Assembly: GCA_051005235.1 (NCBI GenBank)
Contig: JBPCJO010000045.1
Location: forward strand, 1,024 to 65,023
Direction: 5' to 3'
DNA length: 64,000 nt
Origin: Candidatus Saccharimonadales bacterium
GTDB taxonomy: Bacteria > Patescibacteriota > Saccharimonadia > Saccharimonadales > 2-12-FULL-41-12
Below are positions 1 through 64,000 of the stretch, piece after piece. Within the stretch, counting starts at the first letter, position 1; each line of letters starts with the position of its first letter. The position numbers and the translations under genes are program-made. The notes under the pieces are model-generated. The model was not told the origin of the DNA, did not search any database, and worked only from the letters and a program-made list of their open reading frames with translations.

Positions 1-417
1 TCTGAAAAACCAGTTACCGACTTTAAGTATTTGCCCCGTATAAGTTACAGAGCCTCCGCGCACATTTTTGTAGCCGTATTCTTTCATATAGGTCAGAGTA
101 AGCTCCTGTTCTTGCCTCTCAGCCTCTGTACTCGTAACATAACCAATGTCTTTTACTTCCATTACCTCTATTGGCTGGTGTACCATTGTCCATCGTGCTC
201 CTAGAAAGCTACCATGCGACCTTATCCTATCGTAAGGATTTCTTTTAGCTGTCATACCTACATAGTATTTACCGTCTTTTAGTTTAAGAGCATAAAGTCG
301 AAAGTGCTTCATTGGCTCATGCTGAGAAGAGAAATGATCTACGCAAACGTACCAAGGCTTCGGATCACCCTCGGTATACTTACACCCACATTCCTTAGAA
401 TAATGTTTTTTATCCAT
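1..417 (-). CDS. GIY-YIG nuclease superfamily protein, partial (C-terminus beyond window edge)
   Basis: Absent from the ORF track because it is truncated. My own translation from the ATG at 417..415 reads MDKKHYSKECGCKYTEGDPKPWYVCVDH...FRLYALKLKDGKYYVGMTAKRNPYDRIRSH...ERQEQELTLTYMKEYGYKNVRGG. The GIY-like (LYALKL), YIG-like (YYVGMT), Arg, Glu and Asn spacing is typical of the GIY-YIG/URI fold. Confidence 0.5.
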   Translation of the reverse strand, partial: MDKKHYSKECGCKYTEGDPKPWYVCVDHFSSQHEPMKHFRLYALKLKDGKYYVGMTAKRNPYDRIRSHGSFLGARWTMVHQPIEVMEVKDIGYVTSTEAERQEQELTLTYMKEYGYKNVRGGSVTYTGQILKVGNWFFR

Positions 418-595
418 TATTTCATATTGTAGCTCTCAACTTAGAGTTGAAACAATAGAAAAGGTTTCCGGAGAGCTCTCTGAACCTTGCTTGGTGGTGA
501 ACTATTGAGGCGTAAGGCAGTTTAATTGTGAAGCTTACTGTATTTAATGGAATGCTGATTATCCATACCATTAAGAAGTTGTTATAATTTATAGA

Positions 596-886
596 ATGAC
601 AGTCCAAGACCTGCAATTACCAATACCAATCGATGAGTTAAAAACCTTGCTGCAAGAACACGGGGTAGCCAAAGCATATCTGTACGGCAGTTACGCACGC
701 AACCAAGCAACAAAACAGAGTGATCTTGACCTATTGGTTGATCTGCAACCTGGCAAAACCTATATGGATCTGGGGGCATTACAATATAAGCTTGAGCAGC
801 GTGTACCAGGTGGTGTAGACATAACCACAAAATTAAATAAGCATTTTGAACCGTACATTAAACCAGATTTGATAGAAGTGCTGTAA
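596..886 (+). CDS. mntA: MNT-type minimal nucleotidyltransferase (antitoxin of HEPN/MNT pair)
   Basis: 96 aa. LYGSYARNQATKQSDLDLLVD matches the GS-x10-DxD nucleotidyltransferase motif. The stop overlaps the downstream HEPN start (TAATG). Confidence 0.8.
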   Translation: MTVQDLQLPIPIDELKTLLQEHGVAKAYLYGSYARNQATKQSDLDLLVDLQPGKTYMDLGALQYKLEQRVPGGVDITTKLNKHFEPYIKPDLIEVL

Positions 887-1221
887 TGCCTAGAGAGCCG
901 CTACCAAATCTAAAGTTTATTTTAGAAACACTACAGACAATCAAAAAGTTTACACCAAAAGATAAAATTGATTTTCTCAACGACCGAAACGTCCAAGACG
1001 CTACACTTATGCGCTTGCAAGATATTGGCGAACAGCTTTCTCGTATTAGAGATACCTTCCCAGAGTTTTACGAAGAAAACCATAGCGATGATTGGTATAA
1101 GCTGATTGGTTTGCGTAATATCATTTCGCATGGCTACCGAGAAATAGACTTTGAAATTATTTGGGACGTTGTGACTACAAAGCTTAGTGATTTTGAAAAC
1201 AATATAAAACGACTAGTCTAA
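886..1221 (+). CDS. hepT: HEPN-domain (DUF86) toxin
   Basis: 111 aa. LRNIISHGY is the R-x4-H HEPN RNase motif. Translationally coupled to the MNT gene. Confidence 0.8.
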   Translation: MPREPLPNLKFILETLQTIKKFTPKDKIDFLNDRNVQDATLMRLQDIGEQLSRIRDTFPEFYEENHSDDWYKLIGLRNIISHGYREIDFEIIWDVVTTKLSDFENNIKRLV

Positions 1222-1878
1222 ATACGTTGAACTTATTAGTTCTGCAAGTTGTGTGCCCGCGACATCGCCCTTTACTGGCGAATATCGCTTCTTAGTCATC
1301 TTCTTACCATTTCTTTCATAATCAATATCGGCGAAATAGACTTTGATTCCTTTTGCAAGCGGCTTAATCTTTGTCTTACCAAGAACACTGTGTACGTCTG
1401 TATTCTGCAAATGATAATGGACATGCGGTTGCAGCGAATTACCAGAATTACCGCATTCACCTAACTTTTGTCCAGATCTAACCATATCTCCAGCTTTGAC
1501 TATAGTCGAGCCTAGCCGTAAGTGCGCGATAAACGAATACTCATTCTTTGTATGCTCTATCAATATGTAATTACCGCCGGCCGCAAACCGATTTGTCTGG
1601 CCAGGCACGTTATCGCGAATACCGTTAACTGCCTCAATAACTTTACCGTCAGCGGGTGCTATCACATCCTGCCCAAAGACGTAGTAATCCTCGTTTTTGA
1701 GACCTCTTACTTTGTGCGATTCGCCATCTTTGCCATATCCAACAAAATCAAAAGCGTAGCGTTGCGCAGGTTCAATATGATGATAGTTTAGCTTTGCAGT
1801 ATCTCCACCACAATATGTAAACCAACGACCTTTGAAAGGTAATTTTAATGTGGTAGTGTGTCTCATTGTTAGCATCAT
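1213..1878 (-). CDS. M23 family metallopeptidase (no obvious signal peptide)
   Basis: 221 aa. GECGNSGNSLQPHVHYHLQ is the LytM/M23 HxH signature, and the preceding GDMVRSGQKLG segment is typical of M23. Confidence 0.75.
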   Translation of the reverse strand: MMLTMRHTTTLKLPFKGRWFTYCGGDTAKLNYHHIEPAQRYAFDFVGYGKDGESHKVRGLKNEDYYVFGQDVIAPADGKVIEAVNGIRDNVPGQTNRFAAGGNYILIEHTKNEYSFIAHLRLGSTIVKAGDMVRSGQKLGECGNSGNSLQPHVHYHLQNTDVHSVLGKTKIKPLAKGIKVYFADIDYERNGKKMTKKRYSPVKGDVAGTQLAELISSTYLD

Positions 1879-1914
1879 AGCACTATGATTTTGAGTTAGA
1901 CCAAACAGTACGCG

Positions 1915-3144
1915 CTAAATTATTATGACTTCTTTAGGTTTTGTATCTTGTGACGAGGTAGGTAACTTGATGGTAAACTTTGTGCCTTCGTTGATTTTGG
2001 AGGTTACGTCGATGCTTCCGTTGTGCAAATCTATAATTTTCTTGACCCAGTATAGGCCTAGGCCGGTTCCTGGCGTTGCCACAGAAAGTGGATTATCAAT
2101 GCGCGAAAATCTTTTGAACAGTTTCTTTTGATCTTTTTTGAGTATCCCTACGCCTGAGTCATCGATGCTTATGGTGGTTTGCGTTTTAGTCTGCTTAAGG
2201 CTGATTGTTATTGTCGCGCCGTTTTGCGAGTATTTGCTGGCGTTATCAAATAAGTTGTCTAGTACCATTCGCATCAGCTTAGTATCGAAGTCCGCGTTAA
2301 CACGAACGCCTGGCTTGTTAAACACCACGTTCTGTTTGCGCGCGTCAAATGTAATCACCTGTGCCAGCATAACGTCGTCGACCAGGTTAACGACATCGCA
2401 GCTAGTCTTTTCTAAGTAGACTTTCCCGGCGTCTACCCGGGCTACCCTTAGCAAATCTTCAATTATTTCTAATTGCCGGTTGTTGCTGAGGTTAGCATTT
2501 TCTAGCATATCCATTTGTTTTTTAGACAGCTTGCCCGCATAGCCCTCACGCAAAATCCCAATATACTGCTTAACAATTGTGGCCGGAGTACGGAGCTGAT
2601 GTGAGGCGAGAGCGATAAATTCATCTTTGGCGTCGCCGAGCGCATTTAATTTACGGTGCTGCTCGATTAAACCGGCGTTCATTTTGTTGGTATCGGCCGT
2701 AAGTTGTTTTTGCTCGGTAATATCTTGAAAGGCAAGCAGTATGAGCTGCTTGCTATCTATTTGCCGGGCGTTCAGCATCATCGTTTTGAGCCCAATGTCG
2801 GGGAATTTATGCGTAACTTCAAAGTCGTTAAACACTTTATGTTTTGGCAGTATGTTTTCTAGCAGCTCAACAAGCTTCGAAGACTTCCATTGGTTGTTGC
2901 CAAGTTTATAAATTAACTTGCCCTCGGTCTCTATTTTTATTACTTTGAATGTCTTATAAAAAGCCGTGTTTGCAGTTACGACGCACAGTTTTTTGTCCAA
3001 AATGATAAAAGGCTCTCGTATTGTGTCGGTAATTTCCTGATAATATACTAATAATTTTTTAAGTGTTTCAATGCTGCTGCTTTGGCGGTCAATTTTTTTC
3101 GCGATATTCTTAGTTAATTTAGCGGACATTCTTAACAGCACCAA
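1915..3144 (-). CDS. Cytoplasmic PAS-domain sensor histidine kinase (no adjacent response regulator)
   Basis: 409 aa. H-box ASHQLRTPAT, N-box DNLFDNASKY and G-boxes DDSGVGI / GTGLGLYWVKKII are present. The N-terminal part is PAS-like and has no TM segment. Confidence 0.85.
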   Translation of the reverse strand: MVLLRMSAKLTKNIAKKIDRQSSSIETLKKLLVYYQEITDTIREPFIILDKKLCVVTANTAFYKTFKVIKIETEGKLIYKLGNNQWKSSKLVELLENILPKHKVFNDFEVTHKFPDIGLKTMMLNARQIDSKQLILLAFQDITEQKQLTADTNKMNAGLIEQHRKLNALGDAKDEFIALASHQLRTPATIVKQYIGILREGYAGKLSKKQMDMLENANLSNNRQLEIIEDLLRVARVDAGKVYLEKTSCDVVNLVDDVMLAQVITFDARKQNVVFNKPGVRVNADFDTKLMRMVLDNLFDNASKYSQNGATITISLKQTKTQTTISIDDSGVGILKKDQKKLFKRFSRIDNPLSVATPGTGLGLYWVKKIIDLHNGSIDVTSKINEGTKFTIKLPTSSQDTKPKEVIII

Positions 3145-3304
3145 TTCTGTAGCGTCTGTAACGCTAAATCGAAATTTAGATATCTATGGTCATAGTCCAT
3201 GAACTGTTAACGCCTTTATAACTACTTAGTATGCCTTTTTGATGAACTATGTCTATGAAATACCTGACAGAATTTTTACGATATTTCGAACCTGGAATGT
3301 CTGT

Positions 3305-4105
3305 TTAGCCGAAAACTCTCTGGAATATCCAAATAATTGCAATGGTAGAGATAATGACCGCGACAATCTTTATGAGTAGTGGGTACCATGATTTGTTGCG
3401 TAGTAGGTAAATTACCGGTAGCGCCAGGGCTATGACAATTAGCTGGCCAAATTCGATACCAATGTTGAACGCCAGTAGAGATGAGACGAATTTATCGTCA
3501 GGCACATTTATCTCTTGCAAGAGCCCCGCAAAACCTAAGCCGTGAAACAAGCCGAAGAAAAATATTATGCCCAATTTGGACTTGGTATTTTTTATATATT
3601 TGTTATGCCTGAAGAAAACGGTGGCAATCGCCATGACAGCTATGGACAACGCAATTATCGGCTCGACAATCCTTGAACTTAATACCAACGTGCCAGTGCC
3701 TGCTAATACCAGGGTGAGGCTGTGCGCAAGCGTAAAGGTAAGGGTGTAGCGTAGAACATTCGCGACACCGGCAAATACCAACAATAGCGATAGCACAAAC
3801 AGAACATGATCCAACCCGCTCAAGATGTGGTGCACGCCGAGCCGTAAAAAGTCATAAAAGTTGTCAAAAAAGTTGGTATCTTGTTTGATAATTCTTATAA
3901 CGTCTTCTTGATTTTTAACTTTATCAGAAAGCTCTGGTGCGTTGCCTTCGATGTACTGCTTAATCTCTTCGGGCGAGGCATCGGGATTATTTTTTATATA
4001 GTCAGTCACGTTCTGCGGCAAAAGCTCGTGGGCCGATGCTAAAGCGGGCGTAAGTATAAAAAAGAAAGCCAGGGGTATAAATGCGTAAAGAATTATTTTT
4101 TTCAT
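3305..4105 (-). CDS. HupE/UreJ family membrane protein
   Basis: 266 aa. Signal peptide, then HHILSGLDHVLFVLSLLL, then several TM helices, as in HupE/UreJ. Confidence 0.7.
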   Translation of the reverse strand: MKKIILYAFIPLAFFFILTPALASAHELLPQNVTDYIKNNPDASPEEIKQYIEGNAPELSDKVKNQEDVIRIIKQDTNFFDNFYDFLRLGVHHILSGLDHVLFVLSLLLVFAGVANVLRYTLTFTLAHSLTLVLAGTGTLVLSSRIVEPIIALSIAVMAIATVFFRHNKYIKNTKSKLGIIFFFGLFHGLGFAGLLQEINVPDDKFVSSLLAFNIGIEFGQLIVIALALPVIYLLRNKSWYPLLIKIVAVIISTIAIIWIFQRVFG

Positions 4106-4109
4106 GATC

Positions 4110-5435
4110 TTATTTCAAGCGTTGTATTGCTTCGTCCGCTTCTTTCTTGTCGAGTAGTGAAAAATGTGATTCCAAAAAGTACGTATCGAGGCTTGTCGCT
4201 TTTTGCAGGTACATTGTAGCTTGGTCTTTCTGGCCTAGCTTTTCGGCGATTCTGCCGGCATGATACAAGATTACTGGCTCATGCTGACCTAAGATTAAGG
4301 CTTTACTAATATTTTCTTCAGCAGCAGTATAATTTTTGTTTCGATAGTAAGCCCAAGCTAGTGCGTCAAAGCTAAATATATTTGGACGAATAGCTACAGC
4401 TTTCTTAGCTAGTTCTAGTGATTGCTCAGCTTGCATATCTCGCTGAGACAAATATAACGATCGTTCATAGTCAGTATTGACGTTGGCTTTACTAGATTCA
4501 TCAAAAGCCAGATTTGCTAAATAATAACGGCTGTCGGCCTTATCGGCATCATTGTTTGACGCATAAACATCACCTAGGTTTGCGGCATACTGCGCAAGAG
4601 GCAGCCTAGTAAAAGCCTGATTGAAATAATCAACCGCTTTGTCTTTATCGCCGCGAGCAAAGGCTAGCCTACCAAGAGCCTCCAGCGCTGGTGGATAATC
4701 TGGTTCGGTCCGTAAGGCTTGCATGTATGTACGCTCGGCTTGGTTAAGATCAGACCTGGCTTGCAGCTTGCCGAGTTCTACTTGGCTGAAGGCAACATTT
4801 TCAGGAAACGACGAACCGGCACTGATTGCACTAACAAGTGCAGCTTTAGCACCGTCGATTTCACCGTATAATTCTCGCAAGTAAGCCACTCGGTTAAAGG
4901 CGCTGAGTTCAGGCTTTTTGTCTATCATTGTCTGAATAGATTGAGTAGCTTGATCATACATGCCGAGCTCTAGCTGTCCGTCGCCAATCAAGCCGTAGTA
5001 GGCTGCTTTATCAGGATTGATCTTGCTGGCCTTTTGCGACAACATCAGGCCTTTACTAAAGTCATGTAGACCGTAAGCCACACTAGCTTGTGCGGCAACC
5101 ACAGATTCATTATCAGGATTGATCTTGCTGGCCTTATCAAGCAACTCGTTACAACTACTATAAAGTGACGTGTCTGCTGTTTGACGCAGCTTTTGAAGAT
5201 AAAGTTGACAAAGGTCGGCATAACGAGTCGGATTTTGTTGATCGTTATCAAGACGGCTTTGTGCTTCTTTGATTAGTTTATCGATTTGATCAGTTTGAGC
5301 GGCTGTATTATTTCTATCTCTGGTTGAGTTTTGGATGGCGTAGATACTAAGCACAGCTAGCGGCAGTAAAACTGCGACTATTACGACAACTAACCATTTG
5401 CTGCGACCAATTTTATAAAAAACTTTTTTCGACAT
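4110..5435 (-). CDS. Membrane-anchored tetratricopeptide-repeat protein
   Basis: The track ORF begins at a TTG (5471). I prefer the ATG at 5435 (MSKKVFYKIG...). One N-terminal TM, then repeated A..Y...G..y....y..A...y..AL TPR-like units. Confidence 0.7.
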   Translation of the reverse strand: MSKKVFYKIGRSKWLVVVIVAVLLPLAVLSIYAIQNSTRDRNNTAAQTDQIDKLIKEAQSRLDNDQQNPTRYADLCQLYLQKLRQTADTSLYSSCNELLDKASKINPDNESVVAAQASVAYGLHDFSKGLMLSQKASKINPDKAAYYGLIGDGQLELGMYDQATQSIQTMIDKKPELSAFNRVAYLRELYGEIDGAKAALVSAISAGSSFPENVAFSQVELGKLQARSDLNQAERTYMQALRTEPDYPPALEALGRLAFARGDKDKAVDYFNQAFTRLPLAQYAANLGDVYASNNDADKADSRYYLANLAFDESSKANVNTDYERSLYLSQRDMQAEQSLELAKKAVAIRPNIFSFDALAWAYYRNKNYTAAEENISKALILGQHEPVILYHAGRIAEKLGQKDQATMYLQKATSLDTYFLESHFSLLDKKEADEAIQRLK

Positions 5436-5585
5436 GTCTACTTTAAACCTTGATAATGTTAACTTCGGCAAACTAGAGTTAGCAAATAGAGCCGAGTACT
5501 CGGCTCTATTATACCTGGGAGCAGACTTATTTGTTTACTATGCTTGCACTTAACGCTTTGTTAAGTGCCTTATGATCGAGTAGAT

Positions 5586-7157
5586 CTAGCTCTTTGATCG
5601 CTTAGCTACAGCCATTGCTACTACCATACCAAGGACTAGAGCGCCAAGGCCGATGAGTACTGCTGTAGTAGTAGATATGCCTGAATCATCTATGACAACT
5701 CCGTTTTTATCAGCTGGCTGGTTAGTAAGACCAGAAGTTGTTGCAAAACCACTTTCAGGTAAAGCAAGGTATGGGAAGTTATTACGGAACGGCTTGTCGT
5801 TACTGTCTACACCGTCACCAAGCTGAGTTGCAAGTGGATCAGCTTTAAAGTCTGTGTGAAAGATTGGATATGCGGCTCCAGCGACAGCTTGAATAGAGAT
5901 GTCCGTCACATCATCTGCTAGGCGTCGTCCATTTGGAAAACCTTGATTATCTTTTGCGAGTACACCAAGTCGGTTTGGACTCTTAGTTACTGGCACGGCT
6001 ACGTTCAAGCGAAGTTGCTCAGACGGTACGCCACCCGCTACTGCTGTAAGATCAGGAATTCCAGTAAGGTAGATTGCCACTAAATCATCGCGAGCTTCGG
6101 CTGAGCCGAACTTACCCTGGGGCGGTACTTTAACGTTATATAGTTTGTTTAGAAGTGTTCCTAGCTCTGGATTTGTTACTGCGTCCGCGAACTGAGCATC
6201 ATTAACTGGCTTCGAGCTGTTGAACAGATCTTTGGCTGCTAGTGGAGCAACAACTTCGTTTACAAGTGGTGCGCCAAGTCGTGAAACTTGTACGAACTCA
6301 CCATCGCTCTTTGAGGTTCCATCACCACCGAGCACTCTTGTACTCTGTCGTGCAGCAGTGGTCCAGCCACCGATTACGGCTGCAGGATCTTTAGCATCTG
6401 CAGGAACTGTGTTGCCACTAGTTAAGTCTTTAATAGGAACTTGCAAGGCAATACTTTGTACGCTAAAGCCTTTTAGTCCATCAGAGCCGCCCCCATTATT
6501 ACCTGGGACTTTACGAATAGTAAGTAAGTCGAATAGTCCACCAAGGTCAGCGAAGAATGGATCATCACTTTGACCAGCAAAAGTTGTCACACCATTAATT
6601 TCTTTGATAGCTTGTTTTTGAAGCTGGTCATAATTTGGAGTTGAAGTGGGTCCAATATTGCTTGGTGGAGTTGGAATATTCTCACCCATAACCACACTAC
6701 CATCTTTGGTTATTTTAGTAAGTGTGTAGGTTTGTTTGATGTTCCAATTAGGGTCATCAACGGATTTGATAGGACCGGTGTTATACAAGAAAGTCTTGCC
6801 ATCACCTACTTTTGTATTAAAAGTGTATCGGTAAGTTATGTCAGGCACAGCGTCGCCATTATTATCAATATTGATGTCATATTGCGCATTGTCATCGAAA
6901 GAATAGAAGTTTGGACCCCCTGGCGGATTCTGAAATGGCAAATAGTTAGCAATAAACGTAACAGTGTCAGGCTTATCTGGGCTGACAAATGAGTAGAAGT
7001 CTGTGCCATCTACCTTAGGATCACCACTAGTAAGTGGTGCTTCACGGTGACTAGAAGCCGACGTGCTGATTGGCTGTAGTGCGATTATACTCACAAACGC
7101 CATTAACAGCGTAACGAGTACAGCGTCTTTGATCCCTATATTTAGTGTTGTCTGCAT
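5586..7157 (-). CDS. DUF4331 family secreted protein with C-terminal membrane anchor
   Basis: SSHREAPLTSGDPKVDGTDFYSF directly follows the predicted signal peptide, which is the DUF4331 N-terminal signature. The C-terminus has a TM helix followed by KRSKS. The track start (7175) is a TTG. The ATG at 7157 is preceded by AAGGAG at a 9-nt spacing. Confidence 0.75.
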   Translation of the reverse strand: MQTTLNIGIKDAVLVTLLMAFVSIIALQPISTSASSHREAPLTSGDPKVDGTDFYSFVSPDKPDTVTFIANYLPFQNPPGGPNFYSFDDNAQYDINIDNNGDAVPDITYRYTFNTKVGDGKTFLYNTGPIKSVDDPNWNIKQTYTLTKITKDGSVVMGENIPTPPSNIGPTSTPNYDQLQKQAIKEINGVTTFAGQSDDPFFADLGGLFDLLTIRKVPGNNGGGSDGLKGFSVQSIALQVPIKDLTSGNTVPADAKDPAAVIGGWTTAARQSTRVLGGDGTSKSDGEFVQVSRLGAPLVNEVVAPLAAKDLFNSSKPVNDAQFADAVTNPELGTLLNKLYNVKVPPQGKFGSAEARDDLVAIYLTGIPDLTAVAGGVPSEQLRLNVAVPVTKSPNRLGVLAKDNQGFPNGRRLADDVTDISIQAVAGAAYPIFHTDFKADPLATQLGDGVDSNDKPFRNNFPYLALPESGFATTSGLTNQPADKNGVVIDDSGISTTTAVLIGLGALVLGMVVAMAVAKRSKS

Positions 7158-7414
7158 AAAACAATTCTCCTTCAAGATTACGAACTTTAGATCTTTAAAA
7201 CTAAACGAACTTTTTTGTCTAGGTTAACAGTATCGTGTAAAAAGATTACTTACCGTTAAATATCGTACTTCTTTTAGCTGTAACATACAGCAATAGGACG
7301 AAGATTAAGTACAAGCATACAAAAACAGCAGCGATAATTTAAGAGTTAGGGTATTGACATAATGATAGAATCTTGCTACAGTATGGTTGTAATTTTAAGA
7401 AAGTGAGTTATTTT

Positions 7415-7696
7415 ATGAGAAATCCAAACCAATTAATACAGTCTATAGATTCACGTAATGCTATCAGAGCTGGGGTTGCCGCTCTTGCTCTAGCAGTAAG
7501 CGGGGCAGCGACTGCTGAAGCAGCACCAACCTCAGCCAATGTAATAAACTACGGCGGCGTGGCTCCCCAAATAGCATCAGCCTATCCTCCCGGTAAAAGT
7601 GGTCTTGCCCCTTTCATCCAAGATGCCACGGGTGCTGTTCACCTACCTAAGGGGCACTTCGATGGATTCATTGGCACCAATGTTAAGCCACAATAA
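7415..7696 (+). CDS. Small secreted hypothetical protein
   Basis: The ATG at 7415 gives MRNPNQ..., with the signal-like segment AGVAALALAVSGAATAEA. No recognisable domain. Confidence 0.4.
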   Translation: MRNPNQLIQSIDSRNAIRAGVAALALAVSGAATAEAAPTSANVINYGGVAPQIASAYPPGKSGLAPFIQDATGAVHLPKGHFDGFIGTNVKPQ

Positions 7697-7820
7697 TTTC
7701 ATCTGATAACTTACAGATAATCTTGTAGAGGGCTAGGTCTGTCTTTACATACCCACGTCACTGCGCGTGCCCAAAAGGCCACCTTTACAGATTAATACAA
7801 TCAAAAAAACACTGAAGTGC

Positions 7821-7862
7821 CTTTAAAATCTAATTCGGTAGAGTACGTGCATTCAAATTGGA
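7821..7862 (+). repeat. Copy 1 of a ~40-bp direct repeat (core GGTAGAGTACGTGCATTC-N-AATTGGA)
   Basis: The 18-nt core at 7837..7854 is identical to 8524..8541, and the flanks are similar (ctttaaaatctaatt vs ctttatttaatt). Confidence 0.7.
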
Positions 7863-7895
7863 ACCTAGTCCTTATTAAGTCGGTTGCTGCAGAGT

Positions 7896-8465
7896 TTACT
7901 TTATTTGAATACTAGAATAAAGTTTTTCGAAGTCTTCTTTGGTTTTATCGGTAATATTTTCACGATTATTTACTAGCTCCAGCCTTACTATATATGTATC
8001 GGTCTCAATTAAGTATGTGTGTGTTGTTTGGCCGGATCTCTCTATTGTTAACTTTAAATTCTTGCGACCATTTTTATCAATTTCTGTACACTCATTGTTA
8101 TTAACAGAGAGGTCTAAGTATACGCTTGTCTCATATGAGCTGCATCGTAGGGATGAGAGCGGATTAACCGTCATCCTGACGAGAGCATTTGGTGGCCCAT
8201 TACAACTCGGTTTTTGTGTATTGGGGACAATGAACAGTATTATGTCTTCTCTCTCGGGGCAAGGTTGTATTCCCCATCCGTCAGGCAGTCGATAATTTAC
8301 TAAAGAATTAATATTTACTTCATTCTTTGCAACGCTCGGTGATGTACCGCTGGCATGCTTAGGCACGCCTTCTGGATCGCCTAAATCGTTACCCACAATA
8401 ATACCTATACCAAAAATTATTAAAACTAATAACACTAATAAAACTATCTTGCGAGCATATTTCAT
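7896..8465 (-). CDS. Hypothetical N-terminally anchored protein
   Basis: 189 aa. N-terminal TM helix KIVLLVLLVLIIFGIGIIVG, four Cys, no recognisable domain. Bracketed by the two repeat copies. Confidence 0.5.
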   Translation of the reverse strand: MKYARKIVLLVLLVLIIFGIGIIVGNDLGDPEGVPKHASGTSPSVAKNEVNINSLVNYRLPDGWGIQPCPEREDIILFIVPNTQKPSCNGPPNALVRMTVNPLSSLRCSSYETSVYLDLSVNNNECTEIDKNGRKNLKLTIERSGQTTHTYLIETDTYIVRLELVNNRENITDKTKEDFEKLYSSIQIK

Positions 8466-8510
8466 ATGCCAATCGTACCATAATAAGTCACAGAGATAAG
8501 CTAGCTAAGG

Positions 8511-8549
8511 TCTTTATTTAATTGGTAGAGTACGTGCATTCTAATTGGA
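8511..8549 (+). repeat. Copy 2 of the ~40-bp direct repeat
   Basis: See copy 1. Lies between the start of ORF 7896..8465 and the hicA stop. Confidence 0.7.
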
Positions 8550-8615
8550 GCTAAACTAGCAAAGAGTTATTGCGCTGGAATCAGTTGGGTTTAGCTATTT
8601 TGTAAATTTCTCTGG

Positions 8616-8801
8616 CTACAATTTTGATTGTCTGATGATCGACTTAAATGTGCCGAACGGTATTTCTTTCTTTGAGCTGGGCACAATAACCGTAGAGGAA
8701 CCTTTCCGATATTTTGCATGACTTCCGCGTTGATGCACAAAGGCAAAACCTTCCTTTTCAAGAACTTTAATAATTTCTTTTGAGGAGGGTAGTTTAGGCA
8801 T
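8616..8801 (-). CDS. hicA: HicA family mRNA interferase toxin
   Basis: 61 aa. LPSSKEIIKVLEKEGFAFVHQRGSHAKYRK is the typical HicA dsRBD-like signature with a catalytic His. Confidence 0.85.
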   Translation of the reverse strand: MPKLPSSKEIIKVLEKEGFAFVHQRGSHAKYRKGSSTVIVPSSKKEIPFGTFKSIIRQSKL

Positions 8802-9015
8802 GTTTTAGCCGAAGAGTGTGAAGAGTAGGATGGCTCACCTCAGTCTTAATAGACTGTATGGGAGTATCTTCAAGATAGAGCTCTAGCGCCTCGTGTAAGT
8901 TAGCCAAAGCTCCTTGCTCAGACTCACCAAAACTTGATACATCAATATCTAGGCATTGAGCAACAAAGTACTTGCCTTCCTGATACACAACTGTTTGTAG
9001 AGCTAGAGCTTTCAT
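8794..9015 (-). CDS. hicB: HicB-like antitoxin (UPF0150 fold, no DNA-binding extension)
   Basis: 73 aa. YQEGKYFVAQCLDIDVSSFGESEQGALANLHEALELYLE is HicB-like. Overlaps hicA by 8 nt. Confidence 0.7.
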   Translation of the reverse strand: MKALALQTVVYQEGKYFVAQCLDIDVSSFGESEQGALANLHEALELYLEDTPIQSIKTEVSHPTLHTLRLKHA

Positions 9016-9124
9016 ACTATGTAATTATACCACCAAAGCACCAGATTATACTCGAGCCTACCAACACCGATATAAATAAAGAAGAAACCAGAACATAGGT
9101 TCCAGTTTCATCTGTTTTATGCGA

Positions 9125-9320
9125 CTTGGTAGCGGGGGCAGGACAGCGCACTTTGTGCTTTTCCACTCTGGCATGCTCAAAGCAAGCTTTTGCGCGTGTC
9201 CTCGCTCCACCGAACCTGCGACTATCATCTTTTGCTAGCGCAAAATTTGAGTCGCAGAACCGGAGCCTAGTCTCAATGACCAAGAAAAAAGCTCCAACCT
9301 TTCGGCTGAAGCGTCTTTCT
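9125..9320 (-). repeat. tRNA-fMet-linked non-coding module ending in a duplicate of the tRNA 3' end
   Basis: 9127..9144 is an exact copy of 9321..9338, the tRNA 3'-terminal 18 nt including CCA. The 11-mer 9211..9221 copies tRNA 9340..9350. About 95 nt are homologous to the tRNA-Lys module, including the 21-nt identical core 9172..9192. Confidence 0.8.
9285..9312 (-). terminator. Intrinsic terminator of tRNA-fMet
   Basis: On the tRNA strand the sequence is GCTTCAGCC-GAAA-GGTTGGAGC: a 9-bp stem (two G-U pairs) with a GNRA loop, followed by TTTTTT. Confidence 0.7.
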
Positions 9321-9395
9321 TGGTAGCGGGGGCAGGACTCGAACCTGCGACCTTGTGGTTATGAGCCACACGAGCTGCCACTGCTCTACCCCGCG
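9321..9395 (-). tRNA. tRNA-Met (CAU), initiator type
   Basis: Hand-folded cloverleaf of CGCGGGGTAGAGCAGTGGCAGCTCGTGTGGCTCATAACCACAAGGTCGCAGGTTCGAGTCCTGCCCCCGCTACCA. It has a 1:72 mismatch (C1xU72), A11:U24, an acceptor stem nearly identical to E. coli tRNA-fMet, and an encoded CCA. Confidence 0.85.
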
Positions 9396-9456
9396 ATGAT
9401 ACTTTTATGAATAAAGCAGTTTATACCATAGCAGACAGGGGTGAGATTGTCAATAA

Positions 9457-10407
9457 TTAGGCCGGTACGGCAACGTTTAGCTCACTATCTAGGAACTCGT
9501 GGTAGAATTTTAGCTCTTTTTGGCACTGGTCGCGCGAAGCAATAACTTTATGGTGTCGGGCATTTAGATACTTGCCAACAAATGAGATAGAACTCAGCCA
9601 GTTCGCGCTGCGTTGTCGGGTTGAGCGCGCTCTGTATAGCCTGGATGTTTCGGCACGGTGGGCGGCTTTTATGGCGGTGCTCCCCAGGTCTAAGTTGATT
9701 GTGGCTGTATCGATAATTTCATGTGTCAGTTCGTCGAAAACCTGGCGTTTCTTATCTAAATTTTTAGGCCCGTAGTGGGCGCTCCAATGCTTGTCTCCGT
9801 TTCTTTTGGCCTCGCGGTAGAGTGGTATTAGTACAGTATTACGAACGGTTATGAAATCGTTTTCTAGCTCGTTTAGGCCGAGTACTTTGCCTACAAGGGC
9901 ATGCCCGGCCGATCGCCCAACTCTTGCTTCTACGCACATAGCGTCAGGGTTGTTCTCGTTTGACCGCCTAGTTTTTGCCATAACGTGCTTGGCTAGGTCT
10001 GACGCGCTTCTGGCCACGATGTGAAACTCGTGGGCGGGAAATACGACGCCAATTCCCCTTGCAGTACCGGCCGACCGAACTTTGACAAGTTGTTCGGTAG
10101 AAGGATCCCGAAAGCGCGGATCGCGCGGATGGATATATAATCCTGAACGAAGAGTCTCGGGCTGGCTGTTGAAGAAGTTTTCGGGACCAACTTGAAGCAG
10201 AGTATCTTGAGTTGTGGTAACCGAATCGTTAGGCCCGAACTGTTCGCCGTAACGGCTAGCCAGTTTCATTAGGGTGATGCGGCTTTGAGCTGATGGAAGC
10301 TGTAGTGATTCTAGCTCATTGGTAACTCGTCCGTGTACAGCATCAAGTTCTGCCACGACGGGGTAGAGAGCCAGCGGTTCTTGGCTGTATTGGGGAACCT
10401 TGGGCAT
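9457..10407 (-). CDS. Hypothetical protein (316 aa)
   Basis: Long ORF with no motif I recognise. Its start overlaps the upstream gene's stop (TAATG). Confidence 0.6.
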   Translation of the reverse strand: MPKVPQYSQEPLALYPVVAELDAVHGRVTNELESLQLPSAQSRITLMKLASRYGEQFGPNDSVTTTQDTLLQVGPENFFNSQPETLRSGLYIHPRDPRFRDPSTEQLVKVRSAGTARGIGVVFPAHEFHIVARSASDLAKHVMAKTRRSNENNPDAMCVEARVGRSAGHALVGKVLGLNELENDFITVRNTVLIPLYREAKRNGDKHWSAHYGPKNLDKKRQVFDELTHEIIDTATINLDLGSTAIKAAHRAETSRLYRARSTRQRSANWLSSISFVGKYLNARHHKVIASRDQCQKELKFYHEFLDSELNVAVPA

Positions 10408-10727
10408 TATTTACCGCGGATTTCCCGTGCGATATGTTCTGGCGGCCCGTCGGCTATTCTTAGTTCGGCCGCGCTGTAGCCTTTGCGGCTTCTTTGCCAA
10501 CTGTAAGGTTTTTTAGGTTTATGAACGGTGTTAGCTAGCGCAGTTTTGGCAATAGACTGGGTAGTTTCCACGCCCGCAATTCGGCGCGCTTCGGTGTAAT
10601 TAAAGCCACTATCTACCAAGGTGTCTAATCGTTCATCCTGTTCGGTAGTAAGGCCTGGAGTTTGCAAATCAATAGAGTCAACAGCTTCTTGGATTGGCAA
10701 ACCGAGTTGTTCGTTAGATTTAACCAT
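10407..10727 (-). CDS. Hypothetical protein (106 aa)
   Basis: ORF translationally coupled to the 316-aa gene. No recognisable domain. Confidence 0.55.
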   Translation of the reverse strand: MVKSNEQLGLPIQEAVDSIDLQTPGLTTEQDERLDTLVDSGFNYTEARRIAGVETTQSIAKTALANTVHKPKKPYSWQRSRKGYSAAELRIADGPPEHIAREIRGK

Positions 10728-10783
10728 ACTTATATTATATCACATATGTCAATGTTAGGGAAATCAGCTATAATAAGCACCAT

Positions 10784-11557
10784 ATGACCCTAAACTACAC
10801 CGATACCGGCGCCGGCCAGCCCATAGTGCTGCTGCATGGCATGGCAGCATCTTTGCGTTATTGGGATAGTTATATAGAAGAGCTGTCGGCTACTAACCGA
10901 GTGATTGCCATAGACCTTATGGGGTTTGGCCGCTCCGCGCAGTCGGCCACTGGTGACTATTCGCCAAAAAGCCACGCGGCGGCTGTTAAAGAAACCCTCG
11001 AAACACTGCATATTAACGTGCCTATTACTCTGGTTGGCCATTCTATGGGGTCGTTGATCGCGCTTACATACGCGAGGCTGTTTCCGCTGGACGTTACAAA
11101 ACTACTGCTGGTAAGTATGCCAATTTATGCCAACGCCATCGAAGCGAAGCAAGAGATAACCCAGTCAAAATTTCGGTTGCGGTTTACGTATTACGGGCTT
11201 AGTTCGCGGATTCTTTGTAACGTGTGGTGCTACTCGCTGCGGCCAGTCAGTAAGAAAGTCGCGCCATATTATCTTAAAAAATGGCCTCGGCCTGTGGCAA
11301 CAGACTCGGTGTTGCATAGCTGGCGAGCATACTCGCAGAGCCTGAGTCGAGTTATCGAAAACCAGGCCGTCGAACAAGATTTACGAAATCTGGCGATAGC
11401 AACGACCTTGCTTTACGGCGACAAAGAAAGCCCAGTTGTTTTGCGTAATGCGCACTTACTCGCGAGGTTACCTAAAAATGTGAAGACGCTTATTTTACAA
11501 GGAACTCATAACCTACCGCTCGAAAAGCAGACGGAAATAGTGCGGTTGATCGGCTAA
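10784..11557 (+). CDS. Alpha/beta hydrolase
   Basis: 257 aa. HG oxyanion region LLHGMAAS and nucleophile elbow GHSMGS. Confidence 0.8.
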   Translation: MTLNYTDTGAGQPIVLLHGMAASLRYWDSYIEELSATNRVIAIDLMGFGRSAQSATGDYSPKSHAAAVKETLETLHINVPITLVGHSMGSLIALTYARLFPLDVTKLLLVSMPIYANAIEAKQEITQSKFRLRFTYYGLSSRILCNVWCYSLRPVSKKVAPYYLKKWPRPVATDSVLHSWRAYSQSLSRVIENQAVEQDLRNLAIATTLLYGDKESPVVLRNAHLLARLPKNVKTLILQGTHNLPLEKQTEIVRLIG

Positions 11558-11560
11558 AAA

Positions 11561-12034
11561 TTATAAAGTCTGGTCGAGCTGAGCTTTATATTTTTCAAAA
11601 AACGGTGCTTGCTGCGAATGCAGCGGGCTGGGCAGCGTGTCTCGCGTGAACCAACCGGAGTCGTCGCACATCTCTGTTTCGTTGATCTTTACTTCGGCGG
11701 GGTCAACCAGCACAGCAAAATCCAGCCCCACCCAATGGGTTTTGGTGCCGTCGGGCAGCTCCCGAAAAACGTCGCGGTAGCCGAGCAGTTCGGACTTTAT
11801 TGCGGTGGCGTTATACTCTTCTTTAAGCTCGCGCAGCATATTGGCTTCGGCCGTCTGGCCAAACTTGAGTCCGCCACCACCTATTTCCCAGCGGCCTTGC
11901 TCGTCGCGGGTATTTTGGCTGCGTTTACCCATAAAAAAACGGCCCTCGGCGTCGTAGGTGAAAAAGCAGGTCGTTACACCAACAAAGCTAACACCTTTAT
12001 GGAGTCGTAAGATTTCTTCGGAAAGAGTTTGCAT
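11561..12034 (-). CDS. NUDIX hydrolase
   Basis: Nudix box GGGGLKFGQTAEANMLRELKEEYN (G-x5-E-x7-REUxEE). Confidence 0.8.
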   Translation of the reverse strand: MQTLSEEILRLHKGVSFVGVTTCFFTYDAEGRFFMGKRSQNTRDEQGRWEIGGGGLKFGQTAEANMLRELKEEYNATAIKSELLGYRDVFRELPDGTKTHWVGLDFAVLVDPAEVKINETEMCDDSGWFTRDTLPSPLHSQQAPFFEKYKAQLDQTL

Positions 12035-12120
12035 GGTTTTTAGTATAGCTTTTAGGCTCTATTTAAAACAATAAAAAAAGACCCCCGTTGCCGGAGGCCT
12101 TTATAACTAAGTGGTAAGAA

Positions 12121-12438
12121 TTACCAGCTTCGTTTTTGAACGGGGCCTTTGTTGCCATCGAAGTTGCGTCGGGGGAATCCACCGTCGCGCTTTTCGAGGG
12201 GACGAGCTTCGTTTACACGAATCGTGCGTCCACCAAGGTCAGTTTCGTTCATAGCGGCTTCAGCTGCTTTACCTTCGTCATCGTTTTCGAATTCGACGAA
12301 GCCAAAACCTTTACTGCGGCCAGTTTCGCGATCCATGATAACCTTAGCGCTAGCTACGGTACCATGTGCAGCAAAGGCTGCTGCCAACTCTTCATCAGTA
12401 GTTGTGAAGGGAAGACCACCTACATATAACTTGTACAT
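12121..12438 (-). CDS. RRM-type RNA-binding protein
   Basis: 105 aa. RNP-2 LYVGGL and RNP-1 KGFGFVEF. Confidence 0.85.
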   Translation of the reverse strand: MYKLYVGGLPFTTTDEELAAAFAAHGTVASAKVIMDRETGRSKGFGFVEFENDDEGKAAEAAMNETDLGGRTIRVNEARPLEKRDGGFPRRNFDGNKGPVQKRSW

Positions 12439-12628
12439 ATTTTGAAAGTTTCCTTTATTTATAGTAAGACAATCGACCAGGATACTTACTTATTCTAATC
12501 AGGTTCACTCGAGTAGCCTTACTAACAAAAGAAAAACGTAACTTTCGAACCAAGAACAATTAAGATCTTGCAAATGTAGTTAAACACAGTTATTATAGAT
12601 AGGTCAAGCACTAACATTATTGAAACTA

Positions 12629-12656
12629 TTGACAAAATCACAGATTTATGTATAAT
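12629..12656 (+). promoter_or_regulatory. Sigma70-like promoter of the mini-gene
   Basis: TTGACA (12629..12634), a 16-nt spacer, then TATAAT (12651..12656). Confidence 0.6.
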
Positions 12657-12723
12657 AGTACTTGTTAGTCGACTAAAACAAACACATTCAAAAACTAAAA
12701 ATTTAAGAGGAGAACCATTTACT

Positions 12724-12810
12724 ATGGGATCAGCCGGTATTGGCTACGAGTTTACGCAAACTACAGATAAAAGCATCTCAAAATTTGACGCTATTTTACA
12801 AAGTCTGTAA
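12724..12810 (+). CDS. 28-codon small ORF (MGSAGIGYEFTQTTDKSISKFDAILQSL)
   Basis: Consensus promoter, AAGAGGAG Shine-Dalgarno 8 nt upstream of the ATG, and a strong terminator downstream. Too short for the ORF track. Coding status unproven. Confidence 0.35.
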   Translation: MGSAGIGYEFTQTTDKSISKFDAILQSL

Positions 12811-12856
12811 CTCAAATATACGTTTCTAAAACGTAGCTAAAAACAAAAACACTAAA

Positions 12857-12888
12857 ATACCCGGAGCGCTCCGGGTATTTTGCTTTTT
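12857..12888 (+). terminator. Intrinsic terminator
   Basis: ATACCCGGAGC/GCTCCGGGTAT is a perfect palindromic stem, followed by TTTTGCTTTTT. Confidence 0.75.
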
Positions 12889-12981
12889 GGTCGTTGCTGG
12901 CTTTTTAGTATTTACGATGCCTTTAACTCAAGAATAATTCAAATTAGTTGACTTAATCAAGTATAATATAGTAGTAAATAT

Positions 12982-13398
12982 ATGAAACACTCTACAGAAA
13001 TATATCGAAAGCTTATGCTCCTAATGGTGCACTCTAAGCGGCACATGCACGTGGTAATCGAAAAGTGGGAACTGACGCCGGTGCAAGCTATGCTGTTAAT
13101 AGTGTTTAAACCAGACCAGAGTAAGACCATGCAGGAGTTGTCTGTCGTGATGGGCTGCGACGCCTCGAATATCACCGGCCTGATAGATCGCCTCGAAACC
13201 CAGGGTTTGATGCAGCGTACCGTTGACCCGCAAGATAGGCGGGTAAAAATGATCCAGCTCAGCGAAAAGGGCTGCGAATGCCGCTCTTTAGTGCTAAAAG
13301 GGCTGCGCGACGCCGAAGTATGCGATATGCAAAAATTGTCGGCCGACGAAGTCAGCTCACTGTCGCGAATTATCGACAAATTACTGCAGTCCAAGTAA
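12982..13398 (+). CDS. MarR family transcriptional regulator
   Basis: 138 aa. The winged-HTH segment TMQELSVVMGCDASNITGLIDRLETQGLMQRTVDPQDRRV is typical of MarR. Confidence 0.85.
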   Translation: MKHSTEIYRKLMLLMVHSKRHMHVVIEKWELTPVQAMLLIVFKPDQSKTMQELSVVMGCDASNITGLIDRLETQGLMQRTVDPQDRRVKMIQLSEKGCECRSLVLKGLRDAEVCDMQKLSADEVSSLSRIIDKLLQSK

Positions 13399-13410
13399 GC
13401 TAAAGTTACG

Positions 13411-13941
13411 ATGCCGCACCTCCATACCGAACCAGGCCAGCATGACCACACGATCAGCGGTTTTATCGTGCGGACTGACTTGCCAGAACCTAAACTTATA
13501 CTACATAAACATAAAAAGCTCGGCCGCTACATTCAGTTTGGTGGCCATATTGAGCTTCACGAGACTCCCTGGCAGGCAATTACGCACGAACTGCGTGAAG
13601 AATCCGGTTACACAATGCCACAACTGTCTTTATTGCAACCAAAACAGCGAATTACTTCATTAACAGGAGTTAAACTGCACCCGGTAGCGATATATCATAA
13701 CACTCATAATTTTGACGAGGTTCATTTTCACACCGATCTGGGCTATGCATTCATAACAGATGAAGAACCCATCATGGCAGTCGAAGGGAATGAGTCCAAC
13801 GATATGTTATTAGTCTCGCGCCACGAACTAGTGGCCTTGCCAGCCGATCAAACGTTTGAATCGGTGAGAGAGGCGGGCTTATTTATCTTTGATGTGTGTC
13901 TGAGCGAGTGGGAAGTGGCCAACCTGGCCAATTTTGCGTAA
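13411..13941 (+). CDS. NUDIX hydrolase
   Basis: Nudix box GGHIELHETPWQAITHELREESGY. Confidence 0.75.
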   Translation: MPHLHTEPGQHDHTISGFIVRTDLPEPKLILHKHKKLGRYIQFGGHIELHETPWQAITHELREESGYTMPQLSLLQPKQRITSLTGVKLHPVAIYHNTHNFDEVHFHTDLGYAFITDEEPIMAVEGNESNDMLLVSRHELVALPADQTFESVREAGLFIFDVCLSEWEVANLANFA

Positions 13942-13979
13942 CCCTGATGCGAAAAATCGTATATAATGCGTATATATAA

Positions 13980-15320
13980 ATGATAGAAATACTGCTGATA
14001 GTAATTGGATTGTTACTTGTTCTGGCTTGTGGAGTGTTTGTAGCGGCTGAATTTGCGTTTGTAACGGTTAACCGGGCGCGCATTGAGCGCATGGCAGAAG
14101 CGGGCGATGTGGGTGCCACGGGCGTCCGAGAGGGCTTACGGACGCTCTCGACGCAATTATCGGGGGCTCAGGTCGGCATTACCATCACCAACCTGGCAAT
14201 CGGGTTTTTGGCAGAGCCAGCTGTTGCCGAGTTATTACGGGGTCCGCTGGGCTCGCTTGGCCTCAACGGCGCGGCCATTACCACGGTAGCTTTGGTGCTG
14301 GCTATTTCGGTGGCTACTATTGTAACGATGCTATTTGGCGAACTGGTGCCAAAGAACCTGGCAATTGCCCACCCTATCGGTACCGCCAAAGCAATCCAAC
14401 GCCCTATGCGGCTGTTTAGTAACTTGATGCGTTGGCCAATTATGGTGATGAATGGCACGGCCAATCGGATACTCCGGCAACTCGACATCGAGCCGCGTGA
14501 GGAGTTAGCCTCGGCCCGTTCGGTCGAAGAACTGTTGTCGGTCGTCAAGCACTCCGCGAAACGCGGTACCTTAACCAAAGACACGGCGATTTTAGTGGAG
14601 CGCTCGCTTGAGTTTAGCGACCGGCATGCCTCTGACGTTATGACGCCGCGCGTTAAGTTAGAGACGGTCGACCAAAGTCAGCCGGTGAGCCAAGTTATTT
14701 TGGCTGCCAAACGGTCGGGCTTTTCGCGCTTTCCGGTAATTGATAAAGAAATTGATAATATTGTTGGCATAACCAGTGTTAAAAAAGCGGTAACCGTGCC
14801 GTTTGAAGAGCGCGGTGATGTTCCCATCGAGACAATTATGGTGCCGGTGATTTTTGTGCCCTCAAGCATGGAGTTAGACGACCTGATCGAAAAAATGCGT
14901 GATGAATCGGTCGAGGTAGTCGTCGCGATTGACGAGTTTGGCGGCGTAGATGGGATTGTCGCGCTGGAAGACCTTATCGAAGAGCTCGTTGGCGAAGTAA
15001 TCGACGAACACGACGAGAGCGGTATGGCCATTAAGAAGTTAAGGCGCAATGTTTGGTCGGTGTCTGGGCTGTTGCGCTCGGACGAGGTAGGCCAAGTAAC
15101 CGGCTTAATATTACCAGAAGACGAAGAGTACGAAACAATCGGCGGCTTAGTGTTTGACCAGCTCGACGAGGTACCCGATGTCGGCGACCACGTGACAGTT
15201 ATGGCACTAACGCGTGATGGCACAGAACGCCTAGTCCAGCTGCGGGTGTTGGCCATGGACGGCCGCCGGATTGACCGGCTTGAGTTGTCGATTGTCCGCC
15301 AGAAGGGTGACCAGTCATGA
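13980..15320 (+). CDS. CNNM/CorC-type transporter (DUF21 + CBS pair + CorC_HlyC)
   Basis: 446 aa. The four-TM DUF21 N-terminus contains FGELVPK, followed by a CBS pair and a C-terminal CorC-like domain. Confidence 0.8.
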   Translation: MIEILLIVIGLLLVLACGVFVAAEFAFVTVNRARIERMAEAGDVGATGVREGLRTLSTQLSGAQVGITITNLAIGFLAEPAVAELLRGPLGSLGLNGAAITTVALVLAISVATIVTMLFGELVPKNLAIAHPIGTAKAIQRPMRLFSNLMRWPIMVMNGTANRILRQLDIEPREELASARSVEELLSVVKHSAKRGTLTKDTAILVERSLEFSDRHASDVMTPRVKLETVDQSQPVSQVILAAKRSGFSRFPVIDKEIDNIVGITSVKKAVTVPFEERGDVPIETIMVPVIFVPSSMELDDLIEKMRDESVEVVVAIDEFGGVDGIVALEDLIEELVGEVIDEHDESGMAIKKLRRNVWSVSGLLRSDEVGQVTGLILPEDEEYETIGGLVFDQLDEVPDVGDHVTVMALTRDGTERLVQLRVLAMDGRRIDRLELSIVRQKGDQS

Positions 15321-16339
15321 GTGTAGAAATCGGCTTACTGCTAGCACTTGGCTTATTACTGGCTAATGCGTTCTTTGTAGGCGCGGAGTTTAGCCTGGTC
15401 TCGGTTCGCCGCAGCACGATTGAGCCAATGGCAGCTACGGGCTCTAAGCCAGCACTGATCACCCTTCGGGCTCTCGAGAACGTGTCGCTACTGATGGCCG
15501 GTGCCCAATTGGGTATTACCCTGTGCTCTCTCGGCTTAGGCGCAGTGGCCGAACCGACTTTGGCGCATCTGCTAGAAGGCCCGTTCCACGCTATCCCCCT
15601 TCAGTCTGAATTCCTGCACCCAATTTCGTTTGCAATTGCTTTACTCATTACTGTATTTCTTCATGTCGTCATTGGCGAAATGGTACCAAAGAATATCGCT
15701 CTGGCTCGGCCAGAACGAACTGCGCTTTTGCTGGCGCCAAAGCTAGTATTTGTGGTTACGCTGTTAAGGCCGCTGATTGCCCTTTTGAACCTGCTCAGTA
15801 ACGGTATTTTGCGGTTAGCCGGCGTGCGTGCCCGAACCGAAGTAGTCAGTACCTATACCCGTGACGAGATGGCTGATTTGGTAAAAGAATCGCGCCGCGG
15901 CGGCTACTTGAGCGAAGACAACGAGTTCTTACTAAGTGGCGCGCTGACGTTCGATACACAGACTGTCCACGACATAGTCATTCCACTTGCAGATGTCGTC
16001 AGCGTTGACGCAAACGCCACCTACGGCACCATCGAAGATTTGTCGGTGCGCACCGGATTTTCGCGCTTCCCGGTAAAGAATAAGAAGAACAAACTTATTG
16101 GCTATGTCCACATTAAAGATAGTATTCAAAGCGACGATCAACTGCGCCGCAAACAGCTTGGTAAACACAATATCCGAAAGCTTATCTCTATACCGTCCGG
16201 CCAGTCGATTCGCATGACGCTCAAAGTCATGCAACGCAGTGGCGCCCACGTCGCCATCGTCTGCGAAGGCAAGACCATGGTTGGCCTGGTGACACTCAAC
16301 GACGTACTCGAAGAGTTAGTCGGCGAGATTAGCAACTAA
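15317..16339 (+). CDS. CNNM-like DUF21 + CBS protein (no CorC_HlyC domain)
   Basis: 340 aa. Paralogous to the upstream gene (IGEMVPKNIA) with a 4-nt overlap. Confidence 0.75.
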   Translation: MSVEIGLLLALGLLLANAFFVGAEFSLVSVRRSTIEPMAATGSKPALITLRALENVSLLMAGAQLGITLCSLGLGAVAEPTLAHLLEGPFHAIPLQSEFLHPISFAIALLITVFLHVVIGEMVPKNIALARPERTALLLAPKLVFVVTLLRPLIALLNLLSNGILRLAGVRARTEVVSTYTRDEMADLVKESRRGGYLSEDNEFLLSGALTFDTQTVHDIVIPLADVVSVDANATYGTIEDLSVRTGFSRFPVKNKKNKLIGYVHIKDSIQSDDQLRRKQLGKHNIRKLISIPSGQSIRMTLKVMQRSGAHVAIVCEGKTMVGLVTLNDVLEELVGEISN

Positions 16340-16983
16340 TTGCGAGTAAAACAGATGTGTGGGTTTTTAGAATTATCTGCATCATTTTTCTTACAACTAA
16401 ATTGAATGAGTGACCGGCTGTCTTTTTTTGGAGCTGGCGGCGCGGGGGCGAGGCTACCCACCGCAGTTATCTCTGCTGTCGGTTGGGTAATAACTTCTTC
16501 GGCTTTTAGTTCGCGCGATACCTCTGTGTCACGGTGATAAGTTACTAAATAAGTAAGCTGTTTTTGACCATTTTTACCGGCTTGCGTAAGCTTGGTCTGG
16601 CCAACTGGTAGTGACGGGTCAGCTTGTTGCTTGGCGGTATAGGCGACCGATTCTACTACATTAACTTCCTCGGTTTTTATGGTCTCTTGGGTAGTATTTT
16701 GTGTTTCACGGATAGAGTCTAGCGCTCGCACTGCTTGGTTTGTATCTCGCGACACATATGAGTTATCAACCGGCTGCGTCGCCAAAAAGACGGTACCGCT
16801 GAGCAAGCCTATAAAGACGCCGGCAGTGACAATATATTTTCTTTCGCTAAATTCCCGGAATATTTTTTTGACGAGCTGTGGCTTAAAGAGCCCTACAATC
16901 ACAATAACCAAGATAATAGCAAGTAATACGATGCTTGTTCCATGCACCATATTACGAACGGTATCAATTGTGTTTGTATCCAT
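16336..16983 (-). CDS. Membrane-anchored G5-domain protein
   Basis: 215 aa. N-terminal TM. The C-terminal segment PVGQTKLTQAGKNGQKQLTYLVTYHRDTEVSRELKAEEVITQPTAEITAVGS is G5-like. Confidence 0.5.
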   Translation of the reverse strand: MDTNTIDTVRNMVHGTSIVLLAIILVIVIVGLFKPQLVKKIFREFSERKYIVTAGVFIGLLSGTVFLATQPVDNSYVSRDTNQAVRALDSIRETQNTTQETIKTEEVNVVESVAYTAKQQADPSLPVGQTKLTQAGKNGQKQLTYLVTYHRDTEVSRELKAEEVITQPTAEITAVGSLAPAPPAPKKDSRSLIQFSCKKNDADNSKNPHICFTRN

Positions 16984-17114
16984 TGCGAGAATAATCCTTA
17001 AATTTCGAAGCCAGGTGTGGCACCAAGTGACAGAACGACTTAAGACTATATTTAAGCAGGATTAGGGGGTGGTGGCAAATCATAAGCGGGTAGTGAATAA
17101 GGTGAGGGCATAAG

Positions 17115-17444
17115 CTACTGTTGTCTAGCCCACTCAGCTACTACAATTTTAGCTGGCTCCCATAAGGGCGAATCAGTGCGAGTATAGGGTACCTCGGTCT
17201 TTAGCTTCTCGCCTCGTACAATCATGCCTAAAACTGTCATGAGTTGGAGTTCTTTGCTGACGGTAGAATGCCCTGCAGTTGAAGAATCGTTTGCATCTTG
17301 TACATCCTCAAAGACTAACTGAGCGTTAAATCTCTGTGGTGGCTCAACGGTGTAAGCTAAAACAACTTGCAAAATAGGTAGGCTATTCTTTCGTCCAAAG
17401 TGCTCTTTTACAAAATTCTCAATGTGTATATCAGGAGTAACCAT
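17115..17444 (-). CDS. Hypothetical protein (109 aa)
   Basis: ORF only. No motif recognised. Confidence 0.4.
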   Translation of the reverse strand: MVTPDIHIENFVKEHFGRKNSLPILQVVLAYTVEPPQRFNAQLVFEDVQDANDSSTAGHSTVSKELQLMTVLGMIVRGEKLKTEVPYTRTDSPLWEPAKIVVAEWARQQ

Positions 17445-17621
17445 ACTTTATATTTAGATTAATACCTCATCCTATGCAAGCATGAGCAAAATGGTAGTAG
17501 TGCCTATGACGAAATGGAACAGTATTAAGTCTGAACTGATAACTATGTCTCAAATTGTTACCCAGTACGAAAAAGAGTATCAGCGATTAGCCTAAGCGGG
17601 TGTAGTAGAGCCAGAGGTGAG

Positions 17622-18065
17622 CTAGTTAGCAGTAGGATTAGGGGCTTCGGGAACCTGCCCACGCATTACACCATACACATGATATGGGTAGCCGTTACTA
17701 TGATTTACGCCTGTAACTAGATGTACTAGTTGAAGTTCGGGATCTTCTACTGCAAGCCGAAGTTTTGTCTCAAAGAAGCGAGGAGTGCTTTTTGTGCCTA
17801 GTTCTCGTTCAGCTACCTCTGCGGCTTCTTGGAGCTTGTCATAATCAGCGGGTATACGATCACTGTACCAATACTCTGCACCATCAACTTCATCTGAACC
17901 ATAGGCTCGCGTAGTTCTACTGTGTGCGTCAAGGAATACTGTTTGCTGAGTATCAAAAGCGGGGTTAGAGTAGTGCGGCCATAGCAACTGCCAAGAAACT
18001 TCTTCATCCTTATTTCTTATGACACGCGTTGGGTCTTCGCCGGTTCTTCCAAATTCAAAAGACAT
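17622..18065 (-). CDS. Hypothetical protein
   Basis: The track start (18101) abuts the tRNA. I prefer the internal ATG at 18065 (MSFEFGRTGEDP...). No motif recognised. Confidence 0.45.
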   Translation of the reverse strand: MSFEFGRTGEDPTRVIRNKDEEVSWQLLWPHYSNPAFDTQQTVFLDAHSRTTRAYGSDEVDGAEYWYSDRIPADYDKLQEAAEVAERELGTKSTPRFFETKLRLAVEDPELQLVHLVTGVNHSNGYPYHVYGVMRGQVPEAPNPTAN

Positions 18066-18103
18066 GAATAATATTATACACAATATTTTACAATGTAGCA
18101 ATA

Positions 18104-18180
18104 TGGTAGCGGCGACTGGATTTGAACCAGTGACCTCAGGCTTATGAGTCCTGCGCTCTAACCAACTGAGCTACGCCGCC
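18104..18180 (-). tRNA. tRNA with CAU anticodon (elongator Met or lysidine-dependent Ile2)
   Basis: GGCGGCGTAGCTCAGTTGGTTAGAGCGCAGGACTCATAAGCCTGAGGTCACTGGTTCAAATCCAGTCGCCGCTACCA folds as a cloverleaf. Position 1:72 is paired (G-U) and CCA is encoded. tilS is present in this window, so an Ile2 identity is possible. Confidence 0.85.
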
Positions 18181-18264
18181 ATACTGTCAAAAAATCTGAT
18201 ATAACAGATTGTAATATACCATTAATTTTGTTATTAACGAACTCCTGCTACAATATAAATCTAG

Positions 18265-18975
18265 ATGGCTATAAATCTAGAACAACCACTTAGCAACGAA
18301 TTTGAACCACAACGAACGACAGATAGCCGTTCGTTTTTTATTGTCGAAAACCAGCCAGCCGGCTCCGAGCTGTATGAGCGAACTCAGGAAGTTTTGGCCT
18401 GGAAACCGGAGATTGGTGTACCAAGCCTGTACCTTAATGACATTCCCGGTATCAATCATGCCTCAATTACCATCGGACACGATACGGACGACAAAACTGC
18501 GGTTTTACAACTGCTTGTTCGTGATGAAAAAGAAGCTAAAATCCTTCACGGTCAAGTTAATGAATCGAGTGAACGCTGGCAGTTAGCATCTGTTGATAAT
18601 CAAGGCAGGATCACCCAAGAAGCAACTATTTGGGATAGCCAGCCGCACGGTTTGTCGGCATTTGTATGTGGCGCTATTGTCCAGGCAAACGTAGTACCAG
18701 CTGCAAGTAATTTATTGACCCAAAGAGCCGCCGCAAAAAAGAAGTATGAAGAGTATCGTGATAGTGGCTGCGAGGAATCAAAAAGCAGCTATTGGTCTAG
18801 TAAACTGGCGATCAAGCATTCAACAATCGGTTTCTCAAGCTCATCGTTTAGCACACTCCAACACATGATTGTGCCCCACAAAGACCAACTTAGTAGATGG
18901 CACAATATCGACCGTTTACCCAACGTGGTAAAAAAATTGTTGGCTGCGCCAGATTACGAAGTAATCGTTAAATAA
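18265..18975 (+). CDS. Hypothetical protein (236 aa)
   Basis: ORF only. TACAAT lies 10 nt upstream of the ATG. Confidence 0.5.
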   Translation: MAINLEQPLSNEFEPQRTTDSRSFFIVENQPAGSELYERTQEVLAWKPEIGVPSLYLNDIPGINHASITIGHDTDDKTAVLQLLVRDEKEAKILHGQVNESSERWQLASVDNQGRITQEATIWDSQPHGLSAFVCGAIVQANVVPAASNLLTQRAAAKKKYEEYRDSGCEESKSSYWSSKLAIKHSTIGFSSSSFSTLQHMIVPHKDQLSRWHNIDRLPNVVKKLLAAPDYEVIVK

Positions 18976-19513
18976 ACTTTACAAGCCGGGCATTGGCGTA
19001 ACGGATGTTGCGTTCGGTGATTGGTAGGTCGTTGACTGCCCGGTACAGCGCCCGGCCGAACGATCCGTGCGATACAACCAAGATAGTTTCGTGGTCTAGC
19101 GAACGCAAATGTTCAAGCGCCCGGTAGGCGCGGTCTTGCATTTGCTGCAAGCTTTCGACGTTTGGATGGACGTCGATGTAGGATTCATCGATAACATGTT
19201 TTTGTCCGATTTCGGTCTTGGCACTTTGGCCCTCCAGGACGCCGTAATTCCGCTCTTTAAACAGTTCACTCAAAACAATTTTTTCATGCGGATAGTCTAC
19301 GTGGGCGGCAACGTGTTTGGCCGTATGGTGGGCTCGTTGTAGCGGTGAACTGATAATAATATCAAAAGCGAGGCCTTCTTTTTTGGCCAGCTTGCCAGCT
19401 AGCTTGGCTTGTTCGTGGCCTTCATCGGTGAGCGGCGTGTCGGAGTGGCCAGACCAAGCCCCCTGCGTATTCATTTCGCTGAGGCCATGCCGGATAAAGT
19501 AGAGATGCTGCAT
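18968..19513 (-). CDS. Histidine phosphatase (phosphoglycerate mutase-like) family protein
   Basis: LYFIRHGLSEMN is the RHG motif, and the downstream SHG (VVSHGSFGRAL) is also present. Confidence 0.8.
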   Translation of the reverse strand: MQHLYFIRHGLSEMNTQGAWSGHSDTPLTDEGHEQAKLAGKLAKKEGLAFDIIISSPLQRAHHTAKHVAAHVDYPHEKIVLSELFKERNYGVLEGQSAKTEIGQKHVIDESYIDVHPNVESLQQMQDRAYRALEHLRSLDHETILVVSHGSFGRALYRAVNDLPITERNIRYANARLVKFI

Positions 19514-19560
19514 TACATCTATTATAGCAATGAATGACCAGGCTGGGCTATAATGGGGCT

Positions 19561-20493
19561 ATGCATGTGTTGGCGGCCCATCAGTTTAATCCGGAGCAAA
19601 TCGGCGCGATCTTTGAAAAAGCCGATGAGTTCCATGGTCAGTTACAGACTGCCGAAGGCCGACGGGAGTTGGCTAGCCTCCATCTTGGAGAACAGGTTTG
19701 CAGCACATTTTACGAATCCTCGACCCGTACCAAAGCGAGCTTTGAACTCGGTGCATTAAAAATGGGTATGCAGGTTTTTGAAACCGAGAATGCTGCCGAG
19801 TTTTCTTCGATTTCAAAGGGTGAAACGATCGAAGACACCATTCGGGTACTTGGCAGCTACGGTGTTGCGGCAATAATCTTGCGTACTAAAAAAGAGGGTG
19901 AAGCGGCTCGTGCAGCCAGTGTCAGCCAGGTACCAATTATCAACGCCGGCGATGGCAAAGCCGAGCACCCAACCCAATCGCTGCTTGACGCCTACACGAT
20001 TCAAAAAGAGATAGGAAGACTAGATAATCTTCGTGTGGTGATGGGCGGGGACTTAAAGCATGGTCGAACGGTACGGTCGTTAAGCCAATTGTTAGCTAAG
20101 TATCCCCAAAATCACATTGCTTTTGTATCGCACCCCGAATTTCGGATGGGTGACGATATTAAAGCAATATTAGATGAGCACGATACAACCTATGACGAAA
20201 CTTCCGAGATGTATGATCCGCTGCACGATGCAGACGTGGTGTATTGGACTCGGTCACAGACTGAACGCCATGATGATCAAGATTCGCCCGCGGACGGCGA
20301 ATTTGTAATTGACACCGTTGCCTTAGAAGCCATGAATAAAGATGCTATTATTATGCACCCCTTACCCCGTGTTGGTGAAATTACTTTAGCTGTTGATAGC
20401 GATCCGCGCGCTAAGTATTTTATACAAGCCGAAAATGGCTTGTATATTCGCATGGCGCTACTTGACCAAGCCGTTTCAGTCGTTAGACAATAA
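19561..20493 (+). CDS. pyrB: Aspartate carbamoyltransferase catalytic subunit
   Basis: STRTKASFE (the STRTR motif), HPTQSLLD and HPLPRV are present. I prefer the ATG at 19561 because TATAAT (19549..19554) lies downstream of the track start at 19534. Confidence 0.8.
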   Translation: MHVLAAHQFNPEQIGAIFEKADEFHGQLQTAEGRRELASLHLGEQVCSTFYESSTRTKASFELGALKMGMQVFETENAAEFSSISKGETIEDTIRVLGSYGVAAIILRTKKEGEAARAASVSQVPIINAGDGKAEHPTQSLLDAYTIQKEIGRLDNLRVVMGGDLKHGRTVRSLSQLLAKYPQNHIAFVSHPEFRMGDDIKAILDEHDTTYDETSEMYDPLHDADVVYWTRSQTERHDDQDSPADGEFVIDTVALEAMNKDAIIMHPLPRVGEITLAVDSDPRAKYFIQAENGLYIRMALLDQAVSVVRQ

Positions 20494-20494
20494 A

Positions 20495-21367
20495 ATGAAT
20501 ATAGCTTTAGAGCCGGGAAAATACGTCGTTGCCGTGTCGGGCGGCATTGACTCGGTCGCGTTGCTACATATGCTCCGGGCGCAACCAGGCTTAGAGCTCA
20601 TCGTTGGTCATTTTAATCATGGGATCCGGCCGGACGCAGACGACGATAGGCGGTTTGTAGAAGGCCTGGCTCATAGTTACGGCCTGCCATTCATATCAGA
20701 AGCCGTGGTGCTTGGGCCTAAAGCCAGCGAAGAGACGGCCCGGACACATCGCTATGCGTTTTTGCGTGCGGTTCGCGAGCAAGCCAATGCAACCGCGATT
20801 GTCACGGCCCACCAGCAGGACGACGTAATCGAGACGGCGTTGCTGAACGTGATGCGAGGCACGAAGCGCCGTGGTTTTGTGTCGTTACAGTCAACCAGCG
20901 ACATTCAGCGGCCACTTTTGCATATGACAAAACAGGCCATTCGCGACTATGCGCTCGAGCACAATTTGGAGTGGTCCGAAGACAGTACCAACCAGGCGAT
21001 GGATTATTTGAGAAATCGAATTCGAGGTCGGCTTCACCAATCGTTAACTGCTCAAAAGCGGCAGCAGATTATGGATTTACTGCAAACCATAAGTGTGCAA
21101 AATGCAGAAATCGACGTACTTGTTAACGAAATTTTAATGAAAAATGAGACACGTTTAGAAAAATCTAAAATTGATATTGCGGATAGCGAAGTGGCTGCCG
21201 AAATTATGGCTGGCTGGCTGCGACGTAACCAAACTAACTTCGATAAAAAGACAATTACGCGTCTGGTTAACGGGGCAAAAAAACTGCGTAATGGCGCTAA
21301 AGTAGACATCGATAAACAGTACTATTGCCTGCTTACGAAACACGAAATTGTTCTAACTCCTAGATAA
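20495..21367 (+). CDS. tilS: tRNA(Ile)-lysidine synthetase
   Basis: PP-loop VAVSGGIDSVALLHML. The start was moved to the ATG at 20495, just after the pyrB stop. Confidence 0.8.
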   Translation: MNIALEPGKYVVAVSGGIDSVALLHMLRAQPGLELIVGHFNHGIRPDADDDRRFVEGLAHSYGLPFISEAVVLGPKASEETARTHRYAFLRAVREQANATAIVTAHQQDDVIETALLNVMRGTKRRGFVSLQSTSDIQRPLLHMTKQAIRDYALEHNLEWSEDSTNQAMDYLRNRIRGRLHQSLTAQKRQQIMDLLQTISVQNAEIDVLVNEILMKNETRLEKSKIDIADSEVAAEIMAGWLRRNQTNFDKKTITRLVNGAKKLRNGAKVDIDKQYYCLLTKHEIVLTPR

Positions 21368-21388
21368 TCTGTATAATATCTTCTGTCT

Positions 21389-23272
21389 ATGGATAAGAAA
21401 CCCTTTAAAATCAATCCATCTGGTGGAACTGGTGGAGGCAATAAGCGCAAGAATAGCTTCAGGAACGCTGGATTTATTGCGTTGCTGTTACTTTTTGGGC
21501 TGATTATTTACTCTTCCACTAACCAACCGAGTAAACTTGACGACGCTACCTTCTCGGACGTTATTCGTCGTGCCAACAATGGTGAAATTAAAAAAATCGA
21601 TATTGCCGGCGATGAGCTGAGCATCACAAAAAAGGATGAAGATAACCCAAGTGAGAAGTCCCGCAAAGAAGCCGGCACCAGTATTTATGAGCAAGGTCTA
21701 AAGACTGACGCGCCGGTAATTGTCGATAATAAAGAACAATCAAACAGTGGACAACTCTGGACAAATATCGGCATTAGCTTACTACCTATCTTGATTATTT
21801 GTATCATCTTGTTCTACATGCTGCGCAGCGCCCAAGGGCAAGGCAACCAGGCAATGAGTTTTGGTAAGAGCCGAGCCCGCTTGTATGGCAACGAAAAAGA
21901 AAAGGTCACCTTTGCCAATATTGCCGGTAGCGACGAGGCCAAACAAGACCTCGAAGAAGTCGTTGAGTTCTTGAAATTCCCAAAAAAGTTTGATGCCGTC
22001 GGTGCCCGCATACCAAAAGGCGTTTTACTGGTTGGTCCTCCTGGAACTGGTAAGACCATGCTGGCCCGGGCTGTTGCCGGCGAAGCAGACACACCATTCT
22101 TTAGTATTAGTGGTTCTGAGTTCGTAGAAATGTTTGTCGGTGTTGGTGCCTCTCGCGTCCGCGACTTGTTTGCTAAAGCCAAAAAGAACGCGCCCTGTAT
22201 TATCTTTGTTGACGAAATTGACGCCGTTGGCCGCAAGCGCGGGTCGGGCATGGGCGGCGGGCATGACGAACGAGAGCAAACTTTAAACCAAATTTTAGTC
22301 GAAATGGACGGATTTGAACAAGGTCAGAATGTTATTGTATTGGCTGCCACAAACCGGGGCGATGTGCTTGACCCGGCGTTACTACGCCCCGGCCGCTTTG
22401 ACCGCCGTGTCCACATTGGTCTGCCAGATCGCCGCGACCGCGAAGCGATTCTTAAAGTCCACCTTAAAAAGAAGCCAGTCGGAAAATCGGTTGATATCGC
22501 ATCGCTGGCGGCTAAAACTGCTGGTAGTTCTGGTGCCGACTTGGCTAACATTGCCAACGAAGCCGCTATCTTAGCTGCCCGTAGAAATAGTAAAGAAATT
22601 ACCAACCAGATTATTACAGATGCTTTTGAAAAAGTCGCAATTGGACCTGAGCGTAAAAGCAAGGTAATGAGCGAAAAAGAAAAAGAGTTGACTGCCTACC
22701 ACGAAGCCGGTCACGCCATTGTTGGCCATGTCTTACCCGACAGCGACTTAGTACATAAAGTAACGATTATTCCGCGCGGTGGCACGGGCGGTGTTACTTG
22801 GTTTATCCCGCCAGAAGACAAAGACTATCACAGCATTCGCGAATATAAAGACGTACTGGCCCGCATGCTGGGCGGACGTATTGCCGAAGAGATAATGTAC
22901 AGCAAAGACCAAGTTACAACCGGCGCCGGGTCTGACTTGCAAAAAGCCGCCGAACTGGCCCGCGAAATGATTATCAACCAAGGCATGGGCGATAAACTGC
23001 GCGACCAAGTCTTTCACATCGAATCCGGCATGATGTTCGAGCGCATGACTCACGAGCGACAATATTCCGAAGCCACCGCCAAAATCATTGACGACGAAGT
23101 TGAAGCCCTTATCACCGAAGCCGCCAGCCGCGCCCGTGAAGTCATCAAGGCGAACCTCAGGTACCTCGAAGCCCTCAAAGTAGTATTGCTCGAAAAAGAA
23201 ACCGTCGAAGCCGCCGAAGTCATCAAGATTTTCGAAGGCTCGCATTTGCCCAAGTCCGCAGCAATGTACTAG
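21389..23272 (+). CDS. ftsH: ATP-dependent zinc metalloprotease FtsH
   Basis: Walker A GPPGTGKT, the SRH region, and the HEAGHA zinc motif. 627 aa. Confidence 0.95.
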
Positions 23273-23295
23273 GCTGCCGGCCCATTAAGTATCAG

Positions 23296-23349
23296 GCTAC
23301 TATAGAATGTGAACCGTTGTACGCACATTGGCTCACATTCTATAGTGGC
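23296..23349 (+). other. Long hairpin downstream of ftsH
   Basis: ACTATAGAATGTGA (23299..23312) pairs with TCACATTCTATAGT (23333..23346), plus 3 flanking pairs and a 20-nt loop. There is no U-tract. Confidence 0.6.
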
Positions 23350-23378
23350 CTCGTAGATACGTTTAAGTAGCTATAAAA

Positions 23379-23408
23379 TTGACACTAATATGTACATATC
23401 CGTGTCAA
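23379..23408. promoter_or_regulatory. 30-bp near-perfect palindrome upstream of murJ
   Basis: TTGACAC-TA-ATATGTACATAT-CC-GTGTCAA. 26 of 30 positions are symmetric. Confidence 0.45.
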
Positions 23409-23488
23409 AACCATAGTGTGTGAAATGACGCGTACTTATTTCAATTAGAAGTGTAAAATTACGCTAAACAGCTTATAATGAGGCACTA

Positions 23489-25087
23489 GTGAATCGTCGA
23501 ACTCGCCTCATGACGCGTGCCAATAAACGCATTAGCCTCGGTAATGCCGCCGCGTTATTAGTATTTGCTTCGATGTTTGGCCTGATACTCGGTTTTTTGC
23601 GAACCAAGCTGGTAAACGCTAACTTTAGTGCGCTTGGCCCGGAGAGTACCGACGCCTATTTTGCTGCTTTCAAAATTCCTGACTTGTTCTTTTTTACGGT
23701 TGCCGCTGGTGCTCTGGGCGTTGCCTTTATGCCGTTTTTGGCCGATAAGTTAGCCAAGAACGACCGAAAAGCCATCTGGGAACTCAGCAATAGTTTGCTC
23801 AACCTGCTGGCTATTATCATGTTCTTTGTGGGGATAATCATCTTTGTGTTTGCTGAGCCGTTGATCCGGCATGTAGTGGCACCAACTATGAGTGAGGAAC
23901 AAGTACATAATGCAGTGACCATCATGCGCTACATTGCGTTTAACCCATTCTTATTTACTATTTCTGGTATTTTAACCAGTGTTCAGCAAACGTTTGGTAG
24001 ATTCTTCTTTTTCGCCATTGCGCCGCTTTTTTATAACGGCTGTATTATTGTAAGTATTTACGTCTTTCAAGACAGCCTGGGCTTGATTGGTCTTGGCGTT
24101 GGTGCTTTAATCGGTGCGATTTTGCAACTACTTGTTTCACTATTTGGTTTTATCGGCCTAAAGTATCGCTATAAAACAGAGATTAAGTGGGCAAACCCCG
24201 ATTTTCGTTTAATCTTAAAACAACTGCCGTCTCGTTCACTAGACCAAGGCATTGATTCGTTAAACAGTATCGTCGAAACTAACTTGGCCCGGCGGCTTGG
24301 CGAAGGAAAACTTAGCTACTACGAGAATGCCTTTATTTTGCATACCGCACCGACGTTATTAATTGGGACAACCATTTCAACCGCGGCCTTTCCGCGACTA
24401 ACTGATCGTTTATCACAAAATCGACCAGACTTGTTTCGTAGAGATTTCTTGCAGATTTTACGGGTAATCGTTTGGCTGACGTTGCCAGTCGCCGTTATCG
24501 CGTACTTTACCAGGGGCTATCTGGCCCGTTTAATTTTTACCAACGACGCGCCGCAAATTGCTTTAATCCTAGGCTTCTTTACGGGAGCTATTTTGTTCCG
24601 TACGATTTATGCGCTGGTATCGCGCTGGTTCTACGCTCAAAAAGACTCACGCACGCCTTTGTATGTTTCGTTATTTGCGATCGCCTTAAACATTGTACTG
24701 GCATATGTGTTGTCGCGGCCCGACGCCTACGATGTTGCTGGCCTGGCTATGGCGCAGTCAATCGTGGCGGCCGCCGAAGTATTTATCTTGTTCCTTATCA
24801 TGATGATGCGCGACCATAAGCTACTCAACAAAGAATTTTGGAGCGCGATGTACCGCATTTTATCTGTTACTGGCTTTTCGGTGATCGCGGCCTTTATTAT
24901 GCTTTCACTCCTGCCGCTCAATACCAATGACCGTGGTTTTGTAACGTTGGGCGCAAAACTCGGGGCGATTTCAACTGTTACATTATTGGTGCACTTTGGC
25001 ATGTCGACGCTATTCGGGCTGGAAGAAGTTCGGCCAGTTATACGCAAAGTTCGCAAAATGATTATGGCGCCGATTAAAATTCAGTAA
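23489..25087 (+). CDS. murJ: Lipid II flippase MurJ/MviN
   Basis: 532 aa polytopic membrane protein with a MurJ-like N-terminus (LGFLRTKLVNANFSALGPESTDAYFAAFKIPD). GTG start 9 nt after TATAAT. An ATG at 23510 is an alternative start. Confidence 0.8.
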   Translation: MNRRTRLMTRANKRISLGNAAALLVFASMFGLILGFLRTKLVNANFSALGPESTDAYFAAFKIPDLFFFTVAAGALGVAFMPFLADKLAKNDRKAIWELSNSLLNLLAIIMFFVGIIIFVFAEPLIRHVVAPTMSEEQVHNAVTIMRYIAFNPFLFTISGILTSVQQTFGRFFFFAIAPLFYNGCIIVSIYVFQDSLGLIGLGVGALIGAILQLLVSLFGFIGLKYRYKTEIKWANPDFRLILKQLPSRSLDQGIDSLNSIVETNLARRLGEGKLSYYENAFILHTAPTLLIGTTISTAAFPRLTDRLSQNRPDLFRRDFLQILRVIVWLTLPVAVIAYFTRGYLARLIFTNDAPQIALILGFFTGAILFRTIYALVSRWFYAQKDSRTPLYVSLFAIALNIVLAYVLSRPDAYDVAGLAMAQSIVAAAEVFILFLIMMMRDHKLLNKEFWSAMYRILSVTGFSVIAAFIMLSLLPLNTNDRGFVTLGAKLGAISTVTLLVHFGMSTLFGLEEVRPVIRKVRKMIMAPIKIQ

Positions 25088-25112
25088 GCTCTATCTGTTA
25101 TAATGGCTTGAA

Positions 25113-26894
25113 ATGGATCAGTCACATATTCGGAACTTTTGTATTATCGCGCATATTGACCACGGCAAAAGCACCTTGGCCGATAGGCTATTGGAGGTGA
25201 CCGGTACCGTCTTAAAACGTGACATGAAGGCTCAACTACTCGACAAAATGGATCTGGAGCGTGAAAAGGGCATCACGATCAAGCTAGCCCCGGTACGCAT
25301 GAACCACGCAGGTTACCAGTTAAACTTGATTGATACCCCAGGGCACGTCGATTTCTCGTATGAGGTGTCACGAAGCCTAGAGGCCTGCGAGGGCGCTATA
25401 TTAGTGGTAGACGCCAGTCAGGGTATCCAAGCCCAGACATTGGCCAATGTGTACCTTGCACTGGGTGCCGACCTGACGATTATCCCGGTTTTAAATAAAA
25501 TTGACCTGCTCGCCGCCGATGTTCCTAAAGTCACCAAAGAAGTCGTTAACTTACTGGGTTGCAAGCCCGACGACATTTTACAGATAAGTGCTAAAACGGG
25601 CGTCGGCGTCGATACTGTCCTTGACGCAGTCATTGAGCGCATTAAACCGCCCCAAACCAATACCGGCACGACAACGCGGGCGCTCATCTTCGACAGTTAT
25701 TACGACGACTACCGCGGCGTCGTGCTCTACGTTCGGGTGGTCGATGGCGTCATCAAAAAGACCGACATCATTAAAATGCTGGCTACTAGCGCCGAAGGCA
25801 TTGCGCTCGAAGTTGGTTCACTGGCACCGGCGATGGATCCGCAGACCCATCTTAACACCGGAGAAATTGGCTACATTGTGACCAACTTACGTAGCACCCG
25901 CGAGGCCAAAGTCGGCGACACCGTTACATTAGCTAGCGCACCCGCGATACAAGCATTGCCTGGCTACAAAGATGTAAAGCCGTTTGTGTATGCTGGTTTT
26001 TTCCCCGCTAGTAACGAGCAATACCAAGACTTAAAAGATGCCATCGAAAAGCTAACCCTCAGCGATTCGGCCTTGCAATACGAGCTCGAAAACTCGCCAG
26101 TACTGGGTTTTGGCGTACGGATCGGCTTTTTGGGCTTACTCCATATGGATATTGTGCGCGCCCGGCTGGAGCGGGAATACAACCTCGACCTGATTGTTAC
26201 CAACCCCAGCACCGACTATAAAGTCCGGTTATTAAACGGCGATGAAATCGACATAAAAAGCGCGGCCGACTTGCCCGATCCTGCCAAGATCCTTGAGATC
26301 GCCGAGCCGTGGATAAAAGGCGAGATTGTGGTGCCCAAAACGTACGTCGGTGCCGTCATCCAGCTCGTCTCTGGCAAACGCGGCGTCCACAAAAACGTCA
26401 GTTACGTTGACGACCAGCTAGCTTTAGTAGCCTTTGATGCGCCGCTGGCTAATTTACTGACCGACTTCTACGATCAACTCAAAAGTGTAACCAGCGGCTA
26501 CGGCAGCTTTAACTACGAGTTATCCGATTACCGTGTCGAAGATCTTGTCCGGGTAGATTTTTACGTTGCCGCCGAAATTGTAAACGCGCTGTCGATTATG
26601 GTTCATAAAACCGAGGCAGAAGCGGTTGGTCGGGACGTTGTAACTAAGCTCAAAGAAGTTATTCCACGCCATAACTTCCAGATACCATTGCAGGCAGCTA
26701 TTGGTGGCCGCTTTATCGCCCGTGCCGACGTAACGGCTTACCGCAAAGACGTAACCGCCAAATTATATGGCGGCGATGTCAGCCGACGTAAAAAACTGCT
26801 CGAAAAACAAAAGAAAGGTAAGGCCCGTGCCAAACGATTCGGCAATGTTGATATTCCGGCCGAAGCGTTTACGGTGCTACTTAAACGGGACTAG
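25113..26894 (+). CDS. lepA: Elongation factor 4
   Basis: IRNFCIIAHIDHGKSTLADRLLE and DTPGHVDF, with the characteristic LepA C-terminus. Confidence 0.95.
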   Translation: MDQSHIRNFCIIAHIDHGKSTLADRLLEVTGTVLKRDMKAQLLDKMDLEREKGITIKLAPVRMNHAGYQLNLIDTPGHVDFSYEVSRSLEACEGAILVVDASQGIQAQTLANVYLALGADLTIIPVLNKIDLLAADVPKVTKEVVNLLGCKPDDILQISAKTGVGVDTVLDAVIERIKPPQTNTGTTTRALIFDSYYDDYRGVVLYVRVVDGVIKKTDIIKMLATSAEGIALEVGSLAPAMDPQTHLNTGEIGYIVTNLRSTREAKVGDTVTLASAPAIQALPGYKDVKPFVYAGFFPASNEQYQDLKDAIEKLTLSDSALQYELENSPVLGFGVRIGFLGLLHMDIVRARLEREYNLDLIVTNPSTDYKVRLLNGDEIDIKSAADLPDPAKILEIAEPWIKGEIVVPKTYVGAVIQLVSGKRGVHKNVSYVDDQLALVAFDAPLANLLTDFYDQLKSVTSGYGSFNYELSDYRVEDLVRVDFYVAAEIVNALSIMVHKTEAEAVGRDVVTKLKEVIPRHNFQIPLQAAIGGRFIARADVTAYRKDVTAKLYGGDVSRRKKLLEKQKKGKARAKRFGNVDIPAEAFTVLLKRD

Positions 26895-26896
26895 TT

Positions 26897-27619
26897 ATGA
26901 GTCGATTGTTAAACTCCCAAGAAGCCCTCGAATTTAAGAATTTAATAGATGACTATTCCTTGCATGAAGACGGCTTAAAACAATTTCAGGACAGCAATTT
27001 CGGTATTATCGCTGGTCCGGCCGGTGCCGGTAAAGACACGTTACGTAACAGTCTAACCGAACATTATCCCGAACTCTATGTGCCACTTTTATCTACCACA
27101 ACACGGCCACCACGCACCGGTGAACATAATGGTGAAACATACTATTTTCGCGAAATCGAAGAAGTACGGAGTGGCCTGGAGCAACGGGAATTCTTTCAGG
27201 CAGAACTGGTTCATAACCAACAAGTGTCGGGCTTACATTTAGATGAAATCCGTACGTTAGCATTTGGCCAAACGGGGCTTAGTATTTTAGTTATTGAAGC
27301 TGAACGAAAGATTAGAGTTATAAAGCCCAGCGTCAAAACAGTATTTTTGATACCGCCGGACGTTGCAACACTGACTGCCCGCATGCAATCAGAACGGATG
27401 TTAGACGATGCCGAAATAAATCGTCGGCTAGATGCGGCGCGGACCGAAATCGGCTACGCACTAGAGACTCAGGACTACTATTGCCTGGTAAGCGATACTA
27501 TTGAAAATGTACTGAGTGCAGCCCATGGGTTCTTTCAAAATAGTGAGCGCAGTGAGGCGCTAAACGCTACTGCCCGCGCCGTAATGCGCCAAATACTGGA
27601 TACATTAAACGATTGGTAA
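26897..27619 (+). CDS. Divergent guanylate kinase-like protein
   Basis: P-loop GPAGAGKDT and TTTRPPRTGEHNGETYYF, but the conserved (G)N.YGT segment is replaced by HNQQVSGL. Confidence 0.6.
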   Translation: MSRLLNSQEALEFKNLIDDYSLHEDGLKQFQDSNFGIIAGPAGAGKDTLRNSLTEHYPELYVPLLSTTTRPPRTGEHNGETYYFREIEEVRSGLEQREFFQAELVHNQQVSGLHLDEIRTLAFGQTGLSILVIEAERKIRVIKPSVKTVFLIPPDVATLTARMQSERMLDDAEINRRLDAARTEIGYALETQDYYCLVSDTIENVLSAAHGFFQNSERSEALNATARAVMRQILDTLNDW

Positions 27620-27739
27620 TAGGATAGGTGTATGGCTGAAGATAAAAATCGGGTTTCGTTTAACAAAGCTGAGATTAAATTTATTAAAAAACTAGACGAA
27701 AAACGCGGAACAATCTACCAGAAGTTGAATTAATTTTTT

Positions 27740-28450
27740 ATGGAACATGGCTTAATACAGAAATTAACTAATTACCGGGTTCCAGTGCACGCTGTTGCCC
27801 TGATTCGGGCCACGCGGGTGGTATTTATCGTCGGCGTAACCGCAGCCGGTAAAGACACCATACTGACACACTTAATTGCTATGCCCGACTATCATCACAT
27901 CGTCTCTCATACTACTCGCCCACCACGCGCCAACCACGGCATTACGGAGCAAAATGGGGTAGATTATCATTTTGTAGATTTAACCACCGCCGAAACGATG
28001 CTCGACGACGGTGGTTACATCGAAGCTAAAAAAGTGCACGGTAACATTTATGGCACGAGTGTCGCTGAGATCCAGATGGCCCATGACGAAGGCAAAATTG
28101 CTATCACCGATATCGAAGTGCGGGGCATTGCCGAGTACCGCGCCGTTGCCGATAATGTCATTCCAATCTTCTTGTTGCCACCAAACTTTGCTACTTGGCA
28201 AACCCGCTTGCAAAAGCGCTCCGGCGGTTCACTCGACCCAGCCGAACTGCGCGTCCGGCTCGAGACCGCTAAAGACGAGCTACAGGAAGTATTGGATAAA
28301 GATTACTTCGAGTTCGTCATAAACGATGATCTAGAAACGACAATCCGAGTGGTAGACAAAATTGCTCACGGTAACTTCTCTAGGCAAAAGAACGAACAGG
28401 CAAAAACGGTCGCCCGGCAACTACTCGCCGAATTACACAAAGCACTGTAA
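27740..28450 (+). CDS. gmk: Guanylate kinase (near-canonical core with N-terminal extension)
   Basis: GVTAAGKDT, HTTRPPRANHGITEQNGVDYHFV, VHGNIYGTS, ITDIEVRG and FVINDDLETT. Confidence 0.7.
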   Translation: MEHGLIQKLTNYRVPVHAVALIRATRVVFIVGVTAAGKDTILTHLIAMPDYHHIVSHTTRPPRANHGITEQNGVDYHFVDLTTAETMLDDGGYIEAKKVHGNIYGTSVAEIQMAHDEGKIAITDIEVRGIAEYRAVADNVIPIFLLPPNFATWQTRLQKRSGGSLDPAELRVRLETAKDELQEVLDKDYFEFVINDDLETTIRVVDKIAHGNFSRQKNEQAKTVARQLLAELHKAL

Positions 28451-28499
28451 GCGTTAGCAATTTTCGCATCGGCTTAATTATGGTAGGGTGATAGTAATT

Positions 28500-28856
28500 A
28501 TGACCAATCTTATCAAAACGGGTCTCTATACTTCAATCTCTTGGTACAGCCACCGGTTACCGCTTAACCACGAAACTATAACTCCTGCAGACCGTAATAT
28601 TAAAGTCGCGTCTATTTCGTCTGACCACTTGATCACGAAGCGTGGCCAGGGAACCGACAATAAGATATGGGAAACGAAAATTGAACTCAAGGGCCATTAT
28701 TCGGTTGAGCCGGGTGACTGCTTTATCGATTACACCCATACTCTAGGAGACACCGAGACGCTGGCCTTCGGTGGCATGGCGAGTGACCTTGCCCTGTCGG
28801 AGCTGGGACGGGTTGCCTTTACCTTAATGTTAAACGCCAAAGCGCTCAAGTCATAG
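28500..28856 (+). CDS. Hypothetical protein
   Basis: ORF only. I prefer the ATG at 28500 over the GTG at 28488. Confidence 0.4.
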   Translation: MTNLIKTGLYTSISWYSHRLPLNHETITPADRNIKVASISSDHLITKRGQGTDNKIWETKIELKGHYSVEPGDCFIDYTHTLGDTETLAFGGMASDLALSELGRVAFTLMLNAKALKS

Positions 28857-28862
28857 TCATTC

Positions 28863-28889
28863 ATTAGCACTCTTGACTAGTGAGTGCTA
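28863..28889. promoter_or_regulatory. CIRCE operator (perfect consensus) with -35 box in its spacer
   Basis: TTAGCACTC-ttgactagt-GAGTGCTAA. TTGACT is at 28872..28877, and TACAAT at 28896..28901 lies 18 nt downstream. Confidence 0.9.
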
Positions 28890-28911
28890 AAAGAGGTACA
28901 ATGCAAGCTAT

Positions 28912-29623
28912 TATGACTGATAGACAAGCACAAATACTGCGGGCCGTGGTTGAGCAATACGCCGAAGTTGCCAGCCCTGTCGGTAGTAGTTTATTAGCTA
29001 AGGTATTTGGCGTCAGTAGCGCCACTATTCGCGCCGAGATGGCCGAACTCGAAAAAATGGGCTTTATTGGCCAACCGCACACCAGTGCCGGCCGTATCCC
29101 CACCGACAAAGGCTATCGTTTTTACGTTAATGCAGTCAGCGAAATGCCCGAAACTGTCCTTGAGCGCCGTGCAGAGCGCGCCCTGACCGCTAGGGTCGAA
29201 GGCGGTGGTTTGCCCGAACGCACCATCCGCAACACTGTAGATACCTTGGTAGAGCTCACACACAATCTTGGTCTGGCTACACTCGGAAATCAGCTGTATA
29301 TGTCTGGCCTCAGTAACCTCTTTGGACAACCCGAATTTTCTGGCGGAGTTCAAGCCCAAGAAGTCGCCCGCCTGCTTGATAACCTCGAGCCGTGGCTGCA
29401 CGAAGCCGCCCCAAATAAGCCGTTAAGCGTTTACATCGGTGCCGAAAATCCAATCGGCCGCAACAGTGGTTGCAGTTTAATAATCAGCCGTTTCCGTAGC
29501 CCTTACAGCGACCACAGTTATATCGGCATACTCGGCCCGACACGCCAAAGTTACCGTGGTACCATGGGCCTTGTCCAGCGTGCCGGTCAAGCCCTAGAGG
29601 AGGTAATGTATGTCCAGCAATAG
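28912..29623 (+). CDS. hrcA: Heat-inducible repressor HrcA (short form)
   Basis: MTDRQAQILRAVVEQYAEVASPVGSSLL...HTSAGRIPTDKGYRFYV. The track start at 28880 lies inside CIRCE, and the ATG at 28900 overlaps the -10 box, so I prefer 28912. Confidence 0.85.
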
Positions 29624-30182
29624 TAGTAAATCGGACCATAATGACGGTTCATTAAAAAATAATGAAGCCCCGTCAACACCCGATAAACACACCACAAAAC
29701 AAAGCGTCACCGGCCGTATCAAAAACGTTATTGACGAACGCAAAAAACTCGAGTCAAAAGTATCTGATTTAACCGATGCCTTGCAGCGTGAACGGGCTGA
29801 CATTACCAACATTCGCCGCCGCCATGAGGGCCAAATGACTAGTCTACGAGATGTCGTAAAAGCTGGCGTCATACGCGACCTGTTACCAGCAATCGATAAC
29901 CTGGAGCGCGGTCTCAAACACGTGCCAAAAGACATAGCCGACCATGATTATGTTAAAGGCATCCAAGGTATCGTTAAACAGTTCGAAAAAACCCTTAAAG
30001 ATATTGGCGTTGAACGAGTAAAAACCGTCGGCAAAGAATTTGACCCTAAATACCACGAAGCTATTAGCATGGAAGACGGCGATGGCAGCCGCGAAGTAGT
30101 CTGCGAAGAACTGCAGTCTGGTTACACACTGGGCGATGAAGTAATTCGCCACGCCATGGTTAAAGTTAAGACCGAAAAATAA
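29610..30182 (+). CDS. grpE: Nucleotide exchange factor GrpE
   Basis: 190 aa. Coiled-coil N-terminus, LLPAIDNLERGL, and a C-terminal beta domain (YHEAIS...GYTLGDEVIRHAMVKV). Confidence 0.9.
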   Translation: MSSNSSKSDHNDGSLKNNEAPSTPDKHTTKQSVTGRIKNVIDERKKLESKVSDLTDALQRERADITNIRRRHEGQMTSLRDVVKAGVIRDLLPAIDNLERGLKHVPKDIADHDYVKGIQGIVKQFEKTLKDIGVERVKTVGKEFDPKYHEAISMEDGDGSREVVCEELQSGYTLGDEVIRHAMVKVKTEK

Positions 30183-30224
30183 TATGAGGCTGCAGAGCTC
30201 CTTAACTTAATATAAGTGGGGTTG

Positions 30225-30282
30225 AGTACTATACCTGCGTTTCATTAAAATTTAATGAATGCAAGGTATAGTACTGATTTTA
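30225..30282 (+). terminator. Long hairpin/terminator after grpE
   Basis: AGTACTATACCT (30225..30236) pairs with AGGTATAGTACT (30264..30275), with further inner pairing, followed by GATTTT. Confidence 0.55.
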
Positions 30283-30300
30283 CTTGCTGTAGTGTAAAAT

Positions 30301-30327
30301 TTAGCACTCTTGACATACGAGTGCCAA
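30301..30327. promoter_or_regulatory. Second CIRCE operator (one mismatch) with -35 box in its spacer
   Basis: TTAGCACTC-ttgacatac-GAGTGCCAA. TTGACA is at 30310..30315, and TATACT at 30334..30339 lies 18 nt downstream. Confidence 0.85.
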
Positions 30328-30384
30328 CTACCTTATACTGGCAGTACAAAGTAACGACTGCTAATTGATAGAAAGGGCATTACC

Positions 30385-30642
30385 ATGGCAAAACAAGTTA
30401 AAATTGAGACTAAAAAGAAGTCTAGCGATCCGGTAGCGGATAAAACCGCGAACCAAGCACTTTTGGCGTCTCGTTCACCTAAAACTAATCTGGTTTTCGC
30501 TGTAATCCTTGGTTTAATCTACCTAACGATTTTTAACCAGAGCGGCCAACAGGCCCTATTGTACGCAATTGGTGCCTTTCTATTTTTTAACACTGTCGAT
30601 TACTTCATTTTGTATTATCGAATCAACAAGAGGAGCAATTAA
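30385..30642 (+). CDS. Small two-TM membrane protein, first gene of the CIRCE-controlled dnaK unit
   Basis: 85 aa. Basic N-terminus plus two hydrophobic helices. It ends 2 nt before dnaK. Confidence 0.55.
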
Positions 30643-30644
30643 TT

Positions 30645-32585
30645 ATGGGAAAAATTATTGGAATTGACCTGGGGACCACTAACTCGGCAATGGCCGTTAT
30701 GCAAGGTGGCAAACCAGAGATTATCGCTAACTCAGAGGGCAACCGGACGACACCGAGCGTGGTTGCAATCAATAAAAACGGCGAGCGTTTGGTTGGCCAG
30801 GTTGCTAACCGCCAGCGAGTTACCAATGCGACCAACACTATTTTTGGCGTTAAGCGCTTAATTGGCCGCAAAATTACCGATAAAGAAGTTCAAAAAGATA
30901 TCGAGTTAATGCCCTACAAGATTAAAAAGGCAAACTCACACGTTAAAGTTAGCATGGCCGACAAAGACTACAGTCCCGAAGAAGTCAGCGCTATGATTTT
31001 GAGCAAGCTTAAAGCTGACGCCGAAGCCTTTTTAGGTCAACCAGTCACCGAGGCGGTCATTACTGTTCCGGCTTACTTTGACGACTCGCAGCGCCAAGCT
31101 ACCAAAGATGCCGGTAAAATCGCCGGCCTCGAAGTAAAGCGCATTATTAACGAACCGACTGCCGCGGCACTCGCCTATGGCCTCGACAAAGGTAAAGAAG
31201 AGAAGATCGTTGTGTATGACCTTGGCGGCGGCACCTTCGACGTTTCGATCCTCCAGCTTGGCGATGGTGTCTTTGAAGTACTTTCGACCAATGGCGATAC
31301 GCACCTTGGCGGCGAAGACTTTGACATGCGCATCGTCAACCACTTCGTTGACGCCTTTAAAAAAGAGTCAGGCATCGACGTAAAGGGCGACAAAGCGGCT
31401 ATGCAACGCCTTAAAGAAGAGGCCGAAAAAGCTAAGAAAGAACTTTCTACTACCGAAGCAGCCGACATTAATCTGCCATTCTTAACGGCCGACGCCGACG
31501 GGCCAAAGCACTTTGAGTATAAGCTGACCCGCGCTGGCCTAATCGAACTAGTCCAAGACCTAATCGACGCGACCGCAAAACCATGCGAAAAAGCGCTTAA
31601 AGATGCCAAACTCAAGGCTTCTGACATCAACGAAATCGTCTTAGTCGGCGGCATGACCCGTATGCCCGCCGTTGTCGAAAAAGTGAAGTCTATTTTTGGC
31701 AAAGAACCAAAGCAAGGCGTAAACCCCGACGAAGTTGTTGCGATTGGCGCGGCAATTCAAGGCGGTGTGTTGCAGGGCGACGTTAAAGACGTGCTCTTGC
31801 TTGATGTAACACCTCTTAGCTTGGGTATTGAAACACTCGGTGGAGTCACGACTAAACTGATCGAACGCAACACGACGATTCCAACCAGTAAGAGTGAGAC
31901 ATTCTCAACCGCGGCTGACAATCAATCGCAGGTAGAAATACATGTTTTGCAAGGCGAACGCGAAATGGTCAACGACAACAAGTCACTTGGCCGCTTTGTG
32001 CTGGACGGTATTCCACCAGCCCCTCGCGGTATCCCGCAGGTTGAAGTTACCTTTAACCTCGACGCCAACGGCATCTTAAACGTCAGCGCCAAAGACAAAG
32101 GCAGCGGTAAAGAACAGAGCATTACGATTCAAAACAGTGGCAACCTTTCTAAGGATGAAGTTGAAAAGGCTGCCAAAGAAGCCGAGCTCCACGCCGAAGA
32201 AGACAAGTCAAAACGCGAGTCTGCCGAGTCGCGTAACCTCTTTGACAGTGCCATCTACCAGGCCGAAAAAATGCCAACCGAGTACAAAGACAAGATTTCT
32301 GACGAAGATAAGGCAACCATCGAAGAAGCCGTCGCCGAAGCTAAAAAAGTTCAAGCCGACGAAAAGGCCGATAAGGATGCCTATGAAGCTGCCATTAAAG
32401 ACTTGAACGAAAAGATCTTGCCAATCGGTGCTAAGATGTACGAACAAGAAACCGCCGAAAAGGCCAAAGCCGACAGTGACTCTGAGGAGGCCGATGCTAC
32501 TGACGCTCCTCAAGAAGATAGTCCAGTTGAAGGTGAAGTGGTTGACGATAAAAAGGCCGACGAAGAAACCAAAGGTAAGAAATAG
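30645..32585 (+). CDS. dnaK: Chaperone DnaK (Hsp70)
   Basis: [17 protein letters not shown] and [10 protein letters not shown]. 646 aa. Confidence 0.97.
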
Positions 32586-32670
32586 TTTAGCCTTAACTCC
32601 GTAAAATAAGTGGCATACAACATGAATAAATTGGCAGAGGGCTTGTTAGGTGCTAGTATTTTTATACAGC

Positions 32671-32710
32671 ACCCCGTGTTGGCGCAGGTCTCAGCGGGGC
32701 GTTTTATTTG
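32671..32710 (+). terminator. Possible intrinsic terminator after dnaK
   Basis: A short CCCCG...CGGGG stem followed by GTTTTATTT. Confidence 0.4.
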
Positions 32711-32878
32711 GATAAAGTGGAGGTAAGAATTTATGGCTAAACTCTATTTTTGTCCAGCAAAGATGACCACGATTAACCTAGTATTGACAAGTGTTAGCGT
32801 TTTTGATATGATGCTTCAACAGCGCCTCGCTTGGTCTTCGGATCTCGCGAGGCTATTGTATTGGTGGGGTAAAAAATC

Positions 32879-33496
32879 ATGAAGCGAAACATATATATAG
32901 ACGGTGAAAACTTAGTACATATTGTTGTTGATTGTTTAATAAGTAAAAAGCTTATAAAAAACCGCCGTGACTTACAAGATTTTGATTTTGGCTATCTCAT
33001 CGATTTTGTAACCCGAGTAAAACCGCATAAAGCCACGAAAACACGCTATTATGGCGCTAAACTCCAGGTTTTTAAAGGTAATTCTCGGCTTGAGAAAAAT
33101 TCAAAAGATATGGTGCGCTGGAATTCAAACTGGATTAACGTCTTGCAAAAGCAAAAAATCGAATTTATCAAATGCGGACACTTAAAGTTACGTGATAGCC
33201 ATAAATGCAATCATTGCGGAAAAACTAATCAGATTTTCTTAGAAAAAGGCGTAGATGTTGGCCTGGCGGTTGATGTGGTATCTGACGCTCTAAAGGGGCA
33301 TGTCAACGAAATAGTCTTATTTAGCGCCGACAGTGACATGTTACCAGCAATTAAGCGCGCCCATGGCGCCGGTGTACGAGTAGTATATGCAGCTTACTCA
33401 GGAGCTATGAATAGGGCTTTGACAACAATGGCCGATGACGTTTGGACATTTTCTGAGGAACAGATAGTAGAGGCCTTTAAGAGGAATAATAAATGA
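32879..33496 (+). CDS. NYN/LabA-like domain protein with CxxC zinc ribbon
   Basis: [19 protein letters not shown] and [13 protein letters not shown] are PIN-like NYN acidic residues. CNHCGK is also present. Confidence 0.7.
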
Positions 33497-34605
33497 GTAA
33501 ACGAGACTACTACGAGATACTAGGTTTAGCGAAAGGTGCTTCTGATGATGAAATCAAGAAGGCGTTTCGTCGTGTCGCGGTAGAACATCATCCGGATCGC
33601 GGGGGCGATGAGATAAAGTTTAAAGAAGCTAGCGAGGCCTACGAAGTCCTCAAAGATCCGTCTAAGCGGCAGCGCTACGACCAGTTTGGTCATGCCGGAG
33701 TCGGCGGTGCGGCGGGCGGCGGTAACCCCTATGCCGGTTTTGGTGGCGCCGGCGGCCAAGAAATGCACTTTGACTTTGGTGACTTGGGCCTGGGTGACAT
33801 CTTAGGCAGCTTCTTTGGTGGCGGCCCCGGCGGCAACGCCCGTAGCCGCCGCGGGGCACGTGGTAACGACGTCGAAACTGGCTTAGAACTCAGTTTTGAA
33901 GAAGCGATTTTTGGCATTGAACACGAACTTAAAATTAATCTCAAAGATTCGTGCAGTCATTGTAAAGGCACGACAGCTGAGCCGGGCTACGAATTAAAAA
34001 CCTGTACGACCTGTAAGGGTACTGGCCAGGTGATACAGCCAGTCCGTACCATCTTCGGAAATATCAACCAGTCCGCGCCGTGCCCGACGTGTAAGACCAC
34101 TGGTAAAGTTCCCGAAAAAGTCTGTAGCGTCTGCAAAGGCAGCGGTACTGAGAAGAAGAATCAGACGATCAGTCTTAAAATACCGGCTGGCATTGATGAT
34201 GGCGCTACCATTCGCTTGCGTGAACACGGTGAGGCGGTTGCCAATGGTCCAAAAGGCGACTTGTACGTCCAGGTTCGCGTTAAGCCGCATAAACAGTTTA
34301 CCCGTGAAGGTGATTTAATCTTAAGTGAAGAACATATCAATATGGTTGATGCGGCGCTGGGTACTGAAATTGAAGTTGCTACCGTCGACGGCCCCGTTAC
34401 CATGAAAGTTCCGGCAGGCACGCAGAGTGGCACCGACTTTAAGTTGTCGGACCACGGAGTGCCACATATTAAAAGCAATACCCGTGGCGCCCACATTGTT
34501 ACGGTGACGGTAGACACTCCAACCAAGCTTTCTAAACAGCAAACTGAACTCCTACAAGCTTTGAAAGACACTAATTTAGAGAAGAAAAGCCGGTTTGGTT
34601 TTTAA
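33493..34605 (+). CDS. dnaJ: Co-chaperone DnaJ
   Basis: J domain DYYEILGL...HHPDR, a G-rich linker, and four CxxCxG zinc-finger repeats. Confidence 0.95.
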
Positions 34606-34646
34606 CAACGATGTAGTGTAGTACTATAATGATAATAAACCCGATT

Positions 34647-34769
34647 ATGCCCAAATCTATGAAAAAAAATGAACAAGGCTTTATTACGATGATCGTTATA
34701 CTGCTCGCAATACTATTGCTAGCCATCTTTTTTGCGTATACCCGCGTTAAGACCGCTCAACAGGGTTAA
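34647..34769 (+). CDS. 40-codon small membrane peptide with degenerate prepilin-like N-terminus
   Basis: MPKSMKKNEQGFITMIVILLAILLLAIFFAYTRVKTAQQG. A basic leader, then G-F-I-T and a hydrophobic helix, but no Glu at +5. Coding status uncertain. Confidence 0.3.
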   Translation: MPKSMKKNEQGFITMIVILLAILLLAIFFAYTRVKTAQQG

Positions 34770-34850
34770 AATATTTGCGAATTTTCGTATTGCAAAAGAA
34801 TACTCCCGCTGTTACTATCCAAAATGTCCCATAAATAATAGAGAGTACGA

Positions 34851-36245
34851 ATGCCTGGATTTGACGAAGCGAGTGAGAGAGATATGATTCTTTTTGTAGG
34901 ATCATATTTGTCTACCCAGCAGGATTCGCTCAAAAAGCTTAGCAGCGTCCTGGGAAAAAATTTGCAGGCCTGCGTACTGCTCGATATTACTCAGCCTGCG
35001 GCTAAACTTAATAAAGCGGCGGCGGACAATAAAACAACTATTTTAGAGTGTGATTTTTCTTCCCATGTGGCTATCCAAAAAATTTTGCTGCCCTATAAAC
35101 GCCGTCTTTTGGCAGTAACTTGCCGGGCAGAAAAAAATATACCCCTCCTGCACAAAATTATTCCGCATGTACCATACATCAACACTCCAACGGAACTTTC
35201 GCTCGATTGGACTACCAATAAAATTCGTATGCGACAGATGCTCAGGAGCTTTGACAAAACTATTTCGCCGAAGTTCGCGGTGGTCCATGATGATTCAGTA
35301 GAAACGATGGACCGCGTCGAAAAGCAAGTTGGCTTTCCGTTAATTATTAAGCCAGCCGGGTTGGCAGCAAGTTTGTTGGTATCGCTTTGTTACCACCGGG
35401 AAGAGCTAGAAGCAAATTTGCACAATACGGTTAAAAAAATTAATAAAATTTATAAGAAAAAAAGCGGCCGCGGAGAGCCGCAAATACTGGTCGAAGAATT
35501 TATGGAGGGAGCGATGTATTCGATCGATTCATACGTAAATCAGCGCGGCATAGTCTATCATACGCCGCTAGTGCATGTCCGTACCGGCCGTTCGGTGGGC
35601 TTTGATGATTTCTTTGGCTACGCTCGCCTAACACCGGTAAAGCTTAAACCGCATAAAGTCGAAGCCGCCGGTAAGGTAGCCGAAAAGGCTATTAAGGCTT
35701 TAAACCTGCGCAGCACTACGTGTCATATCGAACTCATGAAAACAGAAGATGGTTGGAAAGTTATTGAACTCGGGCCGCGGATTGGTGGCTTTCGCGATGA
35801 GATGTACAAGCTCTCGTATGGAATTGACCATGCAACTAACGATATTTTGATCCGGATTCCAAAGAAACCGATTTTATCTAAAAAAGTACGTGGCTATACC
35901 GCGGTACTGCAATTTTATCCGCCCAAAAAAGGCCGGCTCGCCAAACTTGAGGGCATCAATAAGACCCGGCAGCTTGAGTCATTTTCGCGCATTAACATTA
36001 AGAAGAAGGTAAGCGACTTGTGCGATTTTGCCCGCAATGGCGATGACCCTATTTTTGATATCGTTTTGTTCAATAAACAGCGCTCAAGGTTGCTGGCCGA
36101 CATAAGGCGACTCGAACAAACCGTAAAAATTCAGATTCGCCAGCCAAAGCGAAGTGTGGGAATAATTCAAACCCCTGTTAAAATAACTGGGTATGGTAAA
36201 CAAACTAACCAAGCCAAACGTCAAAAAGACAAAGTCGGGGCGTAG
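34851..36245 (+). CDS. ATP-grasp domain protein (carboxylate-amine ligase-like)
   Basis: PLIIKPAGLAASLLV, LVEEFMEGAMYSIDSYV and HIELMKTEDGWKVIELGPRIGG. Confidence 0.75.
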   Translation: MPGFDEASERDMILFVGSYLSTQQDSLKKLSSVLGKNLQACVLLDITQPAAKLNKAAADNKTTILECDFSSHVAIQKILLPYKRRLLAVTCRAEKNIPLLHKIIPHVPYINTPTELSLDWTTNKIRMRQMLRSFDKTISPKFAVVHDDSVETMDRVEKQVGFPLIIKPAGLAASLLVSLCYHREELEANLHNTVKKINKIYKKKSGRGEPQILVEEFMEGAMYSIDSYVNQRGIVYHTPLVHVRTGRSVGFDDFFGYARLTPVKLKPHKVEAAGKVAEKAIKALNLRSTTCHIELMKTEDGWKVIELGPRIGGFRDEMYKLSYGIDHATNDILIRIPKKPILSKKVRGYTAVLQFYPPKKGRLAKLEGINKTRQLESFSRINIKKKVSDLCDFARNGDDPIFDIVLFNKQRSRLLADIRRLEQTVKIQIRQPKRSVGIIQTPVKITGYGKQTNQAKRQKDKVGA

Positions 36246-36714
36246 CCTCGTTACTATCGCGATAATCGCGGTTAGCTTTGCTTTTATCATTTCGTTATTC
36301 TCGATAATACAGGTACGGGATCAGCCCCAGACTTCTGTAACCAGCGGATTAAAAGATGACGGGCAGTGCGATGGCCTGCAGATTTCGGACCAATGCTACA
36401 CGTTAGAGCGGGCCGAAACAAACGCGGCTCGAACCCAGGGCTTATCTGATAGGGACAGCCTGGCGGACAAGGCCGCTATGCTGTTTGTATTTGAACAACC
36501 AGTTAAACAATGCATTTGGATGAAAGCTATGCGTTTTGACCTGGACATAATCTGGCTCAACGAAGCCAAGACGATTACCCGTATCGAAAAGGAGGTTAGC
36601 CCAGACACCTATCCGACCTTGTTTTGCTCGGATGATACCAAGTACGTCATCGAATTAAATAGCGGCGAGGCGGCTACGCTTGGCCTGAACAACGGTACCG
36701 AGCTGGCATTTTAG
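36193..36714 (+). CDS. DUF192 domain protein, N-terminally anchored
   Basis: MRFDLDIIWLNEAKTITRIEKEVSPDTYP is DUF192-like. It overlaps the ATP-grasp 3' end by 53 nt if the ATG at 36193 is used. Confidence 0.6.
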   Translation: MVNKLTKPNVKKTKSGRSLVTIAIIAVSFAFIISLFSIIQVRDQPQTSVTSGLKDDGQCDGLQISDQCYTLERAETNAARTQGLSDRDSLADKAAMLFVFEQPVKQCIWMKAMRFDLDIIWLNEAKTITRIEKEVSPDTYPTLFCSDDTKYVIELNSGEAATLGLNNGTELAF

Positions 36715-36745
36715 AAAAGTGCAAAAGTCCTAATTATGATACAGT

Positions 36746-37222
36746 ATGCACATGAATGAACTGCTTATCCTTGGCGGCATAACGCTGGCTATATGGCTGT
36801 GTTTATTATTTTTACGGGTACCTTCGAGTATCGCATTTTTAAGCCTGCTGATTGGCCAGTTGATTGTTACCGAGGTCAGCACTGATGTATATAATGCCGT
36901 TGCTTCTACCTTACATATTGCCGACTTGCGCTACGTTCAGGCCACGTTGCTGATTTTGCCATTGTTACTCACAGTATTATTTTTGCGCGGCCGGGTTGCC
37001 AAGTCCAAACTGATTATCGAAGCCATACCAACGCTTTTTGTAGCCGCCTTAACCGTTTTATTACTTGGCCCGGCAATATCCGCGTTGGGCACTTTACTCG
37101 ATATAGCGACAAGCGACCGTCTGGACGCTTATAAAAGCATCATCGTGATTGCGGCGTCAGTATCGGGATTACTGAGCGCCTGGTTCAGCTATCCGCGGCC
37201 AGCCGGTAAAGAGCACAAATAG
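36746..37222 (+). CDS. Hypothetical polytopic membrane protein
   Basis: 158 aa with about four hydrophobic helices. Confidence 0.5.
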   Translation: MHMNELLILGGITLAIWLCLLFLRVPSSIAFLSLLIGQLIVTEVSTDVYNAVASTLHIADLRYVQATLLILPLLLTVLFLRGRVAKSKLIIEAIPTLFVAALTVLLLGPAISALGTLLDIATSDRLDAYKSIIVIAASVSGLLSAWFSYPRPAGKEHK

Positions 37223-37225
37223 TAG

Positions 37226-37666
37226 TTACAGAGCCGGGTCTTGTGGAGGCGGCGGGTTTGGGTCCCTGTGATCCTCGGCCACATCTTGCTCAGGAGCTGG
37301 CTGCTCCCAGCTTGAAGTGACGGCCGGCGGCGCAATGACGGGGTCTTGTGGCGCGGCCGCGATTGTTGGCTGAACCGGAGTCTCTGCAACGGGAGCTGGT
37401 GGGTCAGCTTGCCAAGCGTTTGGCTCAGAAGGAGCCGCAGTTACCGGTTGGACGGGTTCGACTGGTTGCACAGGCGCTACAAATGGTTGGGGCGCTGCTG
37501 TCTGCCCACTATTCGGAAAGTCGGTGTGAGTAGGAGTGGCTGGCGGTAAATCAACTGGCTGAACAGGAGGAGCCGCATTATCCTGCGGTTGCGGGTGAGC
37601 CTGCGAGGAGCCGCTGTCTTTATTCCGTTTGAAAAGTTTGTCGAATAGCATAGTAAAGTTCCTCAT
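37226..37666 (-). CDS. Proline-rich low-complexity protein
   Basis: 146 aa with repeated PVQP/APxxP units. Coding status is moderately uncertain. Confidence 0.4.
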   Translation of the reverse strand: MRNFTMLFDKLFKRNKDSGSSQAHPQPQDNAAPPVQPVDLPPATPTHTDFPNSGQTAAPQPFVAPVQPVEPVQPVTAAPSEPNAWQADPPAPVAETPVQPTIAAAPQDPVIAPPAVTSSWEQPAPEQDVAEDHRDPNPPPPQDPAL

Positions 37667-37729
37667 TAGTTTTTAGGGTAATCTTAAGATTAAGCGTAAC
37701 GTTTTTAGCCAATCAGTGCAACATAAGCA

Positions 37730-37759
37730 TTGACTTTTAAAGAGAAATAAGCATAATAT
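37730..37759 (+). promoter_or_regulatory. Promoter of tRNA-Lys
   Basis: TTGACT (37730..37735), a 17-18 nt spacer, then ATAATA/TAATAT. Confidence 0.55.
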
Positions 37760-37795
37760 AAGAAGTTATTTACCGGATTATCCTAAGAACAATGC

Positions 37796-37872
37796 GGGCC
37801 CGTAGCTCAGCCGGTTAGAGCACCTGCCTTTTAAGCAGGGTGTCCTGGGTTCGAGTCCCAGCGGGCCCTCCA
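37796..37872 (+). tRNA. tRNA-Lys (UUU)
   Basis: GGGCCCGTAGCTCAGCCGGTTAGAGCACCTGCCTTTTAAGCAGGGTGTCCTGGGTTCGAGTCCCAGCGGGCCCTCCA is a clean cloverleaf with CCA encoded. Confidence 0.9.
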
Positions 37873-38056
37873 AATAAAAACCGCCAACATTTCGCTACCA
37901 GTTGGCGGTTTTTATTTGGAGCATCACTTGAGTCGAGAACCCAGATCTTTTGCGAAGCAAAGGAGGGTTCGGCGAAGAGAAGCCACGCACAAAAGCTTGC
38001 TTTGAGCATGGCTGAACGAAAGAAGGACGAAGTCCGCTGTCCCAGCGGGCCCTCCA
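37873..38056 (+). repeat. tRNA-Lys-linked non-coding module ending in a duplicate of the tRNA 3' end
   Basis: 38039..38056 is an exact copy of 37855..37872. GGGTTCG at 37965..37971 copies the T-arm at 37847..37853. The 21-nt core 37990..38010 is identical (reverse complement) to 9172..9192. Confidence 0.8.
37876..37914. terminator. Bidirectional intrinsic terminator
   Basis: AACCGCCAAC (37879..37888) pairs with GTTGGCGGTT (37901..37910). It is flanked by AAAAA upstream and TTTTT downstream. Confidence 0.8.
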
Positions 38057-38138
38057 CAGATTAGACTATGTCATAAAATCGCAAGCCGTCGTGTGGATGA
38101 CTTGACACGTATAATAAACAAAGTATACACTTTGTTAT

Positions 38139-38414
38139 ATGAAAACAGCTATACTAAATGTAAAAATTGATGAACAAGTAAAAAAGCAGGCGCAAGCCGT
38201 AGCTAGTTCTTTTGGTATTCCACTCAGCACACTCGTAAACGCATACCTTATGGAGCTGGCTGAAACGGGTCAGATACATTTTAGTGCAGTAGAGGTTATG
38301 ACACCTCAAATGGAAAAAATAATTGGGAAAGCTGAGAAAGAGATAAAAGCAGGCGATACTGTTGGGCCATTTAATACTGCCGAGGAGGCGGTTAATTATC
38401 TGAAGAAACTTTAG
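38139..38414 (+). CDS. RelB/DinJ family antitoxin
   Basis: NVKIDEQVKKQAQAVASSFGIPLSTLVNAYL is a ribbon-helix-helix DinJ-like N-terminus. Confidence 0.7.
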   Translation: MKTAILNVKIDEQVKKQAQAVASSFGIPLSTLVNAYLMELAETGQIHFSAVEVMTPQMEKIIGKAEKEIKAGDTVGPFNTAEEAVNYLKKL

Positions 38415-38415
38415 T

Positions 38416-38685
38416 ATGCTGTATCATCAAATTGACTTTACTAAAAGTTTTACCAGGCAGTTTAGACCCTTGCGAGAGAATCAGAAAAAACGCTTTTACG
38501 AGCGCTTGGAATTATTTAAGAAAAACCCCCATGATAGAGTCTTGCGTGACCATGCCCTAAAAGGCAAGTACAAAGGCTATCGTAGTGTTGATATTGAGGG
38601 CGATTTGCGTGCCTTGTATTATGTGAAAGGAGATAGGGTTGTAATTTTTGCATTTATTGGCTCACACGCCCAATTGTACAAATAA
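38416..38685 (+). CDS. RelE/YafQ family toxin
   Basis: 89 aa. HALKGKYKGYRSVDIEGDLRALY is a YafQ/RelE-like motif. It starts 1 nt after the antitoxin stop. Confidence 0.7.
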   Translation: MLYHQIDFTKSFTRQFRPLRENQKKRFYERLELFKKNPHDRVLRDHALKGKYKGYRSVDIEGDLRALYYVKGDRVVIFAFIGSHAQLYK

Positions 38686-38721
38686 AAAACTCCTATCGTT
38701 CATCTTTGTTATAGTAAACGT

Positions 38722-39252
38722 ATGAATTCCACCGAGTTATTATTAAAAAAGTATCCCAACGTAAAAGTAGTCGAAGTTAGCCAAGAGCTTGATCAAGATA
38801 CCTTTAACGCCCAAAAGATTAAGCATGAACAGCGACAGGCTGAAGGCGGTGCTATTGGCACAGTCTGGCTCGAAGATGGCACAATTGTACTCACCAAGCG
38901 TTCAGGCCTACACGCAGGCTGGGCTTTAATCGGTGGAACTGTCGAGAACGGCGAAGCATTTGATGACGCCTTTTTACGTGAAGTCAAAGAAGAAATAGGC
39001 ATAAAAGCAACAATCGGACGCATAGTTATGCTAGAGCGTAAGATCTTTACTTCTCCAAATGCAGAGCAATTGCCAATGAATGTGGCGGTAATCGAGGCTC
39101 ATGCAGAAAAAGGCGAACAAATTACAAAAACAAAAGATGCTGAAATTGAAGGTCTTGAAGCCAAGGCTTTTGCAATTAATAGTTTGCCTTCTGAAATGAT
39201 ACTTAACGACTTGAATAAACTTGAATTGGTTGTTGCAGCCCGGCGAGTATAG
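38722..39252 (+). CDS. NUDIX hydrolase
   Basis: Nudix box GGTVENGEAFDDAFLREVKEEIG. Confidence 0.75.
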   Translation: MNSTELLLKKYPNVKVVEVSQELDQDTFNAQKIKHEQRQAEGGAIGTVWLEDGTIVLTKRSGLHAGWALIGGTVENGEAFDDAFLREVKEEIGIKATIGRIVMLERKIFTSPNAEQLPMNVAVIEAHAEKGEQITKTKDAEIEGLEAKAFAINSLPSEMILNDLNKLELVVAARRV

Positions 39253-39371
39253 TTACAATACATTTCACGATGCCCCAGCGGTTTGACATGGTCAGGATAT
39301 TCTTGCTAATATTTACGTAAGACCTTCGGCCCGTAGTTTCTAGGCTACCCCAGCGCGGAAGGCCTTTTCAT

Positions 39372-39794
39372 TTACTTTGACTTATCATTAGGGAAGACGG
39401 ACATAAAATCTTTTCGACCGGTTCGCTTATTTTCCTTAATTTGTACATAAAAGTGAAAACCGTCTTTAGTCTCGCCAAAAAACCGGTGTAGACCAATGTT
39501 CATATTGCCGTAATTATAGATTGTATCGGGACTACACGTTGTGTTTCGAATGAGGTCAATCGCGCAAGGAAAGAGTTTTGTGCGGCGTAGTTGATCGCCC
39601 AGACGTTTTTGTTTTAGATGTTCCCAAAACTGATTGATAAAAATCTTATCCTTTTTAAAATACTGTGATTTTACATACGCTTTGCGTCGCGGTGTGCGTT
39701 TTTGTATTTTATGATATTCGTAACGAGCGGCACGAAAAATACTTGCATGCGACGTACCGGGTAGTCGGCTGCACTTTGATTTGTAAATCTTCAT
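39372..39794 (-). CDS. Hypothetical highly basic protein (140 aa)
   Basis: ORF only. Lys/Arg-rich, with no motif I can name. Confidence 0.5.
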   Translation of the reverse strand: MKIYKSKCSRLPGTSHASIFRAARYEYHKIQKRTPRRKAYVKSQYFKKDKIFINQFWEHLKQKRLGDQLRRTKLFPCAIDLIRNTTCSPDTIYNYGNMNIGLHRFFGETKDGFHFYVQIKENKRTGRKDFMSVFPNDKSK

Positions 39795-39955
39795 GCTAGA
39801 AGAATACAGCCAACTTATTAAGTGAAGATTAAAGTTAACTGCTACACCGAGATTATGGTTAGAAAGTTAAATACCCCAAAAAGTGAAGCAATTTTCTCAA
39901 TAACTAAGCTGTTAATATGGTATAATTAGACAAGCAAAAGGAGTACTAAAACCCA

Positions 39956-40684
39956 ATGTCAGGTCATTCAAAATGGGCAAAAATTCACCGCGGTAAAGCT
40001 GTCGAAGACGCTAAGCGAGGCGCCGTCTTTACGAAACATGGCAATAACATTGCCGTAGCAGCTCGGGCTGGTGCTGACCCGGATACTAACTTTTCGTTGC
40101 GTCTAGCTATCGATAAAGCCAAAGCAGCCAATATGCCAGCCAACAATATTCAGCGCGCTATCGACCGCGGTAGCGGCAAACTTGGCGGTGAACAAATCCA
40201 AGAAGTTATGTACGAAGGCTATGGGCCCGGTGGCACCGCCATTTTAGTAGAGTGCGCCACCGACAACATTAACCGCACCTACCCAGATGTTCGCTTGGCT
40301 TTTAGTAAGCACGGCGGTAACATTGCCGAAAAGGGTTCGGTGGCATTTCAATTTGAGCGCAAGGGCATGATTACGGTCACCGGCACCGGCGAAGACCTAT
40401 TACTCGAAGTACTCGATGCCGGCGCCGACGATGCTGTCGAAGAAGACGGAGAAATGACCGTTTATACCGACGCCAAAAAATTAGCTGAAGTCCGCGACAC
40501 GCTCAAAGAAAAGGGAATCCCGATTACCGAAGCCGAACTGACGTACGTACCCAATAACACTGTTGAGATTACCGACCAAGCCACAGCCGGCAAAATTATT
40601 CGCCTAATGGACGCCCTCGAAGGGCTAGACGATGTCAGCAACACCCACGTCAATTTTGATATCCCGCAAGAACTAATCACGTGA
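39956..40684 (+). CDS. yebC: YebC/PmpR family transcriptional regulator
   Basis: MSGHSKWAKIHRGKAVEDAKRG is the invariant N-terminus. An SD is present. Confidence 0.95.
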   Translation: MSGHSKWAKIHRGKAVEDAKRGAVFTKHGNNIAVAARAGADPDTNFSLRLAIDKAKAANMPANNIQRAIDRGSGKLGGEQIQEVMYEGYGPGGTAILVECATDNINRTYPDVRLAFSKHGGNIAEKGSVAFQFERKGMITVTGTGEDLLLEVLDAGADDAVEEDGEMTVYTDAKKLAEVRDTLKEKGIPITEAELTYVPNNTVEITDQATAGKIIRLMDALEGLDDVSNTHVNFDIPQELIT

Positions 40685-41160
40685 GAATCCTCGGTATCGA
40701 TCCGGGTACCGGCATTCTTGGCTTTGGTATTATTGATGTAAATAGACAAAGTAAAGTTACCTTAGTAGACGGGGGAGTAATACGCACGCCCGTAAATCAC
40801 CCCGACAGTGAGCGGCTAAAAATAATCTTCGATGAACTAACCGAAATTATTACAGAGCATAAACCCAATACCATGTCTGTCGAAAAATTGTTTTTTGCGC
40901 AAAATGTAACAACTGCTATGACTGTCGCACAAGCCAGGGGCGTGGTTTTGCTATGCGGGATACAGAATGGGCTCGATTTATTCGAGTACACTCCCCTGCA
41001 GATCAAACAAGCTATCACCGGCTACGGCCGAGCCGATAAAAAACAAATGCAAGAGATGGTGCGAGTAATCCTCCAACTTAAAGAAATCCCTAAACCGGAC
41101 GATTGCGCCGATGCGTTGGCGGCTGCGATTTGCCATTCGATGACTGCGCGCTACGCCTAA
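40681..41160 (+). CDS. ruvC: Holliday junction resolvase RuvC
   Basis: RILGIDPGTGILGFGII. GTG start overlapping the yebC stop. Confidence 0.9.
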   Translation: MRILGIDPGTGILGFGIIDVNRQSKVTLVDGGVIRTPVNHPDSERLKIIFDELTEIITEHKPNTMSVEKLFFAQNVTTAMTVAQARGVVLLCGIQNGLDLFEYTPLQIKQAITGYGRADKKQMQEMVRVILQLKEIPKPDDCADALAAAICHSMTARYA

Positions 41161-41209
41161 CGGTGGGTAGGGCTTCATTTAAAGAGTGGATTTGTTATAC
41201 TAGAAGCAA

Positions 41210-41947
41210 ATGTCGGAGCGTATACACTCAATCGAAATTAGATCTAACCAGGACTTGGTCGAGGATGTGGTGACCTTTGAGCCTGAGGCATGTCTGGGGC
41301 TGATTGATGATCTGACCCAGACAATTTATCTGCCATTCAGAGGGACTACTAGTAATACAGAACGGGCGATTTTACCGGCTGAGCCGTGTGTCGAACATCG
41401 CGAAAACGATGCCGAGCACACCTTTCACATCGCAACTGTGGTTAATCAGTTGTGGCAGCAACGTCAACAACTTGAGATCATATTTCCTGACGATTATGAT
41501 CCGCTCCTCGCACTTTCCTATACACTTGATCACGATGTGCTGGAGATACATGCCGGGGACGTAGATTCCATGACCCGAGATCCGGTCCTCAAACAATTCA
41601 AGCGTAGTAACGAAAAAGCGGCGGCGGCTATCATAAGACTGGCGCATCCATCGTTGGCACCAATTGCCGACAACTCAGAGCAGTATGAGAAAAAAGATAA
41701 TAGTACGGCCCGCTTTGTAAATGATCTTGATAAAATCGCACCGATCCGGGTTATCTGCGCTGACGGTGGTCGCCGATGGCACAACTGGCAAGGCACAGCA
41801 ACTTCACGCAAATTTATGGTCGAAACAGTTCGGAAGAAGCTTCTGACGCCATTCGGGCACGTTATGTTAGATGCCATCGAAGAAGATTTAGCAGCCCATC
41901 CTGAGTATTTCCCCGACGAATGCAACTATCAGGGCCGATTATTCTAG
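41210..41947 (+). CDS. HD-domain phosphohydrolase
   Basis: ENDAEHTFH...LDHDVLEIHAGD follows the H...HD...D pattern. Confidence 0.6.
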   Translation: MSERIHSIEIRSNQDLVEDVVTFEPEACLGLIDDLTQTIYLPFRGTTSNTERAILPAEPCVEHRENDAEHTFHIATVVNQLWQQRQQLEIIFPDDYDPLLALSYTLDHDVLEIHAGDVDSMTRDPVLKQFKRSNEKAAAAIIRLAHPSLAPIADNSEQYEKKDNSTARFVNDLDKIAPIRVICADGGRRWHNWQGTATSRKFMVETVRKKLLTPFGHVMLDAIEEDLAAHPEYFPDECNYQGRLF

Positions 41948-41967
41948 ATACGCTATAATATAGCTAG

Positions 41968-42549
41968 ATGATTGCATATCTTAATGGGGTGATTGCTGTA
42001 AAAGAGCTCGATAGTGCCGTACTTGATGTACAAGGTGTAGGCTACGGCGTTGTGTTGAGTGGTAACGATAACGCGAATTTGACGCTCAACCAAACAGTAA
42101 AATTGTTTATTTACGAGCATATCCGCGATGATGCCCACGATTTATACGGATTTAGCCGGGTTGACAGCAAACGTTTGTTTGAGCAGTTGTTGAGTGTCAA
42201 AAATGTTGGTCCCAAAGTCGCCCTGGCGGTACTTAGCATTGGTTCCGAAGATGCCGTCCGTTTGGCGATTGCCAATGGCGATGTAAAATTACTGCAAACT
42301 GCCAAAGGCGTTGGCAAACGGGCGGCCGAACAAATGGTGGTTGAGCTACGCGATAAAGTTGGCCTGGTGGCTAGCTCAGACGCCGAGGGTATTGTTACGC
42401 GTGGTGGAGTAAACTTAGCCGATGAGGCAGTCCAGGCGTTGATTGCGTTGGGCTATAGCGAATTTGACGCCCAAAAAGCGCTTGAGCAGATTGATGCTGC
42501 CCTCCCAACCGAAGAACGCATTAGGCAGGCACTACGAGGAACTAACTAA
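41968..42549 (+). CDS. ruvA: Holliday junction helicase subunit RuvA
   Basis: MIAYLNGVI..., the HhH motifs ([30 protein letters not shown]) and a C-terminal domain III. Confidence 0.9.
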
Positions 42550-43592
42550 TGGCAGTCGAACGAATCGTACAACCAACCAACGACGACGCGGACGATGTTG
42601 AGCAGTTAATTGAAATTACCCTGCGACCAAAAGATTTTGCCAGTTATATTGGCCAAGAGCGTCTTAAAAAGAACATGCAGTTGGCGATTACGGCTGCCAA
42701 GAAGCGTGGCGAGCCGATTGATCATGTGCTGCTGTATGGTCCGCCCGGGCTTGGTAAGACCACGATGGCAAGTGTTATCGCCCACGAAATGGGAGCTAAT
42801 ATTAGAATTACCTCCGGCCCGGCAATTGAACGGTCGGGTGACTTGGCGAGTTTGTTAACAAATCTTCAAGACGGTGATATTTTATTCATCGACGAAATCC
42901 ATCGTCTGCATCGCAGTGTCGAAGAAGTGCTCTATAGCGCTATGGAAGACTTTAAACTTGATATTATGCTTGGCAAAGGCCCGAGTGCCCGTAGCCTGCG
43001 TTTGGATTTACCAAAGTTTACGATTATTGGTGCCACTACCCGAACGGGCGCCTTGGCCGCTCCGCTGCGCGACCGTTTTGGTTTGCAACACCGTCATGAA
43101 TTTTATACCGACCCAGAGGTAGCCCAAATCATTACCCGATCTGCCAGTATCTTAGACGTAAAAATTCATAAAGACGCGGCAGAACACTTAGCGAAACGGG
43201 CTCGCTTGACTCCTCGTATTGCCAACCGGTTGCTCAAGCGGGTTCGTGACTACGCCGACGTAAATGGCGACGGCATCATTGACTTAGCGATTAGTCGCCA
43301 CGCCATGGAATTATTAGAAATTGATGAACTGGGGCTTGACCCGGCCGACCGGCGACTGATCGAAACGCTGATTGATCGTCATAATGGTGGCCCAGTGGGC
43401 GTAGAAACGTTGGCGGCGATGACCGGTGACGAACGGTCGACCATCGAGGATTTCTTTGAGCCATACTTAATGCAAATTGGCTTACTAGAACGTACGCCGC
43501 GAGGACGCATGGCGACACCCAAAGCTTACTCTCACTTGGGTAAAGTCGATACCACATCAAAAAAAGCACCTGACCAGACAGAATTGATGTAA
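42549..43592 (+). CDS. ruvB: Holliday junction helicase RuvB
   Basis: [28 protein letters not shown] and [14 protein letters not shown]. Confidence 0.95.
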
Positions 43593-43601
43593 AGTATAGT
43601 T

Positions 43602-44216
43602 ATGAATTCGGACGACAAGCAAGAACCAGAACAAAGCCCAATTATGCCCGAGGCAGAAGAGCGCCGCCAACCAGTTTTTAACCCGATGGGCCGCGTCGAG
43701 CAGATTAATACTGACGAAATAAAAATTGCCGACGTGCGCCGGCATCCAATTGGCTTATACTTTATATACATACAGACAATAGCAGCCCTTGGCCTGAGTC
43801 TTGGCTTGGTAGGTCTATTGTTGCCAGAGTTTTTAAAAGGTTTAAATGTGAGCGATGCGAGCGCCCAGGCTATTGGGTTGCTGTTTGGTTTAGTAGTACT
43901 GAGCCTTGGCGTAATCTTTGTCATCTTGGCAACCAGAATTTATCTGGCAAATCAGCTGATTATTACAAATGACAACGTTACCCAGGTTGCTCAAGTTGGT
44001 TTGTTCCATCGAAAGGTATCCGAGCTGTCGATGGAAAATGTCGAAGACGTAACTGCCCACCAAAAGGGTCTCTTTCAGACACTTTTTAATTACGGTCGGC
44101 TACACGTCGAAACTGCCGGCGAGCAAGATAATTATAATTTTCACTACTGTCCAAATCCTAATGCCTACGCCAAAGCCATACAAGACGCCCGGCTTACCTT
44201 CTTAAAGACGCATTAA
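43602..44216 (+). CDS. Membrane protein with bacterial PH (bPH_2/YdbT-like) domain
   Basis: Two TM helices, then LIITNDNVTQV...NVEDVTAHQKGLFQTLFNYGRLHVETAG. Confidence 0.65.
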   Translation: MNSDDKQEPEQSPIMPEAEERRQPVFNPMGRVEQINTDEIKIADVRRHPIGLYFIYIQTIAALGLSLGLVGLLLPEFLKGLNVSDASAQAIGLLFGLVVLSLGVIFVILATRIYLANQLIITNDNVTQVAQVGLFHRKVSELSMENVEDVTAHQKGLFQTLFNYGRLHVETAGEQDNYNFHYCPNPNAYAKAIQDARLTFLKTH

Positions 44217-44224
44217 ACCTCTAC

Positions 44225-44524
44225 CTATTGAAACGGATTGTCGCGGGCTTCGTTAAACAGTGATTTTACTGCCACATTTTGATCTTCTAGCTGAATGATT
44301 TTTTTGATTGAATCCTCGTCAATTTTTAATCGTTTGACGGTATTTGTTTTTTCGGCAATAGCGTCTTCGCTTGGTTCTGCCTGAGACAATGTGCCAATTC
44401 TGAATACTAAGAATGAATAGATTAACAGTATGGTAATGATAAAAATAAACGTGGCGTAGCGTTGTGATCTGGATAGGCCTGTTTGTAAGCTCCGGCCGAT
44501 TTGTTTAACATTAAGATTTTTCAT
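44225..44524 (-). CDS. Small membrane-anchored protein, last gene of the pilMNO operon
   Basis: 99 aa with one TM. It sits 3 nt downstream of the pilO-like gene. Confidence 0.5.
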   Translation of the reverse strand: MKNLNVKQIGRSLQTGLSRSQRYATFIFIITILLIYSFLVFRIGTLSQAEPSEDAIAEKTNTVKRLKIDEDSIKKIIQLEDQNVAVKSLFNEARDNPFQ

Positions 44525-44527
44525 TTA

Positions 44528-45166
44528 CTAAGGCCTCACATATGCATTAAGCGTTAAGTTAAAGTTGAGGGCGGTTCCAGTGTTATTTGGTTGTACATTA
44601 ATGCCATCGACGTGGGCTGTTCGACGATTCTTCTCGAGGCTTTCAAGAAACTTCAGAAAATTCTGGTATGAGACCTCACCATCTGAATCAACTTGAATGG
44701 GTAGGGTAAAGACTCCAGCTATACCATCAACTGCTTTGAGCTGGCTGTCGACTGGCTTTTTAGGTGCTGCTGGCGCCGCGCTTTCGTTGCCTTCGGTGGG
44801 TGCTACTACTGGCGCTTTTGGTACTGGAGCACCGAGGGTCGAAGTCTCGAAACTGATGGATTTAATGGGAATATTATTTTCTTTCGCAATTTTAACAATC
44901 TCGAGAACTGTTTTCGCCTGATCTTTATCTTGAGGCACGACACTACGAGCAATCACATCAAGATCACTATACCGCGCGACGTCAGCTTTTGCTTGAATGA
45001 GCGCTCTTGACTGTGCCTCAATGGTCGCACTCTCAAGTTTTAAGTCTTGCACTTTTTTTGACTCTGTTTGGAGAATTGCGTTACCGCCAACGGTTCCAGC
45101 AATTATCATGCCGATCAACAACACTAATAGGGCAACCAGGCCATAGAAGTACTTCTTAGCTGTCAT
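44528..45166 (-). CDS. pilO: PilO-like type IV pilus assembly protein
   Basis: 212 aa. N-terminal TM, a coiled coil and an alpha/beta C-terminus. Assigned by its position after pilN. Confidence 0.6.
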   Translation of the reverse strand: MTAKKYFYGLVALLVLLIGMIIAGTVGGNAILQTESKKVQDLKLESATIEAQSRALIQAKADVARYSDLDVIARSVVPQDKDQAKTVLEIVKIAKENNIPIKSISFETSTLGAPVPKAPVVAPTEGNESAAPAAPKKPVDSQLKAVDGIAGVFTLPIQVDSDGEVSYQNFLKFLESLEKNRRTAHVDGINVQPNNTGTALNFNLTLNAYVRP

Positions 45167-45807
45167 GGTCTGGCTCCTGGTTGTTTTGTTTCTGTTGTCG
45201 GTGGAGTTATATAGACATAGGAATTATTTTTACCAAATAATGCCCTCAGGTTGACATCACAGGGGTAACGCCTTGTTTGTTCAGAAGTTGTGCTACTGCT
45301 ATTCGTGGTTGTGCTAGCACAATTAATACTATTAATATCAGCTTTTTCAAAAACACCATTTTTTGGATCTTGCAAGTTTAATTGTAACCTGGCTCCAGCG
45401 TCAAAATCGACTGCTTGGGCGTTTAACTGGATACCTCCCTTTACGGTATCAATTTTTAATGATTGAAGCGCAGTACCGGCTGGTAACGCCGAGCCAATTT
45501 GTCTGATTAGTTTTGAAAATAGAATTTCTCGTGACAATACTTGAACCGTTAGTTTTGTGTTGGTTGATATCTCTTCTACTCGCTTTTGGGTCTCTTCGAG
45601 TTGCTGTGATTTTAAGCCTTCTCTGGATTGGTTTACCTGAGACGTGTAACTGTTCACTGATTGTTTCATGTAGATTAATCCGCCAATCACGATAAATCCG
45701 ACTCCTGTTAATGAAACTATGGCAGCGATTATCCAGGTGCGAAGTTTGGTGTTACGTCGAGCGTACATAATATCTTGCTTAATGTCGTGAGGTAAGAGAT
45801 TAATCAT
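45163..45807 (-). CDS. pilN: PilN-like type IV pilus assembly protein
   Basis: MINLLPHD is the conserved INLLP PilM-binding N-terminus, followed by one TM. Confidence 0.75.
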   Translation of the reverse strand: MINLLPHDIKQDIMYARRNTKLRTWIIAAIVSLTGVGFIVIGGLIYMKQSVNSYTSQVNQSREGLKSQQLEETQKRVEEISTNTKLTVQVLSREILFSKLIRQIGSALPAGTALQSLKIDTVKGGIQLNAQAVDFDAGARLQLNLQDPKNGVFEKADINSINCASTTTNSSSTTSEQTRRYPCDVNLRALFGKNNSYVYITPPTTETKQPGARP

Positions 45808-46874
45808 GTAAATAACTCCTTTGGACTAATTAATGACAAGCCCGAAACAGTTACATACAATGACTTTTCGACAGCACTAGGTGGCTGTAATTTTCCGAGT
45901 TCGAGGTCTTGCCAAGGGTTACATGTCCGCACCGGGATGCGCATTTCGTTGGTTAGATAATCACTGAGTCCTGGCATATTTGCGCCACCGCCCATAGTAA
46001 TAATCTGTTCGATTTTTTTAGTCGAATTAGAACGCTCTTCGTGGTACCTGATCATACGTCGTATTTCTTTTACAAGTAAATTAAGACGGGGTAGCAGAGC
46101 TTCGGTAATCTCGTCTTGTTTTTTACTTTTGCTTAAGCCGTACTTTATTTTTACAATGTGGGCTTCTTGATGGGTAATATCTAGTTCTTGGGCGATGAGG
46201 TCGGTAAACGCATTTCCGCCGCCAGGTATGGTTCCGGTAACAACGAGTCCTTTATCGTGAATGGTAATGTCGGCCGTAGCAGCTCCAAAATCAATTAAGA
46301 CGGTGGGAATATCGTTTTCATATATTTGCCGCCTAAATAGCCTACTTGCAGCTAATATAGTTGTATCAAAGGCAACTGGTTCGAGCCCGAGCATACGGAT
46401 TAAAAGCATGTATGAGTCGACAATTTTCTTGGGTACCCCAACAGCAAGTAACTCAATGCCTTGAGGAGTCCGGTTGACTACCGTGTAATCGAGGTAAAGA
46501 TCATCGAGCGGGACTGGAATGTACTGTTCAGCTTCTATCTGAACGGCTTGCATTAGTTCATTATCTGGAATCTGGGGGAGGCTCATTGACCGAGTGAAAG
46601 TGCGACTAGCCGGAATTGAGACGGCTACCCGGTGGGTAGTAATCTCGCCGATAATATCGTTTTTAAACAGCTTCTGTATAGAGGAAGCCAATAATTTGAA
46701 GTCAACAATCACGCCATCTTTAATTGAGCTAACATCGTAGGCGGTAACACCATAGCCTCTAACGAGCTGATTTTTACCGGCGTGATGCTCAAGTTGCATG
46801 ACTTTTATGCTGCTGGAGCCAATGTCGAGTCCAAACAGTGGTTTGTCTTTAAAAAAATGTGACGAACTGTTCAT
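45804..46874 (-). CDS. pilM: Type IV pilus assembly ATPase-fold protein PilM
   Basis: The actin-like fold motifs GLDIGSSSIKVMQLE and DFGAATADITI. Confidence 0.85.
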   Translation of the reverse strand: MNSSSHFFKDKPLFGLDIGSSSIKVMQLEHHAGKNQLVRGYGVTAYDVSSIKDGVIVDFKLLASSIQKLFKNDIIGEITTHRVAVSIPASRTFTRSMSLPQIPDNELMQAVQIEAEQYIPVPLDDLYLDYTVVNRTPQGIELLAVGVPKKIVDSYMLLIRMLGLEPVAFDTTILAASRLFRRQIYENDIPTVLIDFGAATADITIHDKGLVVTGTIPGGGNAFTDLIAQELDITHQEAHIVKIKYGLSKSKKQDEITEALLPRLNLLVKEIRRMIRYHEERSNSTKKIEQIITMGGGANMPGLSDYLTNEMRIPVRTCNPWQDLELGKLQPPSAVEKSLYVTVSGLSLISPKELFT

Positions 46875-46964
46875 TCCACCCTATAGATAACTATAATAAA
46901 AAGTTGTAATATCAAGAATAAGTATAGCTTAAATCAGTGCTTATGCATATAATTAAGCGTAAGT

Positions 46965-47354
46965 ATGGTAAAAAATCAAACCGGGTTTACGCTAATTGAG
47001 CTTGTAGTAAGTATTACCCTAATCGGTGTCGTAATTGGCAGCACCTTGACATTGTTCCTGACAATCCAGAGTACACAGCGCCGAACAGTTTATCTGGAGA
47101 CAGCTACCCGATCTGCCCAACGCAAAATGGAATCGCTCCGAAACAATAATTACAATAATTTAGTTGCCGGCCAGACGCTAAACTTTACTGCCGAATTACC
47201 AGTAGAACTAAAAAACCGAACAGGTAGCGTATTAGTCAGTGAGCCGACCCCGGGTTTAAAACGGATCGATATAACGGTTGAGTATTACGAAGGTACTAGC
47301 CGCCAAGAAGTTAAGTTAAGTTCTTTGGTAGGGATTTTAGGAATTACCCAATGA
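46965..47354 (+). CDS. Minor pilin (prepilin-type N-terminal cleavage/methylation domain)
   Basis: MVKNQTG/FTLIELVVSITLIGVV. Confidence 0.8.
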   Translation: MVKNQTGFTLIELVVSITLIGVVIGSTLTLFLTIQSTQRRTVYLETATRSAQRKMESLRNNNYNNLVAGQTLNFTAELPVELKNRTGSVLVSEPTPGLKRIDITVEYYEGTSRQEVKLSSLVGILGITQ

Positions 47355-48016
47355 TCAAAGTGAACACAACCAGCAAAGGCTTTACCCTTGTAGAAACAGT
47401 CATCTCTCTTACAGTTGTAGCTATTTTGCTGACCGTTATTGCTAATTTTTCGATTAGCACGCTTAGCCAAAGTTCAGTTGAGGCAAGTCGGGCTAACTTA
47501 TTGTCGGAATCTCAGATTGCTATGGATCGAGTTATCAACGATATTCGACTGTCGTCGGGGGCAGACGAGAGTAACCGCTACGCCGACCCAAACAACCCAG
47601 ACGGTAGTTTAGCTTGGGAATCCACTTCCGGAACGCTTGTCCTTGCTACAGCCGTTCAAGACGCCAGTAATACGATTATTTTTGCCGACCCAACCAAGTA
47701 TATATCCGAAAAGAATAATGTTGTTTACTTCGTGAAAGATAAAGTTCTGTATAAGCGGGTACTGGCTTCTCCTGTGGCTAATAATGCTGCTGTAACTACT
47801 TGTCCGGCAGCAGCGGCTACGACAGTTTGTCCGGCTGACCGTGCCTTACTAAGTAATGTTACAAATTTCAGCATCAAGTACCTGAATGGTGATGATCAAG
47901 AAGTTATTCCAACCGAAAGCCGATCTATCGAACTAACTGTCCAAACAGCAGTTTCTAAATTCAGTCAAAATATAACCAGTAACTACACAACAAGGGCGGT
48001 ATTTAGAAATGATTAA
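47351..48016 (+). CDS. Minor pilin (PilW-like)
   Basis: TTSKG/FTLVETVISLTVVAIL. Confidence 0.75.
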   Translation: MIKVNTTSKGFTLVETVISLTVVAILLTVIANFSISTLSQSSVEASRANLLSESQIAMDRVINDIRLSSGADESNRYADPNNPDGSLAWESTSGTLVLATAVQDASNTIIFADPTKYISEKNNVVYFVKDKVLYKRVLASPVANNAAVTTCPAAAATTVCPADRALLSNVTNFSIKYLNGDDQEVIPTESRSIELTVQTAVSKFSQNITSNYTTRAVFRND

Positions 48017-49412
48017 TAAGTTGCGCTTCCCACTGATCAAAAATCAGCGCGGAATGATATTAGTGACTTTGATTGCCATGATGACGGCTTTCGCTATAAT
48101 CGGACTGGCGCTTAGCAGTTACACTACAAGTCAGTATAGCCGCACCAGAACAAATGTATTTATCGCCAATGCGACTCAAGTAGCTGAGGCTGGTATCGAA
48201 AATTCTTTATATCAGATTAACCAAGATGAAACATTCGCCGGTTTTACGACTGATCAGGAGTTTTTCAATAATGCTACCCAAGGCCGAGCGGTTTACACGA
48301 CCGAGGTTATACCTACGGCCGACAGTAATGCTAAAATTGTTACTTCAACCGCTAAAATCTATCGGCTATCTGACTTGGTTAAGCCAGTGAGCATCCGCAA
48401 AATAAAGGTAACTATTGTTGGGACTAACTCGGCTGGATACTCTGTATATAGTGGTCCCGGTGGACTTAATATAAGCGGTAACGCCACTATTACGAACACC
48501 AACGTTTATGTAAATGGCAAAATCAATTTAAGCGGTACCGCCGGAATTGGTACAAACGCTCAGCCAGTTAGTGTTTCGGTTGCGAATATAGCCTGTCCCA
48601 CAGGCGCTACACCCGGCCCAACCTACCCAACGCTATGTACAACTGGCGAACCAATTAGTATGACTGCTAATACTAAGATATACGGCACCGTCTGTGCGAC
48701 CGGCCAAACCAGTACTGGACCCAATAACAATATACAGCCGGGTAACGGTGGAGAAGGCCTTAAACCTGGCTGTACGGCACCGGCAGTTTCCTCGATTACC
48801 TACGACCGTGCTGCCCATATTGCCGCGGTAACTACTACCGGGTCGGCTAACAGCAGTACCTACGCTTGTAGCGGAAGCAGTTCTAAAACATGGCCGGCTA
48901 ACCTTAAGCTAACGGGCAACGTGTCAATAAGCGGAAACTGCAACTTACGCATTACCGGTAACGTCTATGTCACCGGTAATCTTAATATCACCGGTGGTAC
49001 AATTACCATTGACGACGCACTAGGAGCTACACGTCCGGTAATAATAGTTGACGGCACGGTTAGTGTAAATGGTAATACCAAGCTTATAGCTAACTCATCA
49101 GGAATTGGTATGCACCTGATTAGCTTTAAAAGCACCGGGGCTTGTAGTCCAAATTGCACGGCTGTAACTGGTACTGACCTTAAGACGTCGCAAGACCTAC
49201 AAACGGTTACGGTAAGTGGCAATGCGAATATGCCGGGGGTAATCTACCAGGCGTACTGGTCTAAAGCTGTTCTATCTGGTACTGGTAACATTGGCGCAGC
49301 GATTGGCCAAACAATCGATCTAAGCGGCAACGGTACGGTTATCTTTGGTACGATTCTCTCCTCGGGCAATCGTTCGTGGAGCGTCACGAGCTACCAGCAA
49401 GACTTTGATTGA
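48009..49412 (+). CDS. PilX-like large pilus-associated protein with parallel beta-helix-like repeats
   Basis: The N-terminus KNQRGMILVTLIAMMTAFAIIGLAL is PilX_N-like. The C-terminus has repeated (T/S)GN(V/A)xIxG units (LKLTGNVSISGNCNLRITGNVYVTGNLNITGG). Confidence 0.65.
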   Translation: MINKLRFPLIKNQRGMILVTLIAMMTAFAIIGLALSSYTTSQYSRTRTNVFIANATQVAEAGIENSLYQINQDETFAGFTTDQEFFNNATQGRAVYTTEVIPTADSNAKIVTSTAKIYRLSDLVKPVSIRKIKVTIVGTNSAGYSVYSGPGGLNISGNATITNTNVYVNGKINLSGTAGIGTNAQPVSVSVANIACPTGATPGPTYPTLCTTGEPISMTANTKIYGTVCATGQTSTGPNNNIQPGNGGEGLKPGCTAPAVSSITYDRAAHIAAVTTTGSANSSTYACSGSSSKTWPANLKLTGNVSISGNCNLRITGNVYVTGNLNITGGTITIDDALGATRPVIIVDGTVSVNGNTKLIANSSGIGMHLISFKSTGACSPNCTAVTGTDLKTSQDLQTVTVSGNANMPGVIYQAYWSKAVLSGTGNIGAAIGQTIDLSGNGTVIFGTILSSGNRSWSVTSYQQDFD

Positions 49413-49442
49413 TCATATATTTATCGCTAGTTGTCTAAAATT

Positions 49443-49472
49443 AAAAACTCCCGCTATTAAACGGGAGTTTTT
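49443..49472. terminator. Bidirectional intrinsic terminator between convergent pilus operons
   Basis: AAAAA-ACTCCCG-ctattaaa-CGGGAGT-TTTT. Confidence 0.8.
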
Positions 49473-49492
49473 AGAAGAGATTAGTTAAACGG

Positions 49493-49930
49493 TTAGTTTA
49501 AGTTCTTCTTCTCGATAGCAGAGCCAGAACCTTCACGGGTTGCTGAAAGGGTGTACGTTGTACAACCAGTTGCGTCGCAGGTGCCAGAGTAGCCATACTG
49601 AGAAGCTGTAGAAGCTGCTGCAAGCTGAGGCGTTGTACCTTTAGGATCTTGTAATGCCTGGGCATCGAGGCTCCTCATTTTGTCGGTACGGACAGGGCCA
49701 CTAGCATTATTAAGTTCGTCGAGTGTCGGGTAGCGGTTTTCTTCGTTAAAGAACGCTTCGAGTTGTGTGTGAATGACTTTTATGTCGCTCTCACGCTCTA
49801 CGTTACGTGCTTTACGCTGGATACCAGCAAATGTGGTTACTACTAAAGCGGCCAAGATACCGATCACGACGATCACGATCAAGAGCTCGACAATAGTAAA
49901 TCCACTTTGTTTTCGTTTTAGTGAGATCAG
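49493..49930 (-). CDS. Major type IV pilin (non-canonical start)
   Basis: The track ORF starts at TTG 49882, inside the hydrophobic helix. Extending in frame gives (CTG)-ISLKRKQSG/FTIVELLIVIVVIGILAAL, with AAGGAGG upstream and an in-frame TAA at 49952..49954. There is no ATG/GTG/TTG in between. Confidence 0.75.
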   Translation of the reverse strand: MISLKRKQSGFTIVELLIVIVVIGILAALVVTTFAGIQRKARNVERESDIKVIHTQLEAFFNEENRYPTLDELNNASGPVRTDKMRSLDAQALQDPKGTTPQLAAASTASQYGYSGTCDATGCTTYTLSATREGSGSAIEKKNLN

Positions 49931-50061
49931 AAAGGGCCCACCCTCCTTATATTAATTTTTTACTTGATCTTAATGCGATATTATCGGTTAAATATCTAAC
50001 ACTAAGTATCTAGGTTATGATTATTAAGCATTACCGTAATAATATCAAGAGCTTTTATTGC

Positions 50062-51279
50062 TTATTCAGAACCAACATTTTGGCTGAGGGAGGCGATTGG
50101 GCCCATTACACTAGCGGCAATCAGACCAACCATACCACCTAGCACAATAATCATGGCGGGCTCAATTAAAGAACTTAATCCCTCAATCAGCGCGTCAACT
50201 TCTTCTTCATAAAAGTCAGCAACTTTTAAAAGAATGGTGTCGGTTTGGCCGGTTTCTTCACCGATTGACAGCATCTGGCTGACGATTGCCGGAAAGTACG
50301 GGCTGGCAGCCAGTGGTTCGGACAATTGTTTGCCGTTTCGGACTTGTTTAGCGGCGTCTCGTAGCTCGGCTTCGATTACTTTATTACCAATGGCGCTGCC
50401 TGTTACCTCAAGTGCTTCGAGGACGGTCACTCCAGCTGACATGAGCGATGCGAAGGTGCGGGCAAACCGGGCGACAGCAATTTTGGTAATAACGTTCTTT
50501 AAAATTGGCAATTTAAGAAGTAAGTAGTGAAACCTGTACTTACCTTTTGGCGTTTTAATATACCGCTTTGTTACAAATACCGTAACGCCGACCACGCCAA
50601 TTATTATAATTGCGTTTTGTTGCATAAAGGTGCTTGCGTCAAGCATTACCTGTGTATAAATTGGTAATTTAGCGTTGGGTCCGCCCAGGTCTTTAATAAT
50701 GGCGCCCAGCTTTGGTATGACAAAGATCATAATCCCGAAGAAGGCAACAACCGTAATACCTAGGATTGCCACAGGATACGCGGCAGCACTTTTAATCTTT
50801 TTACGTATCGTGGCATCTTTTTCTACCTGAGTTGCCAGACGTTTCAAAATTTCATCTAAAATTCCGCCCGCTTCACCGGCTCGCACCATGTTAACGTAAA
50901 TCTCGCCAAACACATTGGGGTATTTTGCCAGAGCCTCGTTGAGTGCCATGCCACCTTCAATGTCTTTAGATATTCCGCCAATAACTTTACCAAAATATTT
51001 ATTATCAGTTTGAGCTTGCATTGTAGCTAGTGACCGCGTCAACGGCACACCAGCCGAAACCATCGTAGAAAGCTGGCGGGTAAAAATGACCAAATCTTTT
51101 TGTTTTACGCTACCACCCTTTCTACTTAAGAAATTTAAGCGAGTAGAAGCTTCTTTGACAGTCAAGACATGAATGTTTTGCTTGGCGAGTGTGGCAATTA
51201 CTGCCTCTCGCGATGCTGCCTCGCTGCTGCCGCTGAGCGGCTTGCCATCTTTGGTTGCGGTGTAATTAAAACGTACCAT
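50062..51279 (-). CDS. pilC: Type IV pilus platform protein PilC (GspF family)
   Basis: 405 aa. Duplicated GspF domains with three TM segments. Confidence 0.9.
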   Translation of the reverse strand: MVRFNYTATKDGKPLSGSSEAASREAVIATLAKQNIHVLTVKEASTRLNFLSRKGGSVKQKDLVIFTRQLSTMVSAGVPLTRSLATMQAQTDNKYFGKVIGGISKDIEGGMALNEALAKYPNVFGEIYVNMVRAGEAGGILDEILKRLATQVEKDATIRKKIKSAAAYPVAILGITVVAFFGIMIFVIPKLGAIIKDLGGPNAKLPIYTQVMLDASTFMQQNAIIIIGVVGVTVFVTKRYIKTPKGKYRFHYLLLKLPILKNVITKIAVARFARTFASLMSAGVTVLEALEVTGSAIGNKVIEAELRDAAKQVRNGKQLSEPLAASPYFPAIVSQMLSIGEETGQTDTILLKVADFYEEEVDALIEGLSSLIEPAMIIVLGGMVGLIAASVMGPIASLSQNVGSE

Positions 51280-51284
51280 AGTAA

Positions 51285-53102
51285 TTAATCGACGCTCGTT
51301 ACGCGCAGTATCTCCTCTACACTGGTTTGGCCACGCAGTGATTTAATAAAGCCATCAAGCTGCATGGTCATCATACCATCGGCAATGGCTTCGCCTTGGA
51401 TTTTATCACTGGTTGCATTACTTACAATTGATTTTTGAACATTGTCGGAGTTACTGAGCACTTCGTATATGCCAATTCGGCCTTTATAGCCCGTATGGGC
51501 GCAGCTATCACAGCCCTTTGCATGGGGGCGCCACAAGGCGGTGATGGTGCTTTCGGTGGTTGCCAAATCATCGGTGCTGGCCTTCGAATCAGATTTTGCA
51601 GTATTTGACTTCCCGATTCCTCCACTAAGCGCCTGTTTTTCAAGATCATGAATAAATGTCATATATTTTGGATCATCAATCTTAAAAGTACGGGCGATTT
51701 CTTTAAGCGCGATCTGGTCTGGTTTATAGACTTCACGGCAATCTACACAGAGTCGCCGGACTAAACGTTGGCCGACGACGGCGCGAACGGTGCTAGCAAT
51801 CAGGAACGGTTCGATACCCATATCGAGCAAACGCGGTAAGCATGTCGCAGCATTATTGGTGTGTAGCGTTGCAAAGACTAAGTGGCCGGTTAGGGCAGCT
51901 TGTACGGCTAACCCAGCAGTTTCACTGTCCCGGATCTCGCCTACCATAATAATGTTAGGATCTTGTCGCAGCAGGGCCCGCAAGCCAGCCACAAAGGTCA
52001 TGCCAGCCTTGGGGTTAACCTGTGTTTGGTTGGCGCCAGGAATTTTATACTCTACTGGGTCTTCGATAGTTGAAATATTTACCGATGGGCGGTTGAGCAA
52101 ACTTAAAACACTGAAGAGACTGGTTGATTTACCTGACCCGGTCGGCCCGGTCACCAAGATCATGCCATGCGGCTGGACGATTGCCTGGTTAATGATCTCA
52201 AGGGATACGCCCCAATAACCGAGGTCTTCTAGGCTAATGGCTTTGTTCGATTCATCTAAAATACGCATGACTACTTTTTCACCTTCGGTGATTGGTAATG
52301 TCGAAACACGCAACGCAAACACGCCTTCGCCAACCTGAATTTTAAAGCGGCCGTCTTGCGGCATGCGACGCTCATCAATTTTAAGGTTACTCAAGATTTT
52401 GATACGGCTAACGAGTGCGCTATGTACTTTCTTCGGCAACTTGTTAGCTTCTTTAAGAACGCCATCAATACGGTAGCGGACGATGATGTGGCCTTCGCGT
52501 GGCTCAATGTGAATATCGCTGGCCCCTGCCTTAATGGCATACTCGATAAGCAGGTTAACGGTTTGGGCAATCGGCGAGTCTTCGGCTAAGTCCGCTTCGT
52601 CCAATTCTTCAACAGCTTCTTCGATTTCACCGTCCGGAGTAAGTACTTTGGTGAGTTCGCTACTGACGTTACCACGGTACTGGTCGAGCCCCACGTTAAT
52701 CGTTGACCCGGTGGCGACGTGAACTTTAATGTCTGAGCCGAGCTGTTTTTGTAAGAAGTTAAGCGCCTGCACGTCATCGGGGTCTTCCATGGCAAGCATT
52801 TTGCTGCCGTCGTCATTAACACCAAATAAGATTACTTTATACTGCCGGGCAATCCGCTCTGGAACCAGTTTTAGGATTTCTCGCGGGATCTCCTTGGCAT
52901 TGAGCTCAATAAAGGGTATGTCGATGGCATCAGCGTACAATTTTGTTAGTTCTTTTTCGTTAACAATGCCGTTTCGGACCGCAATATCTTGCAGAGGTTT
53001 CTTCTCGGTTCTTTCTTGCTCGCGCAAACTAACTAACTGCTCATCGGTGACTTTTTGAGCGTCACGAAGCAATTGTTCAACTAGACTGTCAGAAATTCGC
53101 AT
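51285..53102 (-). CDS. pilB: Type IV pilus assembly ATPase PilB (GspE family)
   Basis: Walker A GPTGSGKST, Asp/His boxes, and the tetracysteine cluster CVDC...CDSC. Confidence 0.9.
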   Translation of the reverse strand: MRISDSLVEQLLRDAQKVTDEQLVSLREQERTEKKPLQDIAVRNGIVNEKELTKLYADAIDIPFIELNAKEIPREILKLVPERIARQYKVILFGVNDDGSKMLAMEDPDDVQALNFLQKQLGSDIKVHVATGSTINVGLDQYRGNVSSELTKVLTPDGEIEEAVEELDEADLAEDSPIAQTVNLLIEYAIKAGASDIHIEPREGHIIVRYRIDGVLKEANKLPKKVHSALVSRIKILSNLKIDERRMPQDGRFKIQVGEGVFALRVSTLPITEGEKVVMRILDESNKAISLEDLGYWGVSLEIINQAIVQPHGMILVTGPTGSGKSTSLFSVLSLLNRPSVNISTIEDPVEYKIPGANQTQVNPKAGMTFVAGLRALLRQDPNIIMVGEIRDSETAGLAVQAALTGHLVFATLHTNNAATCLPRLLDMGIEPFLIASTVRAVVGQRLVRRLCVDCREVYKPDQIALKEIARTFKIDDPKYMTFIHDLEKQALSGGIGKSNTAKSDSKASTDDLATTESTITALWRPHAKGCDSCAHTGYKGRIGIYEVLSNSDNVQKSIVSNATSDKIQGEAIADGMMTMQLDGFIKSLRGQTSVEEILRVTSVD

Positions 53103-53322
53103 ACTTACTCTTTAGTATACATAAAAAGCACGAGCACTTTAACTATAATGGCTCTAATTTAATAATTTCTTCATAATTAGCTCGTATATTTTAGTCTAGA
53201 AAGGAAATAAACAGTGGTAATAAACACTAAAATTTTGGTATAATAATAAGACTAACTAACATCTCTTTATCTAGAATATTTAGCATAAAGACCTGACAAC
53301 AAGGACATAGGGGAATTACTAC

Positions 53323-54369
53323 ATGGCTGATAAATCAACAAAGAAGGCTACTGCCGCCGCTGCTGCCGAAGATACTCAAATGACTGGTAAGCAAAAGGCA
53401 CTTGGTTTAGCACTCGAAACTATCGAGAAACAGTTTGGCAAAGGCTCAATCATGAAATTAGGCGAAGCCCATCGCACTCAAGTAGAAACGGTATCAACTG
53501 GTAGCTTGAGCCTCGATATCGCCCTTGGCGGCGGCATACCTAAAGGGCGTATTATCGAAGTCTACGGTCCAGAAAGCTCCGGCAAAACCACGCTTACGCT
53601 CCATGCTATAGCCGAAATTCAAAAAAGAGGCGGTTCGGCAGCTTTTATCGATGCCGAGCACGCCCTCGACCCAAGTTACGCCAAGCGCCTTGGGGTCGAC
53701 ACCGATAACTTGCTTATCTCTCAACCAGACAACGGCGAGCAGGCCTTAGAAATCACCGAAACGTTGGTGCGTAGTAACGCGGTAGACCTCATTGTGGTTG
53801 ACTCGGTCGCTGCCTTGGTACCCCGAGCCGAAATCGAAGGTGATATGGGTGATTCGCACATGGGCTTGCAAGCCCGCCTTATGAGCCAAGCGCTCCGTAA
53901 ACTAACTGGTGTCATTAGCCGCTCTAACACCACTGTTATTTTCATCAACCAGATTCGTATGAAGATTGGCGTTATGTTTGGCAACCCCGAGACAACCACC
54001 GGTGGTAATGCGCTTAAATTTTACGCCTCTGTTCGTATGGACATTCGCCGTATATCGCAAATTAAACAGGGCGATGAAATTATCGGCAACCGAACCCGGG
54101 TTAAAGTGGTTAAAAACAAGGTGGCGCCGCCATTTAGGCAAGCCGAGTTCGATATTATGTACAACAAAGGTATCAGCCGCTCCGGCGACATTGTAGACCT
54201 TGGGGTCCTTCATAACATCATCGAAAAAGCCGGTGCCTGGTTTGCCTACAAAGACGCTAAAATTGGTCAGGGCCGCGAAGCCGCCAAAACCTACCTCGAA
54301 GAAAATCCAAAAATAATGGAAGAAGTCGCCGTTAAAATTCGCGAAGCCGTCGAGAAGAGTAATACCTAA
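53323..54369 (+). CDS. recA: Recombinase RecA
   Basis: [19 protein letters not shown] and [10 protein letters not shown]. Confidence 0.97.
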
Positions 54370-54376
54370 GAGAACA

Positions 54377-54697
54377 ATGACTAAGCAACCCCAAACTCTT
54401 CCTGAATACCAAGCTTTGATGCGAAAGCTGATAATTGAGCGGGGTTATGACAAAGAAACAGTGGCTGAAGTTTTTATGTTGCTAGTGGAAGAGGTTGGTG
54501 AGCTTGGCAAGGCTATTCGTAAAGATTCAGGGCTTAAGGTTGGTGACCACTCCAAGCACCATGAATTAGCACACGAACTGGCCGATGTCTTTTGGCTGGT
54601 TATTGATCTTACGAACCGCCTAGACTTGGATTTAGCGCAGGCTTTCCTTGAAAAAGAAGCCATTAATCAGCAACGAGCACATAGACCAGAGCTATGA
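54377..54697 (+). CDS. MazG-like nucleotide pyrophosphohydrolase
   Basis: LLVEEVGELGKAIRK...ELADVFWLVIDL is the EExxE...D four-helix MazG pattern. Confidence 0.7.
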   Translation: MTKQPQTLPEYQALMRKLIIERGYDKETVAEVFMLLVEEVGELGKAIRKDSGLKVGDHSKHHELAHELADVFWLVIDLTNRLDLDLAQAFLEKEAINQQRAHRPEL

Positions 54698-55299
54698 CAA
54701 TCACCAAAATTGAAGCCCAGATCAAGCAAAAAGGCCGTTACTCAATTTTTATTGATGATGCGTTCGCGTTTGGGCTTAGTGAACTGGGTTTAATAAACAG
54801 TGGCCTGCGTCTTAATCAAGAACTTTCAAGCCGAGAGCTTGCTACCTTTAAAGAAGAAGCCAAGACCGACAAGATTTATAATCAAACACTTGGTTTAATA
54901 GCCCGGCGTCCGCGCAGTGAGTGGGAAGTCAGAGACTATTTAAAGCGCAAAGCGACCGACCCCGAGGCGGCTGACGCTATCATCAATAGGCTAAACGGCA
55001 GAGGTTATATTGATGACCAAGATTTTGCACAGCGTTGGGTTGAAAGTAGGCGCCTGCGCGGACCAATCAGCAAGCGGAAGCTCGAAATTGAACTGCGTAC
55101 CAAACGCATACACGACAGCGTCATTAAAGCTGTTTTAAACCATGACGAAAGTGACGAGTACGATGTTTTGCTGCTTGAGATCAAAAAAAAGCGCCGCCAA
55201 CCACGCTACCAAGACGATAAACGCTTAATGCAATACCTGGCGCGCCAGGGCTATAGCTACGACGATATAAAGCGCGGTCTAGCCAGCGACACTAGGTGA
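54694..55299 (+). CDS. recX: RecA regulator RecX
   Basis: 201 aa of repeated three-helix units (RSEWEVRDYLKRK..., YIDDQDFAQRWVESR). Assigned also by its position after recA. Confidence 0.75.
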   Translation: MTITKIEAQIKQKGRYSIFIDDAFAFGLSELGLINSGLRLNQELSSRELATFKEEAKTDKIYNQTLGLIARRPRSEWEVRDYLKRKATDPEAADAIINRLNGRGYIDDQDFAQRWVESRRLRGPISKRKLEIELRTKRIHDSVIKAVLNHDESDEYDVLLLEIKKKRRQPRYQDDKRLMQYLARQGYSYDDIKRGLASDTR

Positions 55300-55809
55300 C
55301 GCCGCGCCGCGCCTAACCCGTGATTTCTCGGTTGGCTCTTCAATTACGACACGCTTATCTGTGACTTCAACGATTTGCGACCTGTCTATGCTCAATGTAC
55401 CGCCGTTAAAGTTCTTGACTAGTGACTGATTAACGTAGAGTTTTTGTATAAAGAAATTCTTAGTTTCAAAAGCGTAGTCATTAACTTTCCCATAACGGGT
55501 GCCATTTTCGGAGGTAACTTTTAAGCCAAGCAGGTTAAATTCTAGCTTCAGCACTTCTTTGAGTCGAATCAATTCATCGGCTGCCGCTAGAACTTCGTGG
55601 TCGTTAACAACAAAACCTTGCGGGAGTACGTCTCTAATGTCGTTACTTAATAGTACAAGCGGCTGTCGGCTGCGGTTATCTTCGACATGCCAACCCTCAA
55701 GGTACAAATTGTTGGGGTTAATAATGGGAGATATCAGAGTCGCGATCGGCCCGCCCGTCCGAAGCGACAGTATTGGGGTCCCTGGAGTTGATTCATATAG
55801 TTTAAGCAT
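55279..55809 (-). CDS. Tandem PRC-barrel domain protein
   Basis: ILSLRTGGPIATLISPIINPNNLYLEGWHV and LLGLKVTSENGTRYGKVNDYAFETKNFFIQKLYV are PRC-barrel-like. Confidence 0.5.
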   Translation of the reverse strand: MLKLYESTPGTPILSLRTGGPIATLISPIINPNNLYLEGWHVEDNRSRQPLVLLSNDIRDVLPQGFVVNDHEVLAAADELIRLKEVLKLEFNLLGLKVTSENGTRYGKVNDYAFETKNFFIQKLYVNQSLVKNFNGGTLSIDRSQIVEVTDKRVVIEEPTEKSRVRRGAASPSVAG

Positions 55810-55835
55810 TACTGGGTATCATTATACAAATACTT

Positions 55836-56306
55836 ATGAACTTAAGTATAGTAATAGGTATGATATGTACATTCGAGTCGAAAGGTTCAGAAGCCACCCA
55901 GTCGTTTGCCGAACGGCTTGGCCGTCAACTTCGGGGCGGCGAAATCATCGAGCTGATTGCCGACATAGGAGCGGGGAAAACAACCTTTGTTCGGGGTTTA
56001 GCTTGTGGCATCGATAGTAGCGACGTGGTTACAAGCCCAACGTTTACCATACGCAACGTGTACCAGGGAAGGCTCACTATCTACCACTACGACCTCTACC
56101 GGTTGCACAATGACCAATTGATTAAGAGCGAATTAGCCGAAGCGCTCGAAGACGACCAGGCTGTTATTGTCCTTGAATGGGCAACAGAAGTTAAGGCTAT
56201 ATTACCGCACGATTGTTTAAAGATTGCATTTTCAACGTCGGGAGAAGCCACGCGGACACTAAAAGTTACAGTGCCATCAAAATATAATTATATGGATATC
56301 GCATGA
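55836..56306 (+). CDS. tsaE: tRNA t6A biosynthesis ATPase TsaE
   Basis: ADIGAGKTTFVRGLA and SPTFTI. The start could be the internal ATG at 55860. Confidence 0.8.
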   Translation: MNLSIVIGMICTFESKGSEATQSFAERLGRQLRGGEIIELIADIGAGKTTFVRGLACGIDSSDVVTSPTFTIRNVYQGRLTIYHYDLYRLHNDQLIKSELAEALEDDQAVIVLEWATEVKAILPHDCLKIAFSTSGEATRTLKVTVPSKYNYMDIA

Positions 56307-56689
56307 TACTGACGATTCGAACCGACAACCCCCAAGCAGAGGTCGGACTGTATCAAGGCGACCAAAAAGTTGCCTATAAAACGTGGCAGGCTCACCGCGA
56401 ACTCAGCGCCACTATACATAAAGTTATTGATGAACTACTCGACGATAAAAAACTTACCCTAGACGACCTGACTGGGATTGTTTTCTATAAAGGCCCGGGT
56501 AGCTTTACGGGTTTGCGAATTGGGGCGGCGGTAGCCAATGCTCTAGCCTCGGTAAATCACACTCCGATAACACAATCAGACGGTGAGAACTGGGTACAGG
56601 TTGGTCTCAAAATGCTAGAAAAAAAAGAGTTCATCATGGCACAGCCAAACTATGGGGCAGAGGCATTTGTTACCAAGCCAAAAAAATAA
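56303..56689 (+). CDS. tsaB: TsaB-like protein, N-terminal domain only
   Basis: GPGSFTGLRIGAAVANALA. Only 128 aa. Confidence 0.7.
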   Translation: MILTIRTDNPQAEVGLYQGDQKVAYKTWQAHRELSATIHKVIDELLDDKKLTLDDLTGIVFYKGPGSFTGLRIGAAVANALASVNHTPITQSDGENWVQVGLKMLEKKEFIMAQPNYGAEAFVTKPKK

Positions 56690-56713
56690 TTGATAGAATA
56701 ATAGGTACCTACT

Positions 56714-57586
56714 ATGAGTAATCCAACAAATAATAAAAAACTTCCGAGTGTCGCCGACCTGGCTGCGCTGCAAAACCGCGGCCGTATGCGCCCTGCGCGC
56801 CCCGCACTGCGTCCAGCCGCTCCGGTCACTACGCCGCATTATTCGCCCCGCCCCGTTTACCGGCCGCCGGTTACACTAAAAGCCACTGACTCGCGCCAGC
56901 ACAGGAACCTTTTTCGCCGCTTTGACTTGAAGTATGTTCTGGTAGCGATCCTAGTCGCAGGTATCGGCGGATTTATCGCGGTGCAAGCTGTAGGGCATTT
57001 TAAGCGCGATTCGGGCCAATCTCAGAAAAGCCAACAAAGCCAAGATTCGCGGCCAGATCCGATCGAAGGCTCGGTCGAAGAACCCCTTAAGCCCGGCGCG
57101 TTAGATAAATACACCGTTCCAGCCGATGAACCGCGCCGGCTGAGTATCCCAAAACTAAGTCTGAATACGAGTATATTGTCATTTGGTCTGGGTAGTAATA
57201 AGCAGCCAAGGACTGCCATAAATATTTATGAAAGTACTTGGTTTAGCAAATCAGCAAAGCCTGGCGCTCCAGGTACCATGTTAATCCAAGGCCACATCCA
57301 CGGGCCAACCAAACCTGGTGCGTTCTCTCAGTTAAAGCAACTTGCCAAAGATGACCAAGTTGAAGTTGAGGCAGGAGACGGCACCGTTTTTACCTATAAA
57401 GTAGTCTCAACCCAAATTTCCGACGCACAATCCTCCGACTTAAATGTGGCTACCAGCCCTGCTGCCGATGACACGTCACGTTTAATGTTGGCAACCTTTG
57501 CTGCCGACACGACCGATGCTACCGCCAACCGCTACATTGAGCGTGTCATCGTGCTCGCAACATTGGTGTCAAAAAGTAACCAATAA
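56714..57586 (+). CDS. Sortase-fold (class E/F-like) protein lacking the catalytic cysteine
   Basis: Pro-rich N-terminus, one TM, then RLSIPKLSLNTSI, GTMLIQGHIHGP and DDQVEVEAGDGTVFTYKV. The sequence LMLATF stands where sortases have TLxTC. The whole protein has no Cys. Confidence 0.65.
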   Translation: MSNPTNNKKLPSVADLAALQNRGRMRPARPALRPAAPVTTPHYSPRPVYRPPVTLKATDSRQHRNLFRRFDLKYVLVAILVAGIGGFIAVQAVGHFKRDSGQSQKSQQSQDSRPDPIEGSVEEPLKPGALDKYTVPADEPRRLSIPKLSLNTSILSFGLGSNKQPRTAINIYESTWFSKSAKPGAPGTMLIQGHIHGPTKPGAFSQLKQLAKDDQVEVEAGDGTVFTYKVVSTQISDAQSSDLNVATSPAADDTSRLMLATFAADTTDATANRYIERVIVLATLVSKSNQ

Positions 57587-57796
57587 TCTTGCGCATGGGC
57601 TATTGCATGTTGGTTCGGCGAATCGTATAGTTTATAAGTAGTCAACTTAAGGCTCATTACAAATTTTAGTTATATTCACTTACTGCCTCTCGTTACCGTT
57701 TGAATGATTTTACCCGTACTAATGAAGTGAAAGTGATCGTACTGGCAAATCGCGCATCAACAGCGAGGGTGCAGCTAGAGATAGAAGGGAACAAAT

Positions 57797-59311
57797 ATGG
57801 ATCCAATTACCATCGTATTGGCTCTGATTGGTATTGGCGTCGGTTATGGCGCGAGTACCGTAGCGACCAAACGCAAGTTGGGTAGCGCCGAGCTGCAAGC
57901 CGAAAAAGAGCTCGCCAAAGCTAAGAAGGAGTCAGAAAAATTAGTCCAGGCAGCCCGCGACGAAGCGCACGAAATTGCCGAAACTGCCCGTAAAGACGAA
58001 AAAACGCGCCGCAACGAATACAAAGACATCGAGTCGCGTTTGCTAGCCCGCGAAGAATCCTTAGATAAAAAGCTAGACAATCTTGATAAACGGACCGAGG
58101 CCCTACGTGGCGCCGAAGACGAAGTCGAAGAGCTCAAAAACGAGATCCGAGCTATTCGCGGCCGCCAACAAGAGAAATTAGAAAAAATCGCTAAGCTCAG
58201 TAAAGAAGCTGCCGCCGAAAAACTTATGACAATGACTGAACGTGACATCAAAAACGACCTGGTTGGCCTCATCGCTAAATTACAGAACGATGCCAAAGAC
58301 ACTGCCGAAGAACAAGCTGCCGTCATTATTACCGAAGCGATGGAACGAATGGCCAGTGAAGTAACTGCCGAACGCACGGTAACCGCCGTCCGCCTAGAAG
58401 ACGAAGAAATGAAAGGTCGTATCATCGGTAAAGAAGGCCGGAACATTCAGGCGCTACAACGTGCCACCGGCGTCGACATTATGGTTGACGACACGCCAGG
58501 CATGATCATTCTGAGCTCATTTGACCCGGTCCGGCGCGAAGTTGCTCGTGTTGCCCTCGAGATGCTCTTAAAAGATGGCCGTGTGCACCCCGGCCGTATC
58601 GAAGAAGTTGTTGATAAAGCCCAAAAGCAAGTTCAAAAAGACGTTATGCGTACTGCCGAAGACGCCGCTCGTGAAGTCGGGATTGTCGGCATTCCAAAAG
58701 AGATCATGCAGTACCTCGGTGAGCTAAAATTCCGTACTAGCTACGGCCAGAACGTGCTCAAACACAGCACCGAAATGACCCACATGGCTTCCGTAATCGC
58801 CGAACAAATTGGCGCCGATACCAAAGTTGTTAAATACGCCGCTCTACTACACGACATTGGTAAAGCTCTCACCCACAAAATGGAAGGTAAGCACCACCAC
58901 ATCGGTGCCGAAATTGCCCGCAAGTACGGCGTGCCAGAAGACGTCTGTCATGCCATTGAGGCACACCATGATGACATCGAAGCGACCACCGTCGAAGCAC
59001 TGGTTATACGTGTGGTTGACGCAGTAAGCGCTGCCCGCCCTGGCGCCCGCAACGTCAGTGCCGAAAACTTTGCCGAGCGCATGCGCGACCTCGAAAACGT
59101 TGCTATTGGCTTTGGCGGCGTCGAAAAAGCCTACGCCATCAGCGCCGGCCGCGAAGTACGCGTCTTTGTAAAACCAACCGACATGGACGACCTCGGTGCC
59201 ATCAAACTAGCCCGCGACGTTGCAACCAAAATTGAGTCCACTATGCAATACCCAGGTACAATTAAAGTCAACGTGATCCGTGAGACGCGGGCAATCGAGT
59301 TCGCTAAGTAG
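57797..59311 (+). CDS. rny: Ribonuclease Y
   Basis: N-terminal TM, coiled coil, KH domain (IIGKEGRNIQAL) and HD domain (LLHDIGKA). Confidence 0.95.
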   Translation: MDPITIVLALIGIGVGYGASTVATKRKLGSAELQAEKELAKAKKESEKLVQAARDEAHEIAETARKDEKTRRNEYKDIESRLLAREESLDKKLDNLDKRTEALRGAEDEVEELKNEIRAIRGRQQEKLEKIAKLSKEAAAEKLMTMTERDIKNDLVGLIAKLQNDAKDTAEEQAAVIITEAMERMASEVTAERTVTAVRLEDEEMKGRIIGKEGRNIQALQRATGVDIMVDDTPGMIILSSFDPVRREVARVALEMLLKDGRVHPGRIEEVVDKAQKQVQKDVMRTAEDAAREVGIVGIPKEIMQYLGELKFRTSYGQNVLKHSTEMTHMASVIAEQIGADTKVVKYAALLHDIGKALTHKMEGKHHHIGAEIARKYGVPEDVCHAIEAHHDDIEATTVEALVIRVVDAVSAARPGARNVSAENFAERMRDLENVAIGFGGVEKAYAISAGREVRVFVKPTDMDDLGAIKLARDVATKIESTMQYPGTIKVNVIRETRAIEFAK

Positions 59312-59322
59312 TAATATAAACT

Positions 59323-59877
59323 ATGGATAACAACGAGATAAAGCAGAATTATCTTTTTTTAATGGTTGGTTCGCCAGGCTCCGGAAAAAGTTATGTTTCT
59401 GATTGGCTAACCCCAATGTTTGAGGCTTTACGGCTCAGAAGTGACGACCTGCGAGTGGCTATGCTTGGTCCATTACGCCCAGAATTTCACGATGAACCAT
59501 ACAGCTCAATGATTAGCGGAGCTATGAAATATGCTGCTAAACAAGCGTTTACTCAAAATCATTCTGTTGTATATGACACAAATAATAACTCGGTTGAGCG
59601 TAGGCAAGAGCTGAGTGCACTAGCAAAGCAGTTTGAAGCACTGACGGTCGTTGTTTGGATACAAACACCACAAGAACTTGCCAAAGAGCGTGCCTTAGAA
59701 CGTGACATGTTAGAAGATAGCAAAGTAACCAATGTTGATTACGTTGACAAGATGGCCGCACAAATCGAACCACCAACCAGTGATGAATTAGTGATTAAGC
59801 TTGATGGTACAAATACATCTCAGGCTCAGCAAGCTAGTTTTAGCAATCAACTGAGGAAATTAGACGAGATAACTTGA
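59323..59877 (+). CDS. P-loop kinase (AAA_33/zeta-toxin/polynucleotide-kinase-like)
   Basis: FLMVGSPGSGKSYV Walker A and VVYDTNN. 184 aa. Confidence 0.65.
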   Translation: MDNNEIKQNYLFLMVGSPGSGKSYVSDWLTPMFEALRLRSDDLRVAMLGPLRPEFHDEPYSSMISGAMKYAAKQAFTQNHSVVYDTNNNSVERRQELSALAKQFEALTVVVWIQTPQELAKERALERDMLEDSKVTNVDYVDKMAAQIEPPTSDELVIKLDGTNTSQAQQASFSNQLRKLDEIT

Positions 59878-60449
59878 ATATGAAGTTTTTGATTTTACAT
59901 GGCACAGGCGCTAATCATACCGATAACTGGTTCCCCTGGCTCACAAGTGAGCTTCAGAAACGTGGCCACGAAGTGTGGACTCCCGATTTACCCGACGCTG
60001 ATCGACCAAATATACAAAAGTATAATCAGCTATTACTCAACCAAAATTTTGATTTTAGTAACGCGGTGGTTATTGGCCATTCGTCCGGAGCTGTTGCGAT
60101 CTTAGGTTTGCTTGAGGCGCTGCCAGATGATACCAAGCTTAATACCGCCGTTCTGGTCGGATCGTTCACTAAACGTATGATAGAAAGCCCCAGCTGGGAA
60201 ATGCTTAAAGAGCTTTTTGACGACCCGTTTGACTACGAAGGAATCAAGCAAAAGTCCGGCCAATTTATATTTGTGCATTCTGATGATGATCCGTATTGTC
60301 CAATTGAACAGGCTGAGTTTTTAGCAGAAAAGTTAGGCGGTGAAATGCATAGGTTCACCGGCATGGGGCATTTTAGTAAATCACTTGACCCTCGGTTTGA
60401 TTCGTTCCCAGAACTTTTAGAGATTATTGAGCAAAAAGTTTTATCATGA
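59874..60449 (+). CDS. YdeN/RBBP9-type serine hydrolase (alpha/beta fold)
   Basis: ILHGTGANHTDNWFPWL, GHSSG, HSDDDPYCP and GHF. Confidence 0.75.
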   Translation: MNMKFLILHGTGANHTDNWFPWLTSELQKRGHEVWTPDLPDADRPNIQKYNQLLLNQNFDFSNAVVIGHSSGAVAILGLLEALPDDTKLNTAVLVGSFTKRMIESPSWEMLKELFDDPFDYEGIKQKSGQFIFVHSDDDPYCPIEQAEFLAEKLGGEMHRFTGMGHFSKSLDPRFDSFPELLEIIEQKVLS

Positions 60450-61240
60450 ACATTCTCTACATCGGCGATGTTATGGCAAAACCCGGCCGCGAAATCGTTA
60501 AGCGAATTTTACCCGGCCTGCGCAAAGAGTTAGCCGTAGACTTTGTAATCGCCCAAGCCGAAAACAGCAACGACTTGGGCAAAGGCCCCGGTAAAAACGA
60601 AATCGCCGAGTTACAACAAGCCGGTGCCGACTTTTTTAGCGGTGGTAATCATAGCTTGCGCGGTGAGCACTCAAAAGAACTATACAATGACGCAGCAGCC
60701 CCGATTGTTCGCCCGGCAAACTTAATAGGCTCGGCTGGAAGCGGTTGGAAAATTGTTCCAACTAAAGCAGGCAATGTTCTGGTCGTCAGTATGCTTGGGC
60801 AAACTGTCGGTAAAGAATTACAGATTCGTAACCCACTACACGAAATCGACAGTATTTTAGAGCAAACCAAAGATCAAGATATTGTGGCCCGCATTGTAAA
60901 CTTCCATGGAGATTATTCAAGCGAAAAACGAGTCTTTGGCTACTACTTAGATGGCCGCTTTTCGGCCGTCCTAGGGGATCATTGGCATGTCCCAACCGCC
61001 GACGCCATGGTTTTGCCTAAAGGTACCGCCCATATTACCGACGTCGGTATGTGTGGCACACTACACTCCTCGCTGGGTGTAAAAATTGACGTTATCGCAC
61101 AGCGTTGGAGTAGTGGCAAACCAAGTAAAAATGCGATCGAAGAAAACGGGCCATTACAGTTTAACGCAGTGCTAATTGATGTTGATACGACAACCGGCTT
61201 GAGCAGTTCGATTACTCAAATCCAGCGAATCATTGATTAG
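60446..61240 (+). CDS. ymdB: YmdB-like metallophosphoesterase (2',3'-cyclic nucleotide phosphodiesterase family)
   Basis: MNILYIGDVMAKPGREIV, AQAENS, GNH and NFHGD.... Confidence 0.85.
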   Translation: MNILYIGDVMAKPGREIVKRILPGLRKELAVDFVIAQAENSNDLGKGPGKNEIAELQQAGADFFSGGNHSLRGEHSKELYNDAAAPIVRPANLIGSAGSGWKIVPTKAGNVLVVSMLGQTVGKELQIRNPLHEIDSILEQTKDQDIVARIVNFHGDYSSEKRVFGYYLDGRFSAVLGDHWHVPTADAMVLPKGTAHITDVGMCGTLHSSLGVKIDVIAQRWSSGKPSKNAIEENGPLQFNAVLIDVDTTTGLSSSITQIQRIID

Positions 61241-61279
61241 TTAATCTTTACTTAATATTGTGCGCGTACAATTATTATT

Positions 61280-61705
61280 ATGAATAATCTTGAAATTATT
61301 GGTTTAGCTCTATGGTGGGCCGAAGGCAGCAAATCACGACGTGATAAAAGATGGAAAAATGCTGTTTCTTATCCTATCGAAATAACCAATACAGACCATC
61401 GAATTATAAAAATATTCTTAAAATATATGATCCAAGAAATGAAGATCGATCCTAGACGTTTTAAGTTACAGCTACAAATTCACGAAGGAGATGACCAAGC
61501 CCAACTAGAAAAATACTGGTCTGAAGTTACAAATATACCTAAAAAACGGTTTAATAAAACAATTGTCAGGCCGCTCGGAAATAAATCAGGAAAGAGTAAA
61601 GGCACTTGCAAGGTTCGTTTTTCAGACAAAATGGTATATAATTCGCTGCAGCAACAATTAAATTTACTACTGGAAAGTATTCCGGGGTGTGGCGCAGTTG
61701 GCTAG
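61280..61705 (+). CDS. Putative single-motif LAGLIDADG-like homing endonuclease; 3' end runs into tRNA-Pro
   Basis: IIGLALWWAEGSK fits the h-h-G-h-h-h-h-(D/E)-G-S pattern. 141 aa and basic. The stop TAG at 61703..61705 lies in the tRNA D-loop. Confidence 0.4.
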   Translation: MNNLEIIGLALWWAEGSKSRRDKRWKNAVSYPIEITNTDHRIIKIFLKYMIQEMKIDPRRFKLQLQIHEGDDQAQLEKYWSEVTNIPKKRFNKTIVRPLGNKSGKSKGTCKVRFSDKMVYNSLQQQLNLLLESIPGCGAVG

Positions 61706-61759
61706 CGCGGACGGTTTGGGACCGTCAGGTCGAAGGTTCGAGTCCTTTCACCCCGACCA
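61683..61759 (+). tRNA. tRNA-Pro (UGG)
   Basis: CGGGGTGTGGCGCAGTTGGCTAGCGCGGACGGTTTGGGACCGTCAGGTCGAAGGTTCGAGTCCTTTCACCCCGACCA folds as a cloverleaf, with CCA encoded. Confidence 0.9.
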
Positions 61760-61779
61760 CAATCGAAATCATCGTTTTT

Positions 61780-61806
61780 AAAAGAACCCTGCCCAGGGTT
61801 CTTTTA
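61780..61806 (+). terminator. Intrinsic terminator of tRNA-Pro
   Basis: GAACCCT-gccc-AGGGTTC followed by TTTT. Confidence 0.7.
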
Positions 61807-62251
61807 AAATGAAGATCACTTCGGATGTAGTAATAGTAGCGTTTAATACCGTCTTTGAGGCTCTTGGAAGTAATTACAGACGTAGAGCTCTTATCCCAAA
61901 AGCGCCACATTGTGCGACGTTAAAACTACTCAATAGTAAAGTTATAGGATAAGTTACTTAGGATACCGTCCACAGCCAAAATAGACTTTGTTGAAGAATT
62001 TCAGCACTAGGAAAAGATTAATAAACTTGCAGCTGTACGCAATAAAGCCGGTTCACAGAAGACCGTACGGGACAAGCGCAAACAAGAACGACAGGCAAAA
62101 AAGAAAAGTCGAAAGAATAAATAAACGGTTAAGGTTAAAATATTACATTTTCAACCTGTTGTTGCTGTTTTGGTTTACTCACTCTAAGTTTTTCACTTAA
62201 TTGCTTTTTGCTTTACTTTACAATATTATTACGGTAAAGGTTAAAACAGAA

Positions 62252-63523
62252 ATGCCAGACGAAAACCAGCAGCCTAATTCTCAAGCTAGCCCAACAAATG
62301 GTGGTCAGGTTAATCAGCCTACATCAAGCAGTATCAGCCCTGCGAGTCCACAGCAGCAGGTAAACACTACGCTACCGTCAAAGCCAGTGCAGCAACCAGT
62401 AGCCGTAGTGAATGGGCAACCTTACACGCCAACAACGCCTATGTCTAGCAGTCAAATTGAGCAATTATCTGACCAAAAGCCGTCAAAATGGCGTTACTTC
62501 TTTATAGTTTTAGGTATTTTACAAGCAGCAGGAGTAGCACTGTTTCTCCTAGTAATGCTATGGGCTTCTCAGCAAGCAAAGGCTGGTGTATCAGGCACCG
62601 AGTTCATTGCTTTGATTTTATTTGTTACGGTTGTCCCTGCGGTTGCGATAATTTCAGTGGTTAATCTAATTGGACTGCCAATTTATATGCGAAAACACAA
62701 GCCACACGGCAAAAGGCTAGTGCTTAGCATACTATCGTTGGTTATTTCTGCTTTACTTGCTCTATATGGTGCTTACAACGTCTATGGGTTGTATATCTAT
62801 CCAAAAAAACTATCTGAACAATCAAGACAAAAAAGCGAACAAAGACAACAGGATTTTGCGGCAGCCAATTCTAAACCAGAAATAACTAAAGAAGAAGCTA
62901 TACAGTTGCTAAAAACTTGTAAGTTAAAAGGGTTCTACTATACAAGCCAGACCGATAAAAGCGACCCAGCAAACGGCGGGTGGGGCGAGCTATCTTCTAC
63001 TGGTGTAGTCCTGACTAAAGTAGACGGACAACCATACAGAATAAGCATTGCAGACAAACTTATTGCTGAATTAGTGCCGATTGCTAGAGAAGCGCAGAAA
63101 ACTTGCGCAAACCCCCAATTCTGGCACGATGGCACATACGAACAGTATAAAGATGGGAAGTGGTATTTTAAGGGTGAAGTCGTGAACAGTACACAATCGG
63201 GAAAAACTAAAGAAGAAGCGATAAGTTTTATGCAAAACTGCAAAGCTGATTATTTTGTCGGTTATACGGACATAAACTTGGTAAAGGACGAGAGTACTAA
63301 ATCTTGGTTGAAGAAGGTTGAGCAATCAAGCACGGGCATTGAAATATCAGAAAGTGCGCCGAAAACTTATGTATTTGCGTCCAAGTCAATGACGCCAGAG
63401 TTACAGGACACTGCAAGGCAATTCCGACAATCTTGTTACAACACAAAGAAACTCTACATAACAATAGATGACTGGATTGAAACCGAATATCCACAAGGTA
63501 AATGGACAAGAGTAAAACAATAA
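62252..63523 (+). CDS. Hypothetical membrane protein with Q/P-rich N-terminus and duplicated Cys-containing C-terminal domain
   Basis: I prefer the ATG at 62252 (MPDENQQPN). About four TM helices, then two ~95-aa repeats (TKEEAIxxxxxCK...SSTG...C...GKW). Confidence 0.6.
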   Translation: MPDENQQPNSQASPTNGGQVNQPTSSSISPASPQQQVNTTLPSKPVQQPVAVVNGQPYTPTTPMSSSQIEQLSDQKPSKWRYFFIVLGILQAAGVALFLLVMLWASQQAKAGVSGTEFIALILFVTVVPAVAIISVVNLIGLPIYMRKHKPHGKRLVLSILSLVISALLALYGAYNVYGLYIYPKKLSEQSRQKSEQRQQDFAAANSKPEITKEEAIQLLKTCKLKGFYYTSQTDKSDPANGGWGELSSTGVVLTKVDGQPYRISIADKLIAELVPIAREAQKTCANPQFWHDGTYEQYKDGKWYFKGEVVNSTQSGKTKEEAISFMQNCKADYFVGYTDINLVKDESTKSWLKKVEQSSTGIEISESAPKTYVFASKSMTPELQDTARQFRQSCYNTKKLYITIDDWIETEYPQGKWTRVKQ

Positions 63524-63723
63524 GTCATGTAAATTGTAGTCTAGCCTATAACGGCTAGGTTCAATACATTATTGGTTAATGTTATTTATTTGTTATTTTT
63601 ATTGCCTAAGACTTTTCGTACATACTCTTGCTGTTGCTGTAATTTAGCAGTAAGCTTTGTAAGGAATCTAAAATAGGTTCGTTTGAGGTACCCGTACGAC
63701 GACTACAATTTTGTTTTACGAAA

Positions 63724-63752
63724 TTGACAAAAGTTTTACGTTTCTCTATACT
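63724..63752 (+). promoter_or_regulatory. Sigma70-like promoter
   Basis: TTGACA, a 17-nt spacer, then TATACT. The ATG follows 7 nt later. Confidence 0.6.
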
Positions 63753-63759
63753 TAACCGT

Positions 63760-64000
63760 ATGACCACCACTGTTTCACCGAAATACCAGATCGTTATACC
63801 AAAAGCTGTCCGCAAACAGCTTGAAATTAAGCCAGGCCAAAAAATGCAAGTCGAAGCTGGTACTAACGGAACAATTATTATTAGGCACGCCGAGCAATCT
63901 GCTGGTTTTATGGAACTGGCTCAGTACGCTGGCAGTATAAAGACTGCCGATACAGAATGGGGCAAGCAAGGGCTTGATCCTGCTATCTGGATTCGCCGAC
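63760..64000 (+). CDS. AbrB/MazE/SpoVT-type antitoxin, partial (runs off window end)
   Basis: My own translation reads MTTTVSPKYQIVIPKAVRKQLEIKPGQKMQVEAGTNGTIIIRH, a swapped-hairpin SpoVT/AbrB motif. Confidence 0.65.
   Translation, partial: MTTTVSPKYQIVIPKAVRKQLEIKPGQKMQVEAGTNGTIIIRHAEQSAGFMELAQYAGSIKTADTEWGKQGLDPAIWIRR

Follow-up and report, generated by a model that had tools for sequence, protein, structure and literature searches.

Organization of the tRNA-fMet and tRNA-Lys loci

The window, the whole 64,000-nucleotide stretch of Candidatus Saccharimonadales DNA that was analysed, carries four tRNA genes, two of which (tRNA-fMet and tRNA-Lys) are followed on their own strand by a compact module that closes with a repeat of that tRNA's 3' end (Table 1). 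Read from tRNA-fMet, the locus continues with a first terminator, term1, whose GAAA-loop core was mapped to 9291-9312 and whose stem is extended by pairing of ACCA plus an A-tract with a U-tract plus UGGU; the module follows, and a second terminator-like hairpin, term2, begins 17 nt past its tail. The first part of the module is a hairpin (P0). Its 5' arm, IR-L, reads antisense to the T-arm 5' half and has its pairing partner, AGTCGCAG, within the 3' arm, IR-R, which repeats tRNA nt ~46-57, the T-stem 5' strand and TTCG, in sense orientation. In the fold analysis, IR-R has an alternative partner in the tail, with which it gives a T-stem. Between IR-R and tail, the scaffold runs in the order J1 (GTGGAGCGAG), P1 with its apex, J2 (GAGTGGAAAA), P2 and GCT.

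Table 1 Features of the two module-bearing tRNA loci of the window.
Locus	Feature	Position	Strand	Basis
fMet	tRNA-fMet (CAT), CCA encoded	9321-9395	minus	ARAGORN; Rfam tRNA, 63.8 bits
fMet	tRNA-fMet nt 59-76, first copy of the 18-mer	9321-9338	minus	sequence match
fMet	term1: long hairpin, GAAA loop, U-tract	9279-9324	minus	
fMet	module, whole	9127-9278	minus	
fMet	IR-L, TTCTGCGACT, 5' arm of hairpin P0	9250-9259	minus	
fMet	inner hairpin of P0, TTTTGC-GCTA-GCAAAA	9230-9245	minus	
fMet	IR-R, AGTCGCAGGTTCG, 3' arm of P0	9211-9223	minus	
fMet	66-nt scaffold, occupying the A58 position	9145-9210	minus	
fMet	helix P1	9196-9200 paired with 9169-9173	minus	
fMet	invariant P1 cap, GCGCAAAAG-CUUG-CUUUGAGCA	9174-9195	minus	
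fMet	hairpin P2, GCAC-AAA-GTGC	9148-9158	minus	
fMet	tail, exact tRNA-fMet nt 59-76 including CCA	9127-9144	minus	
fMet	term2: second terminator-like hairpin and T-run, on the tRNA strand	9074-9109	minus	
Lys	tRNA-Lys (TTT)	37796-37872	plus	ARAGORN; Rfam tRNA
Lys	tRNA-Lys nt 59-76	37855-37872	plus	
Lys	term1: CTCCA and A-tract paired with U-tract and TGGAG	37868-37921	plus	
Lys	module, whole	37922-38056	plus	
Lys	P0	37934-37971	plus	
Lys	67-nt scaffold: J1, P1, J2, P2, GCT	37972-38038	plus	
Lys	tail, exact tRNA-Lys nt 59-76	38039-38056	plus	

These observations confirm a preliminary description of the DNA in every detail checked, with one correction. As it had claimed, the tRNA 3'-terminal 18-mer, GTCCTGCCCCCGCTACCA, has a second exact copy; the window has these two occurrences only, in the tRNA and in the tail, both on the minus strand (none of 100 shuffles had a match). 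The identity reaches 20 nt with two extra flanking nucleotides (AG), the second copy lies 176 nt away, and the interval holds the GNRA-loop terminator followed by the TTTTGC/GCAAAA hairpin. The 176-nt interval has no real ORF. The segment said to replace A58 measures exactly 66 nt between the 11-mer and the 18-mer. The 11-nt T-arm copy itself, TCGCAGGTTCG, is found only in the tRNA (9340-9350) and at 9211-9221, but its length is not general, the sense copy of the T-arm 5' half spanning 6-12 nt across the family described below.

At the Lys locus, IR-L is CGAGAACCCAG, whose complement shares 8 nt (CTGGGTTC) with the T-arm of the tRNA; the inner hairpin of P0 is CTTTTGC-GAA-GCAAAG, IR-R is GAGGGTTCG, P1 is AGCCA/TGGCT with the invariant apex at 37987-38008, and P2 is GGAC-GAA-GTCC. 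The two modules are homologous, as previously proposed (75% mean column identity in the alignment), and share a 21-nt core present only at 9172-9192 (minus strand) and 37990-38010 (plus strand). Each nevertheless carries the 18-mer of its own tRNA, that of tRNA-Lys being GTCCCAGCGGGCCCTCCA.

A family of tRNA-linked modules in Candidatus Saccharibacteria

The fMet and Lys modules are members of a family of at least 28 copies, and all taxonomically labelled copies belong to Candidatus Saccharibacteria. When genomes were scanned for an 18-nt stretch of the core, 29 loci were returned, five of them with the module and all five in Candidatus Saccharibacteria MAGs; a metagenome scan added ~24 further module copies, and one divergent copy was found via its direct repeat and later matched by the covariance model. 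Modules stand behind at least 11 tRNA species, each with its own tRNA's tail (fMet, Lys-ttt, Lys-ctt, Asp, Asn, Ser-cga, Ser-gga, His, Arg-gcg, Gln and Phe).

The build is constant and consists, in each copy, of a T-arm antisense/sense hairpin, a ~66-nt scaffold and tRNA nt 59 to CCA; in most copies the repeat is bounded on its inner side by T-loop nt 59. Units measure ~150-200 bp and are cargo-free in almost all copies, the repeat-to-repeat interval is 136-181 nt in nearly all, and the covariance model finds a single unit per tRNA in the window and at 33 loci. In L015, L048, L053, L057 and L074 the CCA end or most of the tail is lost while the scaffold stays intact, so that the tail may be dispensable. 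No module follows tRNA-fMet in L082, L085 and L086, or tRNA-Lys in L088.

Searches of Rfam at gathering and permissive thresholds matched only tRNAs (window and seven loci), a viral collection contained no module (a 16-mer had 17 matches there, all of them in coding DNA and due to chance), and literature searches on Saccharibacteria and Patescibacteria returned nothing relevant describing such modules. The feature in the window is a member of an undescribed family of structured, tRNA-linked elements of Candidatus Saccharibacteria.

The module is a covarying fold maintained in place

Each of the five pairs of P1 shows 7-10 double changes. P1 cells are paired in 87.6% of cases, against 27-37% with partners slid, and its covariation score is 0.39, against <0.09, with none of 500 shuffles as high. 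At its apex the helix bears an internal loop that is invariant, together with a gCUUGc tetraloop; the conservation of this 22-nt apex is in part a product of the search design. The invariant hairpin is an obvious candidate for a protein-binding site. P0 and P2 stay hairpins despite differences of sequence and length between copies, and the inner hairpin of P0 varies in both respects. A test of P0 permitting G-U pairs was powerless and an exact-complement test was used instead, by which 7 of 24 copies, against 0.35 expected, have on the upstream side a 6-mer exactly complementary to IR-R.

No consistent cis partner for the acceptor 3' strand, be it in a tRNA-like minihelix or a pseudoknotted acceptor stem, was found within the modules, and J1 is conserved regardless of the tRNA, without covariation with the acceptor. 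On the modelled fold, the tail would not form a tRNA-like acceptor helix, its acceptor part being partnerless within the module. A hammerhead in the three-way region and a kink-turn in the P1 internal loop were also considered, and neither fitted when judged by eye against the consensus.

At the orthologous Ser-cga loci L047 and L054, the flanks are 0.61 and 0.64 identical, at the level of the shuffled baseline (0.62), whereas the tRNA is 0.89 and the module 0.90 identical, and the differences in the inner hairpin and P1 are compensatory. Since the module is conserved at tRNA level between randomised flanks, with compensatory changes, it is a functional structured element and not a scar; judged from this comparison of sequences, it is evidently under purifying selection in place.

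Strand and transcription

Read on the tRNA strand, the module presents CUUG, GNRA and C-GNA-G loops in their correct orientation, together with purine-rich joints. Predicted folding energies do not differ between strands and P1 includes both G-U and A-C mismatches, and it is therefore the loop motifs that assign the strand. At the fMet locus, the tRNA's promoter-like site is the only one, and none was found between tRNA and module at the fMet and Lys loci; as the strong intrinsic terminator term1 also separates tRNA from module, transcription of the module would need read-through. Similar terminators follow tRNA-fMet in the module-less, distantly related loci L082 and L086, so that term1 is probably native to the tRNA gene. 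On the tRNA strand, terminator-like hairpins lie on both sides of the fMet module, and by eye roughly 9-10 of 22 copies have one shortly past the tail. We infer that the module is transcribed, with the tRNA strand as the active one, that its 3' end would be processed in a tRNA-like manner and that it may have a cellular role.

A proposed trailer RNA of the RtT type

The explanation that we favour, with a probability of roughly 45%, is that the module is a tRNA-trailer RNA like RtT, the repeat distal to E. coli tyrT, with a 3' end that mimics that of a tRNA. Among the three hypotheses of the preliminary description, a likeness to the tyrT-distal repeats is the best supported: in K-12, RtT has the same order of parts, namely an antisense T-arm half, a sense half ending in TTCGA, a ~68-nt insert with two hairpins and nt 58-76, although the Rfam model RF00391 finds no match among the modules.

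The module would then be an RNA domain belonging to the tRNA's own transcription unit, produced when polymerase reads through the first terminator and ended, in many copies, by the second. In such an RNA, the P0 arms would represent the T-stem 5' strand of the adjacent tRNA together with UUCG, once in antisense and once in sense, the scaffold would fold into P1 (with its internal loop and gCUUGc cap), purine-rich joints and a variable P2, and the 3' end would correspond to tRNA nt 59 to CCA. The sense T-arm half could switch between two partners, forming P0 with its antisense copy or a T-stem with the tail, and in the T-stem state the loop would bear the scaffold at the position of A58. Through the tRNA-identical 3' end, the enzymes of tRNA 3' maturation and repair would be able to define the end of the RNA and to protect it; the same idea was reportedly proposed for RtT. 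The tail, and in young copies the trailer too, would have been born by duplication of the tRNA 3' end and then kept matched to the tRNA.

Alternative explanations

The main alternative, which we hold to be rather unlikely, takes the module for a non-autonomous miniature element that integrates at tRNA genes, or for an att-type site that is maintained. A circle composed of the body and tRNA nt 59-76, with the trailer in some cases, would recombine with the tRNA gene in the T-loop; the recombinase would be supplied in trans, and the hairpins would serve as a recombination arm (perhaps folded ssDNA, attC-like) or as an element-borne RNA. Much in the family has this appearance. The direct repeat has an inner boundary fixed in the T-loop, the classic sublocation of tRNA-targeting integrases, and a variable outer boundary, reaching 72 nt in L047-Arg and 63 nt in L077/L064, trailer included, as in Campbell-type insertion; relatives have empty sites; near-identical scaffolds are shared between different tRNAs (by fMet with Lys in the window, by Ser-cga with Ser-gga in a single metagenome, by Arg with Phe in L053/L074); and L048 holds a small-ORF cassette between 21-nt repeats of the scaffold-tail junction, L051 a Nudix ORF within P0. 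Large serine recombinase elements are present at tRNA genes of this clade (L067, L088), C-GNA-G triloops are especially stable in DNA, and the patchiness of the family together with the long, trailer-including repeats would also fit a mobile DNA element. Against such an element, no protein family, recombinase included, recurs beside the modules in the flanks of 27 copies, where an integrase, TnpB, IS110 recombinase or RT was sought, and a serine recombinase lies near just one copy, L067. The small units without cargo and the lack of a match in the viral collection speak the same way. A search for a third tail copy, by which the toxin-antitoxin, RM or RT genes downstream would be enclosed in an island, found none. 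In the window, a Pfam scan of 47 ORFs (nearly all those of at least 180 aa plus the small ORFs beside both modules) found no integrase, transposase or RT, in keeping with the preliminary description. The likeness of term1 to the terminators of L082 and L086 places the insertion in the window after term1, so that the body lies beyond a probably native terminator and not at the T-loop; L082, L085 and L086 are module-less but distant relatives (neighbouring protein 43-52% identical) and unalignable beyond the terminator. Moreover, the sense T-arm half is 66-80 bp from the tail, where a core-type site would adjoin it, and the purifying selection and compensatory changes of resident orthologues are unexpected for scars. 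The earlier suggestion that the modules are scars or miniatures of integrating elements is thus partly compatible with the data: the T-loop repeats, empty sites and recombinase elements of the clade favour it, and selection and the absence of a recurrent recombinase speak against a scar. Two RNA-guided readings were set aside, a TnpB/omega-RNA-like scaffold with 3' guide and an IS110 bridge RNA, as no such protein lies nearby; for the latter, the sense and antisense pieces also misfit the geometry.

The duplicated end also invites a reverse-transcription origin, in which cDNA of a terminated pre-tRNA's 3' end would have been joined to a scaffold RNA and inserted behind the terminator, copying having halted at a putatively modified A58 and young copies having included trailer and terminator. 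The inner boundary at nt 58/59 is indeed that of the 18-nt retroviral primer-binding site, where it is set by m1A58; in L047-Arg and L077/L064 the duplicated block spans nt 58/59 to the terminator end, which is the 3' end of the primary transcript; the insertion in the window directly follows term1; and a retron-type RT and an AAA_5 ATPase lie directly downstream of the L064 module. Yet just one of ~28 copies has an RT beside it, the window has no RT, neither poly-A nor target-site features were seen, and IR-L and IR-R are left unexplained, so that we think this origin very unlikely. It is still more improbable that the module is a decayed tandem tRNA copy of which the T-arm and 3' end are left, as has often been assumed for the tyrT-distal repeats: IR-R plus tail do amount to nt ~46-57 plus 59-76 of the local tRNA, and in E. 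coli RtT units lie between and after the tandem tyrT-tyrV, but the same scaffold, unlike the 5' two-thirds of the local tRNA, stands behind at least 11 unrelated tRNAs, which largely refutes this reading, and the acceptor 5' strand is absent, the antisense copy in IR-L is unexpected from decay and the module is under purifying selection. Hardly credible, finally, is an active opposite strand, whose RNA would start with an 18-nt anti-tRNA sequence and stop at a bidirectional term1. As term1 is symmetric (A-tract, stem, U-tract), termination both ways is possible, a weak promoter-like site (9/12) lies on the minus strand at 38138-38111, just past the Lys tail, and folding energies are similar on either strand; the fMet copy, however, has no opposite-strand promoter-like site, loops and joints on that strand would be rich in pyrimidines (CAAG, UUC, UAC), the apex G-U pairs of five copies would become C-A, and several tails are degraded from the CCA end, that is, from the 5' end of the supposed RNA. 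With these loop motifs, no such site at fMet and a window without RT, the proposal of an RNA akin to a primer-binding site, the third of the preliminary hypotheses, finds poor support.

Wider meaning

Since the modules are built like RtT, elements of this kind may be much more common than has been recognised, and the presence of the RtT build in a distant phylum with reduced genomes, behind at least 11 tRNAs, with clear covariation and conservation at tRNA level, suggests a general, functional decoration of tRNA genes. The E. coli tyrT-distal repeats were sequenced in the late 1970s and, to our knowledge, have so far been regarded, both in publications and in their Rfam entry, as a peculiarity of enterobacteria and of tRNA-Tyr. 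The mode of action of RtT RNA is still not known (bioRxiv 10.1101/2024.07.17.603846). The present family gives many independent copies for comparative structure work. Some of its hosts are now genetically tractable. Were the modules mobile instead, they would constitute an unusually small structured rider on tRNA genes.

A bolder proposal, which we consider quite unlikely, is that RtT-type units are cross-phylum elements homing to the T-loop, or the source of a second 3' third for the tRNA. In the homing version, RNA-structured units could target A58/N59 and rebuild the T-arm halves and nt 59-76 from the local tRNA. In the read-through version, the unit could contribute a T-arm whose loop holds the scaffold, along with an acceptor 3' strand and CCA. 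An alternative or two-piece tRNA might then arise by replacement of the tRNA's own 3' part, or the unit might act as a sensor of tRNA 3'-end integrity. Either version, if true, would provide a mechanism for the 45-year-old RtT repeat.

Comparison with known systems

With attL/attR sites of the T-loop class, the modules have in common a direct repeat of the tRNA 3' end from the T-loop to CCA or beyond, empty sites in relatives and a clade whose tRNA genes carry recombinase elements. They differ from attL/attR islands in that no integrase lies between or beside the repeats, the interval is a covarying structure under selection and, in the window, the body lies beyond a native-looking terminator. 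Integron attC sites are likewise inverted repeats, imperfect and variable in length, whose ends are conserved and in which structure prevails over sequence, and cassette-like genes (toxin-antitoxin pairs, Nudix, small ORFs) adjoin some modules, as is the case with attC; unlike attC, the modules have no integron integrase and no array, their inverted repeat does not match the RYYYAAC/GTTRRRY boxes in register, and their tRNA-derived parts have no attC counterpart.

The primer-binding sites of retroviruses and LTR retrotransposons also match 18 nt of a tRNA 3' end, with the same boundary by A58. In the modules, by contrast, the sequence is tRNA-sense on the tRNA strand, each copy matches the adjacent tRNA, as would follow from duplication, and RT, LTR and polypurine tract are absent. 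A functional tRNA trailer is known in the E. coli sponge RNA 3'ETS-leuZ, which by analogy resembles the modules in being non-coding, 3' of a tRNA gene and, as the modules would be, freed by tRNA processing to act as an independent RNA; it differs from them in having neither a copy of the tRNA end nor a scaffold common to several tRNAs.

RtT itself is the closest in build, with no significant sequence likeness between its inserts and those of the modules. RF00391 gave no match in the window at the gathering threshold (45 bits) and none at E up to 10 for the fMet module and seven module-bearing loci, the four E. coli copies that served as control scoring 133-138 bits. Conversely, the best four matches of the module covariance model at the E. 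coli locus were the four RtT copies, in register and weak (E 0.1-0.5). RtT units are tandem (1 + 3 units in E. coli), lie behind tRNA-Tyr only and have no terminator between tRNA and unit, whereas modules are single per tRNA, follow a terminator and stand behind at least 11 tRNA species in a different phylum. The RtT tail, moreover, pairs with a 10-nt upstream complement, GGGGAAGGAT, an outer stem that the modules do not have, their longest upstream complement to the tail averaging 3.9 nt, the level of shuffles. The two nevertheless agree part for part: both directly follow the 3' end of a tRNA gene and share its strand, in units of about 150-180 nt; in both, an antisense GAGAAC... precedes the sense copy, with a small hairpin (GAGAAGCUUCG...AAGGUUCGA being the antisense/sense pair of E. 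coli RtT), and the sense T-stem 5' strand plus UUCG(A) stands ~66-68 nt before the tail; and both enclose an insert with two hairpins and purine-rich joints and end in a copy of their own tRNA's 3' end from the T-loop, nt 58-76 in E. coli RtT and nt 59-76 in the modules.

Duplicated tRNA 3' ends in the window

Within the window, the tRNA-fMet and tRNA-Lys genes are each followed by a module closing with a second copy of that tRNA's last 18 nt, and the tRNA-Met and tRNA-Pro genes carry none. As the preliminary description had reported, both 18-mers, the 21-nt core and the 11-mer TCGCAGGTTCG each had exactly two window occurrences, which is not expected in shuffled sequences, and the GAAA-loop terminator, TTTTGC/GCAAAA hairpin and 66-nt interval of the fMet locus all matched their first description. 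The sole promoter-like site of the fMet locus was the tRNA's own, and on the tRNA strand the module has a terminator-like hairpin on either side; the tRNA-Lys promoter region resembles those of three other loci (L075, L088, L089). The window probably belongs to a Saccharibacteria genome, mainly because all taxonomically labelled genomes with the module are Saccharibacteria MAGs. Gene content comprised type IV pilus genes, RNase Y, sortase, RecA/RecX and the DnaK operon, and no mobile-element genes were found in the window.

Coordinates of features in the window and, under L-numbers, at other loci compared
Feature	Position	Strand	Remark
tRNA-fMet	9321-9395	-	ARAGORN and Rfam
tRNA-Lys(TTT)	37796-37872	+	ARAGORN and Rfam
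tRNA-Met	18104-18180	-	
tRNA-Pro	61683-61759	+	
fMet module	9127-9278	-	
Lys module	37922-38056	+	
fMet 18-mer	9321-9338, 9127-9144		
Lys 18-mer	37855-37872, 38039-38056		
21-nt core	9172-9192; 37990-38010	-; +	
11-mer	9340-9350, 9211-9221		
Post-tRNA terminators	9279-9324; 37868-37921	-; +	
Hairpins flanking fMet module	9291-9312, 9084-9109	-	terminator-like
Toxin-antitoxin pairs	8616-9015; 38139-38685	-; +	type II
HicB-like ORF	8794-9015	-	weak DUF7387 match; past fMet module
HicA	8616-8801	-	past fMet module
RelB	38139-38414	+	past Lys module
YafQ/ParE-type toxin	38416-38685	+	past Lys module
Nudix ORF	38722-39252		after RelB/YafQ-ParE-type pair
ORFs of 140-467 aa	39372-39794, 7896-8465, 44528-45807; 47351-49412	-; +	no Pfam match
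tRNA-fMet neighbour	9457-10407		316 aa, no Pfam match
L064 reverse transcriptase	3617-4675	-	352 aa, RVT_1
L064 ATPase	2521-3663	-	380 aa, AAA_5
L088, L089 5'-end duplications	4598-4716; 3771-3889		
L074 tRNA-Phe fragment; complete tRNA-Phe	86-125; 189-264		module orientation
L048 double tail	480-930	+	
L051 tRNA-Asn unit	3703-4398	+	same in L063
L067, L088 serine recombinases	2850-4130; 4752-6428	+; -	Resolvase, Recombinase, Zn_ribbon_recom
L087 RtT unit (example)	1067-1198	-	E. coli K-12 tyrT locus

Distribution of the module

Following the proposal that other genomes be searched for the core, we used an 18-nt piece of it to scan one genome per prokaryotic species. This returned 29 loci, five with the full module, and the remaining 24 were chance matches within coding DNA. 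All five module-bearing genomes were MAGs named Candidatus Saccharibacteria, a restriction that, like the invariance of the apex, is partly a product of the search, because all copies but one were retrieved via the conserved apex. A metagenome scan added ~24 further module loci, and a scan of the viral collection yielded zero modules. The tRNAs concerned, tabulated as had also been proposed, are fMet, Lys-ttt, Lys-ctt, Asp, Asn, Ser-cga, Ser-gga, His, Arg-gcg, Gln and Phe, and every module terminates in its own tRNA's 3' end. Where genomes differ in a tRNA of one type, as for Lys (CAGCGGG, CAGTGGG, CACTGGG), Asn and Ser-gga, the tail still follows the local version. The spacing from tRNA end to repeat end was 154-199 nt, except in L051 and L063 (696 nt), where a Nudix ORF has been inserted.

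Anatomy of the module

Just past the tRNA lies the first terminator (term1), a long hairpin with a U-tract; in its extended stem, NCCA plus the A-tract pairs with the U-tract plus UGGN. These hairpins are long, perfect and of bidirectional type in the window and at most loci, and across genomes their central stem varies by compensation, with sequestration of the encoded NCCA kept (CCA plus A-tract against U-tract plus UGG). A short spacer then leads to hairpin P0. Of its two arms, the 5' one (IR-L, commonly GAGAACCC or CGAACCC) is antisense to the T-stem 5' strand plus TTCG of the local tRNA, and the 3' one (IR-R, e.g. GGGTTCG) is the sense copy; both vary with local tRNA identity. IR-L of the tRNA-His copy (L048) is exactly antisense across 14 nt, and IR-R of the window fMet copy matches tRNA nt ~46-57 over 12 nt. 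An exact 6-mer complement of IR-R was present upstream in 7 of 24 copies (0.35 expected).

The scaffold (55-82 nt across copies) opens with a conserved joint rich in purines, GYGNAGYGARG. Helix P1 and the near-invariant GC-R-CAAAAG-CUUG-CUUUGA-GC-A follow, then another purine-rich joint (commonest subtype GAGYGGAARAG), a variable hairpin P2 and, usually, CGCT. At least three subtypes differ downstream of P1; in a divergent tRNA-Arg copy (L047) a longer AT-rich hairpin replaces the apical stem, and the internal loop GCGCA.../...CGAGCA is retained. Since the tail starts at T-loop nt 59, the scaffold occupies the place of A58, right after the five-nucleotide UUCGR turn, a position at which T-loop motifs of other RNAs accept insertions.

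The repeat keeps a fixed inner limit (nt 59, or nt 58 in L047-Arg), and its outer limit varies: the tail ends short of CCA in three copies (L015, L053, L074) and is largely decayed in two (L048, L057), and the repeat overruns CCA by 8 nt (L047-Ser), ~45 nt with the terminator included (L077/L064) and ~55 nt (L047-Arg). Inside the module, no complement was found to the acceptor part of the tail, nor, except IR-R, to its first part. A terminator-like hairpin was judged by eye to lie shortly past the tail in ~9-10 of 22 copies.

Relatives' fMet loci were recovered via the 316-aa protein adjoining tRNA-fMet, a protein for which the protein collection contains only 10 relatives. Sites with tRNA-fMet and a terminator and no module were found in L082, L085 and L086, all distant relatives (43-52% protein identity) unalignable further on. 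The likeness of the L082 and L086 terminators to term1 of the window (ACCAAGAAAGAC...TTCAG...) points to a native term1, with the module placed after it. Relatives' Lys loci were recovered via a neighbouring 158-aa protein; on the 1.19-Mb contig L088 (neighbour protein 76% identical), a terminator and then a large serine recombinase gene come after tRNA-Lys, and there is no 3' module.

Fold, selection and strand

RNAalifold recovered P1 and the apex, and each of the five P1 pairs had both sides changed in 7-10 sequences. When pairs were counted on the RNAalifold alignment, now including the T-stem (IR-R with tail), 87.6% of cells were paired, against 27-37% with slid partners, and the covariation score was 0.39, against <0.09; neither observed value was reached in 500 shuffles. 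Pairing in the T-stem (77%) derives from the tRNA itself and thus is not independent evidence.

The strongest evidence for a functional element comes from L047 and L054, which have neighbouring genes in common: intergenic identity is 0.61 upstream and 0.64 downstream (shuffled baseline 0.62), against 0.89 for tRNA-Ser and 0.90 for the module, whose differences are compensatory pairs in the P0 inner hairpin and P1. A neutral scar would have decayed with its flanks.

Predicted stability did not differ between strands, and P1 tolerates G-U as well as A-C. The tRNA strand presents a gCUUGc tetraloop, GNRA loops, many C-GNA-G triloops and A/G-rich single strands; the opposite strand would show CAAG and UUC/UAC loops and pyrimidine tracts. 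Loop and joint type favour the tRNA strand as the predicted active strand, with which RNA and folded single-stranded DNA alike would fit.

Neighbouring genes and unusual loci

Both window modules are followed by a promoter-like site and a type II toxin-antitoxin pair, and a 140-aa basic ORF without Pfam match converges on the Lys-side cassette. No further tail copy bounds the toxin-antitoxin or other downstream genes. The L020 module precedes a methylase-like and an HNH-containing ORF (translations judged by eye), and other copies precede housekeeping genes or, at L064, a reverse transcriptase (RT) and an ATPase. This RT, ~120 nt downstream of a tRNA-Ser-gga module and the only one near a module, carries YADN instead of YADD, together with retron-like NAxxH and VTG motifs.

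In L048 the tRNA-His module tail is decayed and a second, intact tail lies 570 nt downstream. The scaffold-tail junction (GCGGAGCGACCYCATCAT..) is present there as a 21-nt direct repeat on both sides of a coiled-coil ORF of 77 aa that has a promoter-like site of its own, an arrangement that looks like a cassette inserted at that junction. In L051 and L063 the Nudix-like ORF (~130 aa), with a promoter-like site, sits between IR-L and IR-R of a tRNA-Asn module. Large serine recombinases adjoin tRNA genes or modules in L067 and L088. The modules of L067, L060 and L073/L076 have no upstream tRNA; their left boundary is a degenerate tRNA-3'-like fragment with the same NCCA end as the tail, preceded by non-tRNA sequence.

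A mirror-image 5'-end feature was seen in L088 and L089, relatives of the window tRNA-Lys locus: the leader and tRNA-Lys nt 1-19 (to D-loop G19) are duplicated ~118 nt upstream of the complete tRNA, and the ~100-nt insert opens with a GCAGC-UUG-CUGC hairpin resembling the 3'-module apex and holds an antisense D-arm copy (CGGCTGA). The window tRNA-Lys has no such duplication. In L074 a tRNA-Phe 5' fragment (nt 1 to ~40, ending in the anticodon loop) sits 103 nt upstream of the complete tRNA-Phe, which also bears a 3' module with truncated tail.

Possible nature of the module

We tentatively read the module as part of the tRNA transcription unit: a structured, functional RNA akin to RtT (the E. 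coli tyrT-tyrV distal repeat) that copies the tRNA at its 3' end. We give this a probability of about 45%. The reading is favoured because of purifying selection on a covarying fold, the tRNA-strand loop motifs, the position between the tRNA's promoter and a second terminator, and the lack of any associated protein gene. RNA polymerase would read through term1, the tRNA 3'-end machinery might mature or protect the end of the module RNA, IR-R could switch partner between IR-L and the tail, and the RNA may have a physiological role.

The main rival, a miniature non-autonomous integrative element, is rather less likely; it accounts for long repeats extending into the trailer, for the patchiness of the modules, for the resemblance among scaffolds of different tRNAs and for gene cassettes in or beside modules (L048, L051). 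The two readings are compatible, since the same element could move as DNA and function as RNA. Retro-origin is less likely again, and would suit the nt 58/59 boundary, the coincidence of the repeat end with the primary transcript end and the RT adjoining the L064 module; descent from a decayed tandem tRNA copy and an opposite-strand primer-binding site are likewise less likely than the integrative element.

Comparison with the E. coli tyrT-distal repeats

Older work exists on 178-bp repeats and rtT RNA. In the K-12 reference locus (NC_000913.3 1286000-1288200), Rfam places four RtT units, of which three lie past tyrV and the other separates it from tyrT. Each reads ...GGGGAAGG-AU-GAGAAGCUUCG-acc-AAGGUUCGA-[68 nt, two hairpins and purine-rich joints]-AAUCCUUCCCCCACCACCA, whose parts are one half of the T-arm in antisense, the sense version of it running to A58, the insert and tRNA-Tyr nt 58-76, and the predicted fold includes a small IR-L/IR-R hairpin. 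A structure resembling a T-arm, with a loop of 7 nt, can be drawn for RtT GAAGG-AUGAGAA-CCUUC (Rfam consensus; K-12 has GCUUC), and AUGAGAA also occurs upstream of IR-L in several Saccharibacteria modules (L047, L049, L054). According to a 2024 preprint, how rttR, the RtT RNA, acts is still unknown; the authors also describe raised tyrT-rttR coverage in a circular-DNA-enriched library under stress (10.1101/2024.07.17.603846).

The likeness to these repeats, previously put forward as a hypothesis, holds on the K-12 sequence for part order and T-loop insertion site, and insert length is the same. In contrast, the RtT tail pairs with an upstream complement of 10 nt, which is absent from the modules, an RF00391 search of the modules gave no match, and RtT and module inserts showed no significant similarity (z mostly 0-2.6). 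The module covariance model found the four RtT units, in register, as its best four matches in the E. coli locus, though only at E 0.1-0.5. Because the layout matches and sequence-homology tests fail or are weak, the module is classed as an RtT-like variant and not a member of RF00391; the likeness may reflect remote common descent or a common mechanism.

Follow-up and report, generated by a model that had tools for sequence, protein, structure and literature searches.

The locus raises the question why an intact tRNA-Lys(UUU) gene should be followed, a short way downstream, by a second and exact copy of its own last 18 nt, and what the structured segment lying between the two copies might be. 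The DNA analysed (hereafter the window) is a 64,000-nt stretch of a Candidatus Saccharimonadales contig, and it holds two copies of this module, each behind a tRNA gene, one for tRNA-Lys and one for initiator tRNA-Met (fMet) (Table 1).

Organisation of the module at tRNA-Lys and tRNA-fMet

The 18-mer GTCCCAGCGGGCCCTCCA occurs exactly twice in the window, and with up to three mismatches allowed two matches were reached in none of 100 shuffles. The exact duplicate, its breakpoint in common with the fMet locus, the GGGTTCG copy of 37847-53 and the 67-nt segment at A58 had all been described in the original prediction and were confirmed. The elements follow each other in the order tRNA, terminator palindrome (termA), X′, small hairpin, x1 (T-stem strand and TTCG), scaffold S and x2 (position 59 to CCA), with a structured length of about 130 nt in the fold and then the 18-nt tail. 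There is no ORF in the 166 nt between the Lys repeats, and no further x2 copies marking the far end of a larger island were found in the 64-kb window.

TermA at tRNA-Lys has a perfect 19-bp stem (CCAAATAAAAACCGCCAAC / GTTGGCGGTTTTTATTTGG) with a 12-nt loop and, at its foot, the CCA of the tRNA (37870-72) paired with TGG (37917-19); it is considered bidirectional because it has both an A-tract and a T-tract. A 10-bp bidirectional terminator had been predicted here, which is right as to direction, but the 10 bp are only the centre of a palindrome with arms of 44 nt each (37845-37888 and 37901-37944, 77% complementary in the repeat search) that begins within the T-arm of the tRNA. Since the palindrome extends from the T-arm and CCA is paired with TGG, the segment between the terminator and the TTTGC/GCAAA hairpin is taken as X′, the 3′ arm of the palindrome, whose reverse complement is CTGGGTTCTCGACTCAAGTGATGCTCCA against the tRNA's own CTGGGTTCGAGTCCCAGCGGGCCCTCCA and whose terminal GAACCC pairs with the x1 copy. 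In the fold the small hairpin is the tip of this X′/x1 hairpin.

Covariance model R1 gives 73.4 bits for the fMet module and 72.9 bits for the Lys module, and their pairwise alignment has a mean column identity of 75%, in agreement with an earlier hand estimate of 70-75%. The 21-mer CAAAAGCTTGCTTTGAGCATG, which the two had been said to share, is present in the window only at 37990-38010 (+) and 9172-9192 (−). A gathering-score Rfam scan of the window returned tRNA matches only, and E-value scans of the module and nine other loci with Rfam 15 placed no family on the module; weak matches to miRNA and tmRNA_permuted families are noise. Literature searches gave no description of this module.

Table 1 Features of the Lys and fMet modules, in window positions
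Feature	Position	Strand	Evidence
tRNA-Lys(UUU) gene, intact, CCA encoded	37796..37872	+	ARAGORN; Rfam tRNA 72.5 bits
x1 (T-stem 5′ strand + TTCG) inside tRNA-Lys	37845-37853	+	sequence
A58 of tRNA-Lys	37854	+	sequence
x2 copy 1, tRNA-Lys positions 59-76	37855-37872	+	sequence
Terminator hairpin termA	37870..37919	+	sequence, terminator scan, inverted-repeat search
X′, inverted, diverged copy of the tRNA-Lys 3′ region	37917..37944	+	inverted-repeat search
Small hairpin CTTTTGC-GAA-GCAAAG, GCGAAGC-type GNA triloop	37947..37962	+	sequence, fold
x1 copy GGGTTCG, T-stem 5′ strand + T-loop up to G57	37965..37971	+	sequence
Scaffold S, 67 nt, in the place of A58	37972..38038	+	covariation, RNAalifold, covariance model R1
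Scaffold S, 5′ part GCGAAGAGA	within 37972..38038	+	sequence
Scaffold S, helix P_a	37981-37985 with 38009-38013	+	covariation, RNAalifold
Scaffold S, conserved core CGCACAAAAGCTTGCTTTGAGCA; C·A and A·A mismatches, 7-nt loop	37986-38008	+	
Scaffold S, purine-rich joiner GAACGAAAGAA	within 37972..38038	+	
Scaffold S, hairpin GGAC-GAA-GTCC	38025-38035	+	
Scaffold S, 3′ end GCT		+	sequence
x2 copy 2, exact tRNA-Lys positions 59-76 including CCA	38039..38056	+	repeat search
Initiator tRNA-Met gene, intact (x2 copy 1, 9321-9338)	9321..9395	−	ARAGORN, Rfam
fMet sister module, whole	9127..9324	−	repeat search, alignment, covariance model
fMet termA palindrome	9279-9324	−	
fMet X′	9251-9282	−	
fMet hairpin	9224-9250	−	
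fMet x1 copy, 12-nt T-stem/TTCG copy	9211-9222	−	
fMet scaffold, 66 nt	9145-9210	−	
fMet x2 copy 2	9127-9144	−	
Second terminator, after fMet x2 copy 2	9084-9109		

A family of tRNA-linked elements in Saccharibacteria

Pattern scans with the exact core pattern, which make for a biased sample, yielded about 25 additional non-redundant copies, each from a Candidatus Saccharibacteria genome or a metagenome contig of the same context. The module belongs to a hitherto undescribed family of composite elements linked to tRNA genes, which in this analysis was confined to Candidatus Saccharibacteria. The same architecture in more than 25 independent assemblies rules out an assembly artefact, and the shuffles together with the many further loci bear out the original claim of a specific, non-chance homologous module common to different tRNAs. 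At least 12 tRNA species carry it behind them (Lys-UUU, Lys-CUU, fMet, Asp, Asn, Pro, Arg-GCG, Glu, Ser-GGA, Ser-UGA, Ser-GCU, Tyr and Phe), the scaffold being homologous at all of them and x1, x2 and X′ being locus-specific.

The module starts 37-47 nt 3′ of CCA, the scaffold measures 45-80 nt and the insert about 135-180 nt at most loci; outside the Lys locus, x1 is a stretch of 7-12 nt matching the cognate tRNA. X′ has a counterpart in the fMet module and at other loci, a terminator lies 3′ of x2 at many loci, and the CCA:TGG extension of the terminator, counted by eye, is present at about 12 of 19 module-bearing tRNAs vs about 2 of 12 module-less ones. Among the 22 loci having a cognate tRNA, a 14-mer of x2 matches it with at most one mismatch at 17 and x2 is decayed at five, with more copies showing mismatches or an insert in x2. 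The length of x2 ranges from 15 to 19 nt but reaches 63 nt at L052/L064, where the repeat runs 45 nt beyond CCA into the terminator, and one subclass starts at position 61-63 instead of 59. At L031 and L052/L064 the terminator is inside the duplicated segment, at L031 together with X′.

Across the 51 tRNAs in the Saccharibacteria loci, a duplication of the 3′ end always coincides with the module, and none lacks the scaffold. The distance from the tRNA end to the end of the copy is 153-199 nt, bar two cargo-bearing outliers, one of 696 nt with a NUDIX-like ORF within the X′/x1 loop and one of 2807 nt with a decayed internal module copy. NUDIX-like ORFs, named by sequence inspection, are located at the X′/x1 hairpin loop in L005, L044 and L051. 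The orphan units L049, L053, L059 and L062 open with a decayed T-loop-to-CCA fragment, a layout that would be expected if newer insertions at the regenerated tRNA had displaced an older element.

Covariation is seen among these homologues, P_a and its extension having 46 double-change cells vs 18.9 ± 3.4 in shuffles, with none of 500 shuffles equal and slid controls at or below 10. The scaffold hairpin varies in length with compensatory changes (GGAC/GTCC, GCAC/GTGC, GGCC/GGCC), and the central helix is flanked by tandem G·A; these flanks and the purine-rich internal loops are conserved on the sense strand only, and the scaffold's GNA triloops occur solely on the tRNA-sense strand. Over the module copies GCGNAGC was counted 14 times in sense vs 0 in antisense and C-GNA-G 56 vs 17 times; there are two GNA-triloop hairpins per element, and the stem of the left terminator is not conserved. 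Folding energy shows no strand bias (sense better in 12 of 27 copies, Wilcoxon p = 0.45). Triloops of the cGNAg type are commoner in stable DNA hairpins than in RNA, and the structure signals of the module are strand-specific and akin to stable DNA mini-hairpins. No sigma-70-like promoter was found for the module, which has terminators on either side.

Orthologous fMet loci have the module in some cases and lack it in others, the difference being bounded by the repeat. In L072 tRNA-fMet is followed directly by AGCATAAGCA, the flank after the second x2 copy in the occupied L048, and at the fMet loci L067 and L073 the terminator alone is left, with an X′ remnant in L067 as well. The tRNA-Lys locus of a complete Saccharimonadia chromosome is without the module, as are most tRNAs. 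The terminator tracts and X′ of the Lys module are conserved among the window, L061 and L012, and this module is old and vertically inherited. At orthologous Lys loci x2 follows each genome's own tRNA substitutions, which, with the cognate loci above, upholds the expectation that the 18-mer copy follows tRNA identity; in an old module this needs ongoing turnover, gene conversion or selection. The scaffolds form no clusters by genome, thus giving no sign of recent bursts, although clustering by genome or by tRNA type is uninformative at this length.

Within ±5 kb the modules have no consistent association with an integrase, transposase, HUH enzyme or reverse transcriptase, and neither Pfam scans of the neighbouring window ORFs nor ORF clustering within ±5 kb around the modules revealed a recombinase; all that was found was unrelated serine-recombinase islands, at L053 and L075. 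The Pfam scans of window ORFs gave housekeeping genes, toxin-antitoxin pairs and NUDIX, the sole recurrence in the all-against-all ORF clustering (±5 kb) is a Saccharibacteria membrane protein of unknown function near some tRNAs, and a homologue search with the 146-aa neighbour of the Lys locus returned only the self-match. The accessory and defence genes lying 3′ of modules include toxin-antitoxin pairs, NUDIX, restriction-modification and others, and tRNA genes in these genomes are general insertion hot spots with large serine recombinase islands at or near them. In L052 a retron-type reverse transcriptase is encoded about 180 nt downstream of the module, with its own TTGACA/TATAAT promoter directly upstream. 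The window ORFs near either module have no RVT domain in the Pfam scans, as had been noted from the sequence at the outset. A free form of the element was not found in IMG/VR viral contigs by pattern scans (one chance match in one scan, none in another), nor in phages and plasmids by blastn.

Possible nature of the module

We tentatively read the module as a non-autonomous, strand-specific miniature integrative element targeting tRNA T-loops, and T-loop integration, one of the two mechanisms put forward originally, remains the best available reading. The element would insert in the T-loop of the tRNA gene between positions 58 and 59, and its left end would bring a replacement tRNA 3′ end (x2) and a terminator, so that the tRNA would stay functional; the 18-nt direct repeat would arise because the original 3′ end is pushed rightward by the insertion. 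The remainder of the element would comprise X′, the small hairpin as a cargo-tolerant site, x1 and the three-helix scaffold S. The latter may be a cis-acting structure read by a recombinase or transposase whose gene lies elsewhere in the genome, and recognised either as folded tRNA-sense single-stranded DNA or as RNA, with X′, x1 and x2 providing the match to the particular tRNA.

Mobility, the crossover position, a single-stranded intermediate and a trans-acting enzyme are inferred from the following. The module is found at at least 12 tRNA species with a homologous scaffold and locus-specific matching segments; fMet orthologues differ by its repeat-bounded presence or absence and the chromosomal Lys locus lacks it; all 3′-end duplications among the 51 tRNAs coincide with modules at tight spacing; and orphan units start with decayed T-loop-to-CCA fragments. 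Furthermore, the left edge of the repeat lies in the T-loop, the structure signals are strand-specific with no promoter found and terminators on both sides, and tRNA genes are insertion hot spots with accessory and defence genes 3′ of the modules.

Several observations are at odds with this reading. No enzyme is consistently linked within ±5 kb and no free form was found, and the scaffold occupies precisely the gap that separates x1 and x2, at the centre of what would be a classical integrase core site, an arrangement explained by no recombinase family that we know of. The Lys module is old and vertical with x2 still following its own tRNA, recent bursts are not seen in the scaffolds, and the reading gives no account of how an element would be re-specified for a new tRNA. 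There are also two kinds of empty fMet site, and either repeat copy could belong to the insert. It is unlikely, though it would explain the spread to at least 12 tRNA species by a swap of matching segments, that the module is the cis component of a programmable, pairing-guided site-specific DNA insertion system in CPR bacteria, in which the scaffold would bind a candidate trans-encoded recombinase or transposase, x1 and x2 (sense) and X′ (antisense) would pair with both strands of the T-arm/acceptor region, and the pairing would steer small elements and accessory/defence gene islands to that tRNA.

The other readings turn on whether the module acts as RNA, as a guide or not at all. A serious possibility, if not a probable one, is a functional structured RNA, the sense-strand module being transcribed by read-through of the tRNA terminator and folding into the X′/x1 hairpin, the three-helix scaffold and an 18-nt 3′ tail equal to the tRNA 3′ end. 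Its role might lie in tRNA metabolism or regulation, where it could serve, for instance, as a tRNA 3′-half mimic or decoy or as an aid to processing or folding; the decoyed enzyme or toxin would recognise the T-arm and acceptor end, with the scaffold as the protein-binding domain. The strong covariation of the central helix, the compensatory changes in the variable-length hairpin and the sense-only purine-rich internal loops and tandem G·A flanks speak for it, and so do the terminator after x2 at many loci, the co-variation of x2 with the cognate tRNA among orthologous loci and the vertical persistence at tRNA-Lys. On the other hand, no promoter-like site was found and the strong 19-bp terminator lies upstream, and the module is dispensable, being missing from orthologous loci and most tRNAs. 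Moreover, x2 is decayed at five of 22 loci and mismatched or interrupted in further copies, X′ and x1 are separable by cargo genes, minimum-free-energy folding has no strand asymmetry, Rfam families do not match, and cGNAg triloops are more typical of DNA hairpins. A further, improbable reading is a guide nucleic acid with the geometry of a TnpB omegaRNA or Cas12 crRNA, consisting of the scaffold and the 18-nt 3′ tail, with the T-loop GTTCGA directly 5′ of the target as the adjacent motif and X′ and x1 as extra matching segments, by which a trans-encoded effector would direct DNA, for instance islands of accessory genes, to the tRNA gene concerned. It would suit the geometry of about 130 structured nt plus an 18-nt tail, this tail being the only long tRNA-dependent segment and kept matched, and the accumulation of accessory/defence genes beside modules. 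For type V-K CRISPR-associated transposons the insertion point is a few tens of nt past the tRNA target, about as far as the module start at 37-47 nt after CCA. But TnpB, IscB, Cas12 and IS110 were not found near any copy (window; ±5 kb elsewhere), nor was a promoter, transposon ends or a short target-site duplication, the Rfam guide-RNA families do not match, and since the guide also fits the intact tRNA gene of the host, the nuclease would turn on the genome that encodes it.

A direct-inverted-direct layout (X - palindrome - X′ - palindrome - X) with junctions at palindromes is also what a passive by-product would look like, namely a functionless tandem-inversion duplication produced in highly transcribed tRNA genes when the template is switched at their terminator and GCGNAGC mini-hairpin, with the scaffold as a passenger, and the duplications that take in the terminator (L031, L052/L064) and X′ (L031) agree with this. 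It is distinctly improbable given the homologous covarying scaffold in all copies at many tRNAs, the lack of scaffold-less 3′-end duplications among 51 tRNAs and an x2 that stays matched across long divergence. Retroviral primer-binding sites are 18 nt long and correspond to tRNA position 59 to CCA, the same length as x2, and an element linked to reverse transcription, either as an antisense transcript primed by tRNA or as a retron-like single-stranded DNA template, could in addition make use of the DNA-type hairpin motifs in a single-stranded product and of the retron-type enzyme about 180 nt downstream in L052. We consider this highly improbable, because the enzyme was not found in the window or at loci other than L052, where it has its own TTGACA/TATAAT promoter, and because a tRNA primer at x2 would copy the downstream flank instead of the scaffold; the presence of x1 and X′ and the repeats that pass CCA or start at 61-63 also speak against it. 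The antisense HIV-type geometry, suggested originally as an analogy, is not supported in view of the sense-specific structure signals (GCGNAGC and C-GNA-G) as well. The other mechanism first put forward, copying templated by the 3′ end of the mature tRNA, is likewise not supported, since the T-stem 5′ strand (x1) is duplicated too, the 3′ region is also present in inverted form, and the repeat passes CCA by 45 nt at L052/L064 (63 nt in total) and starts at 61-63 in one subclass.

Several further candidates were tried and rejected. Core motifs of hammerhead and hairpin ribozymes do not fit and Rfam is silent, the junctions lack the motif of an archaeal-type bulge-helix-bulge intron and the tRNA 5′ part is missing, and a T-box riboswitch has no Rfam T-box match and the genes downstream are toxin-antitoxin, NUDIX, restriction-modification and others. 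A DNA uptake sequence would not be limited to two copies per 64 kb, and the frame of a protein-coding segment would shift with the variable-length hairpins. For a MITE or REPIN, there are two copies in 64 kb, both behind tRNAs and without terminal inverted repeats, and it is the tRNA 3′ end, not a short target duplication, that is repeated at the flanks.

If the module is mobile, it would be among the smallest site-specific integrative elements known and the first such element described for the reduced Saccharibacteria genomes of the candidate phyla radiation (CPR), with an unusual solution in the form of a spare tRNA 3′ end and a folded strand-specific recognition domain. It would then help to account for the gathering of accessory and defence genes at tRNA genes of these episymbionts and hint at an undiscovered recombinase reading a structured single strand. 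Should the module be a functional RNA, it would represent a new class of tRNA-matched structured RNA in bacteria whose RNA biology is, to our knowledge, almost unknown. Under either reading, the core CGCRCAAAAGCTNGCTTTGAGCA, with the T-arm halves of the respective tRNA on either side, is an easily searchable marker, and since genetically tractable Saccharibacteria now exist the question can be put to a test.

Comparison with known systems

The T-loop is a classical crossover sublocation of tRNA-integrating elements (Williams 2002; Islander, PMC4383910). As in tRNA-integrating islands and prophages with a tyrosine integrase (PMC4383910), an intact tRNA is regenerated, the far boundary of the insert is a displaced tRNA 3′ end that reaches from the T-loop to the end of the gene, cargo is possible between the repeats, and tandem accretion and decayed fragments occur; the island-type direct repeat of the tRNA 3′ segment beside the intact tRNA is found at Lys and at 17 of 22 cognate loci. 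The module differs in its insert of about 135-180 nt without an integrase, in the conserved, covarying 45-80-nt structure that exactly fills the interval from the T-stem strand to the displaced 3′ end, in having the tRNA 3′ region inverted as part of the unit and in its strand-specific structure signals. In a classical core site the T-stem half-sites adjoin the crossover, whereas here the scaffold separates x1/TTCG from x2 in every copy.

IS200/IS605 elements and PATEs share with the module strand-specific hairpins near both ends and a lack of terminal inverted repeats and of short target duplication. Further likenesses to the IS200/IS605 type are insertion 3′ of a short fixed sequence (in the module, TTCGA of the T-loop) and a size of 100-300 nt in non-autonomous copies, and the conserved structured right end followed by a flank-derived target-matching segment recalls TnpB omegaRNA logic. 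Unlike those elements, the module has neither TnpA nor TnpB detected (no Y1_Tnp among the scanned ORFs of the window), the sequence of its terminator, the left-end hairpin, is not conserved, it carries a copy of the 3′ part of its target, and there is no sequence or Rfam similarity.

Integron attC sites and the CTX phage attP(+) (PMC2727003, PMC3442271) are similar in that an imperfect palindrome folded on one strand mimics a double-stranded target, is in part unpaired or branched where exchange takes place, and is conserved more in structure than in sequence. Here the target is the tRNA T-arm and there is a conserved 23-nt core, without an integron integrase, Xer evidence or an R/L box consensus; no IntI-type gene is present in the scanned neighbourhoods, and GGTTCGA does not fit the attC core GTTRRRY by eye. 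A casposon at an archaeal tRNA-Pro 3′ end has a 15-bp duplication of which 5 bp overlap with the tRNA (PMC5137440), and casposons are kilobase-sized with terminal inverted repeats and a Cas1 gene (PMC5137440), features that are all lacking in the module.

The primer-binding sites of retroviruses and LTR elements and the 18-nt tRF-3 use the same tRNA unit, 59 to CCA. [quoted passage not shown]

The homing guide of type V-K systems is a short delocalised crRNA matching a tRNA gene. Like the module, it combines a structured handle with a spacer of about 17-18 nt to the 3′ part of a tRNA by a T-loop motif, and the mobile DNA lands a few tens of nt downstream of the tRNA. Cas12k, TnsB, TnsC, TniQ, a CRISPR repeat and transposon ends are absent from the module, which adjoins the tRNA and not the far end of a large transposon. 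The likeness to guide RNAs is one in geometry only, a scaffold followed by an 18-nt tail with a tRNA target preceded by GGTTCGA.

The duplicated tRNA ends and the anatomy of the module

The tRNA-Lys gene had been noted to be followed by an exact copy of its own 3′ end, and this is confirmed: the 18-mer GTCCCAGCGGGCCCTCCA (tRNA positions 59–76) occurs exactly at two sites of the 64-kb window (37855–72 and 38039–56), still at two sites only when up to 3 mismatches are allowed, and two matches were found in none of 100 shuffles. A second GGGTTCG (37965–71) and the 67 nt (37972–38038) taking the place of A58 were located as well, and the homologous unit proposed for the initiator tRNA-Met gene is indeed present, having the same build, a 66-nt insert, an exact 21-mer in common with the tRNA-Lys unit and absent elsewhere in the window, and a mean column identity of 75% to it.

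Such a unit is hereafter called a module, and the tRNA end represented in it consists of x1 (the T-stem 5′ strand and TTCG), A58 and x2 (positions 59–76). The order in the tRNA direction is the tRNA, a terminator hairpin, X′, a small hairpin, the x1 copy, the scaffold S and x2, with an additional terminator after x2 in many loci. In the terminator hairpin an A-tract pairs with a T-tract and the base usually pairs CCA with TGG, an extension counted by eye in about 12 of 19 module-bearing tRNAs versus about 2 of 12 module-less ones, one of these two having an X′ remnant beside it. X′ is an inverted, diverged tRNA 3′ region, with palindrome arms of 44 nt and 77% complementarity in the window, and the direct x1 copy matches the cognate tRNA over 7–12 nt (12 nt at fMet). 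X′ pairs with the x1 copy: in 13 of 26 copies the two contain exactly complementary stretches of 6 nt or more, an underestimate since hairpins in which the loop is very short or one base is mismatched are missed; for 10 of the 26 the complement is individually rare in shuffles.

Features at modules of the window and of other Saccharibacteria genome or metagenome loci (L-numbers)
Feature	Position	Strand	Remarks
tRNA-Lys(UUU) gene	37796–37872	+	ARAGORN, Rfam
RelB-type antitoxin, directly after Lys module	38139–38414	+	own promoter
YafQ/ParE-type toxin, same	38416–38685	+	own promoter
NUDIX hydrolase, same	38722–39252	+	own promoter
Initiator tRNA-Met gene	9321–9395	−	module of like build
Small HicB-like (DUF7387) protein gene, directly after fMet module	8794–9015	−	own promoter
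EcoRI-type adenine methylase and two more ORFs, 3′ of module	L022 ~2500–5800	+	
MzaB-like GHKL ATPase, 3′ of module	L031 ~580–2050	+	
Retron-type reverse transcriptase	L052 3617–4675	−	PADLOC RT_XIII 3.6e-40; Pfam RVT_1
AAA_5 ATPase, following it	L052 2521–3663	−	

Distribution and scaffold structure

A scan of bacteria and archaea, one genome for each species, with the exact core 18-mer gave 41 loci, 8 of which possess the flanking module, all 8 from Candidatus Saccharibacteria/Saccharimonadia, the others being isolated chance matches in unrelated sequence; a slightly degenerate 23-mer gave 24 loci in JGI metagenomes, including 21 true copies. Most contigs of the comparison set are short. In most loci a tRNA lies immediately upstream (ARAGORN), namely Asp, Asn, Lys-CUU, Lys-UUU, Pro, Arg-GCG, Glu, Ser (three isoacceptors), Tyr, Phe or fMet, and the last part of every such module is the 3′ end of its own tRNA. 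When 51 tRNAs in Saccharibacteria loci were searched for duplications of their last 14 nt (one mismatch tolerated, distance up to 3.5 kb), all those found coincided with modules. The 14-nt match is kept in 17 of the 22 loci having a cognate tRNA and decayed in 5, and the distance from the tRNA to the copy end is 153–199 nt, save in two cargo-bearing loci. No similar element was found in IMG/VR or in phage and plasmid collections, no Rfam family matches the module, and the literature search returned no description of it.

The core CGCRC-AAAAGCTNGCTTTG-AGCA is common to all copies, partly by ascertainment: the search relied on an exact pattern from the core, which exaggerates how conserved the core is and leaves too few divergent relatives in the sample. 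One divergent module (L055, 3386–3452, minus strand, between tRNA-Ser(GCU) and tRNA-Ser(UGA); 17.9 bits with the scaffold covariance model R1) has a longer AT-rich hairpin instead of the tip AAAAGCTTGCTTT and retains the CGCGCA...GAGCA internal-loop region. Among 25 distinct sequences, strong covariation was detected in the 5-bp helix closing the core and two pairs beyond a tandem G·A step, which was also examined with RNAalifold: 88% of cells are paired, and two-sided changes occur in 46 cells versus 18.9 ± 3.4 in shuffles (0 of 500 as high) and at most 10 in slid controls. A second hairpin of 4 to 11 bp shows compensatory changes (GGAC/GTCC, GCAC/GTGC, GGCC/GGCC), and a putative 4-bp helix of GGYG with CGCU may close the scaffold. 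In its 3′ part the scaffold seems to fall into "subclasses"; these are the result of divergence within orthologous loci.

Folding energy does not differ between the module strands. The motif GCGNAGC (3.8 per kb in modules versus a background of 0.35 per kb) is present 14 times on the tRNA-sense strand and absent from the antisense strand, C-GNA-G occurs 56 versus 17 times, and the purine-rich tandem G·A flanks are on the sense strand too. The cGNAg triloop is familiar chiefly from DNA mini-hairpins of exceptional stability. No sigma-70-like promoter was predicted for the fMet module on either strand, and the Lys locus gave a single weak antisense candidate.

Occupied and empty sites, decay and neighbouring genes

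Orthologous fMet loci were located via the upstream gene. In L072 tRNA-fMet is followed at once by AGCATAAGCA, a flank which in the occupied locus L048 comes after the second x2 copy; the empty and occupied states therefore differ by one repeat-bounded unit. Four further loci (L067–69 and L073) have tRNA-fMet and a terminator resembling the first one of the window, without the scaffold, and L067 retains the X′-like TGGTAGGGATCGAA. The window itself belongs to Candidatus Saccharibacteria/Saccharimonadia. The gene order around its tRNA-Lys is that of the complete Saccharimonadia chromosome OY970327.1 (L075; a neighbouring protein is 76% identical), where the Lys locus is without a module and has a large serine recombinase island instead. 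Shared terminator tracts and X′ show the Lys modules in the window, L061 and L012 to be orthologous and old; their x2 copies nonetheless follow the substitutions of their own tRNAs (CAGCGGG, CACTGGG and CAGTGGG), as a neutral scar would not.

Decay of x2 is seen in L012, L034, L045, L047 and L060 and mismatches in L003 and L005, and in L046 (~920–990, plus strand) x2 of a tRNA-Asn-type module is split by a 43-nt hairpin-forming insert (GTCCGGCCTC...CGGAGCCA). Three "orphan" units (L049, L053, L059) have a decayed fragment, T-loop to CCA, at their start. The repeat in L052 and L064 comprises 63 nt including the terminator, and L031 has, beyond the right copy, a terminator belonging to that copy and another X′. 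The X′–x1 loop of L005, L044 and L051 holds a NUDIX-like ORF (named by sequence inspection), and in L062 the exact x2 copy is 2.8 kb away from the tRNA, the interval containing genes, the remnant of a decayed module and a left copy that has diverged.

Apart from a membrane protein of unknown function, no protein family was found to recur next to modules. ORFs near the two window modules are RelB/YafQ, NUDIX, the HicB-like protein and housekeeping genes; a 189-aa ORF (7896–8465, minus strand) is flanked by a 26-nt direct repeat, 96% identical (7837–7862 and 8524–8549, with 7899–7919/8512–8532), an arrangement reminiscent of a small cassette or of an intergenic signal in two copies. In other loci, too, the DNA 3′ of modules carries accessory or defence genes: the methylase and the MzaB-like ATPase occupy positions consistent with tRNA-adjacent defence islands, and the reverse transcriptase lies ~180 nt past the tRNA-Ser(GGA) module and has a TTGACA/TATAAT promoter of its own in front. 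Genes for large serine recombinases (Resolvase and Zn_ribbon_recom) are found at or near tRNA genes in L075 (6217–7928, abutting the module-less tRNA-Lys and followed by many small ORFs) and in L053 (2–3.3 kb upstream of the module, between the "orphan" module and the tRNA). In L064, sub-threshold type III hammerhead ribozyme matches (1562–1619, 1969–2026 and 2654–2712, plus strand; 38, 38 and 30 bits versus a gathering threshold of 48.5) precede the module-bearing tRNA-Ser by 1.3–2.4 kb.

Possible nature of the module

The best fit, though not a compelling one, is tentatively a miniature non-autonomous element that would insert between tRNA positions 58 and 59, bringing its own x2 and terminator; a trans-encoded enzyme would recognise its conserved scaffold, probably as one folded strand. 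This reading would account for the spread over many tRNAs, the repeat-bounded polymorphism, the cargo, accretion and decay, the T-loop boundary and the absence of promoters; it leaves unexplained the missing enzyme, the scaffold position inside the would-be core site or the re-specification of the tRNA-specific segments. A functional sense-strand RNA mimicking the tRNA 3′ half, to which the scaffold covariation and the tracking of the cognate tRNA by x2 point, seems rather unlikely, as the module is dispensable, its copies decay and a strong terminator lies upstream. Functionless duplication by template switch is very improbable. We regard a guide nucleic acid homing to tRNA genes as improbable, and a reverse-transcription-linked element as hardly credible.

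The miniature-element reading is closest in mode of working to tRNA-targeted integrative islands and IS200/IS605-type miniature single-strand elements, and the geometry is reminiscent of omegaRNA/crRNA guides and of folded attC or CTX attP sites. The module does not appear to belong to any of these: the defining enzymes were not found among the neighbouring ORFs scanned, the core-site layout is wrong and the consensus boxes and covariance models are unmatched. Casposons, too, use the TΨC-loop palindrome of a tRNA gene, at the 3′ end of which a segment is duplicated (PMC5137440); beyond these two features they are unlike the module in all respects.

The 5′ parts of tRNA genes are duplicated as well: the 5′ half of tRNA-Phe in L060 (~7580–7650, minus strand) and the first 19 nt of tRNA-Lys with promoter-proximal sequence in L076 (~3770–3790, plus strand), each just upstream of the intact gene, a pattern suggestive of a second type of insertion or recombination at these genes.
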